DNA of 42,003 nt from Candidatus Micrarchaeota archaeon (GTDB taxonomy: Archaea > Micrarchaeota > Micrarchaeia > Micrarchaeales > CABMGC01): NCBI GenBank assembly GCA_964550485.1, contig CAZJZM010000002.1, positions 1 through 42,003 of the forward strand, read 5' to 3'. Position numbers and translations under genes: made by a program. This document shows, piece by piece, positions 1 through 42,003 of the stretch. Every line of letters starts with the position of its first letter. Positions within the stretch are counted from its first letter, which is position 1. The notes beneath the pieces were generated by a model that saw only the letters and a program-made list of their open reading frames with translations, had not been told where the DNA came from and searched no databases.

Positions 1-177
1 ATTCCCGATCTTCCTACCTCCTGTCCTGCTCCTAATATCTGAATGTCCAAAAAATCACTATTAGTACAATTAGCATCCCAAAGCTTATATTTTATTACCT
101 ACTCAAACACCTAGGAAACCAAAACACCCTTTCCGATAACCCTTTTATTTATTCCTATTGAAGTAATAGCTGATAAC

Positions 178-927
178 ATGACAGACGAAATAACATTTAT
201 GGACTTGGCAGCGTTGTTAAAGATAACGCCAAACACCCCTCTGGAGAAGCTCGGAAGCGCGCTGAACGCGAGCATCTTCGATGCCTCAAACCTGGCAGGA
301 ACGCTAAAGCAGAAGGACCTCATAAGTTTCACTACAAACTATCCCGGCCCAAACTCAATAACCATAACAGAGGCGGGGCAGAATCTCCTCAAGGAAGCCG
401 ACACCAAAAGCACGATGCCCATAGACGCCCTTGATGAATCCCTACTGGTCCAGCTTTCAGGAGGCAAGAGGCTTCCAATAGAACTGCAGCATACGCTGAA
501 CATAAGGTCGAGGGACCTCGCAATGAGGCTCTACAAGCTCAACAAGCAGAATCTGATAATTTACGAGCTCAAAAACGGAGGCGCCGAACTGCTGCTAACC
601 GAGGAGGGGTTCCTCCATGCAAAGGGCGGAGGCGCAGTGAGACAGCCATCAACTCCCACTCAACCCACGATGCAATCTCAGGGCCAGCAGCCGGCGATAC
701 AGGCTGGAACGCCAGGCCAGACTCCTCCCAAGCCACAACAAATGCCAGGAATGGCAATGCCTCCTGCGCAGGCAGCAAAGCCTGATGCTGAAGTTTTCCA
801 TCCAGGCCTGATGCCTGGTGTGCATGCAGAAAAAGGGAGGATGGGCCAGTTGCTTCCGATGATAATAGTAGCGGTCATTCTTGTAATTGTAGTGATATTC
901 CTATTGATCTACCGGCACATTCTCTAA
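178..927 (+). CDS. hypothetical tail-anchored membrane protein (helical N-terminal modules, Pro/Gln-rich linker, C-terminal TM helix)
   Basis: 249-aa ATG ORF. PQ-rich low-complexity stretch lies around aa 155-215. Single C-terminal hydrophobic helix LLPMIIVAVILVIVVIFLLIY. No family recognised. Confidence 0.5.
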   Translation: MTDEITFMDLAALLKITPNTPLEKLGSALNASIFDASNLAGTLKQKDLISFTTNYPGPNSITITEAGQNLLKEADTKSTMPIDALDESLLVQLSGGKRLPIELQHTLNIRSRDLAMRLYKLNKQNLIIYELKNGGAELLLTEEGFLHAKGGGAVRQPSTPTQPTMQSQGQQPAIQAGTPGQTPPKPQQMPGMAMPPAQAAKPDAEVFHPGLMPGVHAEKGRMGQLLPMIIVAVILVIVVIFLLIYRHIL

Positions 928-939
928 ACTAGCGATAGC

Positions 940-1554
940 ATGTTGTCAGACTATTTCAAAGCAAAAACCCTTCTTGACAAATACCACATAAAGAGCATAG
1001 AGAGCAAATACGTCACCAAAGCAGAAGAGGCGGTAAAATTCGCCGGAGGAGACGCCATAGTTCTCAAAGTCATCTCAGAAAAACAACTCCACAAATCCAA
1101 GGCCGGTCTTGTAAAACTAAATCTCCAGGGAGCGAATGAAATAAAGCCGGCCTACAAAGAGCTGGAGGCAAAGGCAAAGAAAATTACCCCATACAAGATA
1201 ATAGCCCAGAAAATGGCAAGAAAAGGAATTGAGGCAATTCTGGGAGGCAGGGAAGATCCGCAGTTCGGCAAGCTCATCCTCATGGGCCTGGGCGGAATAT
1301 ACGTTGAGGCATTCAAAGACTTTGCACTGAGAACATGCCCAATAACAAAATACGACGCGCTGGAGATGCTTGACCAACTAAGATCCAAGGATGTAATAAC
1401 ATACAACGGAAAGAGCACGGCGATGATAACCACACTCCTTCTGAACGTTTCAAAACTCCTGAAGGAAAACCCTTCAATAAAGGAGCTCGACCTCAATCCT
1501 GTCATACTGCGAGAGGACGGCTATGAAGTCGTTGACATAAGGGTGCTCGAATGA
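940..1554 (+). CDS. acdB: acetate--CoA ligase (ADP-forming), beta subunit (ATP-grasp)
   Basis: 204 aa. The N-terminus (KAKTLLDKYHIKSIESKYV...AIVLKVIS..LHKSKAGLVKLNL) is typical of the archaeal ACD beta subunit. Its stop overlaps the alpha-subunit start (ATGA at 1551-1554). Confidence 0.8.
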   Translation: MLSDYFKAKTLLDKYHIKSIESKYVTKAEEAVKFAGGDAIVLKVISEKQLHKSKAGLVKLNLQGANEIKPAYKELEAKAKKITPYKIIAQKMARKGIEAILGGREDPQFGKLILMGLGGIYVEAFKDFALRTCPITKYDALEMLDQLRSKDVITYNGKSTAMITTLLLNVSKLLKENPSIKELDLNPVILREDGYEVVDIRVLE

Positions 1555-2933
1555 CAAGAGATCTCACGCCACTGTTCAAGCCGAAGAACGTAGCCATAAT
1601 AGGCGCCTCTGCCGATCCTGAAAAAGTAGGACACATAATACTCCTCAATTATATCAATGAAGGCTATTCCGGAAAAATCTACCTTGTCAACAAGAACCCC
1701 GCAGAGATACTCGGAATGAAGCCCTACAAAAGCGTACTTGACATAAAGGAAAGGCTTGACTGTGTCGTAATCGCAATCCCCGCACCCGCAGTTCCTGAAG
1801 TTCTGGAGGAGTGCGGCAAAGCAAAGGCGAAGAGCGTCGTTCTGATAAGCGGAGGGTTTGCCGAGATCGGAAACGTGGATCTTCAAAGCCAGATTTCGGC
1901 AATAGCGAAGAAATACAACATAGTACTGGTAGGGCCAAACTGCCTCGGAATCATGGATCCCAGATCAAGGGTTAATACCCTTTTTCTTCCAGCCTACAAG
2001 CTTAGCAAGCCAAAAATCGGCTCAGTGAGTTTCGTCGCCCAGAGCGGCGCCGTGGGCAGCGTGATACTGGACCTCATAGAGGGCGAAGGCTTCGGCCTCT
2101 CCAAATTCATTTCCTATGGGAACGCAGCAGACGTGGACGAAACAGACATAATGGAATACCTCATGAATGACGATGAGACCAAAGTAATAGTGATGTACAT
2201 TGAAGGGATAAAGAGGGGCAAGGCATTCTTGGAGCTCGCAAGGAAGATAACAAAGGTAAAGCCAGTCATAATACTAAAGGCCGGAAGGACTGCGGCAGGG
2301 GCGACAGCTGCGCTCTCACACACCGCAGCACTTGCGGGAAGCTACGAGGCCCACGAAGCGGTATTCAGGCAGTTCGGCTTCACCATAGCAAACGATCTTG
2401 TCGACCTTCTTTTCTATGCAAAGATATTCGAATCCGAGCGCGCGCCAAAAGGCAACAGGATCGCAATCATAACAAACGGCGGAGGTGCAGGAGTCCTCAC
2501 CACCGACGCGATTTCCTCCTCCAAGTACCTGAAGCTCGCGGAGCTGAGCGAGGAAACAAAAGCCACGCTCTCCAAAACAATGCCGCCTCTGGTAAACCTA
2601 CGAAACCCACTTGACCTTGCCGGCGATGCGGGTGACAAGAGATACCACGATGCGCTCTACCCGATAATAAACGATCCAAACATCGACATGATCATAGTGA
2701 TAATACTCTTCCAGACTCCTGGCGCCGATTCAAAACTTGCGGCGGAGGTCATAGAGCTCAAGGAGACGATAGAGAAGCCGATGGTGATCATTTCAGTAGG
2801 AACCCAGTACACCGAGATGCACAAGATAATGATGGAGAGCTCAGGCCTTCCAGTCTATGATTCACCAAGATCTGCAGCGATGTCACTTGAAGCTCTCCTC
2901 AGATACTACCAATACAAGAACCACAAAGACTAA
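1551..2933 (+). CDS. acdA: acetate--CoA ligase (ADP-forming), alpha subunit (CoA-binding/succinyl-CoA-synthetase-like)
   Basis: 460 aa. LFKPKNVAIIGAS..PEKVG CoA-binding N-terminus, GPNCLGI motif and SHTAALAGS region. Translationally coupled to acdB. Confidence 0.85.
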   Translation: MTRDLTPLFKPKNVAIIGASADPEKVGHIILLNYINEGYSGKIYLVNKNPAEILGMKPYKSVLDIKERLDCVVIAIPAPAVPEVLEECGKAKAKSVVLISGGFAEIGNVDLQSQISAIAKKYNIVLVGPNCLGIMDPRSRVNTLFLPAYKLSKPKIGSVSFVAQSGAVGSVILDLIEGEGFGLSKFISYGNAADVDETDIMEYLMNDDETKVIVMYIEGIKRGKAFLELARKITKVKPVIILKAGRTAAGATAALSHTAALAGSYEAHEAVFRQFGFTIANDLVDLLFYAKIFESERAPKGNRIAIITNGGGAGVLTTDAISSSKYLKLAELSEETKATLSKTMPPLVNLRNPLDLAGDAGDKRYHDALYPIINDPNIDMIIVIILFQTPGADSKLAAEVIELKETIEKPMVIISVGTQYTEMHKIMMESSGLPVYDSPRSAAMSLEALLRYYQYKNHKD

Positions 2934-2985
2934 GACAATCACATGGTTATTCATTAGAAGAAGAACTCAAAGAGATGCGATATTA

Positions 2986-3693
2986 ATGGGAATAATTCCA
3001 AGAGCGAGAAGCATAATTCCATCAACTGATGTCAAAAACGTCAGGAGGTTCAAGGAACTCGTAAAGCAGACCTACAATATAGACGCGATAGGCGGATACA
3101 AACTAAATTCCGCACTCGCCATCTTGCACGGACTGCCCAAACTGGTAAAGATAGTGCGATCCTTTACCGACAAGCCGATAATCTACGACCATCAGAAGTG
3201 GATGACCGACATTCCCGACAGCGGCCAGGACATCATTGATTCAGTTAAAAAGTCAGGAGTCGACGCAATCATAGGATTCCCTCAATCAGGCCCTGCCACC
3301 CAGGAGGCCTACATCAAGGCCTGTCAGGAAAGTAAACTTGGCATAATCGTAGGAGGAGAGATGACCCACCCGAAATACAAGACCAGCGAAGGTGGATACA
3401 TAGCTGACGAAGCCCTTGACCGGATGTACCTGCTCAGCGCAAGGCTCGGTGTTACAGACTTCGTCGTTCCAGGAAACAAGAAGGAGCGGGTCGAGCATTA
3501 CATGAAACTGCTGAAGCCCGAGGTGAAGGGACAGATATCCTTCTGGGCGCCAGGCTTCGTAGCGCAGGGCGGCAGCATTTCCGATGCGGCCAAGGTTGCA
3601 GGAGAATCCTTCCACGCGATAGTCGGCAGGGGCATATACCAGGCAAAGGACATGCATGCAGCGGCGCTTGAGCTTTCAAGCCAGATACGATAG
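2986..3693 (+). CDS. pyrF: orotidine 5'-phosphate decarboxylase
   Basis: OMP-decarboxylase-like motifs (GGYKLN, DHQKWMTDIPDSG, C-terminal IVGRGIYQAKD). Adjacent to pyrE. The start was moved to ATG 2986, because the track ORF from 2857 overlaps acdA with non-homologous sequence. Confidence 0.7.
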   Translation: MGIIPRARSIIPSTDVKNVRRFKELVKQTYNIDAIGGYKLNSALAILHGLPKLVKIVRSFTDKPIIYDHQKWMTDIPDSGQDIIDSVKKSGVDAIIGFPQSGPATQEAYIKACQESKLGIIVGGEMTHPKYKTSEGGYIADEALDRMYLLSARLGVTDFVVPGNKKERVEHYMKLLKPEVKGQISFWAPGFVAQGGSISDAAKVAGESFHAIVGRGIYQAKDMHAAALELSSQIR

Positions 3694-3701
3694 GCAATAA
3701 C

Positions 3702-4460
3702 ATGATTGATGAAAAAAGAGAGAATCTTGGCAGGGAGATAATGCGAGGACTATACGAGACGGGCATGATCCTCACATGGTACAGGGACAAACCAGAGGGC
3801 TGGGTAATGGCCAGCGGACTCTGGACTCCATTCTACATTACCCTAAGGCTGCTTCCATCGCACCCCGAACTCTACAGGAAGGCAGGAAACGCAATGAGCA
3901 TGCTCCTTGCTGACATAGGATTCAAATCCAACAACAATGACAAGGTGGTAGGGATAGCAATGGCGGGAGTTCCCCTGGCAAACGCAATCACACTAGAATC
4001 CGACATCCCTTCCTTATACACAAGAAAGCTACCGGAAGATGTCAAAACCCCAGAGGACGTTGAAAGGTATGTACAGTCGCACGGCCAGCACGCACTAGTG
4101 GAAGGCGAATTAAAATCAGGAGACAGGCTTGCGCTGGTAGACGACTTGGTAACCAGATTTGACAGCAAACTGCTCGCCATAGGCCAGATAAATCAGGAAA
4201 TCAAGAGAAGGGGGCTCACCGACATCAGGCTAAAGGACATAATAGTGCTGCTGGACAGGGAGCAGGGAGGAGCGGAGAAAGCGAAACAACTGGGATACAG
4301 CCTAACGGCATTCATTCCATTCGCATCAAAAGGGATGGGCTGGCTAAAGGACAGCCTCTCTGAAATCGAGTACAATACAATCGTCGACTATCTGAAGGAC
4401 AGCAAAAAATATCAGGACAAAGTGGTCCAGGAACGGCTGGCCAAGATGGCCCAGAAGTAA
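3702..4460 (+). CDS. pyrE: orotate phosphoribosyltransferase-like protein
   Basis: PRPP-binding loop LALVDDLVTRFDSK, and ASGLWTPFYITLR resembling the OPRTase SG..SP.Y.D.R motif. Directly follows pyrF. Confidence 0.7.
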   Translation: MIDEKRENLGREIMRGLYETGMILTWYRDKPEGWVMASGLWTPFYITLRLLPSHPELYRKAGNAMSMLLADIGFKSNNNDKVVGIAMAGVPLANAITLESDIPSLYTRKLPEDVKTPEDVERYVQSHGQHALVEGELKSGDRLALVDDLVTRFDSKLLAIGQINQEIKRRGLTDIRLKDIIVLLDREQGGAEKAKQLGYSLTAFIPFASKGMGWLKDSLSEIEYNTIVDYLKDSKKYQDKVVQERLAKMAQK

Positions 4461-5660
4461 TCAGGAGCCGAAGACAATCTCCATCGCCTCCTTCACTACA
4501 ACCTCCTTCTTCGCGTCGGAGCTCAGCTTATCGAAAAGCGCAGAAGGATTCAATTTCAAGTCGTACTTGTTCTGCTTCAGCCTCTCAAGGAAGATGCCCA
4601 TGCCGTAATCCCTTATGGAGACGTTTTCCAGTACTCCGTTCCTGAGGTCTTCAGCCTCCTTCGAATCAGTTGTTTCTATTCCGGATTTTGTAATCTCCAC
4701 TATGGCATTCTTGGAATATGAATCCACAATGCCTTTTATCCCTACATCTACATTCCTAAAGCCGTCCTTCAATTTGCCTTCCAAGACAACCCTAATTATC
4801 GGTCTGTCGTGTCCCTCGTCCGCAACAGAGGCTATCTTGCCCTCTATAGCGCCGCTCACTTCCGCAGGGGACATTCCCTCAACGTCGATCTTGACCATGA
4901 TGAACTTGCGCGATTTTATCTTAATGAAAGAATGCTCATTATTTTTCGTATCATAGACAAAAAATCCTTTCTCTTCCTGCTCCCCTTCCCTCAACTGCGT
5001 CAGGACAGTGCTTCCAGGTATGAGAAATTTCTTGCCATGGCACTTCGCCTCTATCTTGCTGTGTATGTGGCCATCCACATAGAGATCAAATCCTGGAGGC
5101 AGCTCTTCCAGGCGGATAAAATCCTCGCTGAAGGGCAGGAACTCATATACCGATTGGTGAAAGAGGAACAAATTAAATGCTCCGACAGTAGGCTTCAGGT
5201 CCATCCTGTCCAACGTCTCTTTGAATCTCTCCTCCGCCGTACCTCCCACCCCATATACTACTACTCTTTCTCCGCCCTTCTCTACAGTTACCTTCGCCTG
5301 GTTGGCGTTAACCAACAAACCTGCAAGATTAAGCAGGTCCACCGGATCGACCTCGCCATCGCTCCTTCTTTCATGGGTTCCCGGTATTGCTACCACTGGG
5401 ATGTCGGTGTATCTTTCTCCCCTTCCTTCAAATCCTGAAACGTTGGCGGCAAATTTCTTTGACGAAAGACGTTTGAAAAGCGTTATCGCCTCTGCAATCA
5501 CCTCGGGCTTTGGATGTCTGTAGTCGAAGATGTCTCCCGCAATAACTATCATGTCGGCGTTCTGGCTCGCCAGCTCCAACGCCTCCTCCGTCTGCCTGAA
5601 GGCGTCTTCACGGAAGCGTTCGTAGCCTATGTGGAAATCCGCAAGAATAGCAATCTTCAT
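4461..5660 (-). CDS. mre11: DNA double-strand-break repair nuclease Mre11 (calcineurin-like metallophosphoesterase)
   Basis: N-terminus MKIAILADFHIG, then IAGDIFD, GTHE and GHIH phosphoesterase motifs. 399 aa. Confidence 0.8.
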   Translation of the reverse strand: MKIAILADFHIGYERFREDAFRQTEEALELASQNADMIVIAGDIFDYRHPKPEVIAEAITLFKRLSSKKFAANVSGFEGRGERYTDIPVVAIPGTHERRSDGEVDPVDLLNLAGLLVNANQAKVTVEKGGERVVVYGVGGTAEERFKETLDRMDLKPTVGAFNLFLFHQSVYEFLPFSEDFIRLEELPPGFDLYVDGHIHSKIEAKCHGKKFLIPGSTVLTQLREGEQEEKGFFVYDTKNNEHSFIKIKSRKFIMVKIDVEGMSPAEVSGAIEGKIASVADEGHDRPIIRVVLEGKLKDGFRNVDVGIKGIVDSYSKNAIVEITKSGIETTDSKEAEDLRNGVLENVSIRDYGMGIFLERLKQNKYDLKLNPSALFDKLSSDAKKEVVVKEAMEIVFGS

Positions 5661-5720
5661 TATAACATCTACTATACATGGCTCCCTACTTTTATAAATA
5701 CCGAGTGCAAAATCCAGAAT

Positions 5721-6584
5721 TCAGATTATTACGTAAAGGAGAATGTTGCCGAACAGGAGAGAAACTACCACGGCTATGAAAGCGAAAAAGGCAAGCGGCA
5801 CGCCGCTGGTGTAAAGGGGAATCTTCCTTCTCACGCCCCTTAGGTCCTGAATGAGCTTATTTGTCACCAGTCTTCCGAAATGCTTCGACTTCTTCGAGAA
5901 GAATTCCAAGTCACTCTTGCTCATGGCGTTTGTCGCGATCATGTCCTCATTGGTCAGCCTGCTTGCTGAGACGTAGGAAATCATCTGCCTGCTTATGGCC
6001 TTCTCAAAGATTATCGTGAGCGCGGAGGCAAGCGCGACTATAAGAATGAGAACCACAGCCACCAATCTTATCCCTGCAAAATACGAGATGAAAGCAAGCA
6101 ACAGGAGATAGGCAACAAACATTCCGAATGCCTGGTACAGTTTAGCCCTACTCAGCTCAGAGAGCCTAAGATACCCTCTGCTGTGCGCCCTTAGAAGATA
6201 GTAGACCACCATTCCCACAACGGCTGCATATCCTGTGGCTATGAATACCGAAAAGATAAAGGGGAATCCGAATTGCTGCACGTTGGACAGGATAGGCATC
6301 GGCTGCAGCGGAAGAAGAAGGCTTATGGTGGCAAACTCGAAGAAGTCTCCTGCTCCCACCAGCCCCTTTCTAAAGAGCACGTATCCCAAAGCGCCTATTA
6401 TCAACGCCATCAGAAGACTGACCTCCATCGTTGCGGTATCATAAGTCAAGGTCACAATGACGCCGATTATCAGGCTGGCATAGACGAAGACATCAGGGAC
6501 GTTTCTCTTGTTGAAGATGTCAAACATGGCGTATGCAAACGCTATAACTAGGAGTATTGCCACTCTCAGAAGGAAAGAAATCAT
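5721..6584 (-). CDS. A24-family prepilin/preflagellin peptidase (PibD/FlaK-like)
   Basis: Polytopic membrane protein. Asp in the first TM region (YAMFDIF) plus a GxGD-type motif (LVGAGDFFEF). 287 aa. Confidence 0.6.
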   Translation of the reverse strand: MISFLLRVAILLVIAFAYAMFDIFNKRNVPDVFVYASLIIGVIVTLTYDTATMEVSLLMALIIGALGYVLFRKGLVGAGDFFEFATISLLLPLQPMPILSNVQQFGFPFIFSVFIATGYAAVVGMVVYYLLRAHSRGYLRLSELSRAKLYQAFGMFVAYLLLLAFISYFAGIRLVAVVLILIVALASALTIIFEKAISRQMISYVSASRLTNEDMIATNAMSKSDLEFFSKKSKHFGRLVTNKLIQDLRGVRRKIPLYTSGVPLAFFAFIAVVVSLLFGNILLYVII

Positions 6585-6791
6585 TACGACACCAGTACAC
6601 TTTGAAGAAAAGATTTAAATAGCAATTGTTTCAATCAATATCATACAAAGTGTGGATAATGTCCTTAACCGCTAGATGGCAAATGTTTACGGCTACCATT
6701 AGATCAGTAGCTATAGCGGTCTTGAAGTGCAATTATAATCCCTCTCATTCTTCTGCCGCTTGCATCGCATAAATCTGTTTTGGTGTTTGAT

Positions 6792-7151
6792 ATGCAAGTG
6801 GCAAAAACTATAGTTAGAGAGGCGTCTGCGATGCAGAAGCCAGTTCAGATCAGCGAGAAGGAGCTAATCCTGCTTTCGGAGATAGGCCTGGAGGCGATCC
6901 CGACCGCGACAAGCTTCGTTGAGTACATAGCCGAGAAATACAGCCTCTCGGCAAGCGGGGTCTGGTACACGCTGAAAAAGCTTAAGGAGAAGAGGGTGGT
7001 GGATTTCACAGAAAGGGGCGAGGAAGACAAGCCCCTCTCGCTCACCGAATTCGGGCGGGGAACCGTAAGGAGGAAGATCTCGGAGTTCAACTTCAGGACT
7101 CCGGGCCTTCCGCGGCCTGGGATGCAGTTCGGGATAGGCGCTCAATTTTAA
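6792..7151 (+). CDS. winged-helix (MarR/TrmB-like) DNA-binding protein
   Basis: wHTH-like core (SFVEYIAEKYSLSASGVWYTLKKLKEKRVVDF). An ATG at 6792 is preferred over TTG 6780. The last 44 codons are duplicated downstream at 8530-8664. Confidence 0.55.
   Translation: MQVAKTIVREASAMQKPVQISEKELILLSEIGLEAIPTATSFVEYIAEKYSLSASGVWYTLKKLKEKRVVDFTERGEEDKPLSLTEFGRGTVRRKISEFNFRTPGLPRPGMQFGIGAQF
7018..7151 (+). repeat. direct repeat copy A (3' end of the wHTH gene)
   Basis: 134 nt align without gaps to 8531-8664. Long identical runs include gaattcgggcggggaaccgtaaggaggaaga and ctcggagttcaacttcaggactccgggccttcc. Confidence 0.9.
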
Positions 7152-7220
7152 GCTCCATTGACACACTTTTGACAGTAGGATATCAAAAGAGCTATATAAC
7201 TTGATATCCTAATATCAATC

Positions 7221-8510
7221 ATGGAGCTAAGCTTAATGGGGATGCAGAACCCCTGGTGGTACAACAGAGAGGCAATAACCAATGATGAAAAGGTAAAGCG
7301 AGTGCTAGCCTCGGGGGAAAGGCTCATCATAGAGCTTGAAGACAAAAACATGATAATGATAGGCCCCAGGCAACTCGGGAAAACAACGGCGTTGAAATAT
7401 GATATCTACAAAAAGATAATTAAGGAAGGAATTGATCCAAAGCGCATACTATACTACTCCTTCGACACCGCACGGGACTATGGCGTGATATCCGAAGTGA
7501 TATCGAGTTTTATAAAAGCAACCGCAGGAAGGAAATACCTATATCTCGACGAGGTAAGCTTTGTCGACGAATGGCAACGCGCCATCAAATTTCTGCTGGA
7601 CTCCAACGAGATGAAGGATGTCAGAGTATATGTCACAGGGTCTGCCTCCATTAATCTTAGGAAAGAGCTTTTCCCAGGCAGGGACATCATTTTAAAGGAA
7701 TTTATGCCTAGCTTCTTCGCGTCTTTTGTGCAATCTTTCGCATCCAAAGACCTTAAAAAGTTTGTAAAGGCAAACATGACGGGCAGCATTGAAGACGTAA
7801 TCGAGAGATCTGAGAAGGCAGTACCCTATTTCGATGAACTTGACAGGCTTTTCCATGTTTTTATGCAGACTGGAGGATTTCCACTCGCCGTATTTGATTA
7901 CTTCGCAGCGGGTTCGATAAGCGAAACGACATTTGATACGCATTGGAACGCCTTCCTCTCAGACATAAGCAAAGCGGAAAGGAGCGTGGAAACTTCAGTT
8001 GCAGTGATCCAGGAGCTTGTCAAAAGCTATAGCTCCAAGATAAACATGAGCAAGACCGCAAGAAACGCCGGAATACCCTCGCACGTTACCGCACGCGAGT
8101 ACATGGAACTCCTAAGAGAACTATTTGTAATCGGATATATTTTTCCAATTAGCGATAGGGGGCTACCTCTCTTCCGCAAGGAGAGGAAAGCATATTTCAC
8201 AGACCCTTTCTTTTTTACATTGTTCTCCAAAAAACTAAATATGCAAATAAACCTGGGGGAATCCAAAGTTGTGGAGGGCATTACGTATTCACATTTAGCG
8301 CACATCATGAAAAACATAGGATACAAATCAAATGGCAGGGAAATAGATTTTGCAAATAATGAAATCGCAGTCGAGGTTAAATGGCAGGAATCCGTAACAA
8401 AATCAGACATACCAAGATCAAACGCAAAAAACAACATTGTTCTAAGCAAATCGGACCGTGGGGAGGGGATAATACCCGTTTCAGTATTCCTTGCCTTATT
8501 GGATATCTAA
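7221..8510 (+). CDS. AAA+ ATPase of the COG1373 type (AAA_14 + DUF4143 nuclease-like C-terminal domain)
   Basis: Walker A GPRQLGKTT and Walker B YLYLDEV. C-terminal REIDF...IAVEVKW is a PD-(D/E)xK-like motif. 429 aa. Confidence 0.8.
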   Translation: MELSLMGMQNPWWYNREAITNDEKVKRVLASGERLIIELEDKNMIMIGPRQLGKTTALKYDIYKKIIKEGIDPKRILYYSFDTARDYGVISEVISSFIKATAGRKYLYLDEVSFVDEWQRAIKFLLDSNEMKDVRVYVTGSASINLRKELFPGRDIILKEFMPSFFASFVQSFASKDLKKFVKANMTGSIEDVIERSEKAVPYFDELDRLFHVFMQTGGFPLAVFDYFAAGSISETTFDTHWNAFLSDISKAERSVETSVAVIQELVKSYSSKINMSKTARNAGIPSHVTAREYMELLRELFVIGYIFPISDRGLPLFRKERKAYFTDPFFFTLFSKKLNMQINLGESKVVEGITYSHLAHIMKNIGYKSNGREIDFANNEIAVEVKWQESVTKSDIPRSNAKNNIVLSKSDRGEGIIPVSVFLALLDI

Positions 8511-8529
8511 CAATTCATTATTAAGTGGT

Positions 8530-8664
8530 AGCGAGGAAGACAAGCCCCTCTTGCCCATTGAATTCGGGCGGGGAACCGTAAGGAGGAAGACCTCGGAGTT
8601 CAACTTCAGGACTCCGGGCCTTCCACGGCCTGGAATACAGATAGGAATAGGTGCGCAGTTCTAG
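8530..8664 (+). pseudogene. orphan 3' fragment of a wHTH-gene paralog (direct repeat copy B)
   Basis: Reads in frame as SEEDKPLLPIEFGRGTVRRKTSEFNFRTPGLPRPGIQIGIGAQF followed by a stop. No start codon or N-terminal part lies upstream. Confidence 0.7.
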
Positions 8665-8829
8665 AATTGCAAATAATCTAATACTAGTACATCCGTTGTG
8701 CAATTTAGCAAAGCTTAAATACCATAGAAGGATAACTATTTACTAGATTATATGATATTCGCTGAACACCCAAATAGGAACACCAAAAACGATCTAACAA
8801 GCATTTCCAGAGGTACAAAAGCGGCGGCT

Positions 8830-9252
8830 ATGACTTTAGTTGCGGCTGTAATAATTCCACTTCTTGGGGCATGCACCGGGTCATCTCATCCATCAGAACG
8901 TTCGTCTACGAGCAACTCTTCATTTCTGCTTCTCTCAAACGGTTCACCTTCAATTCAGTTCCCCCCTACCTACACGCGTTCCTATCTGCCTATTATTCCA
9001 CACCAAAACGGCATATACCTCGGAGAGACAGACAAAGTTCGATACTGGATAATGGCAGAAAGACCAGTAGATGGCAAATGCACATCAGCCTTTGAAACCG
9101 CCGCAAACAGCAGTGATGTTAATAAAGTGAAACTTCCTGAGGTGGTTTTGGCTAGCCATAAGGGCCAAATAGAAAAGCTCAAGAGGGACACATGCAAAGA
9201 CGGAGATGAACTTATCGGGCCAGTATGGCAAACACTTCGACCAAGAACGTAG
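8830..9252 (+). CDS. hypothetical secreted protein with lipobox-like signal
   Basis: MTLVAAVIIPLLGAC at ATG 8830; the track ORF starts at 8752. Same strand as, and just upstream of, the giant surface-protein gene. No family recognised. Confidence 0.35.
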   Translation: MTLVAAVIIPLLGACTGSSHPSERSSTSNSSFLLLSNGSPSIQFPPTYTRSYLPIIPHQNGIYLGETDKVRYWIMAERPVDGKCTSAFETAANSSDVNKVKLPEVVLASHKGQIEKLKRDTCKDGDELIGPVWQTLRPRT

Positions 9253-9381
9253 GTATTATAGAGATTTGGGAAGTTATAGCATAAGAAATTAATATTCAGA
9301 AATATCAACCCAGCGCGCTTCCGATACCATAGTAACATTTTATAAGAGTTATCTTTCAAAGGTAAACGAGGTAAACCAAGC

Positions 9382-12300
9382 GTGTACTTTCTAACAGACA
9401 TTTGTGATGGTGGGGCAACGTCAATATTACACAAACACAAAAGCCTTTTCCGATTTTTACCACTTTTAATACTCTTTATCTCTGCAGGCAGCTCCAGCAC
9501 TGTTTTGGCACAAACAATACCATCTGCAGCGGCATTGTTGCATGTAGGTGTTGCAATAACAGCGCCAACCTCTTACATAGGCGCACTTATGCCACTTCCT
9601 TCGCTAGGCTCTCTTTCCACAACAACGACGAATATCGGCCCACTGCCCAACGCACAGGCAGTCCTGCAAGGAACCACAGACTCAGGAATTTCATTACAGG
9701 TATCATATGCTAACAGCGCTACCCAGGGCCCACAAGTAATATTCGACCTTTTTCCTCAAGGGGCTGGTAACGCGCAGGTCATTCCCAAAAACATATACAT
9801 ATCAGACCCAGGTGTAATGTCTACTTCAGTCGCAATCGGTTCAGGAACATTAACTGGGTTTGCAGTCTGTACGACCTGCGAATCTCCTTTCTTTGCAGGA
9901 GTAACCGTGGTTCCAGTCCCTGGCGGCTTCCAAGTAACCTACAACATCAACGGTGTGGTTACTTCAGAATTTAATTCATGGGGGCAGCCTGGTGTCACCC
10001 CTTCAGTTGGTAGCTTCTTTCAGCCTAGCGGCCAAGCAGTAGGAGGCGACTTTGTAAGTGGTGTAATGGGCGAGATCCAAGTGGCCGGATTCACAGTGGC
10101 TACAATGCCCAGCCCTCCTTCTATCACGTTCATACGCGTATGTACTGACCCATCCTGTAGCACTCCTATTCAAACATCCCAGCCGTATACGGCAGCAGTC
10201 TCCGGCACGTTCAGCGGCGGAACTGAAACCGATGTTGGCCAAGCTTATTACTCCCAAGTAACTATGCCTGGCCCCGGAACCATAACTCTTACTTCCTCCA
10301 CCGGCACAGCCACCATCACCATGGACTCTGACGGAACCATCACCACGGCATGGACTCCGGCCGCCGCTGGAGGAGCGATTGTATCACAACCTCAGGGCTC
10401 CTTTACTCCAGCCGGCAGTTCTGTAGCACAACCCATTCAGATAGGATATGCACCAGGATCGACGGATCTTGGGCCGATACAACCTGTCTACAGCACAGGC
10501 CCCGCACTTCAGGCCCCTTCCTGGGCTCAATCTCCTTGCACCGACGCCGATTGCCTTAATGCCCAGAGCGCGGTAAACAGCTGCTTTTTATATGGCTGCA
10601 GTCAAAATGATTTCCAGCAGGCCGTCAGTGGGTGTATAGATACAAGTGGTTGTAATATCGGAACGTCAGTAGCAGCAGGAACAGTAGGAACAACCCAATC
10701 GTCCGCAATCATCAACTACCTGGGTCCAGAAGAAGGTGAGACATATCCTGTTCCTCAAATGACCGAGGGAGACTACGAACAGCAGCTGGCTTCGCAGAAT
10801 GCAGCGGCATACTTGCAGAAGCAGGATCAGGAGCAAACTGAAGGAGAAATGGGACTTGCCGCATCAGGCTACGGACTGTTACTGAACTGCGCATTCGGAA
10901 AGGCGTCATCCTGCGTGATGGCAATTCCTGGAGCTGCCTTTGCGGCGGCATCTTATTATTATGCATATACCCAAGCATTCGCTCCAGGCGCAAGTCTGTT
11001 CAATGCTGCACTCTCCGCCCTGCAAGTTCCTACGCAGATCATTCAGGCTATAGGCACGGTCTTGGAAGTTCTTCCTTTCGCAACTACCGTAATATCCATA
11101 ATAGAAGGCCCTACAAAGGTTCAGGTTCCATTTCCAACAGTATATTTCAACACCGCATACAACACAATCCCACCAAACATAATCCTGACCAATAGCACAT
11201 TCTACAACTTCTCGCCGGTAGAATCAGTCTACAAGAACAACACCGCAGAGGCACCAAACTACCTAACCTGCCCGATAAACGCTTCGCCGCTGCGCCCCAC
11301 AACCGATCTCTACTTCTACGCGAACAAAAGCACACTGGATGCTGGAGACAAGTGCCTATCCAAGAACACCACCTTCACCTCTGCACTCTACGGCTTTACG
11401 ACCGACATTTCGGTACCTCCCCTTGACGAATTTATTCACATCCTGGTCGAGGCATTTACCGGAGGCTACATCACCGATGTGACCCAACTTCAGATCTCCA
11501 ACCCCGGAGTCCTCACCCTTCAAGACATAGGCTACTTCCCCAGCGTCGACGGACAGCTCTCAAACGGTTGGAACACGAGTTCCTACATCTTCGACCAGGT
11601 GCCATCAACGCCACAACATTCGATCTGGTCGTGGAACCTGGTGCTTGCCAACCTCTCAAACGCCAGTCTTCCAAAGAGTTCTCATCTCTACTTCCAACTA
11701 ATCAAAATCACCGAACCGGGACTCACCTATCCGCCCCCTCCAATCTACGTTGTCCCATGTCTCTACACCGGTCCTTATTTTGAACAGACAACCCTTGACA
11801 GCATCAGCCTCAACTACCTCCCATTCACCGAAACGCTGGAGAATTACTCCCCTATCAACTACAACTCCCAACCAAGGGCAATCTTCGACACAAAGATCTA
11901 CCCCTATCTTCTCTACAATTACCTCCTCTCCGAGAACAACTCCCAGCTGGCAAACCCAAACCTTAGTGGTATGAGTGAAGACGTCTACAGCCCGTGGAAC
12001 TACTACAATCCCGCAAACGCAGAGGACCAGTTCCCTGTCGATCTTCCAAGTGTGCTCTTCGCCAATTCCACCACACATAAAAATGACCTGATAACCCTCC
12101 CGCAAAACGGCATAGGGATTAATGTACAGGCCTTACAGACGCCTGTGCTCATATATGGACAGACCTTCGGGCAGGCCTCATTTACCACATTCATATCCGA
12201 CTCAATCCCCTTCAATCTTTTGATAACAGGCAGCACCTCTACCGGAGTGCCGTATAGCCAAAGCTTCCAGTCATCTACAACAACATTGAATCTAACCAGT

Positions 12301-15300
12301 TATGAACTGCCTCCAGGGAACTACAACTATACCGCCAGCACGACAAACTCAACTGCGATACAGTCCGCGTCTCTGCCTCAAGGCACCACCGTGCTGAAAC
12401 TGCCAACGGCGTCAGTGGCATACAACAGCACCAACCTGATAAACTTCATACAGTACTCCTCATCCTCCACAAACACAGGCGGAACCGGTGGTGAAGGTTC
12501 CCTCCTTCCCGCATCATATACCAACGTAGGTCCATCCGTCTCCTCTCTTTCCACTCAACCAATCACAAACCCAATTGCTATCGCCTCAACCATAAACAAT
12601 TACCTTTACGTGCTTTACTATAACAATAGTCTGGACAGTTATTCCATAGCCGTGATAAGGCTCTATCCCCACGGCACATACAACCCTACTCTGCCGCTTC
12701 CCACTTCCAATGTGACATGCGGCGGACCAGGTTCCTGGTCGATATCCGACTGCGGATCGACATGGAACTCTGAATGGGGGAATTACTGGGACCAGGTCAT
12801 AAACGAAGAGAACAACACCGCCTACGTCCTCAATACAATACCTGTTCCTGACAGTGTATCTAATTCTGGCACATCAGAATCCTTTACTCCATACAGCATC
12901 GCAGCGGACAACGACGGGGACCTCTTCATCTCCGGAGGCACCAATTCCAATACTAGTACAATTCTGCTTAAAATAAATGACGCCGTCGACTCAAACGGAG
13001 ACGTCTGTCTCAATTCTGCATCCTGCGACCAATTTTACTGGGGAAATCTTTCAGGCGTGCCTGGCAGGTTCACGGAGATCGCAGAATCGCCAATCTCCGG
13101 AACCGTGGACCTTGCTGATCCAAGTTCCGGCGCAATTGAGGTATTCGATGGCGAGAACCTGACGTACATTAAGACACTCCCTCTCACCTTCGACAATTAC
13201 ACCGCTGTGAGTGGTATCCCACAACCTTTCTCACAGCAGGCAAACGTCATGGTCCTCTCCGGAGACCTCAACATAACAAAGTGGCTGACCGATGTCGGCC
13301 TATTCGGAATCAAGAACCTTGCTTCCAATCCCAATTCTGATGTCACCGACCAGGAAGGATACCATCACCCACTCGCAATCACCGATGTCAACGGCTATAC
13401 CTACGTCCTTGACGACTGGTCCGGAAATGCGGAAGGAAACAATTTCAACATACTGATGCTGAGGATACTCTCGAACGGTACGAGCATCGACGTTCCTGTA
13501 AATCCATCATTGCTCAATGACGTTTCCATCCTTACTCCACGAGAAAAGGCTATAATCAACTTCGATTCGCAAGGCCTCCAGTTCGATTACCCTCCCTATG
13601 GAATAATACTCTCCGCAAACGTCAGCGGAATTAACTTCTGCTCGTCCACTTCCTGCAAATACAGCCAATCAGACATAAACAGTACCTACTATCCTACCGG
13701 TCCGGAGTTGAATCAGAGTTTCATATACAACCAACATTCCCTCTCCAATTCCCCTGAGATAGGCTTCTCGGTATCGACAGATGGGCAGATGTCAACTTTC
13801 ATTCCTCAAGGAAGCAACAATTTCAAGTACGGAGAATTACTCTTTATGGACCTTAATCCGGTGAACTACACCGGAACGATATCAGGCCTTCCTCCACACG
13901 AATGCTATCTGTCTGTAGACTCGCCAACCTGCGAGGCCTACGACATCGACAGCATAACCCCTCCAATCTATGCAACAGGCGATATATTCAAATATCTGGA
14001 AAACCGCGGTTCGCAGAGTGCGCTGAGTTACACTGTCCAGTACAACAGTCAATTTGCAACATCCAACACCCCTAACTCCGGTCTGAACCAGACCTGCATA
14101 GGTCAACTTTCCAATTTCTCTACGCCAACTTCCTGTTACTCGGCAGGCGCAGAAAACACAATACCATACACATACAACATAACCTCAGCCATTCAGGGAA
14201 ACATCCTTCAAGGAATTGCGTCTCAACAATCCCAGTCAGCAGCCGCCTCCTCAGCCTCCCTCTACTCCATCCTTCAGAGTGTAGTACAGACTCTCGCAGA
14301 GCACATGAACATAATCCATGGACAGCCATTCCTCGGGAACGCTGGAGAATATCTCAACGCTTCCTACCTCTTTCTCAGTACCACATCATCCACTGGCATA
14401 TCGGCCAATACAACCAAATTGTTGGAAAGCCAGATCTCCCTGGTAAACGAACAGGAAAACATCATCATAAACGAGACCAAGATAATGGACCAAGGAGGAA
14501 ATCAGGCAGAGATCAACTCCGAGCTGCAAACCCTTGGTGCCCAGTCAGGTTCATTCGACAGTGCATCTACTGATTCCTCATTGCAAACCCTCGTGGCCCA
14601 AAACGCAACAAACAACACCAAAGCTATGACCGAAACGCTGCAAACCACCGCGGCCCTGGAAACCGCAAACAACACCAAGGCAATCAACTCAACGCTGCAA
14701 ACCCTCGAGGCACTGGCAGCCGCAAACGACACCACAGTGCTGAACGAGACAAAGATATACTTTAACCAGTTGCTGATTTTCGATGTGGAGAAGGACATCG
14801 AACTCCAGGAATTAAGCACTCTAAGTTCTGCTCCGGTAATTACCGGACCCGCAACCGCCAATTCCTCTGAAATAAACCCTCCAATAACAAAGCTTACTTC
14901 GCTCATCTCCGGGCAGGCGATAGTCGCATACGAATATCATTACACCACATTCCAGTGGTGGGGGCCGTTCATCACCATCACTCCGCAATGGAACTGCCCA
15001 TTCTGGGGCTTCCTGCCGTTCGTAGGACCTGTCTACGACCATTACACAACATACGCCTACTCGTTAACGCCCTTCACGATGTCAACCGCACTGCCGACGA
15101 CCATCCAGGGAGGTCCTACCTACCTCCTCCCAGTAAACAGCCAGACCAACTCAAGTTACTACCTTCCAACCCTTGCAGACACGGGTCTTTACCTGAGTCA
15201 GCACATTCTCTTCAACCTTACAAGCGACAGGAGTTTCGGGAGGATCTATGTCGCCAACTCTGGACTACAGAGCAACAACTTTGAGATTCTCAACGCAACG

Positions 15301-16605
15301 CAGCAAAACCGTTACATAATACAGACTGCGCATGTGGGTAACTCCATGTCATACGAGGCAATATCAACAAACGCCATAGGCCCGAACTACGGCAGCCAAT
15401 ACTCAGGCGCGGGAATCCAGGCGACCGACGTACCCTCAAGTTTCCTCTACAATGAGACCCTCCTTACGCCTCCATTTGTAACCAATTACGTGACTCCAAC
15501 GGAATACACAACAGCCCTTTACAGTGACCGGCTCTATCTCTACCTGCCTGAACTCCTAGGCTACCAACGATTGGTCTATGCATTTACGGACGACTTCAAT
15601 AACACAATCTACGCACCTCTGGACGTGGACATAGTCAGGACCACAAGCCTCCTGCTCAACGCGACTCCAGTTGTCAACGTGACCAACACCAACAAGACCA
15701 CCCTGTTCATAACCGGAAGGGCCGGCGAATTGTCATACAACGGCTTCTTCCCCAATCTAAACGGCACAGCAACCTTCATTCCGCTCCCGAACGCCAGTGT
15801 CTACCTCTACTACAACCACAACATAAATTATGTGGGCCTTAACACAGAACAGGATCAGCTCTGCGCCTTCGGAAACCCTTCCTATCCCTACAACACCACT
15901 CCATTCCCGTCCAATTGCACCCTGGCCAATCCAAACTACATCGGAAAGACCCAGGATGCAGGAAACATCAACTACAACCCCCAGTACAATTCCTCAGGCT
16001 TCTGCGCTCCGCCTCCGAACAGTCTGATCAAGAGCACAATAGACTGCAACATCTACGGCGAGGACAATTTCAGCAACCGCATAACCGCATCATGCCCGAC
16101 AGGCGCAAACAACAATCCAAGTTACTGTATCCCCCTATATCTCAACGGAAGTGGTATCTGCACCACCCAACTCGGACTCATAGGCATAGTCAAGACCGAT
16201 TCGGCAGGAGCCTTCAACCTGACTATGAATGCCTGCGGCACCGGCCAGCACAACATCATCGGCCAGTACTACGGCGATTCGATGCAGTTTGCGACTGCCG
16301 ACCAGAACGCGCTCAACCAGAGCGCCGATTCACTTAGCAAAAAACTGGAGGAACTCAATCAAAACGCAGGCGATCCCCAATTCCAAGTTCTGAACTACCA
16401 CTGGTCTCCAAACGTTTCATACTCCCCGTCCTTCCAGTCTGGTTCATTCGCACTCAGCTTCGGAGTCGTCTCCATTTCACTCCTGATCCTGACGATAGTC
16501 ACAATCGCGGCAATACTCCTCATTCACCACCATCGCAACTCCCAAAAATTGAAAAAGAGAAACTCTAGGAAACCCAAAAGAAAGAGAAGGAAACAATCCA
16601 AGTAA
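9382..16605 (+). CDS. giant cell-surface protein (signal peptide, Cys-rich and beta-rich regions, 19-aa repeats, C-terminal TM anchor with Lys/Arg tail)
   Basis: Uninterrupted 2407-codon ORF with a GTG start. N-terminal signal (FRFLPLLILFISAGSSSTVLA-Q). Dozens of N-x-S/T sequons. C-terminal helix VVSISLLILTIVTIAAILLI followed by KKRNSRKPKRKRRKQSK. Confidence 0.8.
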   Translation: MYFLTDICDGGATSILHKHKSLFRFLPLLILFISAGSSSTVLAQTIPSAAALLHVGVAITAPTSYIGALMPLPSLGSLSTTTTNIGPLPNAQAVLQGTTDSGISLQVSYANSATQGPQVIFDLFPQGAGNAQVIPKNIYISDPGVMSTSVAIGSGTLTGFAVCTTCESPFFAGVTVVPVPGGFQVTYNINGVVTSEFNSWGQPGVTPSVGSFFQPSGQAVGGDFVSGVMGEIQVAGFTVATMPSPPSITFIRVCTDPSCSTPIQTSQPYTAAVSGTFSGGTETDVGQAYYSQVTMPGPGTITLTSSTGTATITMDSDGTITTAWTPAAAGGAIVSQPQGSFTPAGSSVAQPIQIGYAPGSTDLGPIQPVYSTGPALQAPSWAQSPCTDADCLNAQSAVNSCFLYGCSQNDFQQAVSGCIDTSGCNIGTSVAAGTVGTTQSSAIINYLGPEEGETYPVPQMTEGDYEQQLASQNAAAYLQKQDQEQTEGEMGLAASGYGLLLNCAFGKASSCVMAIPGAAFAAASYYYAYTQAFAPGASLFNAALSALQVPTQIIQAIGTVLEVLPFATTVISIIEGPTKVQVPFPTVYFNTAYNTIPPNIILTNSTFYNFSPVESVYKNNTAEAPNYLTCPINASPLRPTTDLYFYANKSTLDAGDKCLSKNTTFTSALYGFTTDISVPPLDEFIHILVEAFTGGYITDVTQLQISNPGVLTLQDIGYFPSVDGQLSNGWNTSSYIFDQVPSTPQHSIWSWNLVLANLSNASLPKSSHLYFQLIKITEPGLTYPPPPIYVVPCLYTGPYFEQTTLDSISLNYLPFTETLENYSPINYNSQPRAIFDTKIYPYLLYNYLLSENNSQLANPNLSGMSEDVYSPWNYYNPANAEDQFPVDLPSVLFANSTTHKNDLITLPQNGIGINVQALQTPVLIYGQTFGQASFTTFISDSIPFNLLITGSTSTGVPYSQSFQSSTTTLNLTSYELPPGNYNYTASTTNSTAIQSASLPQGTTVLKLPTASVAYNSTNLINFIQYSSSSTNTGGTGGEGSLLPASYTNVGPSVSSLSTQPITNPIAIASTINNYLYVLYYNNSLDSYSIAVIRLYPHGTYNPTLPLPTSNVTCGGPGSWSISDCGSTWNSEWGNYWDQVINEENNTAYVLNTIPVPDSVSNSGTSESFTPYSIAADNDGDLFISGGTNSNTSTILLKINDAVDSNGDVCLNSASCDQFYWGNLSGVPGRFTEIAESPISGTVDLADPSSGAIEVFDGENLTYIKTLPLTFDNYTAVSGIPQPFSQQANVMVLSGDLNITKWLTDVGLFGIKNLASNPNSDVTDQEGYHHPLAITDVNGYTYVLDDWSGNAEGNNFNILMLRILSNGTSIDVPVNPSLLNDVSILTPREKAIINFDSQGLQFDYPPYGIILSANVSGINFCSSTSCKYSQSDINSTYYPTGPELNQSFIYNQHSLSNSPEIGFSVSTDGQMSTFIPQGSNNFKYGELLFMDLNPVNYTGTISGLPPHECYLSVDSPTCEAYDIDSITPPIYATGDIFKYLENRGSQSALSYTVQYNSQFATSNTPNSGLNQTCIGQLSNFSTPTSCYSAGAENTIPYTYNITSAIQGNILQGIASQQSQSAAASSASLYSILQSVVQTLAEHMNIIHGQPFLGNAGEYLNASYLFLSTTSSTGISANTTKLLESQISLVNEQENIIINETKIMDQGGNQAEINSELQTLGAQSGSFDSASTDSSLQTLVAQNATNNTKAMTETLQTTAALETANNTKAINSTLQTLEALAAANDTTVLNETKIYFNQLLIFDVEKDIELQELSTLSSAPVITGPATANSSEINPPITKLTSLISGQAIVAYEYHYTTFQWWGPFITITPQWNCPFWGFLPFVGPVYDHYTTYAYSLTPFTMSTALPTTIQGGPTYLLPVNSQTNSSYYLPTLADTGLYLSQHILFNLTSDRSFGRIYVANSGLQSNNFEILNATQQNRYIIQTAHVGNSMSYEAISTNAIGPNYGSQYSGAGIQATDVPSSFLYNETLLTPPFVTNYVTPTEYTTALYSDRLYLYLPELLGYQRLVYAFTDDFNNTIYAPLDVDIVRTTSLLLNATPVVNVTNTNKTTLFITGRAGELSYNGFFPNLNGTATFIPLPNASVYLYYNHNINYVGLNTEQDQLCAFGNPSYPYNTTPFPSNCTLANPNYIGKTQDAGNINYNPQYNSSGFCAPPPNSLIKSTIDCNIYGEDNFSNRITASCPTGANNNPSYCIPLYLNGSGICTTQLGLIGIVKTDSAGAFNLTMNACGTGQHNIIGQYYGDSMQFATADQNALNQSADSLSKKLEELNQNAGDPQFQVLNYHWSPNVSYSPSFQSGSFALSFGVVSISLLILTIVTIAAILLIHHHRNSQKLKKRNSRKPKRKRRKQSK
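14521..14750 (+). repeat. four tandem ~57-nt (19-aa) repeats inside the giant gene
   Basis: (c/t)tgcaaacc recurs at 14524, 14582, 14638 and 14695. The peptide units are ELQTLGAQSGSFDSASTDS, SLQTLVAQNATNNTKAMTE, TLQTTAALETANNTKAINS and TLQTLEALAAANDTTVLNE. Confidence 0.8.
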
Positions 16606-16609
16606 AAAC

Positions 16610-16653
16610 CAAACAAAGCTGAGCTTTCACTTTGTATTCTCAAATTTTCCTCC
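16610..16653 (+). repeat. 44-nt hairpin-containing repeat, copy A (intergenic)
   Basis: About 36 of 42 aligned positions match 18989-19030, with one 2-nt indel. Contains the stem acaaag/ctttgt. Confidence 0.7.
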
Positions 16654-16690
16654 AGAGAGCTTATAACTCATCAAGTTCCACAAATCCGAC

Positions 16691-17266
16691 CTAGGAATCA
16701 GTCTCAATCTTCACAAGTAATTCCATAAGCCTGTTCTTTAGATCCTCCTTCGTGCCAGTGTTGTTCAGGACATAGTCGGCCATGCCCATTATCACCACAA
16801 CTCCGTGCTTCTCCTCTTTCTTGTCCAGAAGGAAACCCCGTTTTTCCCTGGTATTGAGCCACCTGAAATCCGCAATGTTCTTTGGATCCTCCGGTTTGGC
16901 CCTCTTTTTCATTCGCTCAAACCTTGTCTCAAAAGGCGACTTGATCGCAATTATCTTTATTCCCTCAACCTTCTTTCTAAGGTAATCCAGTTCGTAGGTG
17001 GTCCTCACACCCATGAGCACCACATGCTTCATGGACTTCCTTATTTTTTTCACGGCATATCTGGAATAGATATCCTTTCCATGCTCCTCCCTCAACCTCC
17101 GTGTGAATTCTCTCGTGGCTCTAGGGTCGTTCAAGGGTATCTTCGCCTTCTTCAGGAGTTCCCTCCAGATATCCCCATACTCGATCACGTTGAAGCCCTC
17201 CTCCCTTAGGGTCTCGGCAACTGTGCTTTTTCCAGAGCCAGGCAATCCAACAACTACGAGTATCAT
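16691..17266 (-). CDS. P-loop nucleotide/nucleoside kinase-like protein (archaeal UPF0200 / dephospho-CoA-kinase-like family)
   Basis: N-terminal P-loop VVVGLPGSGKST. About 190 aa with kinase-like lid segments. Exact substrate unknown. Confidence 0.65.
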   Translation of the reverse strand: MILVVVGLPGSGKSTVAETLREEGFNVIEYGDIWRELLKKAKIPLNDPRATREFTRRLREEHGKDIYSRYAVKKIRKSMKHVVLMGVRTTYELDYLRKKVEGIKIIAIKSPFETRFERMKKRAKPEDPKNIADFRWLNTREKRGFLLDKKEEKHGVVVIMGMADYVLNNTGTKEDLKNRLMELLVKIETDS

Positions 17267-17275
17267 CCAATAACC

Positions 17276-17605
17276 TCAATGCACCCTGCTGCCGTTGGCG
17301 AGTTCCTTGTTCGGTACCATCAGGGCAAGGCCGTTTTCGTCATCGGCCGCGAGTATCATGCCCTGCGATTCGACTCCCGCGATATTCTTCGGATCGAGAT
17401 TCACCAGGCATGCGATCTGTCTGTCCATAAGTTCCTCCTTCGAGTAGAAGTTCTTTATTCCTGCAAGTATGATCCTGATTCCTATCTCCTGCCCGAAATC
17501 TATGGTAAGTTTGTAAATCGGCTTCCTGGCCTTCTCCACATCTTCGACATTTGTTATCCTTCCAACCCGTATATCGAGCTTGCTGAAGTCGTCTATGTTT
17601 GCCAT
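17276..17605 (-). CDS. tRNA-binding domain protein (CsaA/Trbp111/EMAP-type OB fold)
   Basis: LDIRVGRI..VE......KLTIDFG......ILAGI...Y..EEL..R.I..LVNL.P....G..S.GMILAA pattern. 109 aa. Lies 9 nt upstream of the kinase gene on the same strand. Confidence 0.8.
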   Translation of the reverse strand: MANIDDFSKLDIRVGRITNVEDVEKARKPIYKLTIDFGQEIGIRIILAGIKNFYSKEELMDRQIACLVNLDPKNIAGVESQGMILAADDENGLALMVPNKELANGSRVH

Positions 17606-17647
17606 CTAACCAGTAATATCTTAATATGACATCTTTTATATAGTAGC

Positions 17648-18196
17648 ATGCGACTCTTTGTTGCCATCGAAATTCCAGAAGAAATAAGGGAGAAGCTTTG
17701 GAAAGCTGCCAGAGATTTCGGCATGAAAGGGGTAATACTCTCTAACAAAGACCAATATCACATAACTCTCCAATTCCTTGGAGAAATGGAAGAATCAAGG
17801 CTTCCTGTCATAAAAGAAGCGCTGTCTACGATAAACTGCAAGGCTTTCAAGATCAAGATTTCGGGAATTTCATCCTTCGACCCGACCCTCAGAGTGCTCT
17901 TCGCAGATATAAAGGAAGGATCTGAAGAACTTAAATCGATATATGCAGGCATAGATTCAGAATTTACAAAAAGAGGAATATCTTATGAAAAGGAAAACAG
18001 TTTCAAGCCCCACTTAACCTTGGCAAGAGTCAAGTTCCTAAAGGATAAGACCCTTCTTCTGCCCATAATGTCAAAATACTCTTCATACGAATTCGGGAAG
18101 TTCCATGCAAGATCTATGATCCTGAAAGTAAGCAAGCCTTCCACCTCCGGATATGCGTATGAAGACCTCTATGAGGTCAAGCTCCAAACCAGCTGA
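17648..18196 (+). CDS. thpR: RNA 2',3'-cyclic phosphodiesterase / 2'-5' RNA ligase (2H phosphoesterase, LigT/ThpR)
   Basis: MRLFVAIEIP N-terminus and two H-x-T-x motifs (YHITLQFLG, PHLTLARV). 182 aa. Confidence 0.85.
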   Translation: MRLFVAIEIPEEIREKLWKAARDFGMKGVILSNKDQYHITLQFLGEMEESRLPVIKEALSTINCKAFKIKISGISSFDPTLRVLFADIKEGSEELKSIYAGIDSEFTKRGISYEKENSFKPHLTLARVKFLKDKTLLLPIMSKYSSYEFGKFHARSMILKVSKPSTSGYAYEDLYEVKLQTS

Positions 18197-18267
18197 TTAC
18201 CCACTTTCTCTCCATTTTACCCATAAATATAAATATCTACCCACACCATTAATAAAACGGGATACGA

Positions 18268-18519
18268 ATGCAAATTACCATAACTGACGAGAGAGGCAGA
18301 ATAACCCTAGGCAAGAAAATTCAAAAGCGCTATGGAAGGAAATTTATGATTCTCCAGGCAAACGATGAAATCATCCTTAAGCCAATAGTCAAAGAAGACC
18401 CCATCACGGGTCTAGCAGAATTGGGCCAAAAATTCGGAATAAATAAACATTCAATCAAACAACTCAAAAACATCGCGGAGGAAGAAGCATTAAAGGAAGC
18501 GTTGTCCAACTCAGATTAA
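18268..18519 (+). CDS. vapB: AbrB/SpoVT-type antitoxin (VapB-like)
   Basis: N-terminal swapped-hairpin-like ITDERGRITLGKKIQKRYG...ILKPI. 83 aa. Upstream of a PIN gene. Confidence 0.65.
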   Translation: MQITITDERGRITLGKKIQKRYGRKFMILQANDEIILKPIVKEDPITGLAELGQKFGINKHSIKQLKNIAEEEALKEALSNSD

Positions 18520-18576
18520 TTCATATAGTAAAGTATATAATCTTTTACTTAAATATACTAAAATGGGACGATTCTT

Positions 18577-18939
18577 TTGCCATACGCCGACACAGATTTC
18601 TTCATTGCGCTAATGCACGAAGGCGACAGACTAAACTCTTCTGCAAAAGAGACATACAACCTATACAAGGGAAGCATCTCAACGTCTCTGGCAGTTATAA
18701 TAGAGATGCTGCTCATAGGAAAAAGATTTGAAGTGCCACCTGAAACTCTGATCAGACATATTCTTTCAATAGCAACGGTTGATAATTATGATAACCCCAC
18801 AATTATGCTAGCCGTTCACTATATTGTTGAAAACAAGCTATCTATATTTGATGCTTTTCATGCGGCCTTATGTAGAGGAAAGATAATTAGTTCTGACCAC
18901 GTATACGATAGGCTTGGGATAGACCGAATAAAGTTATAA
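18577..18939 (+). CDS. vapC: PIN-domain ribonuclease toxin (VapC-like)
   Basis: TTG start. N-terminal acidic motif YADTDFFIAL and C-terminal FDAFHAA. 120 aa. Confidence 0.65.
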   Translation: MPYADTDFFIALMHEGDRLNSSAKETYNLYKGSISTSLAVIIEMLLIGKRFEVPPETLIRHILSIATVDNYDNPTIMLAVHYIVENKLSIFDAFHAALCRGKIISSDHVYDRLGIDRIKL

Positions 18940-18987
18940 AGTCATGTTTAGCAGAAAGCTAAAAAGAATTGAAGATAACAGTTGGAA

Positions 18988-19596
18988 TCAGACAAAGCTG
19001 AGTTTTCCCTTTGTCTTTACAAATTCCTCATTCTTCAGCGTGCTCACCAGCTCGCCGGGCCTGTAGATCCTGTTCTCCAAAAGAAGGCTGTAGGGCTTGC
19101 CCGTCAGGAGGTCTATTGCCAGATGCCTTGTCCGGTCTCCGAACAAGTCAACCTCGACCAGCTCGCATCTCGCCGCCTTCCTAAGCAATTTAATTGAATG
19201 GACAAGCTCGCTGTAGTTGTTCTGCAGTCCTATCGCGCGCATCTCAAAGTGAGCCTTTCTCATAGACCTGACGAATTTCTTCACCTTGGCCCGCTCCCTG
19301 CCAATGAGAGGCTCGGTAAGCCTAATGGCCACTATTCCCTTTGAATTGAGATCGTAAAAGGAGACAAAAAGGTCAAAGACTATTGATTTGGCGATCAGGT
19401 ACCTCGCTTTCGGGTTCCATTGGTGAAAGAGGGCCTTTCCAGGATCCAGCTCCACGCTCCTTTCCCGGCATCTTGCCAATGAGGCATTCGGCCTCGCCCC
19501 AGTATTAAGCCAGAGCAGCTGGCCGCCGAAACCTTCTTCCCCTTCCTTTTTCTCGTAAGCCCTCCAGAAATCCATGTCTTCTACAAGCGTCTGCAA
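18988..19596 (-). CDS. hypothetical protein
   Basis: 202-aa ORF (TTG 19596, or ATG 19575). No confident family. The C-terminal stretch IGLQNN...VEVDLFGDRTRHLAIDLLTGK only weakly recalls CheD-type deamidases. Its 3' end carries repeat copy B. Confidence 0.5.
   Translation of the reverse strand: MQTLVEDMDFWRAYEKKEGEEGFGGQLLWLNTGARPNASLARCRERSVELDPGKALFHQWNPKARYLIAKSIVFDLFVSFYDLNSKGIVAIRLTEPLIGRERAKVKKFVRSMRKAHFEMRAIGLQNNYSELVHSIKLLRKAARCELVEVDLFGDRTRHLAIDLLTGKPYSLLLENRIYRPGELVSTLKNEEFVKTKGKLSFV
18989..19030 (+). repeat. 44-nt hairpin-containing repeat, copy B (overlaps the stop codon of the 18988-19596 gene)
   Basis: gacaaag-ctgagttttcc-ctttgtc, a 7-bp stem. Matches 16610-16653. Confidence 0.7.
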
Positions 19597-19650
19597 ATAT
19601 TTATATATATTGTTAACCCAATCATATTAACACCTAATTTTGGTCTTTAT

Positions 19651-20217
19651 ATGAAGTTAACAATATTAGAGAACACGCCGACTGTCTTCAGGTTCAAACT
19701 TGACAAAGTTAGTACAAATTTTGCCAACGCAGTAAGGAGGATAGCGATCAACAGCGTGCCCACCTTCGCAATAGACACGGTGACATTCTACGAAAATTCG
19801 AGCGCAATCTTCGACGAGTACATAGCCCATAGGATAGGCCTGGTACCCATCATAACTCCAAACGGATATGATTCAAAGGACGAGGTACTCTTCAAGTTGG
19901 AGGCTGAGGGACCCACAACCGTATATTCCAAAAGCCTGGAAAGCAACGACAAGAGCGTGAAGGTCGCAAATCCCAACATCCCGATAATAAAGCTCGCCGC
20001 AGGCCAGACCCTGAGGATAGACGGAAAGGCCGTCATAGGAACGGCGGCAAGGAGTGCTAAGTTCCAGGCAGGTCTGATTACCTACAAGCAGCTGGGAAAC
20101 GACTCCTTTGAGTTCTATGTTGAGACCTTCGGCCAGATGCCCGCTTCGGAGATAATCTCGAAGGCGTTAGGTATAATAACCAATAATATCAAAGAGGTAC
20201 ACAAGGAGCTGAAGTAA
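19651..20217 (+). CDS. rpoD: DNA-directed RNA polymerase subunit D (Rpo3)
   Basis: FANAVRRIAINSVPTFAIDTV....NSS...DE.IAHRIGLVPI motif. 188 aa. Confidence 0.85.
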   Translation: MKLTILENTPTVFRFKLDKVSTNFANAVRRIAINSVPTFAIDTVTFYENSSAIFDEYIAHRIGLVPIITPNGYDSKDEVLFKLEAEGPTTVYSKSLESNDKSVKVANPNIPIIKLAAGQTLRIDGKAVIGTAARSAKFQAGLITYKQLGNDSFEFYVETFGQMPASEIISKALGIITNNIKEVHKELK

Positions 20218-20220
20218 CCC

Positions 20221-20307
20221 GCGGGGGTGGCAGAGCTTGGTCAAATGCGCTGGCTTGAGGTGTCAGTAGCTTTAGTGCTTGCGCGAGTTCAAATCTCGTC
20301 CCCCGCA
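20221..20307 (+). tRNA. tRNA-Leu (anticodon GAG), class II with long variable arm, no intron
   Basis: Hand fold: acceptor GCGGGGG/CCCCCGC, anticodon stem CTGGC/GTCAG, loop TTGAGGT, 16-nt variable arm, T arm GCGAG-TTCAAAT-CTCGT, discriminator A. CCA is not encoded. Confidence 0.85.
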
Positions 20308-20375
20308 TTCTATATTTGCATCAAACCCACAAAGCTAAAAATCCATACTCTCAATAAGGTAGAGAGGAGGATGAA

Positions 20376-22520
20376 TTGGAAGATAACAACCCGGCAATAA
20401 CCACAATGCCGGAACAAGCACCTCCTCCTCCGCCTCCGCCTGCTGTTTCTCCACAACCTGGAACTCCGATTCAAGGGAAGCGCTCTCCGACGATTTCTAT
20501 TGCAAGCGTAGTAGTCATAATACTGGTAATAGGAGCGGCCGCATACTACCTGACTTCTGGTCACTCCTCATCCAACAATGATCTTATTTACGCCCAATTT
20601 CTAAAATCCTACGTCTCGAAAAGCCCACTGAATCTGACCGCTTTCCAGCCCATCTCCACTGAAAAGCTCAAGTCCCTCCCGCAGTTCTATCTCAACTACA
20701 GCGGCAAAATCGTAGTCTCGTCAAATTCAACGCTGCTGGGCGGCCTGACATTAAGCATCCCCTTCACCGCTGGCTATGAGAAATACGACAACGACAGCAG
20801 GGCCACACTGAACCTCAAGGATGTTCCTCTTTTTGGCAACCTCAGTATCATAGCAATCAACTCGAGCAGCGGCATTTACAGCTGTACATCCAACGCCACC
20901 TCGCTCCTTGGCCTCTACACAAGGCCGCCTGGCTATACCTGCACAAAGACTAACACCAGCGAGTTCTCATCTCTCATCAACGCAACAACCTCGTTCTCAA
21001 GCAACATCGTCGTGGATTCACTTTCACTCCAGTCATACCAGAAGCAGAGCTGCCTCCTAACCACAATGACAGGCACAGTCTCCCCAGGATCAAAGCAGCA
21101 CCTCAGCAACATCTCAAGCACTCTCGGAAGCCTGGCCGGCTCTGTATCCACCATAGATATGAATTTCACAGGCTGCTATTCCACTGACTACTATGTACCT
21201 TTCAATCTTTCCGGAGTGGCCTCGAGCTCGAACACGAGCATAACCGTCACATTGCACGAGACAGGAATCGGCACGCAGATAAACCAAACCAAGGTAACCA
21301 CACTTCCAGGTCCGATAGTAAACGCTACGGTAATTCCCACATCAAGTTCCGCACCAAGCTCCACATCAAGCTCCACGCCCATATCCCTTAAAGCCAGTCC
21401 AGGGGGCTGCCAGGTCTACAGGCCGAATGGCCCTGGCTCGACCACATACATCAACACTGAAGGAGTTTGCGACAACGGGTCTCCGCAGTACGTTGCACAG
21501 TTCAACAGGCAGAGCAGCTATGTAAGCACAGCACCTGTTCCTTCCGGTCCTCTTCAAACCATAAGCGTCTGGGTTTATCCTAAACAAACAAATCAATCAA
21601 GCTACGGATCCGGGGTCGGAGGCACAATCTTAGAAAGCAACCAAAACGGCAACTTCTCAGGCTATGCCTTGGGAATCCAAAATTCAGGAAAGGTGTGGTG
21701 GTGGCCTCAACCCGGCCAGGACAGATACAGCACAGGCACAGTTCCGTTAAACACTTGGACCAACATAGTACTGGCCTATAACAAAACAAAAGCCAACATC
21801 TATCTTAACGGCGTTCTGGACAGCTCACAGACAGCTTCCCCTCCTAACCCTGCCTCATTCACAAAAATAGGCGCCAAGTCGTGGATTACAGGGAACTTCT
21901 CCGGTCTGATGGCAAATCTACAGATCTACAACACCACCCTAACATCTCCACAGATAGCGGCCCTTTATAGCGGAGGAATAGGCGCCGATCCGGAATTCTT
22001 GAATAATCTGGTCGGCTGGTGGCCGCTCAACGGCAATGCCAATGACTACTCCGGAAACCTCAACAACGGCCTATCCACTGCCTTATCTTATGTATCAAAC
22101 TACAACTACACAGAAGCTTCCTACGGTGGCGGCTCCACAAACACAGCGTCCGGACCCGCACCTCCTTCTACCAATCTTAACACCTGCATAGCGTCCCCCG
22201 GATTCACCTGTCAGATCGTTTCATACGATTCTCTTTCCAACCAACTGGGTGTCACAATTTACCAGAACTCCGGAACCGAATGGGTAAACGCCACTTTTGT
22301 ATATGTAAACGAACCCCAAGAAGCCAGTGTACTATCTTCAGGCCTATCAGAACAGCTACTGGCTTCACAGCCGATATACAACAAGCTCCCTTCCCTAGCC
22401 AGCGGAACCAAACAGCTATTGCTCTTCTCCGCCTCATCCCCAGGCTACATCTGGGTATCCTACTCTACTGCCTCTTCCGGCGGGTCCACCATCCAAGCGC
22501 AGATAGCTTCAGTATCCTGA
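20376..22520 (+). CDS. membrane-anchored LamG (concanavalin-A-like lectin) domain surface protein
   Basis: TTG start 6 nt after GGAGG. Poly-Pro N-terminus and a single TM helix (ISIASVVVIILVIGAAAYYL). Sequon-rich ectodomain. LamG_3-like block around 21500-21990 (ISVWVYP...WTNIVLAYNKTKANIYLNG...GLMANLQIYNTTLTSPQIAALY). Followed by the LVGWWPLNGNANDYSGN motif. Confidence 0.75.
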   Translation: MEDNNPAITTMPEQAPPPPPPPAVSPQPGTPIQGKRSPTISIASVVVIILVIGAAAYYLTSGHSSSNNDLIYAQFLKSYVSKSPLNLTAFQPISTEKLKSLPQFYLNYSGKIVVSSNSTLLGGLTLSIPFTAGYEKYDNDSRATLNLKDVPLFGNLSIIAINSSSGIYSCTSNATSLLGLYTRPPGYTCTKTNTSEFSSLINATTSFSSNIVVDSLSLQSYQKQSCLLTTMTGTVSPGSKQHLSNISSTLGSLAGSVSTIDMNFTGCYSTDYYVPFNLSGVASSSNTSITVTLHETGIGTQINQTKVTTLPGPIVNATVIPTSSSAPSSTSSSTPISLKASPGGCQVYRPNGPGSTTYINTEGVCDNGSPQYVAQFNRQSSYVSTAPVPSGPLQTISVWVYPKQTNQSSYGSGVGGTILESNQNGNFSGYALGIQNSGKVWWWPQPGQDRYSTGTVPLNTWTNIVLAYNKTKANIYLNGVLDSSQTASPPNPASFTKIGAKSWITGNFSGLMANLQIYNTTLTSPQIAALYSGGIGADPEFLNNLVGWWPLNGNANDYSGNLNNGLSTALSYVSNYNYTEASYGGGSTNTASGPAPPSTNLNTCIASPGFTCQIVSYDSLSNQLGVTIYQNSGTEWVNATFVYVNEPQEASVLSSGLSEQLLASQPIYNKLPSLASGTKQLLLFSASSPGYIWVSYSTASSGGSTIQAQIASVS

Positions 22521-22555
22521 AACTGCCAAAGCCAAAATATAGAGATAGTTTCTTC

Positions 22556-22933
22556 TCACAGCTTTACTATCTTAACCTCCCCCTTCACCGCGTCATTTAC
22601 AATCTCGAAATGATTATCGGTTGTTAAAATACATAGCCCTCTTTCTATGGCCTGCGCATAAATCAATATATCCATAATTTTCACTCTCTTGCCTAATTTA
22701 TCTAAAGCCAAACATATGCTAGCAGCGCGTTTTGAATCCCTAAATGTAAACGGAAGCGGCGTTAACTCCACTAAGAATCTTTCAATGTCCTTGTTCTTAG
22801 ACGAGCCAACAAGCGTTTCAAAGGAACACAAAGAGCTGGTGTAAACTCCATCCGCCTCATTTATCGCATCGAGTATTCTTTCATCTCCCTTAGTATAGTC
22901 AATTATCACTGAGGTGTCCAACAGAAGTTTCAT
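22556..22933 (-). CDS. vapC: PIN-domain ribonuclease toxin VapC
   Basis: MKLLLDTSVIIDY N-terminus and C-terminal ILTTDNHF. 125 aa. Its start overlaps the antitoxin stop (ATGA). Confidence 0.8.
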   Translation of the reverse strand: MKLLLDTSVIIDYTKGDERILDAINEADGVYTSSLCSFETLVGSSKNKDIERFLVELTPLPFTFRDSKRAASICLALDKLGKRVKIMDILIYAQAIERGLCILTTDNHFEIVNDAVKGEVKIVKL

Positions 22934-23151
22934 AATGGCCTAACCTCTAACTCACTTCTAATCTTGGCGGCCTTAGCCTTCATCGTCTTCGCATCCTCAT
23001 CTTTTACAATACCGAAATACCTTCTAAGCCTGGCCTGTTTTACGGCCTTTGACTCTTCGACAAGTTCCTCGAGAACTTCACTAAAACTCCTCTTCTTTTT
23101 CAAAACAGCCAACTTCCTATACACCGTATCCTGTATCATTATGGTCTTCAT
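22930..23151 (-). CDS. vapB: antitoxin VapB (small archaeal antitoxin family)
   Basis: 73 aa. MKTIMIQDTVYRKLAVLKKKRSFSEVLEELV is typical of archaeal VapB-type antitoxins. Translationally coupled to vapC. Confidence 0.7.
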   Translation of the reverse strand: MKTIMIQDTVYRKLAVLKKKRSFSEVLEELVEESKAVKQARLRRYFGIVKDEDAKTMKAKAAKIRSELEVRPL

Positions 23152-23156
23152 GTAAT

Positions 23157-23180
23157 CTGTATGCTACATACAGCATACAG
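23157..23180. promoter_or_regulatory. inverted repeat (probable VapB operator) between a TATA-like box and the vapB start
   Basis: CTGTATGCT-ACATAC-AGCATACAG, perfect 9-bp arms. It begins 6 nt upstream of the vapB ATG (23151). The TATA-like ttataaat lies at 23181-23190. Confidence 0.5.
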
Positions 23181-23433
23181 ATATTTATAACTTTCGCCAT
23201 TTTGGAAATGCCCAGATCAAATACTCAGATACATAATAGCCAATGCCAAAGCACTGTAAAAATCGCGTAGAAGAAAAAGACCCCAAATACCAACATTAAT
23301 GGGTCGAAAGGCCGATTCTAAACATATATAAGTTTATCTTGCCTAATAATTTAACAGTGAATGCTAAGATATTATAACGTTAGAGAATCTTTTCTAAAAG
23401 AGACAACAAAATTTCCGCATTCAGGTGTTTCAA

Positions 23434-23781
23434 ATGAGTACAATGGAAAAGCACAACGTAAAGGAATGGATAGGAGTCCTTGAAAAGTCCGATCCGAAAT
23501 CCAAGAGCTCAAAGGTAGCAAAGCGCATACTCAAACTCACATCCCTTCCAAAAAGAAGGAGGGTGACGGTAAATCTCGAGAAGCTCAACATGTACGCCAA
23601 GGCAGACGAGAACATAATAGTTCCAGGAAAGATCCTTGGCAAGGGAACAGTGGACAAGGCCTTCCATTTGGCTGCTGTCGACTGGTCTGACAGCTCGGAG
23701 AAGAAGCTCAAGCACGCGGGCTGCAAGTTGGTCAGCCTCGAGGAAATGCTCAAGCGTGAGAACATCAGGGTAATAATCTAG
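23434..23781 (+). CDS. rpl18e: 50S ribosomal protein L18e
   Basis: KRRRVTVNL.KL......ENIIVPGKILG.G....AFHLAA...S..A..K...AG pattern. Position upstream of L13. An ATG at 23434 is preferred over GTG 23425. Confidence 0.8.
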   Translation: MSTMEKHNVKEWIGVLEKSDPKSKSSKVAKRILKLTSLPKRRRVTVNLEKLNMYAKADENIIVPGKILGKGTVDKAFHLAAVDWSDSSEKKLKHAGCKLVSLEEMLKRENIRVII

Positions 23782-23788
23782 TGGTATA

Positions 23789-24217
23789 ATGCGCTATATA
23801 GTCAACGGAGAAGAGCTCGTCCTGGGAAGGCTTTCGTCCAGCGTGGCAAAGCTGCTCATACAGGGCAACGAGGTATTCCTAATAAATGCGGAGAAGATAA
23901 GGATAACAGGGCACGTTCCAGATCTTGTGGCAAAATACAAGAGAAGGATAGAGCTGAGGGACAAGGCGAACCCGGAGCACTCGCCGTTCTATTCAAGGAG
24001 GCCGGACCTTTTCGTAAAGAGGGTCATAAGGGGAATGCTTCCCTACAAGCAGCCCAAGGGCAAGGCGGCCTATAAGCTCCTCAAGGTTTACATCGGACCG
24101 GCGAAAGACATAAAAGACGCAAAAGCCTATGATGTAAAGGCAAAGAAGGCAATGGACACCTTTGAGAATTCTATGACAATCAGTGAGCTCTGCGAGAAAC
24201 TCGGATACAATACATGA
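23789..24217 (+). CDS. rpl13: 50S ribosomal protein L13 (uL13)
   Basis: 142 aa with GRLSSSVAKLL..G..V...NAEKI.ITG and the conserved L18e-L13-S9 order. Confidence 0.9.
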   Translation: MRYIVNGEELVLGRLSSSVAKLLIQGNEVFLINAEKIRITGHVPDLVAKYKRRIELRDKANPEHSPFYSRRPDLFVKRVIRGMLPYKQPKGKAAYKLLKVYIGPAKDIKDAKAYDVKAKKAMDTFENSMTISELCEKLGYNT

Positions 24218-24786
24218 TCAACATGGCGGAACAAGAGATAGAAAAGAAAGGCACAGCAGACCTCGAGAAGGAGCTGAGCGAATTCAACGAATCGATGCCG
24301 AGCACCGCGAAGAGGGCGAAGACAACAGGGAAAAAGGCAGCAGCGCTCCCAGGCCAGAAGAAGCCCTCAAAGAAGAGGAAGGTAGTGGTGGTAACAAGGG
24401 GAAAGAGGAAGGCGGCGGTGGCCCGAGCGAGCATGTCATCGGGAACCGGAAGGATAATGATCAACGGCGTAAGCGCACAGCTGATAAAGCCCAAGGAGAT
24501 AAGGGACCTCATCCTGGAGCCCATAATAATCTCGAAGAAGGTCACCGAGCTGATGAAGGATTACGACATCAAGGTAAATATTTACGGAGGAGGGATAATG
24601 GGCCAGGCCCAGGCCGCAAGGACGGCCATCGCAAAGGCGATAGTCGGCACCACCCAGAACGAGGGGCTAAAGAGGGCCTACATGATCTACGACAGGAGCA
24701 TTCTCGTCGAGGACCACAGGAGGATAGAGCCCAAGAAGTTCGGAGGCTACAAGGCGAGGGCAAGGAACCAGACCTCATACAGATGA
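24214..24786 (+). CDS. rps9: 30S ribosomal protein S9 (uS9), with a possible 57-aa Lys-rich N-terminal extension
   Basis: Core [12 protein letters not shown]....G.I.ING through C-terminal [17 protein letters not shown]. The ATG at 24214 overlaps the L13 stop. An alternative GTG at 24385 gives a canonical-length protein. Confidence 0.85.
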
Positions 24787-24796
24787 TGTTGATACT

Positions 24797-24997
24797 ATGA
24801 TGATACCAGTAAGATGCTTCTCATGCGGCCAGGTAATTGCCGACAAATGGGAGGAATACGACAAGAGGATCAACAAGCAGAAGGAGGATCCGAAGAAGGT
24901 CTTGGACGAGCTCGGCGTCAAGCGCTATTGTTGCAGAAGGATGCTCATAGGCCACGTCGACCTGATAGACGAGATAATAAACTACAGCAGGAGATAA
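24797..24997 (+). CDS. rpoN: DNA-directed RNA polymerase subunit N (Rpo10)
   Basis: [12 protein letters not shown]...W..Y.........[17 protein letters not shown]. 66 aa. Confidence 0.9.
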
Positions 24998-25038
24998 AGC
25001 CAAGGTATAAATAACCTAAAAGAGAAGAATTTTGCCAA

Positions 25039-25129
25039 GGGGTCGTCTGCTAGTCTGGTTAGGCTCTGTCCTTAGGGAGGACATGACCCGAGTTCAAAAG
25101 GCAAATACCTGAAAATCTCGGCGACCCCG
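25039..25129 (+). tRNA. tRNA-Pro-like (apparent anticodon AGG) with a 17-nt intron in the T-loop
   Basis: Hand fold: acceptor GGGGTCG/CGACCCC, D-loop AGTCTGGTTA with a weak D stem, anticodon arm TGTCC-TTAGGGA-GGACA. T stem CCGAG/CTCGG encloses TTCAAA[17 nt]T. Position matches the conserved rpoN-tRNA(Pro) synteny. Confidence 0.65.
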
Positions 25130-25150
25130 ACTGCAATATAATGTGATTGA

Positions 25151-25780
25151 ATGACAGCGACTACAACACCGACTGAAATGCTCATCGACCAGTCATTATA
25201 TCTAGAGGTAGGAATACACATAGGCACGAAGGTGAAGACCCCGGGAATGAAGAGGTTCATCTACAAGGTGAGGGAAGACAGTCTTTATCTATTGGACCTT
25301 GCAACAATTGACCAGAGGATAAAGCTCGCGGCGAAGACGCTCGCAAGGTACAATCCAAAGGAGATAGTGGTAACCGCATCGAGAATTTATTCTGTAGCGG
25401 CGGCGGCAAAGTTCGCAGAGATCACCGGAGCACAGATAATGACAGGAAGGGTGATGCCAGGAATATTCACAAATCCCAACAGGAAGGACTTCATGGAGCC
25501 GGAGGTTCTCCTCATAAGCGACAACAGGAACGAGCGACAGGCGGTAAAGGAGGCAAACAAGACAAACATACCGATAATCGCGCTCTGCGACACTGACAAC
25601 TGGATAAAGTTCGTTGATCTAGTAATACCCTGCAACAACAAGGGGAGGAGGTCGCTAGCGCTCATATACTTCCTCCTGGCCAGGGAGTTCATGAAAGAGA
25701 AAGGTTTAATAAAAGATAATGCTGAGTTTCAGTACAAGATCTCCGACTTCGAGGCGAAGGTGGAGATGAAGGCGAGATGA
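25151..25780 (+). CDS. rps2: 30S ribosomal protein S2 (uS2)
   Basis: LEVGIHIGTK...P.M.RFIY..R.D.LYLLDL..T and IPIIALCDTD motifs. 209 aa. Confidence 0.9.
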   Translation: MTATTTPTEMLIDQSLYLEVGIHIGTKVKTPGMKRFIYKVREDSLYLLDLATIDQRIKLAAKTLARYNPKEIVVTASRIYSVAAAAKFAEITGAQIMTGRVMPGIFTNPNRKDFMEPEVLLISDNRNERQAVKEANKTNIPIIALCDTDNWIKFVDLVIPCNNKGRRSLALIYFLLAREFMKEKGLIKDNAEFQYKISDFEAKVEMKAR

Positions 25781-28759
25781 TTGTTTTCAGTTCAGGAAAC
25801 CGCTAAACCGAAAAAACTTCAGGTCGCAATAGATTTTCTCTCTTCCTATGGCATAGCCATACTCATAGTTCTCATAGCCGTGGCGATAGCATACCAGGTC
25901 AGCATAGGCACCACCAACCTCTTCTCGTCGCAATGCACAGCCAATCCCGGATTCTCCTGCGGCTACTACAGCATAAACAACAAAGGCGTACTGACGCTGG
26001 GCCTTGCGCAGGCGACAGGAGCGGCGATAATAGTGAACGGCGTGGCGTGCTCCACCCAGGCAACCAGCAAAGGCCTTCCCGCATACGGCAACCTTTATGT
26101 TACAAGCGCCTTCAATTACTATCCATATCCCTATTCTCCGTATCCTGGGGTGACGGTACCGAGCGGCGGACAGAAAAACTTTGATCTTTACTGCTACGGA
26201 CCGACAGGAATAGAAACGACACCTTCGGCCGGAAGCTCGTTTGTAGGCTACGTCTGGATCAACTACACAATCCAAAATACAAAAATACAGAGCACGCAGC
26301 AGATTGCAGCAGTCAGCCTCGAATCCATCTCCAACGGCATCGTATCAGGAGCAATACCTGTATACTCATTAACGGAGAACACAATACCCCCAGGTGCAGG
26401 AACCGTTTCACCTGGCAGCGGAAACTTCCTCTCTGGGAATATAATATCACTTTCCCAGACTGCAAACTCGGGATATGGATTCGTTTCATGGACCTGCACC
26501 GGCGCAGGTTGCTATTCAGGAACAAACCCGATTCCAAATCTCTTCATCCTCTCCAACACGGTCGAGACCGCCACATTCAATGTAATATACACCTTCACTG
26601 AGAACGCAGTTCCTCCTACATACGGAACTGCTTTGCCTGGCAATGGCAACTATATCTCCGGAAACATGATCTCAATATCTGCAACACCAATCGGCAACAA
26701 TGTCTTTGCAAGCTGGACCTGCACCGGAACCGGCTGCTACAGCGGTCCAAGTTCCTCATACACATTTGCCATAGCAAGCAATACTGTAGAGACAGCAAAC
26801 TTCCAACCACCTCCAACATACACCTTCACTGAGAATGCATTTCCTTCTGGAGGAGGTACCCTCGGCGGCTCTGGCAATGGCAACTACGTTTCCGGAAACT
26901 TGATCTCATTCTCCGAGACTCCAAATTCCGGTTATACCTTCACCAGCTGGACCTGCACCGGAACCGGCTGCTACTCAGGAACAAATACAGTCGCGAACAT
27001 CATAATTGCATCAAACACAGTCGAGACAGCAAACTTCCAATGCGGTGGAAGTTTCATCTTCAACACGGCAGGCAGCAACACCCTTACGGTTCCATCAGGC
27101 TGCAACGGAGCAACCCTCCAGCTCTGGGGCGCCGGCGGGGGCGGCGGCAACGTTTACGCCGGAGCTGGCAGCGGTTACATAACAGGCGCTATGCCTGTAA
27201 TACCAGGGAGCACCCTTTATATTTATGTCGGCGGCGCCGGCACCTACAGTGGAGCTGCAGGCACCAACGGCGGCGGCGCAGGTGAATATAGCGGCGCCAG
27301 CGGCAACGGCGGCGCCGGCGGCTGCTCAGCAGTCAGCACTTCAGGCGGCACATGGAACAGCGTAAGCCTGAATGCCAATATATTCATAGTAGCAGCCGGC
27401 GGTGGACAAGGCGGCGCCAGCGGAGTAGGCGGTGCCGGAGGAGGCACAATCGGCTCCAACGGAGCAGGTTCCTCCTACGGTTCTGGAGGCACCCAGTCCG
27501 CCGGCGGTGCCTCGACCGTAATTTCTGGTTCTGCATTCCAAGGAGGCAACGGTAACAACGACTGGGGCGCCGGCGGCTGCGGCTACTACGGCGGCGGCAG
27601 CGCCAACGGCGGCGGAGGAGGCGGAGGCTCCAGCTGGTACAATACCGGTGCTGTTTCCAGTGTAACCGACACAGGAGGCAGCGGCCAGAATGCGGGCAAT
27701 CCTTCGGGAACCATAGGTAAAGGCGGTGCAGTCTCCGGAAACGGCAACGCAGGAGAAGTCATTGTGACATGGATAGCCGCTCCAGCAAATGCTGCCACAT
27801 ATTCATTCACAGACAACGCAGTGCCTTCTTCGGAAGGAACTGTTTCTTCAAGCAGCGGCAATTATCTCTCTGGAAGTGTTGTTCCATTCTCTGCAACTCC
27901 AAATGCCGGCTACGCTTTCGCCAGTTGGAGCTGCTCTGGAACAGGCTGCTATTCAGGACCCAATGCAGTTGCAAATGTTGTAATAACATCAAACACAGTC
28001 GAGACAGCAAACTTCCAATGCGGTGGAAGTTTCATCTTCAGCACCGCAGGCAGCAACACCTTTACACTTCCAGCAACCTGCGGCCATGCAAACCTCCAAC
28101 TTTGGGGAGCCGGCGGGGGCAGCTATCCTGGGTCCAACGGCGCAGGCGGCGGTTACATAACGGGGAATATAGCAGTAACGCCTGGAAACATTCTTTATAT
28201 TTATGTCGGCGGCGCCGGCGGAGGCTATCTTAGCGGCGGTCCAGGCACCAACGGCGGCGGCGCCGGCGCAGAAGGCGCCGGAGGATGTTCTGCGGTCAGT
28301 ACTTCTAGTGGAACATGGAACTCGGTAGGACTTAATGCAAACATACTAATAGTTGCTGCAGGAGGTGCAGGAGGATCAGGTTACGGCTCTATCAACGGCG
28401 CAGGCGGCGGCACAACCGGCTCAAACGGAGGAACAGGACACGGAGGAACACAGTCTGCTGGAGGCACAGCGGGTTCAGGCGGCGTTGCGGGTTCCGCATG
28501 GCAAGGCGGCAGCAGCAGCATCTACGGCGGCGGCGGCTGCGGCTACTTCGGTGGTGGCTCCGGCAATAACGGCGGCGGCGGCGGAGGAGGCTCCAGCTGG
28601 TACAGCACCAGTATTGTTTCCAGCGTAACTGATCTAGGGGGCAACGGAATAAATCCTGGAGGAAATACTGTAAGTGGATACTCTGCCCCTGTAGGGCAAG
28701 GTGGTGCAGGCACTGGAAACGGCAACTCAGGAGAAGTGATAATCACATCACAAAACTGA
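25781..28759 (+). CDS. type IV pilin-like (class III signal peptide) protein fused to 4 InlB-B-repeat-like modules and 2 glycine-rich (polyglycine) domains
   Basis: TTG start directly after the rps2 stop. N-terminus KPKKLQVAIDFLSSYGIAILIVLIAVAI plus C..NPGFSC. Repeat modules at about 26359-27040 and 27773-28018. Gly-rich domains at 27041-27772 and 28019-28759. Confidence 0.8.
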   Translation: MFSVQETAKPKKLQVAIDFLSSYGIAILIVLIAVAIAYQVSIGTTNLFSSQCTANPGFSCGYYSINNKGVLTLGLAQATGAAIIVNGVACSTQATSKGLPAYGNLYVTSAFNYYPYPYSPYPGVTVPSGGQKNFDLYCYGPTGIETTPSAGSSFVGYVWINYTIQNTKIQSTQQIAAVSLESISNGIVSGAIPVYSLTENTIPPGAGTVSPGSGNFLSGNIISLSQTANSGYGFVSWTCTGAGCYSGTNPIPNLFILSNTVETATFNVIYTFTENAVPPTYGTALPGNGNYISGNMISISATPIGNNVFASWTCTGTGCYSGPSSSYTFAIASNTVETANFQPPPTYTFTENAFPSGGGTLGGSGNGNYVSGNLISFSETPNSGYTFTSWTCTGTGCYSGTNTVANIIIASNTVETANFQCGGSFIFNTAGSNTLTVPSGCNGATLQLWGAGGGGGNVYAGAGSGYITGAMPVIPGSTLYIYVGGAGTYSGAAGTNGGGAGEYSGASGNGGAGGCSAVSTSGGTWNSVSLNANIFIVAAGGGQGGASGVGGAGGGTIGSNGAGSSYGSGGTQSAGGASTVISGSAFQGGNGNNDWGAGGCGYYGGGSANGGGGGGGSSWYNTGAVSSVTDTGGSGQNAGNPSGTIGKGGAVSGNGNAGEVIVTWIAAPANAATYSFTDNAVPSSEGTVSSSSGNYLSGSVVPFSATPNAGYAFASWSCSGTGCYSGPNAVANVVITSNTVETANFQCGGSFIFSTAGSNTFTLPATCGHANLQLWGAGGGSYPGSNGAGGGYITGNIAVTPGNILYIYVGGAGGGYLSGGPGTNGGGAGAEGAGGCSAVSTSSGTWNSVGLNANILIVAAGGAGGSGYGSINGAGGGTTGSNGGTGHGGTQSAGGTAGSGGVAGSAWQGGSSSIYGGGGCGYFGGGSGNNGGGGGGGSSWYSTSIVSSVTDLGGNGINPGGNTVSGYSAPVGQGGAGTGNGNSGEVIITSQN
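27009..28759 (+). repeat. intragenic tandem duplication, period 978 nt (B-repeat end + Gly-rich domain)
   Basis: A 54-nt identical run (catcaaacacagtcgagacagcaaacttccaatgcggtggaagtttcatcttca) occurs at 27009 and 27987. Colinear protein similarity continues through both units. Confidence 0.85.
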
Positions 28760-29032
28760 TCCCTTACTAACTTCCCTTTTCCTTTCGCATTTTTGCCTTC
28801 TATAAATCGAGGCGATATCTTAAATTCATCAAGCGATCCGAAGTTGTTGTTAACGCTCACGAACGTTATGTTTGCAACCAAACTCATTTCGAAGAGCTCT
28901 CCAACTCCAATGTCACCTCCTTTCTACTCGTCATCTCAAAACACCTTCCCGATCTATAGGAGAACCGGCTTATGACTGATTCCTGCTAGGTATATAAAGT
29001 TTCTTCCCGTTAATACTACGTTTGGTGTATTT

Positions 29033-29266
29033 ATGGCTACTAACCATGAGCGGCCTTTCGACCTGCTCAACAAGGCGATAGGACAGCAGGTGCTGATAAG
29101 GCTGAAGAACGGGACTGATCTCAGGGGCAAGGTCCAGTCTTTCGACGTCCACATGAACATAGTCCTGGAGAACTGTGAGGAATTGGACGAATCAGGAAGC
29201 GTCAAGACCAAGCTCGGCGTGATGCTGCTCAGGGGAGGAAACATCCTCTTCGTCTCGCCAGCATAG
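29033..29266 (+). CDS. archaeal Sm-like protein (LSm/SmAP)
   Basis: Sm1/Sm2 motifs: PFDLL......V.IRLKNG.DLRG.V.SFD.HMNIVL and MLLRGGNILFVSP. 77 aa. Confidence 0.9.
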   Translation: MATNHERPFDLLNKAIGQQVLIRLKNGTDLRGKVQSFDVHMNIVLENCEELDESGSVKTKLGVMLLRGGNILFVSPA

Positions 29267-29317
29267 TCCTCAGATACCAATCTTTTTGTATCTTTACATG
29301 GGAATATACTGACAGAT

Positions 29318-29429
29318 GGGCTTGTAGCGCAACGGCAGCGCGCCTGCATGGCATGCAGGAGGTTGCGGGTTCAAAATAAACTTCTTGGAAAAATTCATCA
29401 AGAAGTTAATGAAAATCCCGCCAAGTCCA
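29318..29429 (+). tRNA. tRNA-Ala (anticodon GGC) with a 40-nt intron in the T-loop
   Basis: Hand fold: acceptor GGGCTTG/CAAGTCC including the G3:U70 alanine identity pair, D arm GCGC-AACGGCA-GCGC, anticodon arm CCTGC-ATGGCAT-GCAGG. T stem GCGGG/CCCGC encloses TTCAAA[40 nt]T. The intron holds a perfect 9-bp hairpin. Confidence 0.8.
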
Positions 29430-29463
29430 TCTTATTTCACTATTCATCACAAAAAGGCTCAGA

Positions 29464-29901
29464 TCATTTCCTAACATATATTACCTGCTCAAATTCCTTG
29501 TAATCCTTCTTTCTCTCAACGGTCCATTCATCCGCTTTAAATTTTGGGAAAAAAACATTACCTAGATAATCTTTCTTAATATACGATAAGTACATTTTAT
29601 CTGCAAGATCTATTGCTTGTGCAAAAATCTCCCCCCCTCCAATTATAAATATCTTCCTTCCATAGGACTGAGCCTTTTTTAATGCGTCTTCCAAGTTCCT
29701 ACAGACATCGGCATCATCTATCCTATCAATTGTCCTGGTCACAACTATGGTCTTCCTTTTTTTAAGCACTCCTGTCTCCTCAAAGGTCTTCCTGCCCATT
29801 ATCAAAGTGGATCCTACTGTCGTTTTTTTGAAAAGAGCGGTTTCTTCTGGGATATGCCATATCATCCTTCCATCATTACCCATCACTCTTTTCTTAGTCA
29901 T
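29464..29901 (-). CDS. folA: dihydrofolate reductase (FolA type)
   Basis: Aligns by eye to E. coli FolA (MPW..P.D...F...T....IMGR.T.ES, IIGGG.I). The conserved first strand ISLIAA is encoded in frame upstream of the first ATG (see findings). Confidence 0.8.
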   Translation of the reverse strand: MTKKRVMGNDGRMIWHIPEETALFKKTTVGSTLIMGRKTFEETGVLKKRKTIVVTRTIDRIDDADVCRNLEDALKKAQSYGRKIFIIGGGEIFAQAIDLADKMYLSYIKKDYLGNVFFPKFKADEWTVERKKDYKEFEQVIYVRK

Positions 29902-29927
29902 TGCTGCAATTAATGAAATTATAAAAT

Positions 29928-30245
29928 CTACCTCACAGAATCTTCAAGCCATTTTAGATAAGTCTTATTTCCTTTGTTAACCTTAAAAGACAGCAATTCA
30001 GGAATCGAATATTTGTGAATTTTCTTCATTTCGTTTTCAATTTTACTGAAGTGTATATCCTTTGTCTTTATGAAGCATATCCACTCTTTTGTTTTTTTGA
30101 GTTTGCCTCTCCACTTAAAAGTGCTTTGCACAGGACCAATAATCTGAACACATCCTGCAAGTTCCTTTTCTATCAACGTATCTGCAATTCTTTCCGCGTT
30201 CTTTTTATCTGAAGTTGTAGTTATAATCTGAATAAAGCCAGCCAT
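29928..30245 (-). CDS. cutA: divalent-cation tolerance protein CutA
   Basis: 105 aa with A..IA..L.E..LA.CV.I.GP..S...W.G......E......KT pattern. Confidence 0.8.
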   Translation of the reverse strand: MAGFIQIITTTSDKKNAERIADTLIEKELAGCVQIIGPVQSTFKWRGKLKKTKEWICFIKTKDIHFSKIENEMKKIHKYSIPELLSFKVNKGNKTYLKWLEDSVR

Positions 30246-30303
30246 TTCAATCAGTTAACATAGTTGTTTTATATTATTAATATCTTATTATCCTGTAGAT
30301 CTT

Positions 30304-31284
30304 ATGCCTGTCATAGGCCTTGAAAGCAGCGCCCACACCTTCGGAGTCGGCATTGTCGACAACGGCAAAGTCATCGCCAATGAGAAAGCCATGTATAAAA
30401 TAGGCACAACCGGAATGATTCCTGCCAAAGTAGCAGAATTTCACATAGACAACTCAGAAGAGGTAATAAGTAGAGCTATTGCTGCGGCAGGAATAAGCGC
30501 AAGCGAAATCGAAGGCATTGGATATACTATGGGACCAGGCCTTGGCCCCTGTCTCCAGGTCGCCCAACTCTCTGCAAAGATGCTTGCTAAGAAACTTGAT
30601 TTGAAAATAGCGGCAGTTAACCACTGCGTTGCCCATGCGGAGATAACAAGGCACTATGGCAAACTCAAGGATCCGATAATGCTATATGTGAGTGGTGGGA
30701 ATTCCCAGATACTTACGATTGAGGATAAGCCTTTTAGACATTATTCTGTTGCAGGAGAGACCTTTGACATAGGAATCGGCAACATGCTTGACTCCTTCGC
30801 AAGAAATCTCAAACTCAATCCCGCTTGGGGCTCAAGCATAGAAAAACATTCAAAAGGAGGGAAGTATTTGCAACTTCCTTATACTGTAAAAGGTATGGAT
30901 TTCTCATTTACAGGACTTCTGACCAGGGCCACAGAACTGATAGGGAAGAATGACATAGCAGACCTTTGTTTTTCACTACAGGAAACCGCGTTTTCTGCGC
31001 TCTGCGAAGCGACAGAACGCGCCATGCTTCTCAAAAACAAAAGGGAAATAGGCATATGCGGAGGAGTTGCCCAAAACAAGAGACTCCGCTCAATGCTCAA
31101 TCAAGTGGCAATCGAACATAAAAGCAGATTCAGTTATGCTCCGGACGAATTCAATGCGGATAACGGTGCGATGATAGCGTTTGTTGCTGAGAGAATGTTG
31201 GAGGACGGAATGTCTACGCCAATCAATAAATGCGAAATAAAACAAAGATACAGGGCGGATACGGCAAGGTTGCCTAGGGATTAA
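30304..31284 (+). CDS. kae1: tRNA N6-adenosine threonylcarbamoyltransferase Kae1
   Basis: GLESSAHTFGVGIV, VNHC.AH and YVSGGNSQ motifs. 326 aa. Followed by bud32. Confidence 0.9.
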   Translation: MPVIGLESSAHTFGVGIVDNGKVIANEKAMYKIGTTGMIPAKVAEFHIDNSEEVISRAIAAAGISASEIEGIGYTMGPGLGPCLQVAQLSAKMLAKKLDLKIAAVNHCVAHAEITRHYGKLKDPIMLYVSGGNSQILTIEDKPFRHYSVAGETFDIGIGNMLDSFARNLKLNPAWGSSIEKHSKGGKYLQLPYTVKGMDFSFTGLLTRATELIGKNDIADLCFSLQETAFSALCEATERAMLLKNKREIGICGGVAQNKRLRSMLNQVAIEHKSRFSYAPDEFNADNGAMIAFVAERMLEDGMSTPINKCEIKQRYRADTARLPRD

Positions 31285-31285
31285 G

Positions 31286-31873
31286 ATGATTCAAATAAAC
31301 GAAGGAGCAGAGGCCAAGATCTACAAAACTGAGATATTAGGCAAAGAGATGGTGCTCAAACGCAGAGAGACCAAGAAATACCGAGTAAAGGAGTTAGATG
31401 AAAAACTGAGGAAGGAACGAACCAGAACGGAAGCGAGGATAATAACAAGACTCTCAGGTTCAGGAATCAAGGTCCCGCGGATAGCTGCGATAGGGCTCTT
31501 TTCTATATACATGGAAAAACTTTCCGGCAAGCTATTGAAAGACCTGAAACCCACAGTCAAACAGATGACTGAAGCTGGAGAATTGCTCGCAAGAATGCAT
31601 GAAGTCAATGTAGCCCATGGAGATTTCACTCCGGCAAACCTCATGCTCTGCAATAACCAGCTTTACGTGATAGACTTCGGCCTCTCTGAAGTCACAAACA
31701 GTTCCGAAGAAAAGGCTCTCGATCTTCTCCTGATGAAAAGATCTGTCTCCCCTAAACTCTATTCTATATTCGAGAACTCGTATCGCAACTCTCTCGGCAA
31801 GTCAACTGAGATAATAAATCGTCTAAAGGAAATAGAAAAAAGGGGAAGGTACCAGACAAGAACGCTCGCCTGA
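31286..31873 (+). CDS. bud32: Kae1-associated kinase Bud32
   Basis: GAEAKIYK, HGDFTPANLM and VIDFGLS kinase motifs. 195 aa. Starts 2 nt after the kae1 stop. Confidence 0.85.
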   Translation: MIQINEGAEAKIYKTEILGKEMVLKRRETKKYRVKELDEKLRKERTRTEARIITRLSGSGIKVPRIAAIGLFSIYMEKLSGKLLKDLKPTVKQMTEAGELLARMHEVNVAHGDFTPANLMLCNNQLYVIDFGLSEVTNSSEEKALDLLLMKRSVSPKLYSIFENSYRNSLGKSTEIINRLKEIEKRGRYQTRTLA

Positions 31874-33121
31874 CTAAGTGCCCACTTCCCACTCATTCAT
31901 GTACTTCTTCTGCTCATCGGTAAGCTTGTCTATCTCGATGCCCATCGAGCTCAGTTTCTGCTTCGCTACCTTCTCGTCCAATTCAGTGAAGACGTCATAG
32001 ACCTTAGGACTGAGCTTCTTGTAATTCTCCGCTATGTAGACTGCCGCCAATGCCTGGTTGCAAAAGCTCATGTCCATGACCTCGCTTGGATGACCTTCAG
32101 CGGCTCCTAGGTTTACTAGTCTGCCCTCGGCAAGCAGATAGACGCTCCTTCCATTGTCGAGCTTGTATTCCACAGTGTTCTTCCTTATCTCCTTCTTGGC
32201 CTTGGCCATCCTCTCAAGGCCCTCAACGTCTATCTCGACGTCGAAATGGCCCGAATTGCAGAGTATTGCGCCGTTTTTCATCTTCCTAATGTGTGCGGTT
32301 GTTATGGTCCCTTTGTTTCCTGTGGCGGTAACGAAGATCTCTCCGACTCCGGCAGCCTTCTCAACCGTCATTACCTCAAATCCGTCCATTGTGGCTTCGA
32401 GGGCCCTGAATGGGTCAACCTCGGTGACTATTACCCTGGCGCCGAAACCATTGAGCCTCATGGCTATCCCCCTTCCAACCCATCCGTAACCCACCACAAC
32501 CGCGCACTTTCCCGCGATGAGTATGTTCGTAGCTCTAAGTATTCCATCGATGGTGCTCTGGCCGGTCCCATACCTGTTGTCGAACAGGTATTTCGTCTTG
32601 GCGTTGTTGACTGCGATGACTGGATACCTGAGCTTGCCGTTCTTGTCAAGCACCTTGAGCCTGTTCACTCCTGTAGTTGTCTCCTCTGTACCTCCGAGTA
32701 TCTTGAGCTCCTTGTGCTTTCCATGAGCGGCCGCATGCAAGTCGGCTCCGTCATCCATGAGTATGTCTGGCTTTATGCTCAGGATGCTCTCCATGTTCTT
32801 GTAATAGTCCTCGTTGCTCTGGCCCCTCCAGGCGAAGACCGAGATTCCCTCCTTTGCCAGCGCAGCCGCTATGTCGTCCTGCGTTGAGAGCGGATTCGAT
32901 CCAGCAAGATAGACGGTCGCTCCGGCCTCCTTGAGAGTCCTGGCAAGGATTCCGGTCTCCTTTGTCACGTGAAGGACGGCGGCTATCCTGAGCCCCTTGA
33001 GCGGTTTCCTCTTGCCAAGCTCCTTTCCTATCTCCATGAGTGCGGGCATGTGAAGCTCAGCCCAAGCCAATTGCCTCTCGCCCTGCTCAGCAAGACTAAT
33101 ATCCCTGACCTTATAATCCAT
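31874..33121 (-). CDS. ahcY: adenosylhomocysteinase
   Basis: 415 aa with Y.V.DISLA..G......AE..MP.L, DDGADL and NAD-binding GYGWVGRG motifs. Confidence 0.95.
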
Positions 33122-33144
33122 CGAACCATCTGAAGCAGTAAAAA

Positions 33145-33273
33145 TCAGAGTTCTCCTACCCTTCTCTTCTGAGCCCTCTTTACCCTCTTCCTTCTCTTCT
33201 TAACCCACTTCCATCTCATCCTTCCCTTCTTCTTCCATTTCCTAGGTATGCTTCCCAAAGTGAACACCAACAT
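33145..33273 (-). CDS. rpl41e: 50S ribosomal protein L41e-like small basic protein (not in the ORF track)
   Basis: Hand-translated 42-aa [45 protein letters not shown]. The RKWKKK.RMR..K.KRRK core resembles eL41. It ends 23 nt upstream of the ahcY start on the same strand. Confidence 0.55.
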
Positions 33274-33350
33274 TATCTCCTTTAATTAAGCACCATTACA
33301 TTTATATTATATTAGCTACAAATACTCCCTATAGCGATATCCGTGATTCT

Positions 33351-34190
33351 ATGAACAAGAAAGCCGTGGCAGCATTTGTCATAATCCTAATACTCCTTCT
33401 GGGCGTTTTCTACTTCACTCTTCTCAGGAACAAGTCCACAGGGCCAACGATAATAATAATAAAAAACAAGCCAACGACTAACAATTCAATCAGTCCGTCG
33501 ACCAACACAATCACCCAAATAACCAATAAAACACCAACCCCTCCTTCCAATACACTCACACAGCCAAACACCACCCCAAACAAGACCATGACAACCTACT
33601 GCATCTCTTCTAGCGGAACGGTTGCGATACCAAACGGTAATTTCGGCACCGGAACCTATGCGGACTGGAACATCACCGGCCAAGGGTTCCTTAACGGATC
33701 AGGAAAGCCAGTTCCAACCAACCTGGCAGTCGCCAATGCAAACGACGGATATTCCGGAAGCAAATGGTCCAATTACAACGGCAGCTTCTTCGCATCAACC
33801 TACCATGGAGGAATCTCGCTAAGCCCGGGAAACCTAACCTCCAATCCATTCGAAGTACAAGAGCCATACCTAAACTTCAGGATAAGTTCCGCGGCAAGCT
33901 CCCTGCTCTACGTTGAACTGCTCTACAATGGGAAACCAGTCATCATAAACCACTACGACACCCTTAACGCAAGCGGCAACACCAATCCACAAAGCACATT
34001 CGTGAACGCCACCATGCCTCTGCTCAACTTTGTCTGCAAGAATGTGAGCGTAAGGGTCATCTCAGGCGTAGTAGGTTCGATATCCACCAAATACGACTTC
34101 ATTGCCGTCGGCGACTTTGTCCAGAGCAAGAGCGCACTAAACACCCCCGGCATACAAATAAACAGCACGGTGGTAGGTAGTACTTCCTAA
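33351..34190 (+). CDS. hypothetical secreted/surface protein (N-terminal anchor, Thr/Pro/Asn-rich linker, beta-sandwich-like domain)
   Basis: N-terminal helix AAFVIILILLLGVFYFTLL and a TNxT-rich linker. GNFGTGTYADWNITGQGF recalls ConA-like or GH32-associated beta-sandwich modules. Many sequons. Confidence 0.55.
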   Translation: MNKKAVAAFVIILILLLGVFYFTLLRNKSTGPTIIIIKNKPTTNNSISPSTNTITQITNKTPTPPSNTLTQPNTTPNKTMTTYCISSSGTVAIPNGNFGTGTYADWNITGQGFLNGSGKPVPTNLAVANANDGYSGSKWSNYNGSFFASTYHGGISLSPGNLTSNPFEVQEPYLNFRISSAASSLLYVELLYNGKPVIINHYDTLNASGNTNPQSTFVNATMPLLNFVCKNVSVRVISGVVGSISTKYDFIAVGDFVQSKSALNTPGIQINSTVVGSTS

Positions 34191-34194
34191 GTGT

Positions 34195-35664
34195 ATGACC
34201 ATGCCTTCACGGCTGTCAGTCTACAACACCCTCTCGCACTCCAAAGAGAAGTTTGTTCCACTGCCACATTCCAATCCCATGGAGGTGAAGATGTTTGTCT
34301 GCGGCCAAACGGTCTACGACGACGCGCATCTGGGCCATGCGAAGAACTACATAGACTTCGACATAATCGCAAGATGGCTCAGGCACGAAGGCTACAAACT
34401 CACCTACGTCCAGAACATAACCGACGTCGAAGACAAGATAATCGCAAGAGCCGAAGAGCGGAACATCCCAGCTGAGGGTCTCGCGAAACTCTACGAGAAA
34501 CGCTTCCTGGAGGACATGGAAGTGCTTGGAGTCAAGCAAGACATAGACATGTATCCAAGGACCCACGACTACATAAAAGAGATAGCGATGCAAACGCAAC
34601 TCCTTCTTGACAAGGGTTACGCCTACCTCTCGGACGGCGACGTATACTACGATGTGGACAAGTTCAAGGACTATACAAAGCTCTCCGGAATGAAGTTGGG
34701 CGAGCTGACAAGGCACAGGATAGAGGCGGAGGAGGGCAAGAAGAAGCAGTACGACTTCATAATCTGGAAGGCCGCGAAGCCCGGAGAACCGAACTGGAAG
34801 ATAAAGGTAACGTACAAGGGCAAGGAGATCGAGCTGGACGGAAGGCCCGGCTGGCATATAGAGGACACGGCAACGACAAACGCGATATTCGGGCCCCAGT
34901 ACGACATCCACGGCGGAGCCACCGAGCTAATCTTCCCCCACCATACGAACGAGATAGCCCTTGCGGAAGCGGCGTTCGGGAAGAAGCCCTTTGTGAAATA
35001 CTGGCTGCACACCGGCGTGCTCAACATAAAAGGGCAGAAGATGAGCAAGAGCCTACATAATTTCATAACAATCAGGGACGCGCTAAAGAAATACGATCCG
35101 GAGGCGATAAGGTTCATGGTAGCATCAAGCCGCTACCGAAGCCCGATGGAGTACTCAGACATGCTGATGAAGAGCGCGGCGAGCAAGCTGAACTTCCTCT
35201 ATGCATCCTTCGGAATCTTCTACAACATGAAAGAAGTCAAGGAGGCAAACACAGATTCAGAGGCGCTTGAGATAGCCAACAAACTGGAGAAAGATTTCTC
35301 TGTAGCGATGAACAACGATTTTGATACCCCGCTTTCACTTTCAGCCCTATGGGATGCAATAACGAAGCTAAGAAAGCTCGCCGAAGCCAACAAATCCATA
35401 GGCAAAGAGGCGAAATCAGTTGCGATAAGCAAAGTTCTCGAGTTCGCGAAGATATTCGGCATAATGGAGCACGACTGGTACAAGGAACCAATATCCGAGG
35501 AAGCCCTCGAGCAGATACACGCGAGGGAAGAGCTGAGAAAGGAAAAGAAATTCAAGGAAGCCGATGAGATACGAGCGGAGCTAAGCAAAAAAGGCATAGC
35601 GCTGGAGGACACCGAATACGGGCCGGTCTGGTATTTTGAGAAACGCCTCAAAAAGTCAAATTAA
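34195..35664 (+). CDS. cysS: cysteine--tRNA ligase
   Basis: HLGHAKNY (HIGH) and KMSKS signatures. 489 aa. Confidence 0.95.
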   Translation: MTMPSRLSVYNTLSHSKEKFVPLPHSNPMEVKMFVCGQTVYDDAHLGHAKNYIDFDIIARWLRHEGYKLTYVQNITDVEDKIIARAEERNIPAEGLAKLYEKRFLEDMEVLGVKQDIDMYPRTHDYIKEIAMQTQLLLDKGYAYLSDGDVYYDVDKFKDYTKLSGMKLGELTRHRIEAEEGKKKQYDFIIWKAAKPGEPNWKIKVTYKGKEIELDGRPGWHIEDTATTNAIFGPQYDIHGGATELIFPHHTNEIALAEAAFGKKPFVKYWLHTGVLNIKGQKMSKSLHNFITIRDALKKYDPEAIRFMVASSRYRSPMEYSDMLMKSAASKLNFLYASFGIFYNMKEVKEANTDSEALEIANKLEKDFSVAMNNDFDTPLSLSALWDAITKLRKLAEANKSIGKEAKSVAISKVLEFAKIFGIMEHDWYKEPISEEALEQIHAREELRKEKKFKEADEIRAELSKKGIALEDTEYGPVWYFEKRLKKSN

Positions 35665-35735
35665 ATTCATGTCATAAAGCATAAAAATACATCAAACCAA
35701 TAGAAAACGCTTATTCGTTTAAAACAGGCAATCCA

Positions 35736-36584
35736 ATGATCAGTCTCCATCAAATACTGGTATCCATCATCCTTGGCGTAATACAGGGGATATCAGAATG
35801 GCTGCCAATAAGCAGCAAGACCCAGATACTGATAGCCTCGCAGTTCCTCCTCAATCTCAGCTACCAGCAAGCCTATACCTTCGGGCTCTTCATGGAGATA
35901 GGAACCCTTTTTGCCGCGATAATATACTTCAGAAAGGAGCTGGTCTCGCTAATCAAGGTCTTGATAAGGAGAGGAACCCCAGAAGAAAGGAAACTCTTCA
36001 ATTTCGTCTTGGTCTCCACCATAGTCACAGGCATAATCGGCGTCCCTCTCTATCTCTATGCTGATTCCCTTTCTAACGTCTACATAGGAATCCCGATGAT
36101 GATAATGGGCATAATCCTCTTCATAGATGCGCTGCTCATCAAGTACGCAAGGACAAAGTATGCGAAGGAGTCAAACAGGCACGATCTGCATTCGCTCAGA
36201 CTAAGGGACTATATCTTTGTAGGAATCGCGCAGGGAATAGCAGCCCTTCCTGGAGTAAGCAGGTCAGGCGCGACAACGAGCACCCTCCTGCTTCTAAATG
36301 TCGAGGCGAAGGAGGCCTTCAGGCTCTCGTTCGTCGACATGATCTTCGCAACCGCGGCAAGCATAGGCGTGACACTGGTCTTCAGCAGGCACACGGTCAT
36401 GGGCATCATAGCACAAATAAACATTCTGGGGCTGGCAATAGCAATACTAGTATCAACGGTGATAAGCTTGTTCCTGATACGATTCCTCCTGAAGATAGCG
36501 GCAAACTCAAAGATAGTGTATCTTACATTCGCTCTCGGGTGCATCGCCTTGGCCAGTGGGATCATACTTACCATCTTCCACTGA
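35736..36584 (+). CDS. uppP: undecaprenyl-diphosphate phosphatase (BacA/UppP)
   Basis: GVIQGISEWLPISSKTQ and PGVSRSGATTS motifs. Polytopic membrane protein, 282 aa. Confidence 0.9.
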   Translation: MISLHQILVSIILGVIQGISEWLPISSKTQILIASQFLLNLSYQQAYTFGLFMEIGTLFAAIIYFRKELVSLIKVLIRRGTPEERKLFNFVLVSTIVTGIIGVPLYLYADSLSNVYIGIPMMIMGIILFIDALLIKYARTKYAKESNRHDLHSLRLRDYIFVGIAQGIAALPGVSRSGATTSTLLLLNVEAKEAFRLSFVDMIFATAASIGVTLVFSRHTVMGIIAQINILGLAIAILVSTVISLFLIRFLLKIAANSKIVYLTFALGCIALASGIILTIFH

Positions 36585-36673
36585 GGAAAACCAACCCAAT
36601 AACTCTCCCAATCCTCTTCCTATGCAAATCTTTGTTATCAAAAGAAGCCAAAGCTCACTAATAGAAGAATATA

Positions 36674-36697
36674 AATATCTTTATCCCTAAAGATATT
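36674..36697. promoter_or_regulatory. perfect inverted repeat (probable RHH operator) overlapping a TATA-like box upstream of the MNT gene
   Basis: AATATCTTTA-tccc-TAAAGATATT. It ends 4 nt before the ATG at 36702. Confidence 0.45.
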
Positions 36698-36701
36698 AAA
36701 T

Positions 36702-37217
36702 ATGGCAGAAACAAAAATCTACATTGCAGACGAGGTGGATGCAAGACTCAGGGAGCTTGCAATGGAACGTTTTGGCTATGGCAGAGGGTCGATAAGCAGT
36801 GCTGTGGAAGAGGCAATAATACAATGGCTTAATACGCAACTTGAGATAAAGAATAAGATAAAAGCGATAACAGACGCAGCTGAGAAGGACAAGCATGTCA
36901 TTGCCATACTTCTATTCGGCAGTTATGCCAGAAAGGAAAGGAACTACAGGGACATAGACATCGCAATCCTGATAGACAATGAAACCAAATCGTTCGATGA
37001 GCTGAATAAATATTCAGTAACAGGAAACTCCATAAACTTTGACATTTCAATACTCAATGACCTTCCACTGAATGTGCAGAGGCGCGTGCTTAACGAAGCT
37101 AAAGTCATTCACGTAAAAGACAAGAGCAAATTGTACGATTACAGCGTGCGGATAGCGGAGAAGTGGTCTGATTACGAGTACAGATTCGGTATCCTAAACG
37201 GTGAAATAAATGTTTGA
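36702..37217 (+). CDS. mntA: minimal nucleotidyltransferase antitoxin (MntA-like) with N-terminal ribbon-helix-helix domain
   Basis: RHH-like N-terminus (KIYIADEVDARLRELA...SISSAVEEAIIQWL). NTase motif LLFGSYARKE..YRDIDIAIL. 171 aa. Confidence 0.8.
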   Translation: MAETKIYIADEVDARLRELAMERFGYGRGSISSAVEEAIIQWLNTQLEIKNKIKAITDAAEKDKHVIAILLFGSYARKERNYRDIDIAILIDNETKSFDELNKYSVTGNSINFDISILNDLPLNVQRRVLNEAKVIHVKDKSKLYDYSVRIAEKWSDYEYRFGILNGEINV

Positions 37218-37623
37218 CAAGGAGCGCATAAGGGGGAAACTCTCAAGCCTTGAGACCTATTCAAAACGTCTTAGCACAATGACTCCAAAGAACATGGAGG
37301 CGTACAAAAATTCCGATATCATACTCAAGAGCGCTATCGAGAGAAACCTACAACTGATCAGCGATGCGGAGCTTGATGTCTTGGCACTTTTGTACAAAGG
37401 CCTAGAGCTTAAGCTCGGCGGAGATGACCTTTCATTGATAGAGAGCCTGTCAGCCAAGCTCAGCAAAAAGTGCATAAACAGGGTGAAGGAAAGAAGAACC
37501 CTAAGGAATCTGCTGATACACGCATATGTCGACTCCGAATACGAAAAGGAGTCATTTGAACAGGCGCACGATACCGGAGACGTAGCAGAATTTATAAAAG
37601 AGGTAAAGGAACTTCTCACATAA
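37210..37623 (+). CDS. hepT: HEPN-domain (DUF86) toxin (HepT-like)
   Basis: R-x4-H motif RNLLIHAY. 137 aa. 8-nt overlap with the upstream MNT gene. Confidence 0.8.
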   Translation: MFDKERIRGKLSSLETYSKRLSTMTPKNMEAYKNSDIILKSAIERNLQLISDAELDVLALLYKGLELKLGGDDLSLIESLSAKLSKKCINRVKERRTLRNLLIHAYVDSEYEKESFEQAHDTGDVAEFIKEVKELLT

Positions 37624-37653
37624 CTTTCTAATCCAAAACTCCTCTTTCATTCT

Positions 37654-38367
37654 CTATTCCAGAATCATCTCAATTCTCTTCCTGTGCGAGCCCTTGTTGT
37701 CGAAACCAGCCAGCCTGAGCTTTCCTATCTCGCTTGTGTTAAGGACATGGGTGCCTCCGTCCATCTGGATGTCAAAGTTCTCTATCTCCACGACCCTCAC
37801 AGTATCAAGCTTCTTGATGAGCTCCCTTCCAGGCTCTGTCTTAGCAAGAGAAGAATTCTCAAGCGCCTCCTCCTGCGTAATGAACTTGGAGTAAACCTTA
37901 TGCCCTTCGGCAATTACGGCATTCGCATTGTCTATAATCTTAGCCGCAAGCTCCTTGTTCAATGCCGGAAGGTCAAAATCCACATGGGCCTTGTCAACAT
38001 AGATCATCCCTCCCTTCCATCCCCCACCATGCCCTTTTTCGACTACAGCGCAGACCACATGTAGTGCCGTATGGTAACGCATGAGTGAGTATCTTCTTTC
38101 CCAATCTACTCTTCCTTTCAACTGCGAGCCCGCTTGAGACTCAAAAGTCTTGTCAAGAACGTGCACAACCTCCCCGTTTTCTTCCTTTACGTCTGTCACA
38201 TTGTATTCCTTCTCACCGACCATTACCTTTCCGAGGTCATTCAGCTGCCCTCCGCTGGTCGGGTAAAACGCAGTTTGGTCCAAAATCACCCTATTGCCAT
38301 CAATTTGCTTGACAACAGCATCAAATTCTTTGGTATACGCGTCCTCCCAATACAACTTTCTTGTCAT
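37654..38367 (-). CDS. alaX: alanyl-tRNA editing protein AlaX
   Basis: N-terminus LYWEDAYTKEFDAVV, zinc-binding HTALH, and the GGTHV region. 237 aa. Confidence 0.85.
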   Translation of the reverse strand: MTRKLYWEDAYTKEFDAVVKQIDGNRVILDQTAFYPTSGGQLNDLGKVMVGEKEYNVTDVKEENGEVVHVLDKTFESQAGSQLKGRVDWERRYSLMRYHTALHVVCAVVEKGHGGGWKGGMIYVDKAHVDFDLPALNKELAAKIIDNANAVIAEGHKVYSKFITQEEALENSSLAKTEPGRELIKKLDTVRVVEIENFDIQMDGGTHVLNTSEIGKLRLAGFDNKGSHRKRIEMILE

Positions 38368-38379
38368 CTAAACACCAAA

Positions 38380-38429
38380 TCAGAGACTCTCTTTATCATC
38401 ACAAAATCAGAATTACCTCGTCTCATCAT
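38380..38429 (-). ncRNA. C/D box sRNA (2'-O-methylation guide)
   Basis: Minus strand reads AUGAUGA(C)-12 nt GACGAGGUAAUU-CUGA(D')-UUUU-GUGAUGA(C')-12 nt UAAAGAGAGUCU-CUGA(D). All four boxes match the consensus and both spacers are 12 nt. The D box ends 12 nt upstream of the alaX ATG. Confidence 0.8.
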
Positions 38430-38622
38430 CTATATCTATTTGCAAAGATGAAAATAAAAACCCCACTTTACGACATTGATGCAGGAACCGAGACGCCGAA
38501 ATAAAATTCCGCATGCATTTTTTCTTCCCTGAAAGACAAAAGAGAGGGTATATCAACATTAGTAAGGTTCTCATTAATAAAACTTCCCATTGTTTTCAAC
38601 ACTCCACAGGCAAACCAAAAAG

Positions 38623-38635
38623 ATATTTAAAATTA
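38623..38635 (+). promoter_or_regulatory. TATA-box-like element upstream of glnA
   Basis: atatttaaaatta is centred about 38 nt upstream of ATG 38666, consistent with an archaeal promoter and a short leader. Confidence 0.3.
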
Positions 38636-38665
38636 TACGGCAATGCCTATAGGTTGGTGTATAGA

Positions 38666-40075
38666 ATGGGAGTAGAGGGAGCATTGAAACTTTTGAAAGA
38701 GAACAACATAAGATGGGTAGATCTTCAGTTCACCGATCTGCCGGGCAGATACCATCACATAACTGTCCCTGTTTCTGATTTTAACGAAGAAATATTCAAG
38801 ACGGGCTTCGCCAAGCTTGACGGAAGCAGCATAAGGGGCTTTACCTCCATCAACGAGAGCGACATGATAATGATGCCCATAGCCGACACCATGTCTCTGA
38901 TTCCTTGGACTCCTGGCACAGCAAGAGTGATGGTGGAAATACATTGGGGTGGAGGCAAAGGGCGTTTCGAGAGAGATCCGAGAGGCATAGCCGAGGAAGC
39001 CGAGAAGTACCAGAAGAGCCTGGGCTACAAGAGCTTCTTCGGTCCTGAACCGGAATTCTTCATATTCGACAGAGTCAATCTTGATGTGGCAACCCCCTCC
39101 AGCGGGACCGGATACAAGATAAGCTCAACCGAAGCTCCATGGCAGGGAACCGGCGGATTCATAGTAAGGCACAAGGAAGGATATTTCCCGACCCCTCCGG
39201 TGGACCAGCAGATGGATGTAAGGCTAGAGACGGTAGACATACTGACCAACTACTACGGCTTCCAGATAGAAGCATCTCATCACGAAGTCGCAACAGCCGG
39301 ACAAGGAGAAATCAACTTCAGGTTCTCGACACTGGTAGATACTGCAGACAAGGTCCAGACTCTCAAGTACGTACTCAAGAACGTCGCTGCCAAGTACGGC
39401 AAGGTGGCAACCTTCATGCCAAAGCCGATGTATGGTGACAATGGAACCGGAATGCACACCCACTTCAGCCTCTGGACAGCAGACGGAAAATCCAATCTGA
39501 TGTTCGACAAGGACGACGAATACGCGCAGCTAAGCCAGCTGGGAAGATACGCCGTAGGCGGGGTAATCTCCCACGCAAGGGCGCTTTCGGCCATAGAATC
39601 CCCAACGGTCAACAGCTACAGAAGGCTAGTTCCTGGATTCGAAGCTCCAGTCTACATAGCTTGGAGCAGGTCAAACAGGAGCGCTGTAATAAGAGTACCA
39701 ATGCATTTCAAGGGAAGCGAGAAGGCCAAGAGGATGGAATACAGGGCTCCTGATCCTTCCACGAACCCGTATCTTGCATTTTCAGGACTGCTAATGGCGG
39801 CGCTCGACGGCATAAAGAAGAAGACCGAGCCTCCGGCAAGCGTGGACGAGGACATCTACGAGATCGACAAGGCGAGGAGGAAGCAGATGGGAATCAAGGA
39901 ACTCCCGGGCTCGCTCACCGAAGCGCTGGACGAGTTGGAAGCTGACCACGAATTCCTCAAGCCGGTATTCACTTCCTCGTTCGTCGAGAACTATGTGGAC
40001 ATGAAGAGGGACGAGGTAATCGCGCTGGCTCAGCATCCGCACCCCATGGAAGTCTACTATTACCTTGACTCATAA
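38666..40075 (+). CDS. glnA: glutamine synthetase, type I
   Basis: 469 aa from ATG 38666. [40 protein letters not shown] and [12 protein letters not shown] motifs. Confidence 0.95.
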
Positions 40076-40123
40076 GCCCAAGGAGATATTCTGGCAAAGA
40101 CCTGCATCTGCGCATCCTCAATA

Positions 40124-40540
40124 GTGGTAAGGGACGGTAAGGTCCTCCTTCTCTGGCACGAGAAGCTGGGAATCTGGCTGTATCCTGGAGGGCATAACGA
40201 AGAGGATGAGACTCCTGAGCAGACGGCGATAAGGGAGACTCTTGAAGAAACAGGAATGAAAATAAAGATAACCGACCCGGAAGAAAGGAAACTAATGAAA
40301 TCGGAAGAAGCGTCCGAGCTTCCAAGGCCGTTCAAGATCCTACTAGAAGATGTTCCTTACAAAACCGGGCACCATACCCATTTCGACATGGTCTATCTTG
40401 CAGAACTTGAAAACGCCAGAGAGGAGGAAAACTTCGGAAAAGGAGAAGCCCAAAAGATGAAATGGTTCGGAGAGTCTGAAATAGACTCCCTAAAAACATT
40501 CGATAATGTAAAATGGGTCCTTCATCAGGCATTCCAATAA
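40124..40540 (+). CDS. NUDIX hydrolase
   Basis: Nudix box GGHNEEDETPEQTAIRETLEETG. The start is uncertain: GTG 40124 in the track, but homologous-looking sequence continues upstream. Confidence 0.8.
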   Translation: MVRDGKVLLLWHEKLGIWLYPGGHNEEDETPEQTAIRETLEETGMKIKITDPEERKLMKSEEASELPRPFKILLEDVPYKTGHHTHFDMVYLAELENAREEENFGKGEAQKMKWFGESEIDSLKTFDNVKWVLHQAFQ

Positions 40541-40591
40541 TTGGCAATTCCCATAAACTCAAATATCCAAGAAGCCAGTCCTTCCGGATAT

Positions 40592-41257
40592 TCACTTATT
40601 CACCCATCTCAATGCAACAGCAACAATTGCTGATAAGACCCAGAGAACGAATCTTAACTGAAAGCCGTAGATATACACATTCCAGACCATGGGAAGATCG
40701 GCTATCAAAAAGAATATCCCTATTAAGAAGAGGCTTTTGGTTATGTAATCATAATGGGACATGATCTCCCTTCTAAGGTCTCTGAAATTTCTCAGCCCAA
40801 GTATGTAAATTGTTCCAAGAGCTAACATCAACCCAGCAATATCCAATCCAAACAGGAACGAAGTGTATCCCAGCCTGCTAGAAGCCACTACTGAAACCGA
40901 ATTAATCTGTACCTGAATGAAGAGATAAGGCTCCATCACGACCAAAAACAACATTATTATGTTTAGGCACATTTCCAGGGTCGTCTCCACTTTGATGAGT
41001 TCAAGTATCTTAGTGTATCTCAGCCAAATATAAATCAATATAAGGAAACTGAATGCAAATGTCAAAATGTTTGCCAAGACCAGCTGGGTATCCGAGGTGA
41101 TGAATGTAAAAGTGCCTATGGAAAGCGCTATACCGAATACGATGCTGGATAGTGCTTCTATTGACTTCTTCTTGTTCTTGTTTAAGAAAAGCCTTTCCAA
41201 TTCGGCTACTTCCTCCTTAGTCCTCTTTGATTGCAACAAAATACACCAGCTAAACAC
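40592..41257 (-). CDS. membrane protein, DUF1211/TMEM175-like (putative K+ channel family)
   Basis: About six TM helices. SIEALSSIVFGIALSIG resembles the R.EAFSDGVFAIAITL signature, loosely. 221 aa. Confidence 0.45.
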   Translation of the reverse strand: MFSWCILLQSKRTKEEVAELERLFLNKNKKKSIEALSSIVFGIALSIGTFTFITSDTQLVLANILTFAFSFLILIYIWLRYTKILELIKVETTLEMCLNIIMLFLVVMEPYLFIQVQINSVSVVASSRLGYTSFLFGLDIAGLMLALGTIYILGLRNFRDLRREIMSHYDYITKSLFLIGIFFLIADLPMVWNVYIYGFQLRFVLWVLSAIVAVALRWVNK

Positions 41258-41408
41258 AAAGTAAAATCAAATCCGACTTAATATTAATCCATCATCTATT
41301 TAAGATATGGAGCTTACCGGCTGCATGTTTGAATTCAAGATTTCGTACTGCAAGAAAATGAATTCATTGGAGCTTCTCAGAATTCCTATATAGTAACTGG
41401 TTTTGGCA

Positions 41409-41903
41409 TCATTCCTTTTTCTGGTCTACGAGCCCTCCTTCATATTTTGCCCAGTATACTACTTTGCCATTCTTCAAAATTTCTTCCTTTCCTGAAAACA
41501 CAACAATTTTGCCTTTTGGAGAATTCCTATATACAAAACTGCCTTCTATGAATTCTTTCGGCCCCCTGTAAGGATTGTTTTTAGGACATGCTTTCAATGC
41601 CTTCTGTAAAAATTGGTATATCTCCTTCAGGTTAGGTTCTGTTTCTGAAACAGCTCCATAATAGACCATCATCCAAACTGGATATCCTTTATGGAACACA
41701 ACTTCCCGCCCTCCATACGGCTCGCCGCCAAAGAAATTATCATGAACCTCCCATTCTCCCTTCTCGTAGCGAATACTTGTGGATCCATCACTTTCTTTTA
41801 CCCAATTACTCTTATTATCAGATGCGTAGCCAGCTATATGTTCTTCGATAACAAATCCGAGTAATTCATCAAGAAAACCATCTTGTTTTTTCATCTCTGC
41901 CAC
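41409..41903 (-). CDS. conserved hypothetical protein (DUF5680-like by recollection)
   Basis: 164 aa. Y..G.W...D.FFGGEPYGGREVV...G.PVWMM.YYG and NPYRGP segments. The family call is from memory only. Confidence 0.45.
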   Translation of the reverse strand: MAEMKKQDGFLDELLGFVIEEHIAGYASDNKSNWVKESDGSTSIRYEKGEWEVHDNFFGGEPYGGREVVFHKGYPVWMMVYYGAVSETEPNLKEIYQFLQKALKACPKNNPYRGPKEFIEGSFVYRNSPKGKIVVFSGKEEILKNGKVVYWAKYEGGLVDQKKE

Positions 41904-41930
41904 CTTTCTAAATTAAAGTTTCAATCAAAA

Positions 41931-42003
41931 TAGTCCCTATCGGATTCGAACCGATGTTTGCGGGTCCAAAGCCCGCCGTGCTTGGCCGCTACACAAAGGG
42001 ACT
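41931..42003 (-). tRNA. tRNA-Gln (anticodon TTG), no intron
   Basis: Reverse complement folds as acceptor AGTCCCT/AGGGACT, D arm GTGT-AGCGGCCAA-GCAC, anticodon arm GCGGG-CTTTGGA-CCCGC, T arm ATCGG-TTCGAAT-CCGAT, discriminator A. The 5' end coincides with the window edge. Confidence 0.85.

What the first reader, a model, noticed from the sequence alone, without database searches (positions are those of the whole stretch)
7018..8664. AAA+/DUF4143 ATPase gene bracketed by a duplicated, selectively conserved gene 3' end (integration-like scar without an integrase)
The last 134 nt of the wHTH gene (7018-7151) recur as a direct repeat at 8531-8664, just after the ATPase gene (7221-8510). Copy B keeps the reading frame and a stop codon but has no 5' part.

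The two copies share 31- and 33-nt identical cores. In the last six sense codons all six differences are synonymous (ggg ata ggc gct caa ttt versus gga ata ggt gcg cag ttc), and the stop codon also differs (taa versus tag). The copies therefore diverged under purifying selection on the peptide ...EFGRGTVRRK.SEFNFRTPGLPRPG.Q.GIGAQF. They are not a simple recent slippage duplication.

Established knowledge: elements that integrate into the 3' end of a gene carry a homologous replacement end and displace the original, giving exactly this geometry.

Inference: there are two possible explanations. One is a ~1.5-kb insertion carrying only the ATPase, whose C-terminal EIDF...EVKW motif is PD-(D/E)xK nuclease-like. 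The other is the remnant of a tandem wHTH-ATPase cassette array. No recombinase is present between the repeats.
Basis: partly seen in the sequence, partly recalled or inferred. Interest (0 to 1): 0.6.

Follow-up and report, generated by a model that had tools for sequence, protein, structure and literature searches.

The report
One-gene defence cassette inserted in gene end
A single ATPase-nuclease gene, from a very common but untested family of candidate anti-virus genes, has been inserted with no recombinase of its own into the end of a conserved regulator gene of a tiny symbiotic archaeon. It brought a spare gene end and pushed the original one downstream, and the same footprint recurs around relatives of this gene in many other microbes.

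Summary
Window 7018-7151 recurs at 8531-8664 (16 differences in 134 nt) and brackets one intact gene, 7221-8510 (AAA_14 + DUF4143; PADLOC candidate defence family PDC-S01). Two other public assemblies reproduce the arrangement.

The wHTH gene is a conserved single-copy core gene of Micrarchaeota, always beside a prepilin peptidase. The ATPase was not found in the two congeners searched for it or beside wHTH in seven congeners, and is patchy across the order. The nearest relative goes straight from wHTH to the kinase gene at window 16697.

The two copies are reciprocal mosaics. Copy A is native on the left and foreign in its last 40 nt. Copy B is native on the right. A 33-nt identical core lies between. 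So the ATPase arrived together with an alternative gene end. The tandem wHTH-ATPase array idea is rejected.

The geometry recurs: 6 of 20 micrarchaeal and 7 of 62 metagenomic family loci have repeats made of tRNA or gene ends, against about 0 of 390 control genes.

The mechanism is unresolved: host homologous recombination, an integrase acting in trans, or the gene's own nuclease. The closest published parallels are e14/icd and "insertion with long target duplication" of restriction-modification units.

This scan has already noted the same footprint on other DNA. I rate it a new variant of a known kind.

The parts
6792..7151 (+). wHTH (MarR/DtxR-like) regulator gene, 119 aa. This is the target gene. 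The probable true start is ATG 6792.
   Evidence: Homologues found in 38 of 41 relatives' genomes, mostly one match each, always beside the A24 prepilin peptidase. The MQVAKTIV start is conserved and several congeners have a TGA just upstream. An identical 119-aa protein is in the public collection.
7018..7151 (+). Repeat copy A (attL-like): the last 134 nt of the intact wHTH gene.
   Evidence: Against the nearest relative L175, the left 61 nt match 58/61 (native) and the right 40 nt only 23/40.
7079..7111 (+). 33-nt core identical in both copies (equals 8592-8624). The recombination breakpoint lies here.
   Evidence: Informative sites switch from A=outgroup (7078) to B=outgroup (7112) across this stretch. 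The Logan k-mer contig breaks at it. It contains a modest hairpin that is not significant (z -0.9 and -2.5).
7112..7151 (+). Imported alternative gene end: the last 13 codons plus TAA, now the functional C-terminus of wHTH.
   Evidence: 10 of 11 differences from copy B are at third codon positions (binomial 1.3e-4). Third-position divergence is 9/13 here against 1/30 upstream (Fisher 1e-5). At six sites copy B, not copy A, shares the state of the nearest relative.
7152..7220 (+). Cassette 5' spacer. It holds a TATA-like box (7193-7199) between inverted repeats TAGGATATCAA (7176-7186) and TTGATATCCTA (7201-7211). This is the presumed promoter and operator.
   Evidence: About 55 nt are conserved with the 70%-identical orthologue L045, and homology is lost further upstream. 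Analogous palindromes sit before the start codon in L027, L029 and L031-L034 and in L041. The regulatory function is inferred.
7221..8510 (+). ATPase-nuclease gene, 429 aa: AAA_14 AAA+ ATPase, helical/wHTH region and DUF4143 PD-(D/E)xK nuclease. Belongs to PADLOC family PDC-S01.
   Evidence: Pfam AAA_14 5.6e-22 and DUF4143 2.1e-7. PADLOC PDC-S01 1.5e-27. Invariant Walker A GPRQxGKTT, Walker B LDE, E352, D376 and E385-x-K387. AF2 model pLDDT 85.7, with Orc1/Cdc6, RFC, RuvB and NLR-like AAA+ hits. Single copy in the genome. GC 43% against 48% for the window.
8531..8664 (+). Repeat copy B (attR-like): the displaced, 5'-less original gene end.
   Evidence: The right 40 nt match the nearest relative 29/40 (native). 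The left part carries four second-position transitions in residues conserved among relatives.
8665..16694 (+). Second lineage-specific segment behind copy B: orf166 (8752-9252) and a 2407-aa surface protein (9382-16605). Not part of the ATPase cassette.
   Evidence: Absent between wHTH and the kinase gene in six congeners and in the nearest relative L175. No third wHTH-end copy lies at its far end.
16697..17266 (-). P-loop kinase gene. This is the conserved right-hand neighbour of wHTH in relatives and marks the empty-site flank.
   Evidence: tblastx shows its homologue 25-100 nt after the wHTH stop in L004-L009 and L175. Pfam AAA_18/AAA_17.

Best explanation
Window 7112-8530 is a minimal mobile cassette with no recombinase. 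It consists of a 40-nt alternative end of the wHTH gene, a 69-nt promoter/operator and one gene for an AAA+ ATPase fused to a PD-(D/E)xK nuclease (family PDC-S01, a candidate anti-virus gene).

The cassette entered the chromosome by recombining with the 3' end of the conserved wHTH gene, inside the 33-nt stretch 7079-7111. As a result the intact gene now ends in cassette-borne codons that encode almost the same peptide. The original end was pushed 1.5 kb downstream as a dead fragment (8531-8664).

Shown:
- the region is an insertion relative to kin;
- the two repeats are reciprocal native/foreign mosaics;
- no recombinase lies between them;
- the same one-gene geometry recurs elsewhere.

Inferred: the recombination was done by machinery outside the cassette. 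The most likely route is host homologous recombination between the chromosome and a cassette that already carried a copy of this target (a small circle, or a linear repeat-gene-repeat fragment from a related cell). This is the route proposed for restriction-modification units that show 'insertion with long target duplication'. The less likely route is a tyrosine integrase supplied in trans. The gene's cellular role is presumed to be defence and is untested.

The confidence given (0.8) is for the shared core claim: an inserted, recombinase-less one-gene cassette that brought its own gene end. The homology-driven route on its own I put at about 0.4.
For: Insertion:
- wHTH homologues are present in 38 of 41 relatives' genomes, with fixed mre11-peptidase-wHTH synteny.
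- In six congeners and in the nearest relative (88% nt identity) the kinase gene follows wHTH directly.
- Close ATPase orthologues occur in about 13 of 151 genomes of the order, in both large families, and in neither of the two congeners searched.
- The 70-72% identical orthologues sit in a different context.
- Cassette GC is 42.4% against 47.7% for the window, and GC3 is 0.505 against 0.59-0.71 in neighbours.

Mosaic repeats:
- Left 61 nt: A 58/61 and B 54/61 identical to the outgroup. Right 40 nt: A 23/40 and B 29/40.
- The right-arm differences are 10/11 at third positions. The left-arm differences are 4/5 at second positions, in residues conserved among relatives.

No recombinase: there is only one ORF between the repeats. 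No PF00589 hit or integrase homologue is present in the 77%-complete genome.

Recurrence:
- The same tight geometry (repeat about 70-90 nt before the start codon and 2-48 nt after the stop) appears at tRNA-Leu in G061 (78 nt), at an antiporter 3' end in G091 (about 100 nt), and at tRNA-Arg and tRNA-Val.
- Seven of 62 metagenomic family loci with GC from 29 to 69% show it, at gene 3' ends (L064, L123), at a 5' end (L128) and at a tRNA-like 3' half that ARAGORN did not call (L121).
- Controls: 0/287 ORFs in this genome and about 0/103 in the metagenomic loci.

For recombination at variable positions rather than a fixed integrase site: copy B's left arm is almost identical to the native sequence at synonymous sites, while copy A's right arm is saturated. 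So the cassette-borne target copy is itself a mosaic.

Published parallels.
Against: - No excised circle, restored empty allele or donor lineage was seen.
- The only empty sites found also lack the 8-kb orf166/giant-protein segment. An exact empty site for the ATPase cassette alone (wHTH end joined to 8665 onwards) was not found.
- About 70% of orthologous loci show no flanking repeat.
- The polarisation rests on about 16 sites and one close outgroup whose tail has a compensated frameshift.
- In related genomes, similar repeat-bounded cassettes at tRNA-Leu lie next to tyrosine integrases. That favours an integrase in trans over homologous recombination.
- The genome is incomplete, so an integrase may simply be unassembled.
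Confidence: 0.8

Rival explanations
1. Site-specific integration by a tyrosine (SSV/pTN3-like) integrase acting in trans. On this view the cassette is a cis-mobilisable, integrase-less hitch-hiker or a decayed remnant (CIME-like), and the repeats are attL and attR.
For: - The geometry is the classical one for integration at a gene 3' end or tRNA 3' end, with a replacement end, as in e14/icd-icdC.
- In G030 three tandem 1.2-1.8-kb units at tRNA-Leu are bounded by partial tRNA repeats. The unit next to the tRNA holds an integrase whose ORF overlaps the tRNA. The other two hold only an ATPase_2-family gene or an AbiE pair.
- G013, G009 and G034 are similar.
- CIMEs and tandem accretion are established in bacteria.
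Against: - No integrase was found in G000 (77% complete) or in G061 (90% complete, 9 contigs), which has the tRNA-Leu case.
- A fixed crossover site predicts that the element's left arm is element-owned and neutrally diverged. Instead it is native-like at synonymous sites.
- Consistent minimal boundaries around a single gene, across lineages with GC from 29 to 69%, are not expected from random decay of larger elements.
Confidence: 0.25
2. The ATPase-nuclease mobilises itself. Its PD-(D/E)xK nuclease and AAA+ motor would cut the target, or excise the unit at the repeats, so that insertion with a long duplication is a property of the gene family (a selfish one-gene element).
For: - Flanking repeats are strongly enriched for this family (13 of 82 loci against about 0 of 390 controls) across distant lineages.
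- The nuclease and Walker residues are invariant.
- A private palindromic operator lies at a fixed distance from the cassette edge.
- Nuclease-bearing restriction-modification units show the same footprint.
Against: - AbiE pairs and other genes without this nuclease are bounded in the same way in related genomes.
- No conserved terminal recombination motif was found.
- No biochemical precedent is known, and most family members lack repeats.
Confidence: 0.15
3. No mobile element is involved. A local tandem duplication or rearrangement of the wHTH end happened in situ, followed by decay of copy B and ordinary divergence, with the ATPase acquired by unrelated gene transfer.
For: All polarisable non-synonymous differences are derived in copy B, as expected for a decaying duplicate.
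Against: - Third-position divergence is 1/30 in codons 2-31 but 9/13 in codons 32-44 (Fisher 1e-5), which is incompatible with a single age.
- Copy A's tail, not copy B's, is the outlier against the nearest relative.
- The same architecture recurs at unrelated targets.
Confidence: 0.07
4. Remnant of a tandem array of wHTH-ATPase cassettes.
For: A wHTH-end fragment follows the ATPase.
Against: - wHTH is a conserved, syntenic core gene that is not paired with the ATPase in any of the 19 relatives' wHTH loci examined.
- There is a single ATPase and a single wHTH in the genome.
- ATPase orthologues elsewhere are not next to wHTH genes.
Confidence: 0.02

Closest known systems
Insertion with long target duplication of restriction-modification gene units (Nobusato et al. 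2000, cited as ref. 37 in the paper read; Furuta, Abe and Kobayashi 2010, PMC2853133, read)
   Same: - Nuclease-bearing defence genes are flanked by long, variable direct repeats (30-420 bp).
- The repeats correspond to a single copy in genomes that lack the insert.
- No transposase or integrase lies inside.
- The repeats often overlap a gene's 3' end or a tRNA, and the insert GC deviates from the genome.
- The authors proposed a cycle of invasion, amplification and release.
   Different: - The cargo here is a one-gene ATPase-nuclease (PDC-S01), not a restriction-modification pair.
- The host is a DPANN archaeon. No archaeal case survived that paper's screen.
- The repeats are not a plain duplication. 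Copy A's last 40 nt are a diverged, selection-shaped allele, so the cassette arrived already carrying this target. That is indirect evidence for the re-invasion step, which the paper says lacks evidence.
e14 prophage (and phage 21) in the E. coli icd gene, with the displaced icdC fragment (Hill et al. 1989, as summarised in PMC13626634)
   Same: - Integration into the 3' end of a protein-coding gene.
- The element supplies an alternative end that differs mostly synonymously.
- The original end survives as a downstream pseudogene fragment.
- Excision would recreate a chimeric gene.
   Different: e14 is a 15-kb prophage with its own integrase. Here the unit is 1.4-1.5 kb with one gene and no recombinase.
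CIMEs (cis-mobilisable elements) and tandem accretion at tRNA 3' ends (Guedon et al. 2017 review, PMC5704250)
   Same: Integrase-less units keep attL and attR. Tandem arrays sit at the 3' end of a tRNA or other gene, as seen in G030, G013 and G034.
   Different: CIMEs are decay products of ICEs or IMEs in bacteria. Here the units are intact, minimal one-gene cassettes with consistent boundaries, and no cognate integrase was found in this genome.
PDC-S01 (PADLOC phage-defence candidate; COG1373, AAA_14 + DUF4143)
   Same: The protein is a clear member of the family. The family is described as an ATPase fused to a PD-(D/E)xK domain, as the fourth most common defence candidate, and as enriched in Archaea (PMC12988326).
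   Different: The literature I could search says nothing about these genes lying in repeat-bounded cassettes or about how they move. Anti-phage activity is itself unvalidated.
Integron gene cassettes
   Same: One promoter-proximal gene per unit, and arrays of short cassettes next to a recombinase in some relatives (G030).
   Different: There is no attC-like conserved structured site and no integron integrase. The repeats here are pieces of the target gene.

Membership tests
PDC-S01 / COG1373 (AAA_14 + DUF4143 ATPase-nuclease) | N-terminal AAA_14 P-loop ATPase domain with Walker A and Walker B motifs | tested here: met
   Pfam PF13173 5.6e-22, above cut-off. GPRQLGKTT and LDE are invariant in 12 orthologues. 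The AF2 model has an AAA+ fold with Orc1/Cdc6, RFC and RuvB hits.
PDC-S01 / COG1373 (AAA_14 + DUF4143 ATPase-nuclease) | C-terminal DUF4143 domain with PD-(D/E)xK catalytic residues | tested here: met
   PF13635 31.3 bits against a cut-off of 28.1. E352, D376, E385 and K387 are invariant. DUF4143 is listed in the PD-(D/E)XK superfamily (PMC3424549).
PDC-S01 / COG1373 (AAA_14 + DUF4143 ATPase-nuclease) | Match to the PADLOC PDC-S01 profile | tested here: met
   PDLC04787 at 1.5e-27, plus six further PDC-S01 models.
PDC-S01 / COG1373 (AAA_14 + DUF4143 ATPase-nuclease) | Protects cells against viruses | not testable with these tools
   The literature states that validation is pending.
Integrase-type site-specific integrative element | Direct repeats (attL/attR) derived from the 3' end of a tRNA or protein gene, with the gene restored by an element-borne end | tested here: met
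Integrase-type site-specific integrative element | Recombinase gene inside the element | tested here: not met
   The only ORF between the repeats is the ATPase. There is no PF00589 hit in the genome and no tblastn hit with 11 micrarchaeal integrases.
Integrase-type site-specific integrative element | Empty site with one att copy in relatives | tested here: inconclusive
   Relatives have a single wHTH end followed by the kinase gene, but they also lack 8665-16694. No allele joining wHTH directly to 8665 onwards was found.
Integrase-type site-specific integrative element | Excision or circular junction detectable in reads | not testable with these tools
The 1508-nt Logan contig ends at the repeated 33-mer and is uninformative.
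Insertion with long target duplication (restriction-modification type, Furuta et al. 2010) | Repeat longer than 30 bp flanking a defence unit shorter than 20 kb, with no mobility genes | tested here: met
   134-nt repeat, 1.5-kb unit, one gene.
Insertion with long target duplication (restriction-modification type, Furuta et al. 2010) | Both repeats are copies of the single target sequence of the uninserted genome | tested here: inconclusive
   This holds for 7018-7111 (95% identity between copies, both native-like). It fails for 7112-7151, where copy A is a diverged allele.
IS / DNA transposon | Transposase, terminal inverted repeats and a short fixed-length target duplication | tested here: not met
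   There is no transposase domain. No terminal inverted repeats lie at the unit's ends. Repeat lengths range from 20 to 195 nt across loci.

The most novel reading that the evidence does not exclude
PDC-S01 (AAA_14-DUF4143) genes are autonomous one-gene selfish elements, not only defence genes. The ATPase-nuclease, guided by its private operator, would promote its own insertion and excision through breaks repaired on long target repeats. The repeats then serve as portable homology arms that let the cassette re-invade the same gene in related cells. This window would preserve such a re-invasion as a mosaic repeat.
Probability: 0.18. Interest if true: 0.85.

Novelty: new variant of a known kind. 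Interest (0 to 1): 0.62.

Why it matters
PDC-S01 is reported as the fourth most common candidate defence gene in prokaryotes and is enriched in Archaea (PMC12988326). Neither its function nor its means of spread is known.

This locus shows, in a genome-reduced DPANN symbiont, that such a gene travels as a promoter-plus-gene unit of about 1.4 kb and lands in the end of an essential-looking regulator gene without breaking it. It does so by carrying a spare gene end.

The mosaic repeats are comparative evidence for a step so far only hypothesised for restriction-modification units: a repeat-bounded defence cassette leaves one genome and re-enters the same site in another by homology.

If this is general, it would explain how single defence genes move between small genomes in which no recombinase could be detected (these MAGs are incomplete). 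It would also give a simple sequence signature, a gene-end or tRNA-end repeat 70-90 nt before the start codon and fewer than 50 nt after the stop, for finding recent gains.

Tried and rejected
- **Third repeat copy.** I searched the far end of the giant-protein segment for a third wHTH-end copy. None exceeds shuffled controls.
- **Structured RNA.** The repeat is not an RNA gene. Rfam gives no hit at E<=1 over 6500-9400, and the nearest tRNA is 11.5 kb away, at 20221.
- **Hairpin in the core.** It folds but is not better than shuffles (z -0.9 and -2.5).
- **Integrase search.** PF00589 and 11 micrarchaeal integrases find nothing in G000. The only hits are tRNA-overlap artefacts.
- **Donor lineage.** No wHTH in 5.8 billion proteins ends in the GMQFGIGAQF tail apart from this organism's own. 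The closest ATPase orthologues (70-73%) are not next to wHTH.
- **Empty sites for other cassettes.** For the G061 tRNA-Leu cassette, serS-tRNA-Leu synteny is conserved but the far flank is not shared. For the G091 antiporter cassette, only the antiporter is shared.
- **The 1508-nt Logan contig.** I considered it as a possible circle and rejected it. It ends exactly at the repeated 33-mer, as a k=31 graph would.
- **Homology searches.** A PDB sequence search gave no hit. NCBIfam gave none. The only PHROG hit was a spurious P-loop match.
- **Literature.** The search term 'AAA_14' returned only noise.
Full report
**Observation**

The 134 nt at 7018-7151 recur at 8531-8664, with a start-to-start spacing of 1513 nt and 89% identity. 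There are 16 differences.

These are the only two copies in the genome. The genome is a 1.37-Mb Micrarchaeota MAG in 306 contigs, 77% complete, and the window is its whole contig C2. The organism is named from the record titles of the closest ATPase loci.

One ORF lies between the copies, 7221-8510. Among 288 ORFs of 300-650 aa in this genome it is the only one with a flanking direct repeat scoring 20 or more.

The arrangement is reproduced in two other public assemblies. ENA contig ERZ27250145:k141_473565 is 99.994% identical over window 1062-17151. A Logan contig of SRR6946416 equals 7082-8589. So the repeat is not an artefact of one assembly.

**The genes**

The upstream gene is a small winged-helix regulator. 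Its likely start is ATG 6792, giving 119 aa. The MQVAKTIV start is conserved, and several congeners have a stop codon just before it.

This gene has a match in 38 of 41 related genomes of the family and order, usually a single one. It always lies next to an A24 prepilin peptidase and mre11.

The middle gene has an AAA_14 ATPase domain and a DUF4143 domain. DUF4143 is listed in the PD-(D/E)XK nuclease superfamily (PMC3424549). In 12 orthologues the Walker A and B motifs and E352, D376, E385 and K387 are invariant.

An AlphaFold model (pLDDT 85.7) shows an AAA+ core, a helical/wHTH region and an alpha-beta nuclease core. Foldseek finds Orc1/Cdc6, RFC, RuvB and NLR-type ATPases.

PADLOC places the protein in PDC-S01 (1.5e-27). 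A 2026 survey describes PDC-S01 as an ATPase fused to a PD-(D/E)xK domain, as the fourth most common defence candidate, as enriched in Archaea, and as experimentally unvalidated (PMC12988326).

**It is an insertion**

In six congeners the homologue of window gene 16697-17266 (a P-loop kinase on the minus strand) starts within a few tens of bases of the wHTH stop.

The nearest relative available has 90% amino-acid and 88% nucleotide identity. It appears on a JGI contig and on a second contig of the same ENA sample. There the wHTH stop is followed by 97 nt and then the kinase 3' end.

So window 7152-16694 is lineage-specific. It contains the ATPase unit, copy B, orf166 and a 2407-aa surface protein. 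No third wHTH-end copy closes the distal segment. I therefore read it as two separate events, with the ATPase unit the later one.

Close ATPase orthologues (46-72% identity) occur in about 13 of 151 genomes of the order, in both large families, and in neither of the two congeners searched. The 70-72% identical orthologues sit in front of a membrane-protein gene, not after wHTH. A 62% orthologue lies between an IS630-type transposase and ribosomal protein genes.

The unit has 42.4% GC against 47.7% for the window. Its GC3 is 0.505 against 0.59-0.71 for the neighbouring core genes.

**What the two copies say**

The differences fall into two blocks.

- *Left block (codons 8-21).* There are five differences. 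Four are second-position transitions that change S, L, T and I in copy B. Copy A keeps PLSLT, as do all seven congeners, and keeps I in KKISEF, as do the three closest relatives (L175, G002, G006).
- *Right block (codons 32-45).* There are eleven differences, ten at third positions. The peptide GLPRPG(M/I)Q(F/I)GIGAQF is kept.

Third-position divergence is 1/30 in codons 2-31 and 9/13 in codons 32-44 (Fisher 1e-5). A single duplication date cannot explain both blocks.

Against the nearest relative the pattern is reciprocal:

| Segment | Copy A | Copy B |
|---|---|---|
| Left 61 nt | 58/61 | 54/61 |
| Core 33 nt | 31/33 | 31/33 |
| Right 40 nt | 23/40 | 29/40 |

At six right-arm sites copy B shares the relative's state, namely CCA, ATA (two sites), GCG, CAG and TTC.

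So copy A is native up to the core and foreign after it, while copy B's tail is the native one. The ATPase therefore came in together with an alternative end of this same gene, shaped by selection in another lineage. The breakpoint lies in 7079-7111.

Copy B's left arm is native-like at synonymous sites and carries a few random-looking hits. This fits a displaced native copy, or a target copy on the cassette that was itself a mosaic. It fits poorly with an integrase-type attP arm that is never exchanged.

**The pattern recurs**

*In Micrarchaeota:*
- G061 has the ATPase between an intact tRNA-Leu(TAG) and a 78-nt partial copy of it at 95% identity.
- G091 has it between about 100-nt copies of the 3' end of an antiporter gene.
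- Three further loci have repeats of 20-39 nt: at tRNA-Arg, at tRNA-Val, and one made of a fragment of the 5' region of a membrane-protein gene.
- Nine of 16 loci have a tRNA within the 1.5-kb flanks. By my own rough estimate from tRNA density, about three would be expected.

*In metagenomes.* Of the 80 metagenomic loci found with the family alignment, 61 intact family ORFs with adequate flanks could be tested, and six have significant flanking repeats. A seventh is a family member that my HMM missed. The repeats are:
- 3' ends of protein genes (L064, L123);
- the first 12 codons of the downstream gene (L128);
- a tRNA-like 3' half, read from the sequence and not called by ARAGORN (L121);
- unassigned sequence (L077, L086, L104).

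These contigs range from 29 to 69% GC.

*Controls.* No other ORF in G000 (0 of 287) and about none of 103 other ORFs in the same metagenomic loci show such repeats.

*Boundaries.* In the window and in five of the nine other repeat-bounded loci compared, the upstream repeat ends 69-89 nt before the start codon. In all but one, the downstream repeat starts 2-70 nt after the stop. In the micrarchaeal units the upstream spacer holds palindromes around a TATA-like box. I take this to be a self-contained promoter and operator. That is an inference.

**Mechanism**

Nothing between the repeats can be called a recombinase, apart from the nuclease domain of the ATPase itself.

G000 has no tyrosine recombinase that I could detect. 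Neither does G061, which is 90% complete. Both are MAGs, so absence is not proven.

Related genomes do show tRNA-Leu loci with tandem 1-2-kb units bounded by partial tRNA repeats. In G030 the unit next to the tRNA carries an integrase whose ORF overlaps the tRNA. The next two units carry only an ATPase_2-family gene or an AbiEi/AbiEii pair. G009, G013 and G034 are similar.

So repeat-bounded small defence cassettes are not confined to the DUF4143 family in these archaea. This argues against mobilisation by the ATPase alone and keeps an integrase in trans in play.

On the other hand, three things fit a different route better:
- the mosaic left arm;
- the wide taxonomic spread;
- the consistent minimal boundaries.

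That route is the one Kobayashi and colleagues proposed for restriction-modification units showing 'insertion with long target duplication': long, variable repeats, no mobility genes, and often gene 3' ends or tRNAs as targets (PMC2853133). On this route, host homologous recombination inserts a cassette that already carries a copy of the target.

A small circle crossing over once would give the observed reciprocal mosaic. So would a linear repeat-gene-repeat fragment crossing over once in each repeat with the single target copy.

My estimate, given that the unit is an inserted cassette (about 0.8):

| Route | Probability |
|---|---|
| Homology-driven insertion | about 0.4 |
| Integrase in trans | about 0.25 |
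| Self-promoted by the nuclease | about 0.15 |

**Comparison with what is known**

The gene-end replacement is the same logic as e14 in icd with its icdC fragment (PMC13626634). The integrase-less state resembles CIMEs (PMC5704250). The footprint matches restriction-modification units with long target duplication.

What differs is the cargo (one PDC-S01 gene), the host (a DPANN archaeon, whereas that restriction-modification survey retained no archaeal case), and the mosaic repeat that records arrival from another lineage.

I found no paper that links DUF4143, COG1373 or PDC-S01 with such cassettes. The library holds only open-access papers.

Notes from this scan report the same footprint around DUF4143 genes in many other genomes, including a gene-3'-end case in another small archaeon. 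I used them as leads only. One pointed me to the restriction-modification literature, which I then read myself.

**Verdict**

- The feature is a real, recurrent, recombinase-less one-gene cassette. I class it as a new variant of a known kind of event.
- The mobilising activity is unresolved.

Noticed in passing
window 8665-16694: A second lineage-specific segment, orf166 plus a 2407-aa surface protein, lies between copy B and the kinase gene. It is absent in six congeners and in the nearest relative. No repeat of the wHTH end closes it.
   Followed up: partly
L164 (G030:C1:203000-212500) 3208-7965: tRNA-Leu(TAG) beside serS heads an array of three 1.2-1.8-kb units, each bounded by partial tRNA repeats of 123, 31 and 43 nt. 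One unit holds a tyrosine integrase whose ORF overlaps the tRNA, plus two small ORFs. One holds a lone ATPase_2-family gene. One holds an AbiEii/AbiEi pair. It looks like an integron-like accretion of defence cassettes.
   Followed up: partly
L165 (G009:C29) 1601-3210; L167 (G013:C23) 1958-4311; L166 (G034:C21) 1495-3193: AbiEi/AbiEii pairs or small ORFs are enclosed between a tRNA-Leu and a 30-55-nt copy of its 3' end, 100% identical in G009. No integrase lies inside the unit.
   Followed up: partly
own genome contig C36, 6076-8126: This is a second locus in the same genome with tandem repeat-bounded small units. 68-nt copies lie at 6076-6143 and 8059-8126, and a 32-nt copy lies at 7202-7233. 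They enclose a HEPN plus HTH pair and a methyltransferase-like gene (not tested against Pfam). The contig ends 9 nt after the last repeat.
   Followed up: partly
One copy follows the giant gene's stop, and the other forms the 3' end of the minus-strand gene 18988-19596. By eye the two are similar, but blastn-short did not pair them at E<0.01, and neither occurs elsewhere in the genome.
   Followed up: partly
window 7070-7099: Thirty bases of the wHTH gene (AAGATCTCGGAGTTCAACTTCAGGACTCCG) are almost invariant in three species, even at third codon positions, although those species share only 73-79% protein identity. The stretch holds a CGGAGT...ACTCCG stem, but the fold is not better than shuffles.
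   Followed up: partly
L175 1160-1206 versus window 8625-8664: The nearest relative's wHTH differs from this one at 4 of the first 104 residues but at about 8 of the last 15. At the DNA level the tail looks like a compensated frameshift (ATAAGGATAAGG versus ATAGGAATAGGT).
   Followed up: no
L104 752-5206: A 29%-GC metagenomic contig carries three AAA_14-type ATPase genes in a row. The third is bracketed by 96-nt direct repeats.
   Followed up: no
L044 1-747 and 3954-5351: The closest orthologue (72%) is preceded by a truncated TnpB-like ORF with a zinc-ribbon C-terminus (judged by eye). About 1.9 kb downstream, beyond a 619-aa membrane-protein gene, lies a second, divergent AAA_14-type ATPase on the other strand.
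   Followed up: no

Follow-up and report, generated by a model that had tools for sequence, protein, structure and literature searches.

To our knowledge, how DPANN archaea recognise and hold their hosts is open, and we know of no adhesin that has been identified in Micrarchaeota. Head-stalk-anchor adhesins and S-layer stalks (trimeric autotransporter adhesins, SlaB, tetrabrachion) consist of a distal head, a non-heptad helical repeat stalk and a membrane anchor. The giant protein described here, P0001 of a Candidatus Micrarchaeota archaeon, is laid out alike, but no sequence or fold similarity to these systems was found and only four clear stalk repeats are present.

[quoted passage not shown] Micrarchaeum harzensis has a mass of ~101 kDa, an N-terminal S_layer_N domain (PF05123) and no C-terminal transmembrane (TM) helix, and its authors suggest a second, TM-bearing stalk protein (bioRxiv 10.1101/2021.04.28.441871). 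P0001 is likewise a secreted, apparently N-glycosylated surface protein; it is, however, ~2.5 times larger, TM-anchored and without PF05123. Micrarchaeon Mia14 encodes four very large 'strain-specific' surface proteins (MIA14_0152, _0331, _0793 and _0946), which take up ~2.5% of the genome, carry beta-propeller (Kelch/YVTN), PKD and CARDB modules and have been proposed to act in host contact (PMC5498576). By description these are, as P0001, propeller-bearing surface giants of Micrarchaeota, but neither a PKD nor a CARDB domain was found in P0001.

Two further comparisons reach beyond the phylum. The M. mazei surface-layer protein 1L0Q is described as a tandem YVTN beta-propeller plus PKD (Jing et al. 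2002, as cited in PMC5498576). It shares with P0001 its nature as an archaeal cell-surface protein and the YVTN-type propeller repeats (E 5e-5 with a profile of the P0001 family, at 24 bits and with a match of only ~50 residues per stretch). On the other hand, 1L0Q is a 391-aa chain that has no C-terminal TM in its solved part, whereas P0001 lacks PKD and contains two conserved modules (A and C, see below) that have no counterpart in 1L0Q. Finally, fam00969 groups large extracellular proteins (up to 3,000 aa) of the murein-like lytic-transglycosylase kind from Pacearchaeota and Woesearchaeota, for which a role in attaching to the wall of another cell and cutting it has been proposed (Castelle et al. 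2021, PMC8204110). Compared by description, these and the P0001 family are both giant extracellular DPANN proteins, and relatives of P0001 carry SLT-type modules; fam00969 belongs to other DPANN phyla, however, and P0001 itself is without a transglycosylase.

Gene model

P0001 is encoded by a single open reading frame at 9382..16605 on the forward (+) strand, as are all features given below, of the window (the whole stretch of 42,003 nucleotides that was analysed). The frame has a GTG start and 2,407 codons plus stop without an internal stop, a whole-genome search likewise finding none within it, and the product has a mass of ~250 kDa before glycans are added. Both the GTG and the upstream TATA-like box tttataa (9339..9345, ~37-43 nt 5' of the GTG, with a putative promoter role) are present as the earlier note had read them; in addition, a Shine-Dalgarno-like GAGGT at 9368..9372, 9 nt 5' of the GTG, supports 9382 as the start.

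The public gene call at this locus starts at an internal ATG (10759, M460), which yields 1,948 aa and leaves out the head. We favour the full-length model because the 459 codons 5' of M460 are open and their frame ranks top of six, and because a proper signal peptide is obtained from the GTG model only, the N-terminus of the M460 model being acidic. It might be argued that the gene is a pseudogene or was chimerically assembled, or that the ORF is over-extended, with an untranslated head and the true start at M460, given the public call, the low GC3 of the head (0.43) together with a coding score below that of the body, and a source MAG that is fragmented (306 contigs, 77% complete). We regard this as extremely unlikely, since besides the points above (the complete lack of stops, the frame ranking of the head, the start signals and the signal peptide) a paralogue is laid out alike, has a clear signal peptide of its own and is also found on a 91.9-kb contig of an independent ENA assembly.

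The lipobox-like ORF at 8830-9252, which the earlier note proposed to be co-expressed, was discarded as a partner, since it is an orphan that is missing beside every paralogue and homologue of P0001 and yields one marginal match in 60 relatives. No neighbouring gene is conserved family-wide at the 13 loci compared; synteny is seen within sub-clades only.

Topology

At the N-terminus a Sec-type signal peptide is predicted (aa 1-44, 9382..9513), with the n-region HKHKSLFR, the h-region FLPLLILFISAG and a hydrophobic core at aa 25-46 (Kyte-Doolittle, KD, 1.87) followed by LAQ|T, so that the putative cleavage site lies after LAQ. At the opposite end, a TM helix (aa ~2356-2381, 16447..16524; KD 2.89, helical also in the AF2 model) is followed by KKRNSRKPKRKRRKQSK, and the translation closes with a short polybasic tail (aa 2382-2407, 16525..16602; HHHRNSQKLKKRNSRKPKRKRRKQSK). 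By the positive-inside rule this tail would face the cytoplasm and the body the exterior. Both termini thus agree with the earlier description of a Sec signal and a terminal TM helix with polybasic tail and, together with the 61 sequons discussed below, with that of a C-terminally anchored, sequon-enriched surface protein. An N-terminal hydrophobic signal is visible in the hydrophobicity maps of all family members, and the C-terminal helix likewise occurs in every one of them.

A scaffold family of one order

Judged from sequence, P0001 belongs to a giant-protein scaffold family that has no name and is restricted to one order. BLAST maps of all ~50 members examined show a fixed order of signal peptide, module A, module B (a propeller), module C and C-terminal TM, and P0001 displays this order in full. 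The family occurs in 46 of 61 related genomes, its members all being annotated as 'hypothetical protein'. The remark in the earlier note that small-genome archaea repeatedly encode giant anchored proteins of uncharacterised function is supported. A phylum-wide search recovered it in 27/35 and 46/56 genomes (73/91) of the order's two main families, with marginal matches in 2/6 genomes of a third family and none in ~100 genomes elsewhere; it is near-universal in the order and usually single-copy. Record titles, source names and the phylum-wide search restrict the family to Micrarchaeota. One family record is labelled as an Acidiferrales bacterium and some members as Marsarchaeota; these labels are probably binning or labelling errors.

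The scaffold accepts insertions at the N-terminus, inside A, in the linker from A to B, and between B and C. In about one fifth of the relatives such variable slots are occupied by lysozyme-like, NlpC/P60 or M23 modules (SLT_3 or SLT in P0006, P0008 and P0016, NlpC/P60 in P0017, M23 in P0043), which suggests that the scaffold serves to display modules to the envelope of another cell. P0001 resembles the rest of the family in its A-B-C-TM order, signal peptide, short tail, 25-45% identity in the three modules and low charge (K+R 2-4%). It differs in having no hydrolase insert (neither Pfam nor NCBIfam reports a lysozyme-like/SLT, NlpC/P60 or M23 domain) and in bearing instead an orphan, sequon-free head as well as a helical stalk of four 19-aa repeats.

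Modules of the body

Module A (aa 590-920, 11149..12141) is defined by BLAST conservation within the family, with the motifs YLTCP and SYIF...W.W. It matches no known family, and its AF2 model is poor (pLDDT below 50), too poor for a fold search. It is followed by variable slot v1 (aa 921-1060, 12142..12561), in P0001 ~140 Ser/Thr-rich residues without family match that are missing in the paralogue P0005; in relatives this slot holds the SLT, NlpC/P60 or M23 modules (insert positions from P0016, P0017 and P0043).

Module B (aa 1061-1600, 12562..14181) is predicted to adopt a beta-propeller fold of the YVTN/NHL type, on the basis of AF2, Foldseek and the family profile. The AF2 model has a pLDDT of 70-90 at aa ~1057-1534, and Foldseek places it with YncE (3vgz/3vh0; E 4e-6, prob 1.0, TM score on the target 0.44-0.46), followed by SOQ1-NHL and PAL, the top folds ranging from E ~4e-6 to 1e-5. 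Together with the profile match to 1L0Q, this shows that the propeller call of the earlier note, there considered weak, was right; the recurring motifs on which it relied (YLYVLYYNN, DGDLFISGG, GAIEVFDG and YTYVLDDWSG) are found at aa 1073-1348 (nt ~12598-13425). Among curated families the closest is the Pfam SBBP repeat, which scores 10.1 bits (cut-off 20.5).

An invariant or near-invariant family motif in this module, HHPLAITDxxGxxYVLDxW, is accompanied by an invariant N-Y-T at aa 1495-1497. Through its HH...D...D.W pattern the block could suggest that module B is an enzyme (a metal-dependent lyase, lactonase or cyclase type) acting at the surface on polymers of the host or the environment, the more so as catalytic propellers occur among the fold matches (PAL 3fvz, glutaminyl cyclase 2iwa and the zinc-binding AztD) and the gluconolactonase PpgL gives a weak profile match (E 0.93). 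We nonetheless consider an enzymatic role very unlikely: the top fold and sequence matches (YncE, 1L0Q) are non-catalytic YVTN or NHL propellers, and no catalytic family is significant in Pfam or NCBIfam. More generally, neither enzymes nor other families score above threshold in P0001 or its tiles in Pfam, NCBIfam and PHROGs, as the earlier note had anticipated when it recognised no enzyme motif, and a sequence search of P0001 alone against the PDB returns just a chance-level filamin match (E 0.26).

The stalk region (aa 1601-1835, 14182..14886) is predicted to be helical, AF2 placing helices at aa ~1627-1811 with low confidence. It contains the 19-aa repeat reported earlier, namely four LQT units at aa 1710-1785 (14509..14736) with an exact period of 19 (LQT at aa 1715, 1734, 1753 and 1772; 57-nt period in TRF) and one sequon per unit; P0005 has the same exact spacing. 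No heptad signal was found in the repeats, and the whole region is missing from minimal family members.

Module C (aa 1836-2350, 14887..16431) is conserved more strongly than any other part of the family and appears to consist of Cys-containing beta-sandwich domains, modelled with a pLDDT of 84-96 at aa ~2060-2145 and 2248-2310. Module C plus stalk gave no significant fold match in the PDB or among viral structures.

Sequons and N-glycosylation

The dozens of N-x-S/T sequons mentioned in the earlier note amount to 61 (37.9 +/- 5.2 in whole-protein shuffles), all located within aa 604-2344. For aa 601-2350 the expectation is 34.1 +/- 5.0, and 61 was reached in 0 of 3,000 shuffles, so that the extracellular part of P0001 shows the enrichment used to recognise archaeal N-glycoproteins. 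The density of 2.5 per 100 aa overall is near the top of the family range (0.6-3.2), and the body alone has 3.5; within the window, cytoplasmic proteins have ~0-0.5 (highest value 0.96, for glnA) and a LamG surface protein 3.2. Of the 61 sequons, 47 are kept in position in the paralogue. By contrast, aa 1-600 contain none. The term 'sequon-saturated' used previously is thus an overstatement, and the opposition between a sequon-rich body and a sequon-free N-terminus is a more informative feature than saturation.

The body is presumably N-glycosylated in the cell. A Pfam STT3 search of the own genome gave no match; the STT3 protein of a relative (37 bits), however, matches an 899-aa frame (G000:C7:13215-15911) at 44-58% identity. 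The AglB that the earlier note would look for elsewhere in the genome may accordingly exist as this divergent candidate, which reaches 17.3 bits over the full STT3 profile (Pfam cut-off 24.5) and has LWPDG rather than the canonical WWDYG. In the relative G009 an AglB-like gene lies immediately upstream of the giant gene.

Head and paralogue

The head (aa 45-488, 9514..10845) is an orphan that ends in an acidic/Gln-rich linker. The Cys-rich stretch noticed earlier holds six Cys at aa 384-424 (nt 10531-10653), and the head is predicted to be capable of forming disulfides. An exhaustive HMMER search returned 0 matches among 1.84 billion representative proteins, and a six-frame search of 61 genomes recovered the self-match alone. 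Heads are missing from protein databases because standard gene calling truncates them. The head has 0 sequons against 3.6 expected (p 0.017). Its position, Cys content and avoidance of sequons suggest that it may be a binding domain.

The paralogue P0005 lies 41 kb away on the same chromosome, as follows from a 55-nt exact contig overlap, which also rules out a mixed-bin origin of copies 1 and 2. A copy 3 is located on contig C1. P0005 shares the body, its DNA homology to P0001 beginning at 10845, and has an unrelated head (no similarity by BLASTP, E above 0.2) that is again sequon-free (0 against 7.6 expected, p 5e-5). Across the body modules dN/dS between the two is 0.13-0.25, with a value of 0.13 given for A, B and C, and the body is under purifying selection.

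Directly behind the head lies a Gly/Ala-rich hydrophobic segment (aa 489-580, 10846..11121; KD peak 1.91 at aa 553-575) that is common to P0005 only and does not recur in the family. It is supported neither as the remnant of a signal peptide nor as a genuine TM, and given the family topology it cannot be a true TM span. The latter, together with the order of parts (head, acidic linker, hydrophobic segment, large ectodomain, helical repeats, TM and basic tail), would be compatible with a membrane-fusion or bridging protein, of which the head binds a wall-less host, aa 489-580 insert into the host membrane and the repeats drive apposition. Such a protein would account for the observed connections between the cytoplasm of ARMAN cells and that of Thermoplasmatales. 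We judge this to be highly improbable, as the segment is confined to the two paralogues, is marginally hydrophobic (under threshold in P0005) and evolves fastest of the whole body (dN/dS 0.45), while the heptad signal is absent and module C plus stalk resemble no fusogen fold in PDB and viral structure searches.

S-layer component or host contact

The earlier note offered an S-layer-like or a host-attachment protein. Measured against the S-layer protein known from Micrarchaeota, the first of these is not sustained: P0001 lacks PF05123 (at E up to 1, Pfam reports a sub-threshold SBBP repeat only), as do its paralogues, and with 2,407 aa and a C-terminal TM it differs from SLP_Mh, which has no such TM, and falls outside the size range of published S-layer proteins (40-200 kDa, bioRxiv 10.1101/2021.04.28.441871). 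PF05123 also went undetected in the own genome and in all 61 related genomes, but the first-look filter let through almost no candidates, so we do not read this as absence.

A structural role in the envelope would be a different matter. P0001 could hold an S-layer as its membrane anchor or stalk, in the way that SlaB does in Sulfolobales and tetrabrachion in Staphylothermus, or could even be the lattice protein of the order. In favour of this are the near-universal, usually single-copy occurrence of the family, the C-terminal TM, the helical stalk, the propeller matching the surface-layer protein 1L0Q, the failure to detect PF05123 in the related genomes, and the separate TM-bearing stalk protein suggested for SLP_Mh, which has no anchor of its own. 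Still, the PF05123 result may reflect the sensitivity limit of the filter, and the stalk cannot count as an anchor element that defines the family, since minimal members lack it. Enzyme inserts that vary and orphan heads that are swapped are moreover atypical of lattice or anchor proteins, and the mass before glycans exceeds the published range. Overall, we find a structural role unlikely, and P0001 is probably a host-contact adhesin rather than an S-layer protein. Host attachment is hence kept as the best functional guess, given that the slots of relatives hold cell-wall-hydrolase modules where P0001 has its orphan head.

More specifically, and with slightly better than even confidence, we propose that P0001 is a type-I (N-out, C-terminal TM) surface glycoprotein, in which a glycan-coated stalk displays towards a partner cell a binding tip that is bare and exchangeable. 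The protein would be exported by Sec, after which a divergent AglB would densely N-glycosylate the membrane-proximal body, the glycans shielding it and stiffening it against acid and proteases. Module C and the ~185-residue helix (~27 nm if continuous) would lift the propeller and the head so far that they pass through the S-layer or stand above it, possibly in an oligomeric state, and the unglycosylated head would bind a ligand on the partner or host cell. The paralogue, with the same body and an unrelated head, would provide a second specificity.

Implications

The locus is a testable candidate for host contact: a conserved, lineage-restricted scaffold on which relatives display wall-cutting enzymes, and of which one genome carries two alternative orphan heads on a shared body. 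The contrast between sequon-rich body and sequon-free heads is a statistical signature of a part that may be meant to stay bare. A wider and decidedly more speculative reading, unlikely in our view, is that the family forms the host-contact organelle of the order. Its distal heads would then be exchangeable specificity cassettes, with their own signal peptide and start, that are swapped onto a glycan-shielded body and kept free of sequons for bare-protein host recognition, as phage receptor-binding tips, and in the two paralogues the Gly/Ala-rich segment could also engage the membrane of wall-less Thermoplasmatales hosts.

Even if the head does not bind hosts, the family is still a large, unannotated and near-universal envelope component of the order; if it does, it would offer a handle on the host range of an uncultivated symbiont group.

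Gene model and genomic setting

The 2,407-aa protein P0001 is encoded on the + strand by one open frame of 2,407 codons (9382-16605), which opens with GTG and is preceded by a TATA-like tttataa (9339-9345, + strand) and, 9 nt ahead of the start, by a GAGGT SD-like motif. All features listed in the earlier note were found where it placed them: besides the frame and the tttataa these are a signal-peptide-like N-terminus (hydrophobic core at aa 25-46), a six-Cys stretch (aa 384-424), propeller-like motifs (aa 1073-1348), four 19-residue units with an exact period of 19, and, at the C-terminus, a strong TM helix and then a polybasic tail. Few residues are charged (K+R 2.8%, D+E 6.7%), and S, T and N are abundant.

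The public gene call begins at an internal ATG (window 10759, M460), thereby dropping a 459-aa head, and the call for the 2,607-aa paralogue P0005 is shortened likewise (2,097 of 2,607 aa); consequently, such heads are missing from the protein databases. The GTG at 9382 is favoured over M460, given the TATA-like and SD-like motifs and a proper signal peptide that matches the pattern in all family members. The N-terminus beginning at M460 is acidic.

The window corresponds to contig C2 of a MAG of 1.37 Mb (306 contigs, 77% complete), and the genes neighbouring P0001 are archaeal housekeeping genes (Kae1, Rpb3-type RpoD, ADP-forming acetyl-CoA synthetase and A24 prepilin peptidase). Source records of related loci are titled Candidatus Micrarchaeota, and homologues in the databases carry the names Micrarchaeaceae or Micrarchaeia. 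Genes flanking the family loci are conserved within sub-clades only. The upstream lipobox-like ORF (8752-9252, 166 aa, LLGAC), which the earlier note suggested might be co-expressed, turned out to be an orphan: no homologue lies beside any paralogue or family member or on the other contigs of the MAG, and 60 relatives gave one marginal match (E 0.004).

Family architecture and distribution

Searching with the C-terminal 566 aa of P0001 returned 46 proteins, 1.4-4.1 kaa long and each either unnamed or 'hypothetical'. In BLAST maps the order never varies: the signal peptide is followed by modules A (P0001 aa about 590-920), B (aa 1061-1600) and C (aa 1836-2350), and then by the TM. The smallest members measure about 1,550-1,650 aa; in bigger ones the extra sequence sits at the N-terminus, in the A-to-B linker, or within module A, B or C. 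Module C is present in 46 of 61 relatives (whole genomes). In a sample spanning the phylum (201 genomes, each at least 80% complete), the two large families of the window's order have it in 27/35 and 46/56 genomes; one further family shows marginal matches in two of six, and roughly 100 genomes from some 20 other families show none. The 81.5-kb contig that carries one locus, L026 (DATLRT010000015.1), bears the label 'Candidatus Acidiferrales bacterium', and 'Candidatus Marsarchaeota' is the label of some members in the cluster of the relative P0037; in both cases the DNA is probably from Micrarchaeota but mis-binned or mislabelled.

Cell-wall-hydrolase-type domains occur in 10 of the 46 database matches and in one paralogue of the window's MAG. 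They are found inside module A (lysozyme-like SLT_3, in P0006 and P0008) or in the A-to-B linker (SLT in P0016, NlpC/P60 in P0017, M23 in P0043), and further members carry PKD domains or long cytoplasmic tails bearing a DnaJ domain. Judging from this variation, the scaffold acts like a display carrier for variable modules on the cell exterior. In P0001 the linker slot holds about 140 Ser/Thr-rich residues and no enzyme. The main rival reading is structural, with the family serving as S-layer anchor or lattice component; it accords with a near-universal gene that is usually present once per genome, but the variable enzyme inserts and the swapped heads described below argue against it.

Sequon distribution and a candidate AglB

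P0001 contains 61 N-x-S/T sites, against 37.9 +/- 5.2 in whole-protein shuffles. Their distribution is bipartite: aa 1-600 hold none and aa 604-2344 hold all 61. When local composition is taken into account, the 61 in the body (aa 601-2350) compare with 34.1 +/- 5.0 expected, and 0 of 3,000 shuffles reach that count; the head (aa 47-600) has none, with 3.6 expected (p 0.017). The P0005 head likewise has none (7.6 expected, p 5e-5), and 47 of the 61 sequons are kept in position between the two paralogues. The window's cytoplasmic enzymes stay near expectation at about 0-0.5 sequons per 100 aa (glnA is highest, 0.96). A secreted LamG surface protein (20376-22520) has 23 against 13.7 expected (3.2 per 100 aa, z 2.9), and a 992-aa pilin-like adhesin (25781-28759) has one where its composition predicts 17.6 (z -4.6). 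Sequon content is thus shaped both up and down on surface proteins of this organism, the pattern that an active N-glycosylation system would be expected to produce. One N-Y-T sequon (aa 1495-1497, window 13864-13872) is invariant in all 28 aligned family members, as is a Cys pair C-terminal to it (aa 1508 and 1517).

The search for AglB that the earlier note had proposed yielded no more than a divergent candidate. The STT3 profile search of the MAG was negative, but STT3-type genes were detected in 18 of 41 relatives, and one of these matches an 899-aa frame at 44-58% identity (G000:C7:13215-15911, or L040:1498-4194, in the window's own MAG). Against the full profile this frame scores 17.3 bits, under the 24.5 cut-off, and it has LWPDG where WWDYG is expected, together with an N-terminal YEPDDFYHF motif. 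It is thus a candidate for a divergent AglB/STT3-like gene, not proof of one. In the relative G009 (G009:C24) an AglB-like gene (L044:1783-4530) immediately precedes the giant family gene (5182-11178), both on one strand and separated by about 650 nt; in the relative G010 the distance between them is about 5 kb.

Predicted structure

AlphaFold2 models built on family alignments average pLDDT 54 over aa 585-1625 and 58 over aa 1600-2407. The prediction for module A is poor. Module B is predicted as an all-beta domain (pLDDT 70-90) whose top PDB fold matches, beta-propellers throughout, are YncE (E 4e-6, probability 1.0, target TM 0.44-0.46), the SOQ1 NHL domain, PAL, Sec12 and cd1 nitrite reductase. 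Together with a family profile match to the YVTN propeller of the M. mazei surface-layer protein 1L0Q (E 5e-5), these matches support the earlier note's weak propeller call. An enzymatic propeller is a less likely reading of P0001. Residues about 1627-1811 are helical at low confidence. Module C contains confidently modelled beta-sandwich domains with no significant fold match in PDB or viral structures; a fusogen is again a less likely reading.

Heads and paralogues

The MAG holds three family genes: P0001, the 2,607-aa copy on C5 and a 2,045-aa copy on C1 (L010:2631-8765). This third copy has SLT_3 inside module A (aa 344-455, 31.8 bits), bordered by poly-Thr/Pro linkers. The last 55 nt of the window (41949-42003) are identical to the first 55 nt of C5 (G000:C5:1-55), and by this exact overlap the contigs are adjacent, which puts the first two copies about 41 kb from each other on a single chromosome and in the same orientation. 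In an independent ENA assembly the second copy sits on a 91.9-kb contig.

DNA homology between P0001 and P0005 (77%) sets in abruptly at window 10845 (aa 489). The heads are unrelated, each with its own signal peptide and each sequon-free, and for that of P0001 (aa 45-488) no homologue was found in 1.84 billion representative proteins or by six-frame search of 61 genomes. Its GC3 is lower, at 0.43 compared with 0.56-0.65, yet of the six frames its own still scores best. The bodies are, by their substitution ratios, under purifying selection (dN/dS 0.13 for modules A, B and C and 0.25 for the stalk; dS about 0.9). That P0001 is an artefact is less likely than that it is a surface protein. C-terminal to an acidic/Gln-rich linker lies a Gly/Ala-rich hydrophobic segment (GLAASGYGLLLNCAFGKASSC...IIQAIGTVLEVLPFATTVISII; window 10846-11121, aa 489-580), common only to the two linked paralogues, fastest-evolving (dN/dS 0.45) and too weakly hydrophobic for a TM span.

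Interpretation

The experimentally demonstrated S-layer protein of Ca. Micrarchaeum harzensis, the most abundant protein of that organism, is about 101 kDa, with an N-terminal PF05123 and no C-terminal anchor (bioRxiv 10.1101/2021.04.28.441871). P0001, in contrast, has a C-terminal TM anchor and no PF05123 by Pfam scan, and no significant match in Pfam, NCBIfam, PHROGs or PDB sequences. The label 'S-layer-like' is therefore not supported in the sense of that protein; by domain content P0001 is something other than the known Micrarchaeota S-layer protein.

The most economical reading is a Sec-exported, tail-anchored surface glycoprotein, whose conserved, glycan-coated body would lift a bare, exchangeable head toward another cell. 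If continuous, the helical region of roughly 185 residues would span about 27 nm, comparable to the 20-25 nm reported for the pseudoperiplasm of a micrarchaeon (bioRxiv 10.1101/2021.04.28.441871), so that the expanded copy P0001 could reach past the S-layer, which is an argument from geometry and not evidence.

Large Micrarchaeota surface proteins are mentioned in the literature in passing only (PMC5498576), and analogous lytic giants have been described from other DPANN phyla (PMC8204110). What the window adds is an enzyme-less variant of the family scaffold, an apparent head swap between the linked paralogues P0001 and P0005, and a head that lacks sequons on a body rich in them.

Follow-up and report, generated by a model that had tools for sequence, protein, structure and literature searches.

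Directly behind rps2, the gene for ribosomal protein S2, the stretch of Micrarchaeota DNA analyzed here (42,003 nt, the window) carries a long open reading frame that begins like a short type IV pilin-like protein and continues into repeats and glycine-rich domains. The two genes and the sequence elements at their junction are as follows:

25151..25780, plus strand: rps2 (Pfam PF00318, E=6.3e-22; synteny in relatives)
25697..25715, plus strand: BRE/TATA-like box GAGAAAGGTTTAATAAAAG inside rps2 codons -27 to -22, putative promoter of the pilin-like gene
25762..25769, plus strand: Shine-Dalgarno (SD)-like GGAGATGA, 12-19 nt 5' of the TTG start
25778..25783, plus strand: stop-start junction TGA-TTG, with rps2 and the pilin-like gene in one frame
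25781..28759, plus strand: modular pilin-like open reading frame, 992 aa, TTG start

The TTG at 25781 is the codon immediately 3' of the rps2 TGA (25778-25780), as the earlier note on this DNA had stated, and the length of 992 aa was confirmed. It is the sole start that keeps the N-terminal signal, because the next canonical in-frame start, a GTG, falls within the hydrophobic helix. The gene of a 79% identical relative (L001) likewise starts at TGA-TTG, with the leader LFPDQGNPEPKKL followed, behind the predicted cut, by QVAIDFL. Across related loci, the rps2 stop lies no more than 150 nt from the codon of the first predicted mature residue (Q+1) in 52 of 81, with the short gene directly 3' of rps2, and in 30 of these 52 the stop directly abuts the start (TTG in 26, ATG in four), all three stop codons being used. 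Gene order in the relatives is L18e-L13-S9-rpoN-S2-[pilin-like]-LSm; the slot 3' of rps2, described previously as the place where archaea carry rpoK-eno, is normally occupied in Micrarchaeota by the short gene and then LSm.

Promoter-like and putative initiation signals inside rps2

The last ~85 nt of rps2 hold the putative signals of the downstream gene. That there is no room for a promoter is true of the intergenic space but not of the rps2 coding sequence, where the BRE/TATA-like box is conserved; within it, TTAATAAA begins at 25706, 75 nt 5' of the TTG. Synonymous sites in the box, compared over 59 loci, are strongly biased, with Leu encoded by TTA in 82% (7% in the background) and Lys by AAA in 77% (20% in the background). 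The box follows the abutting arrangement of the two genes, occurring in 36 of 43 abutting loci and in 3 of 16 spaced loci (Fisher P=6.7e-6, kinship ignored), and it may be the promoter of the pilin-like gene. Expression had been thought to be tied to rps2; because the promoter-like element embedded in rps2 is conserved, it need not rely on read-through from rps2.

Closer to the junction, rps2 codons -5 to -2 (GAG ATG AAG GCG) are also kept at synonymous sites, GCG being used in 86% against a background of 31%. The SD-like GGAGATGA in this segment probably acts in translation initiation.

An N-terminal carrier module with short stand-alone relatives

Residues 1-185, hereafter the carrier, correspond over their full length to a short protein family of Micrarchaeota (DPANN), with members of 157-210 aa. 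Their alignment with 22 stand-alone proteins (157-193 aa, up to 79% identical) runs from one end to the other, and the carrier is an orthologue of the stand-alone rps2-linked protein. The best 120 members of 157-210 aa in a profile search are each unnamed or labeled "hypothetical protein." The relatives come almost entirely from Micrarchaeota metagenome-assembled genomes (MAGs), which agrees with the small archaeal host proposed earlier, and the description of the present protein as oversized is apt because members of the family normally have fewer than 200 aa. The carrier is divided as follows:

25781..25819, plus strand: leader peptide, aa 1-13 (M/L-FSVQETAKPKKL), carrying a family-wide motif
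25820..25903, plus strand: hydrophobic N-terminal alpha-helix, aa 14-41 (QVAIDFLSSYGIAILIVLIAVAIAYQVS), with Asp at mature position +5 and a motif found in about 80 loci
25904..26335, plus strand: globular beta-sandwich, aa 42-185, defined by end-to-end alignment with stand-alone proteins and by an AlphaFold2 (AF2) model

The leader, MFSVQETAKPKKL, has Lys at -2 and -3 and is predicted to be cut by a prepilin peptidase between L13 and Q14, which makes Q14 the mature +1 and D18 the mature +5 residue. The family motif (arrow, predicted cut), [K/R]-[A/L/G/S]↓Q-x-A-x-D-F-[LM]-x-S-Y-G, is near-invariant in about 80 related loci, and the wider superfamily has the consensus KxQSAMEYLMTYGWAILII, in which Q and E are each at least 90% conserved. 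With all sequence hallmarks present, the family leader reads as a class III (prepilin-type) signal. The AF2 model (pLDDT 69.7) places a helix of ~30 residues at 13-42 and then the beta-sandwich, a lollipop layout. The sandwich contains four invariant cysteines (52, 60, 90, and 138) and the single N-x-S/T sequon of the whole protein, N161 (W-I-N-Y-T). The N-terminal sequence stands as first quoted, apart from a trivial miscount in its cysteine motif, which is C-x4-GFSC (C52-TANP-GFSC60) and not C-x5-GFSC.

Searches with the carrier returned no Pfam, NCBIfam, or PDB-sequence match; neither PF04021, PF07790, nor any NCBIfam pilin or class III model matched at E<=10 (N-terminal 60 or 193 aa, and relatives), and the bacterial N_methyl signature (PF07963/IPR012902) gave no match in the carrier. 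A Foldseek search with the AF2 model returned nothing at E<1e-3. Its best matches are generic beta-sandwiches (the Wzt C-terminal domain, TRAP subunits), and the archaeal type IV pilus (T4P) pilins 8fk7 (E 0.02), 8fj5, and 8q30 are found among the matches at E 0.02-0.08, a suggestive likeness of the modeled fold to archaeal pilins. The earlier assignment of the N-terminus to the class III signal and pilin family thus finds every sequence hallmark but no pilin HMM or PDB sequence match, and membership among the pilins is, by the refuting condition that the earlier note had set, unproven because those matches are absent and the fold search is just suggestive. Two features weigh against a pilin: Leu at -1, though common within this family, is seldom seen at the known prepilin sites of archaea, and the gene is phylum-wide, single-locus, and well conserved, whereas pilins are usually fast-evolving and multi-copy.

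The carrier was compared with Methanococcus maripaludis EpdE, Sulfolobus acidocaldarius Aap and Ups, Haloferax volcanii PilA, the Pyrobaculum calidifontis pilin 8fk7, and the Sulfolobus bindosome sugar-binding proteins. It shares with these class III proteins a short basic leader, a predicted cut before a long hydrophobic helix, and, in the model, a beta-sandwich head; they depend on a dedicated A24 peptidase, for which the window encodes a candidate. The combination of Q+1 with an acidic +5 residue resembles the QxSxE class III motif of Pfam PF04021. It differs from them in the frequent Leu at -1, in having no HMM or significant structural match, in belonging to a protein of 992 aa rather than the typical 130-200 aa or so, and in its link to rps2 rather than to a pilus locus. 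The candidate peptidase had been noticed before:

5721..6584, minus strand: candidate prepilin (A24, PibD/FlaK-like) peptidase, PF01478, with D22 and G77-A-G-D80, polytopic

Its match to PF01478 (E=2.4e-4, 22 bits) lies below the cut-off of 26.5, and a PDB sequence search gave no match; it is a candidate by D22, GAGD80, and this sub-threshold match. Pilus ATPase and platform genes were found neither in the 42-kb window nor beside any family member examined; a T2SSE gene was found in a related MAG (L088). In Micrarchaeota strain Mia14, there are two T4P loci and one FlaK-like peptidase, and LamG proteins are linked to the T4P loci (PMC5498576).

Repeats and glycine-rich domains of the cargo

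The remaining part of the protein (the cargo) comprises about 800 residues, almost uncharged and free of sequons, and is composed of two kinds of domain:

26360..27037, plus strand: three tandem InlB B-repeat (Flg_new_2) modules, aa 194-266, 267-341, and 342-419 (PF18998)
27041..27778, plus strand: glycine-rich domain 1 (GRD1), ALK/LTK-type (TNF-like plus Gly-rich), aa 421-666 (PF12810, AF2, Foldseek)
27794..28015, plus strand: fourth InlB B-repeat, aa 672-745 (PF18998; 67% identical to the third)
28019..28756, plus strand: C-terminal GRD2, aa 747-992, 69% identical to GRD1

The four B-repeats are 53-67% identical pairwise, and the tandem ones each contain a Cys pair in W-[TS]-C-[TS]-G-x-G-C-Y-S-G. 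Their identification as InlB B-repeats, first made in the earlier note, is borne out by PF18998, which matches four stretches (E=1.7e-23, 82.9 bits against a cut-off of 23.6); TIGR02543 reaches 17.8 bits, under its cut-off of 20.95.

Each GRD is 33-34% Gly, and identity between the two is 69% for protein and, across 898 nt, about 70% for DNA. PF12810 matches two stretches (46.6 bits, cut-off 24.5). Structure prediction of a GRD, as had been proposed, gave an ALK/LTK-like fold (pLDDT 82, pTM 0.84) whose top Foldseek match is the LTK TG domain 7nx1 (E=7.6e-8, TM 0.57), and the best 18 PDB matches are all ALK or LTK (E 7.6e-8 to 1.9e-4, TM 0.41-0.57). The suspected kinship with the ALK/LTK ectodomains is therefore upheld by both profile and fold, and the structural match suggests that the GRDs may form a polyglycine-II helix lattice. 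GRD2 ends in GEVIITSQN, which is not hydrophobic, and no C-terminal membrane anchor follows.

In ALK and LTK (PF12810; 7nx1, 7lrz, and 7n00), the TG domain is the ligand-binding unit. The GRDs resemble it in an above-cut-off HMM match and in predicted fold, and differ in being prokaryotic, tandem-duplicated, carried by a pilin-like module, without a kinase, and only 15-18% identical. The GRD fold is also present in phage proteins, with PDB matches to the phage Bxb1 tail tip (9d93_Qb) and the cyanophage Pam3 fiber (7yfw/7ypx), and 185 viral matches (BFVD entries, TM up to 0.80) include virion structural, tail-fiber, and minor tail proteins. As proposed here, the phage domain is placed distally on an elongated host-contact structure, although those proteins are viral and not pilin-anchored.

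Related architectures and the reading of the whole protein

Modular type IV pilins are established in bacteria (Raynaud et al., 2021, PMC8179133), with examples that include Streptococcus sanguinis PilB (vWA) and PilC (lectin), ETEC CofB, and Vibrio cholerae TcpB (PMC8179133). The window protein, a rare fusion of carrier and cargo, can be compared with these, the term fusion being justified because aa 1-185 are a complete protein of the short family. Like them, it joins a small N-terminal module through a short linker to a bulky functional one, is proposed to bind a ligand, most probably at a filament tip, and belongs to a group in which one carrier type bears many cargo architectures. A complete module followed by non-pilus domains (PF18998 four times, PF12810 twice) is the modular-pilin layout if the carrier is a pilin. 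By analogy, the protein would work like a modular pilin, yet it falls outside the bacterial set as defined, since its carrier is archaeal-type, unrelated in sequence, and without IPR012902/N_methyl (PF07963). Its mature N-terminus is Q-x-A-x-D rather than F/M-T-L-x-E, its cargo is four B-repeats and two ALK-type GRDs, its gene is welded to rps2, and its incorporation into filaments is putative.

This design recurs in the wider superfamily, where about 35 of the best 150 representatives exceed 290 aa, always with the match at the N-terminus, and where the cargo of long members consists of DUF2341, LamG, Gly_rich_2, InlB-B, Kelch, propellers, or a beta-helix. The domain combination, for which the earlier note knew of no other case on an archaeal pilin scaffold, is not unique: a class III signal, B-repeats, and a glycine-rich domain also occur together in archaeal P0020 (three B-repeats and a GRD) and P0027/P0037 (Big_1, B-repeats, and Gly_rich_2), which belong with P0106/P0112 (Kelch) and P0008/P0010/P0028 to a set of giant Micrarchaeota class III proteins. 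These share the leader type QSAIEYL...; B-repeats of P0003, P0008, P0010, P0027, and P0028 are 46-59% identical to those described here (best local alignment), the GRD of P0020 is 55% identical to GRD1, and P0003 and P0020 likewise avoid N-glycosylation sequons. Their N-terminal globular modules, in contrast, are of other subfamilies and are encoded elsewhere, at housekeeping loci. Nor is a GRD on a pilin scaffold new: four Bacillota proteins (P0071, P0093, P0119, and P0120) combine a bacterial N_methyl prepilin N-terminus (GFTLIELL) with one or two ALK-type GRDs (PF12810) behind it, with neither InlB B-repeats nor a link to rps2, and they are silent on function because they are uncharacterized. 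On the rps2-linked carrier, B-repeat and GRD cargo was found in the window protein and L001 only; other long members abutting rps2 are L072 (at least 962 aa, DUF2341) and L076 (583 aa). MAG clean719 has separate genes for the carrier (L007, short and rps2-linked) and for a B-repeat and GRD protein (P0020), which fits a fusion through domain shuffling.

The gene probably encodes a modular surface protein of a Micrarchaeota archaeon with a class III, type IV pilin-like signal. The stop of the short gene would have been replaced in this lineage by about 800 residues, arranged as three InlB B-repeats that may serve as a stalk, a GRD, the fourth B-repeat, and the second GRD. An mRNA that begins within rps2, or is supplied by rps2 read-through, would be translated from the TTG, possibly aided by termination-reinitiation, and the A24 candidate would cleave between L13 and Q14. 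The N-terminal helix would then anchor the mature protein in the membrane or in a type IV pilus-like filament, most likely at its tip or as a sparse subunit because the protein is bulky, and the cargo would push both glycine-rich heads outward to a ligand on a host cell or in the matrix. Glycine-rich binding domains and a stalk on a pilin-like carrier make the protein a candidate host-contact factor in tiny symbiotic Micrarchaeota.

A rather doubtful alternative is a plain membrane-anchored surface protein, never polymerized, that displays its cargo from the membrane through the S-layer, with the helix as a mere signal-anchor or as a class III-processed anchor like that of the Sulfolobus bindosome sugar-binding proteins. 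The lack of pilin HMM and significant fold matches, the lack of pilus assembly genes nearby, the location of giant class III relatives among housekeeping genes, and a B-repeat cargo stalk about 800 aa long, suited to cell-surface display, all favor it. A simple anchor would nevertheless need neither the invariant [K/R]-x↓Q-x-A-x-[D/E] nor its acidic +5 residue in the helix; this motif is a hallmark of prepilin-peptidase substrates, and an A24-like peptidase is encoded within the window. As bindosome-type proteins are themselves class III substrates, this alternative departs from the modular pilin-like reading in the assembly step only.

That the protein is instead the major building block of a filament made constitutively by Micrarchaeota, each subunit bearing its 800-aa cargo in a dense, "bottle-brush" glycine-rich coat, is improbable. 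The carrier is orthologous to the one conserved gene linked to rps2, it shares with the short form the promoter and start signals, which suggests equally high expression, a second short carrier copy was not seen in the 42-kb window, and a rough volume estimate is compatible with radial packing. Against this, a position at the tip has been proposed as the most probable one for bulky modular pilins (PMC8179133), the view is limited to 42 kb of the genome and a short paralogue may lie elsewhere, and such subunits crossing an S-layer are hard to picture.

An artifact or recoding (an assembly chimera, a fused pseudogene, or TGA read-through giving an S2-pilin fusion), which the repetitive cargo and the shared frame with one TGA between might suggest, is very improbable: an identical protein (P0001) is recorded in NCBI, ENA, and GEM; L001, an independent long-read contig from another sample, has the same fusion, with the pilin module again running into a B-repeat; synteny is conserved on either side of the cargo, and a chimera is excluded because the cargo precisely fills the interval from the pilin module to the syntenic LSm gene; repeat units only about 70% identical in DNA are too diverged for repeat collapse; the use of all three stop codons, with the start codon next in 30 loci, speaks against specific recoding; and a class III signal preceded by a 209-aa cytoplasmic leader would be implausible.

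Downstream of the gene lies one further element:

28787..28797, plus strand: T5 run GCATTTTTGCC, read from the sequence ~30 nt past the stop of the open reading frame

GCATTTTTGCC resembles an archaeal oligo-T terminator and may end transcription there, and the LSm gene has its own TATATAAAG at 28991.

The rps2-abutting reading frame and its carrier module

The open reading frame claimed by the earlier note at 25781-28759 (+) is real: it encodes 992 aa, and its TTG start is the codon right after the rps2 TGA, in a shared frame, with no other canonical in-frame start codon upstream of the hydrophobic helix. Its product, the window protein, combines a carrier (residues 1-185) with a cargo of InlB B-repeats and ALK/LTK-type glycine-rich domains (GRDs); Gly makes up 22.5% of its residues, Lys occurs only 8 times, and both Arg and a C-terminal anchor are lacking. 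A cysteine motif previously given as C-x5-GFSC reads C-x4-GFSC.

Layout of the window protein (25781-28759, forward strand), from dissection of its sequence
Residues 1-13: leader
Residues 14-41: hydrophobic helix
Residues 42-185: globular domain
Residues 186-193: linker
Residues 194-266: B-repeat 1
Residues 267-341: B-repeat 2
Residues 342-419: B-repeat 3
Residues 421-666: GRD1
Residues 672-745: B-repeat 4
Residues 747-992: GRD2

A search with residues 1-193 retrieved 22 proteins of 157-193 aa, with identities of up to 79% and no Pfam domain in any of them. These short homologues align with the window protein from its leader to their own stop codon, at query residue ~185, with four Cys and the motif W-[LI]-N-Y-[TS] unchanged throughout. 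Because of this end-to-end alignment, residues 1-185 are regarded as reproducing the full length of a protein that normally stands alone, and the rest as an addition. Comparison of a carrier profile with 1.84 billion cluster representatives found 2550 proteins at E<=1e-3. In a separate profile search, the best 120 members listed are 157-210 aa long, are unnamed or called only "hypothetical protein," and derive, where the organism is given, mostly from Micrarchaeota, Micrarchaeia or "Marsarchaeota"; the N-terminal consensus of the wider superfamily is KxQSAMEYLMTYGWAILII. A literature search found no paper describing the carrier family or tying a Micrarchaeota pilin to rps2.

Across ~80 loci the leader follows the motif [K/R]-[A/L/G/S]↓Q-x-A-x-D-F-[L/M]-x-S-Y-G (arrow, predicted cleavage); position -2 is basic, and within a long hydrophobic helix position +1 is Gln and +5 is acidic. 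By sequence, this pattern is characteristic of prepilin-peptidase substrates. In the AF2 model of the carrier (pLDDT 69.7) a 30-residue helix sits on a beta-sandwich, and the fold matches of the model include the archaeal type IV pilus (T4P) pilins 8fk7, 8fj5, and 8q30, none at E<1e-3, the best being generic sandwiches. Eukaryotic TRAP subunits were also among the top matches, and a translocon reading was rejected because the TRAP anchor is C-terminal and the likeness is that of a generic beta-sandwich. Window 5721-6584 encodes a polytopic protein with D22, GAGD80 and a weak Peptidase_A24 match; in Mia14, a strain of Micrarchaeota, a single FlaK-like peptidase accompanies two T4P loci (PMC5498576). 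Pfam/NCBIfam scans of the whole protein, its first 60 aa, its first 193 aa and its relatives returned no pilin or class III family, and nothing significant was found among PDB sequences for the carrier profile or GRD1. The proposed pilin/class III N-terminus thus stands as regards the class III (prepilin-type) signal residues, but not as regards a curated HMM or a significant fold match. Because evidence for and against pilin identity both stand, the carrier is named class-III-signal, type IV pilin-like, and its membership of a pilin family is unproven.

Adhesin-like cargo and its distribution

Both domain assignments made for the cargo from sequence were upheld by Pfam, with four stretches matching PF18998 (Flg_new_2, divergent InlB B-repeat; E=1.7e-23) and two matching PF12810 (ALK/LTK glycine-rich domain; 46.6 bits vs a cut-off of 24.5). 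Pairwise identity among the B-repeats is 53-67%, and GRD1 and GRD2 share 69% identity in protein and ~70% in DNA. Structure prediction of GRD1, built from 20 aligned GRD segments (pLDDT 82, pTM 0.84), agreed with the expected ALK/LTK-type fold: ALK/LTK TG/GRD ectodomains fill the first 18 places among the PDB matches (E 7.6e-8 to 1.9e-4, TM 0.41-0.57), and the tail tip of mycobacteriophage Bxb1 and the fibre of cyanophage Pam3 come next. In a viral structure library, 185 proteins match the model at E<=1e-3 (TM up to 0.80), including virion structural, tail-fibre and minor tail proteins, and the ALK-type glycine-rich heads of the cargo share this fold that phages use on fibres. By analogy, the GRDs may act as ligand- or receptor-binding heads and the B-repeats as a stalk. 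For a prokaryotic, surface-displayed (predicted) ALK/LTK-type domain of this kind, a ligand could be sought on the host.

A foreign origin of the cargo was rejected, as its parts and the flanking genes overlap in GC3 (0.36-0.61 and 0.36-0.74, respectively), and the raised GC of the cargo is due to Gly and Ala codons. N-x-S/T sequons are absent from the 807-aa cargo (window 26336-28756); the whole protein has one, vs 17.5 +/- 3.6 expected, and this is the family-invariant W-I-N-Y-T of the carrier. Sequon avoidance is common to the related proteins P0003 (1 vs 18.5 expected) and P0020 (1 vs 8.6), and sequons are not depleted in the other giant class-III proteins P0008, P0010, P0028, and P0106.

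The window protein is probably a modular class-III-signal surface protein that unites a conserved, rps2-abutting carrier with adhesin-like cargo. Membrane-anchored display without a filament is a possible, though doubtful, alternative: it stands beside a leader of prepilin type on the one hand and, on the other, a genomic setting with no pilus assembly genes adjacent at any locus examined (the window and the family and relative loci). P0020, P0027, P0028, and P0106 lie among housekeeping genes, with one non-adjacent T2SSE gene seen, and among the clustered neighbours of the 22 family loci without rps2 the recurrent ones are an upstream protein of 407 aa (response-regulator-like) and a secreted downstream one of 276 aa, with no ATPase or platform gene. 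A bottle-brush major subunit would be an improbable role for the protein. Long forms are rare in the close family, yet recurrent.

Among these long forms, L001, 79% identical to the window protein and lying on a frameshift-ridden long-read contig, runs on into B-repeats; those of L072 (at least 962 aa, with DUF2341) and L076 (5995-7746, 583 aa) abut rps2, and that of L073 has 610 aa. In L076 the carrier is followed by a long linker of low complexity with (ST)n and (ATNA)n runs, and the C-terminal part has no Pfam match. Some 35 of the best 150 superfamily representatives exceed 290 aa, the match being N-terminal in every case, and their cargo includes DUF2341 (7), LamG (3), Gly_rich_2, InlB-B, Kelch, beta-propellers, and beta-helix. 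The earlier note knew of no archaeal pilin scaffold with this domain combination, but in the Micrarchaeota class-III proteins P0003, P0020, P0027, and P0037 different N-modules carry the same B-repeats and GRDs. In the MAG clean719, a short rps2-linked carrier (L007) and a B-repeat and GRD protein (P0020) are separate genes, which suggests that the window gene arose by grafting such cargo onto the rps2-linked carrier. Bacterial proteins joining prepilin N_methyl to PF12810 (P0071, P0093, P0119, P0120) are the counterpart of pilin plus GRD, and among concepts already described the bacterial "modular pilin" comes nearest; its survey was defined by the bacterial IPR012902 prepilin motif and leaves archaea unmentioned (PMC8179133). 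The locus provides evidence for an archaeal "carrier plus cargo" modular-pilin strategy, known in the literature found from bacteria only.

The address after rps2 and its putative expression signals

In relatives, a short gene lies between rps2 and the LSm gene, in the order rpoD-L18e-L13-S9-rpoN-S2-[gene]-LSm. The earlier note had placed the gene "where archaea carry rpoK-eno"; this was off the mark, because rps2-adjacent loci hold the stand-alone short form, whose normal home is the slot after rps2. A locus scan using one genome per species confirmed 130 loci, of which 80 were kept, nearly all from Micrarchaeota MAGs. The rps2 stop lies <=150 nt from the Q+1 codon (the first residue after the predicted prepilin-peptidase site) in 52 of 81 analysable loci, and in 30 of those 52 it is directly followed by the start codon (TTG 26, ATG 4). 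Since TAA, TAG, and TGA are all in use at the junction and the start codon comes next, stop-codon read-through or recoding was rejected, as was an assembly chimera, given an identical protein in public databases (P0001), the L001 contig, and GRD DNA only ~70% identical; artefact or recoding is thus a highly implausible explanation of the reading frame.

The last 40 codons of rps2 show strong synonymous-site conservation at three places (59 loci).

Conserved elements in rps2 (codons counted from the stop)
Element 1, codons -27 to -23: GAG AAA GGN TTA ATA; Leu is TTA in 82% vs 7% background, Lys is AAA in 77% vs 20%
Element 2, codons -13/-12: GTC TCC; synonymous-site conservation
Element 3, codons -5 to -2: GAG ATG AAG GCG; synonymous-site conservation

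Element 1 reads as a putative archaeal BRE/TATA box, AGAAAGG-TTAATAAA, starting 75 nt before the TTG (window 25706), element 2 lies where transcription start would be expected, and element 3 resembles a Shine-Dalgarno-like sequence, GGAGATGA. Of the 43 rps2-abutting loci, 36 have the TATA-like box, vs 3 of 16 loci with a spacer (Fisher P=6.7e-6, not phylogeny-corrected); in those three the gene starts 1-4 nt past the rps2 stop, and several spaced loci (e.g., L078, L055, L025, L037) have TATA-like strings inside the spacer instead. From this pattern we infer that the pilin-like gene has its own promoter, embedded in rps2 wherever the spacer has been lost; the gene may in addition be co-transcribed with rps2 and translated by termination-reinitiation where the stop meets the TTG. 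The earlier view that there was no room for a promoter is correct for the intergenic space (TGA-TTG), but a conserved TATA-like box lies inside rps2. A T5 run follows the reading frame, and LSm has its own TATA box; sigma-70 promoter scans are inapplicable to archaea. The locus offers a natural example of a promoter-like element at the synonymous sites of a ribosomal-protein gene, only where the spacer is lost.

More tentatively, the short rps2-welded gene could supply the core subunit for a surface filament or contact organelle that is constitutive and specific to the phylum Micrarchaeota. Because the S2 coding sequence would have taken in the promoter and start site of the gene, synthesis of the subunit would be tied to ribosome production, and lineages would graft different cargo onto it to make a host-contact adhesin, here with ALK-type glycine-rich heads. 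How DPANN archaea such as Micrarchaeota attach to hosts and exchange material is the question addressed, and the locus gives concrete, testable candidates for such contact. In culture, Mia14 and Ca. Micrarchaeum harzensis express numerous surface proteins labelled "hypothetical." The fixed address after rps2 makes this phylum-wide, unannotated gene easy to find in MAGs and to track in transcriptome and proteome data. Neither the linkage to rps2 across the phylum, with a promoter-like element inside rps2, nor the carrier-cargo strategy in archaea appears to have been described; the underlying principles are already known and basic concepts are unchanged.

In a second conserved context of ~16 more distant Micrarchaeota loci (L028, L036, L047, L058, L064, L068, L069, L071, L073, L075, L077, L079-L083), the family member lies off rps2, with a ~407-aa response-regulator-like protein (receiver-like segment VLIVEDD…DLMLP) upstream and, in 14 of them, a ~276-aa secreted protein downstream. 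In L054, the ORF that abuts rps2 (stop ~5084, junction TAA-TTG) is another one, which also opens with a class-III-like leader (…RKLQSAM…), and the family member lies ~930 nt beyond it; the rps2-abutting slot can therefore hold another paralogue. L006 (DATJMH010000004.1), labelled "Candidatus Saccharimonadales bacterium," has archaeal rps2, the pilin-like gene (61% identity) and LSm (95%) in Micrarchaeota order and is very probably a mis-binned contig.

Other genes in the window

The rps2 gene of the window may start at a second ATG, 25178 (MLIDQ…); the string ATATAA occurs at ~25137, and the L001 orthologue is called 9 residues shorter (window region 25151-25180). Between rpoN and rps2, a tRNA-like gene at 25039-25129 (+) has a perfect acceptor stem (GGGGTCG...CGACCCC) and is not called by ARAGORN or Rfam as it stands. 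ARAGORN calls tRNA-Pro (anticodon agg) only once 15-19 nt of the T-arm region are removed in silico, so the gene is probably tRNA-Pro-like with a non-canonical intron. The ORF at 9382-16605 (+) encodes 2407 aa without a Pfam match, with a Sec-like signal (…LILFISAGSSSTVLA↓Q), a C-terminal transmembrane segment followed by a very basic tail, and 61 N-x-S/T sequons; the GC skew of its DNA is strongly negative, and its product resembles a very large, glycosylated protein of the surface or S-layer type. At 20376-22933, between tRNA-Leu and L18e, lie a gene for a 714-aa protein (Pro-rich N-terminus, membrane anchor, Laminin_G_3 domain) and, on the opposite strand, a PIN-domain gene, which together are regarded as a lineage-specific insertion into the rpoD-L18e interval because the related loci L002 and L004 have only ~110 nt between tRNA-Leu and L18e.
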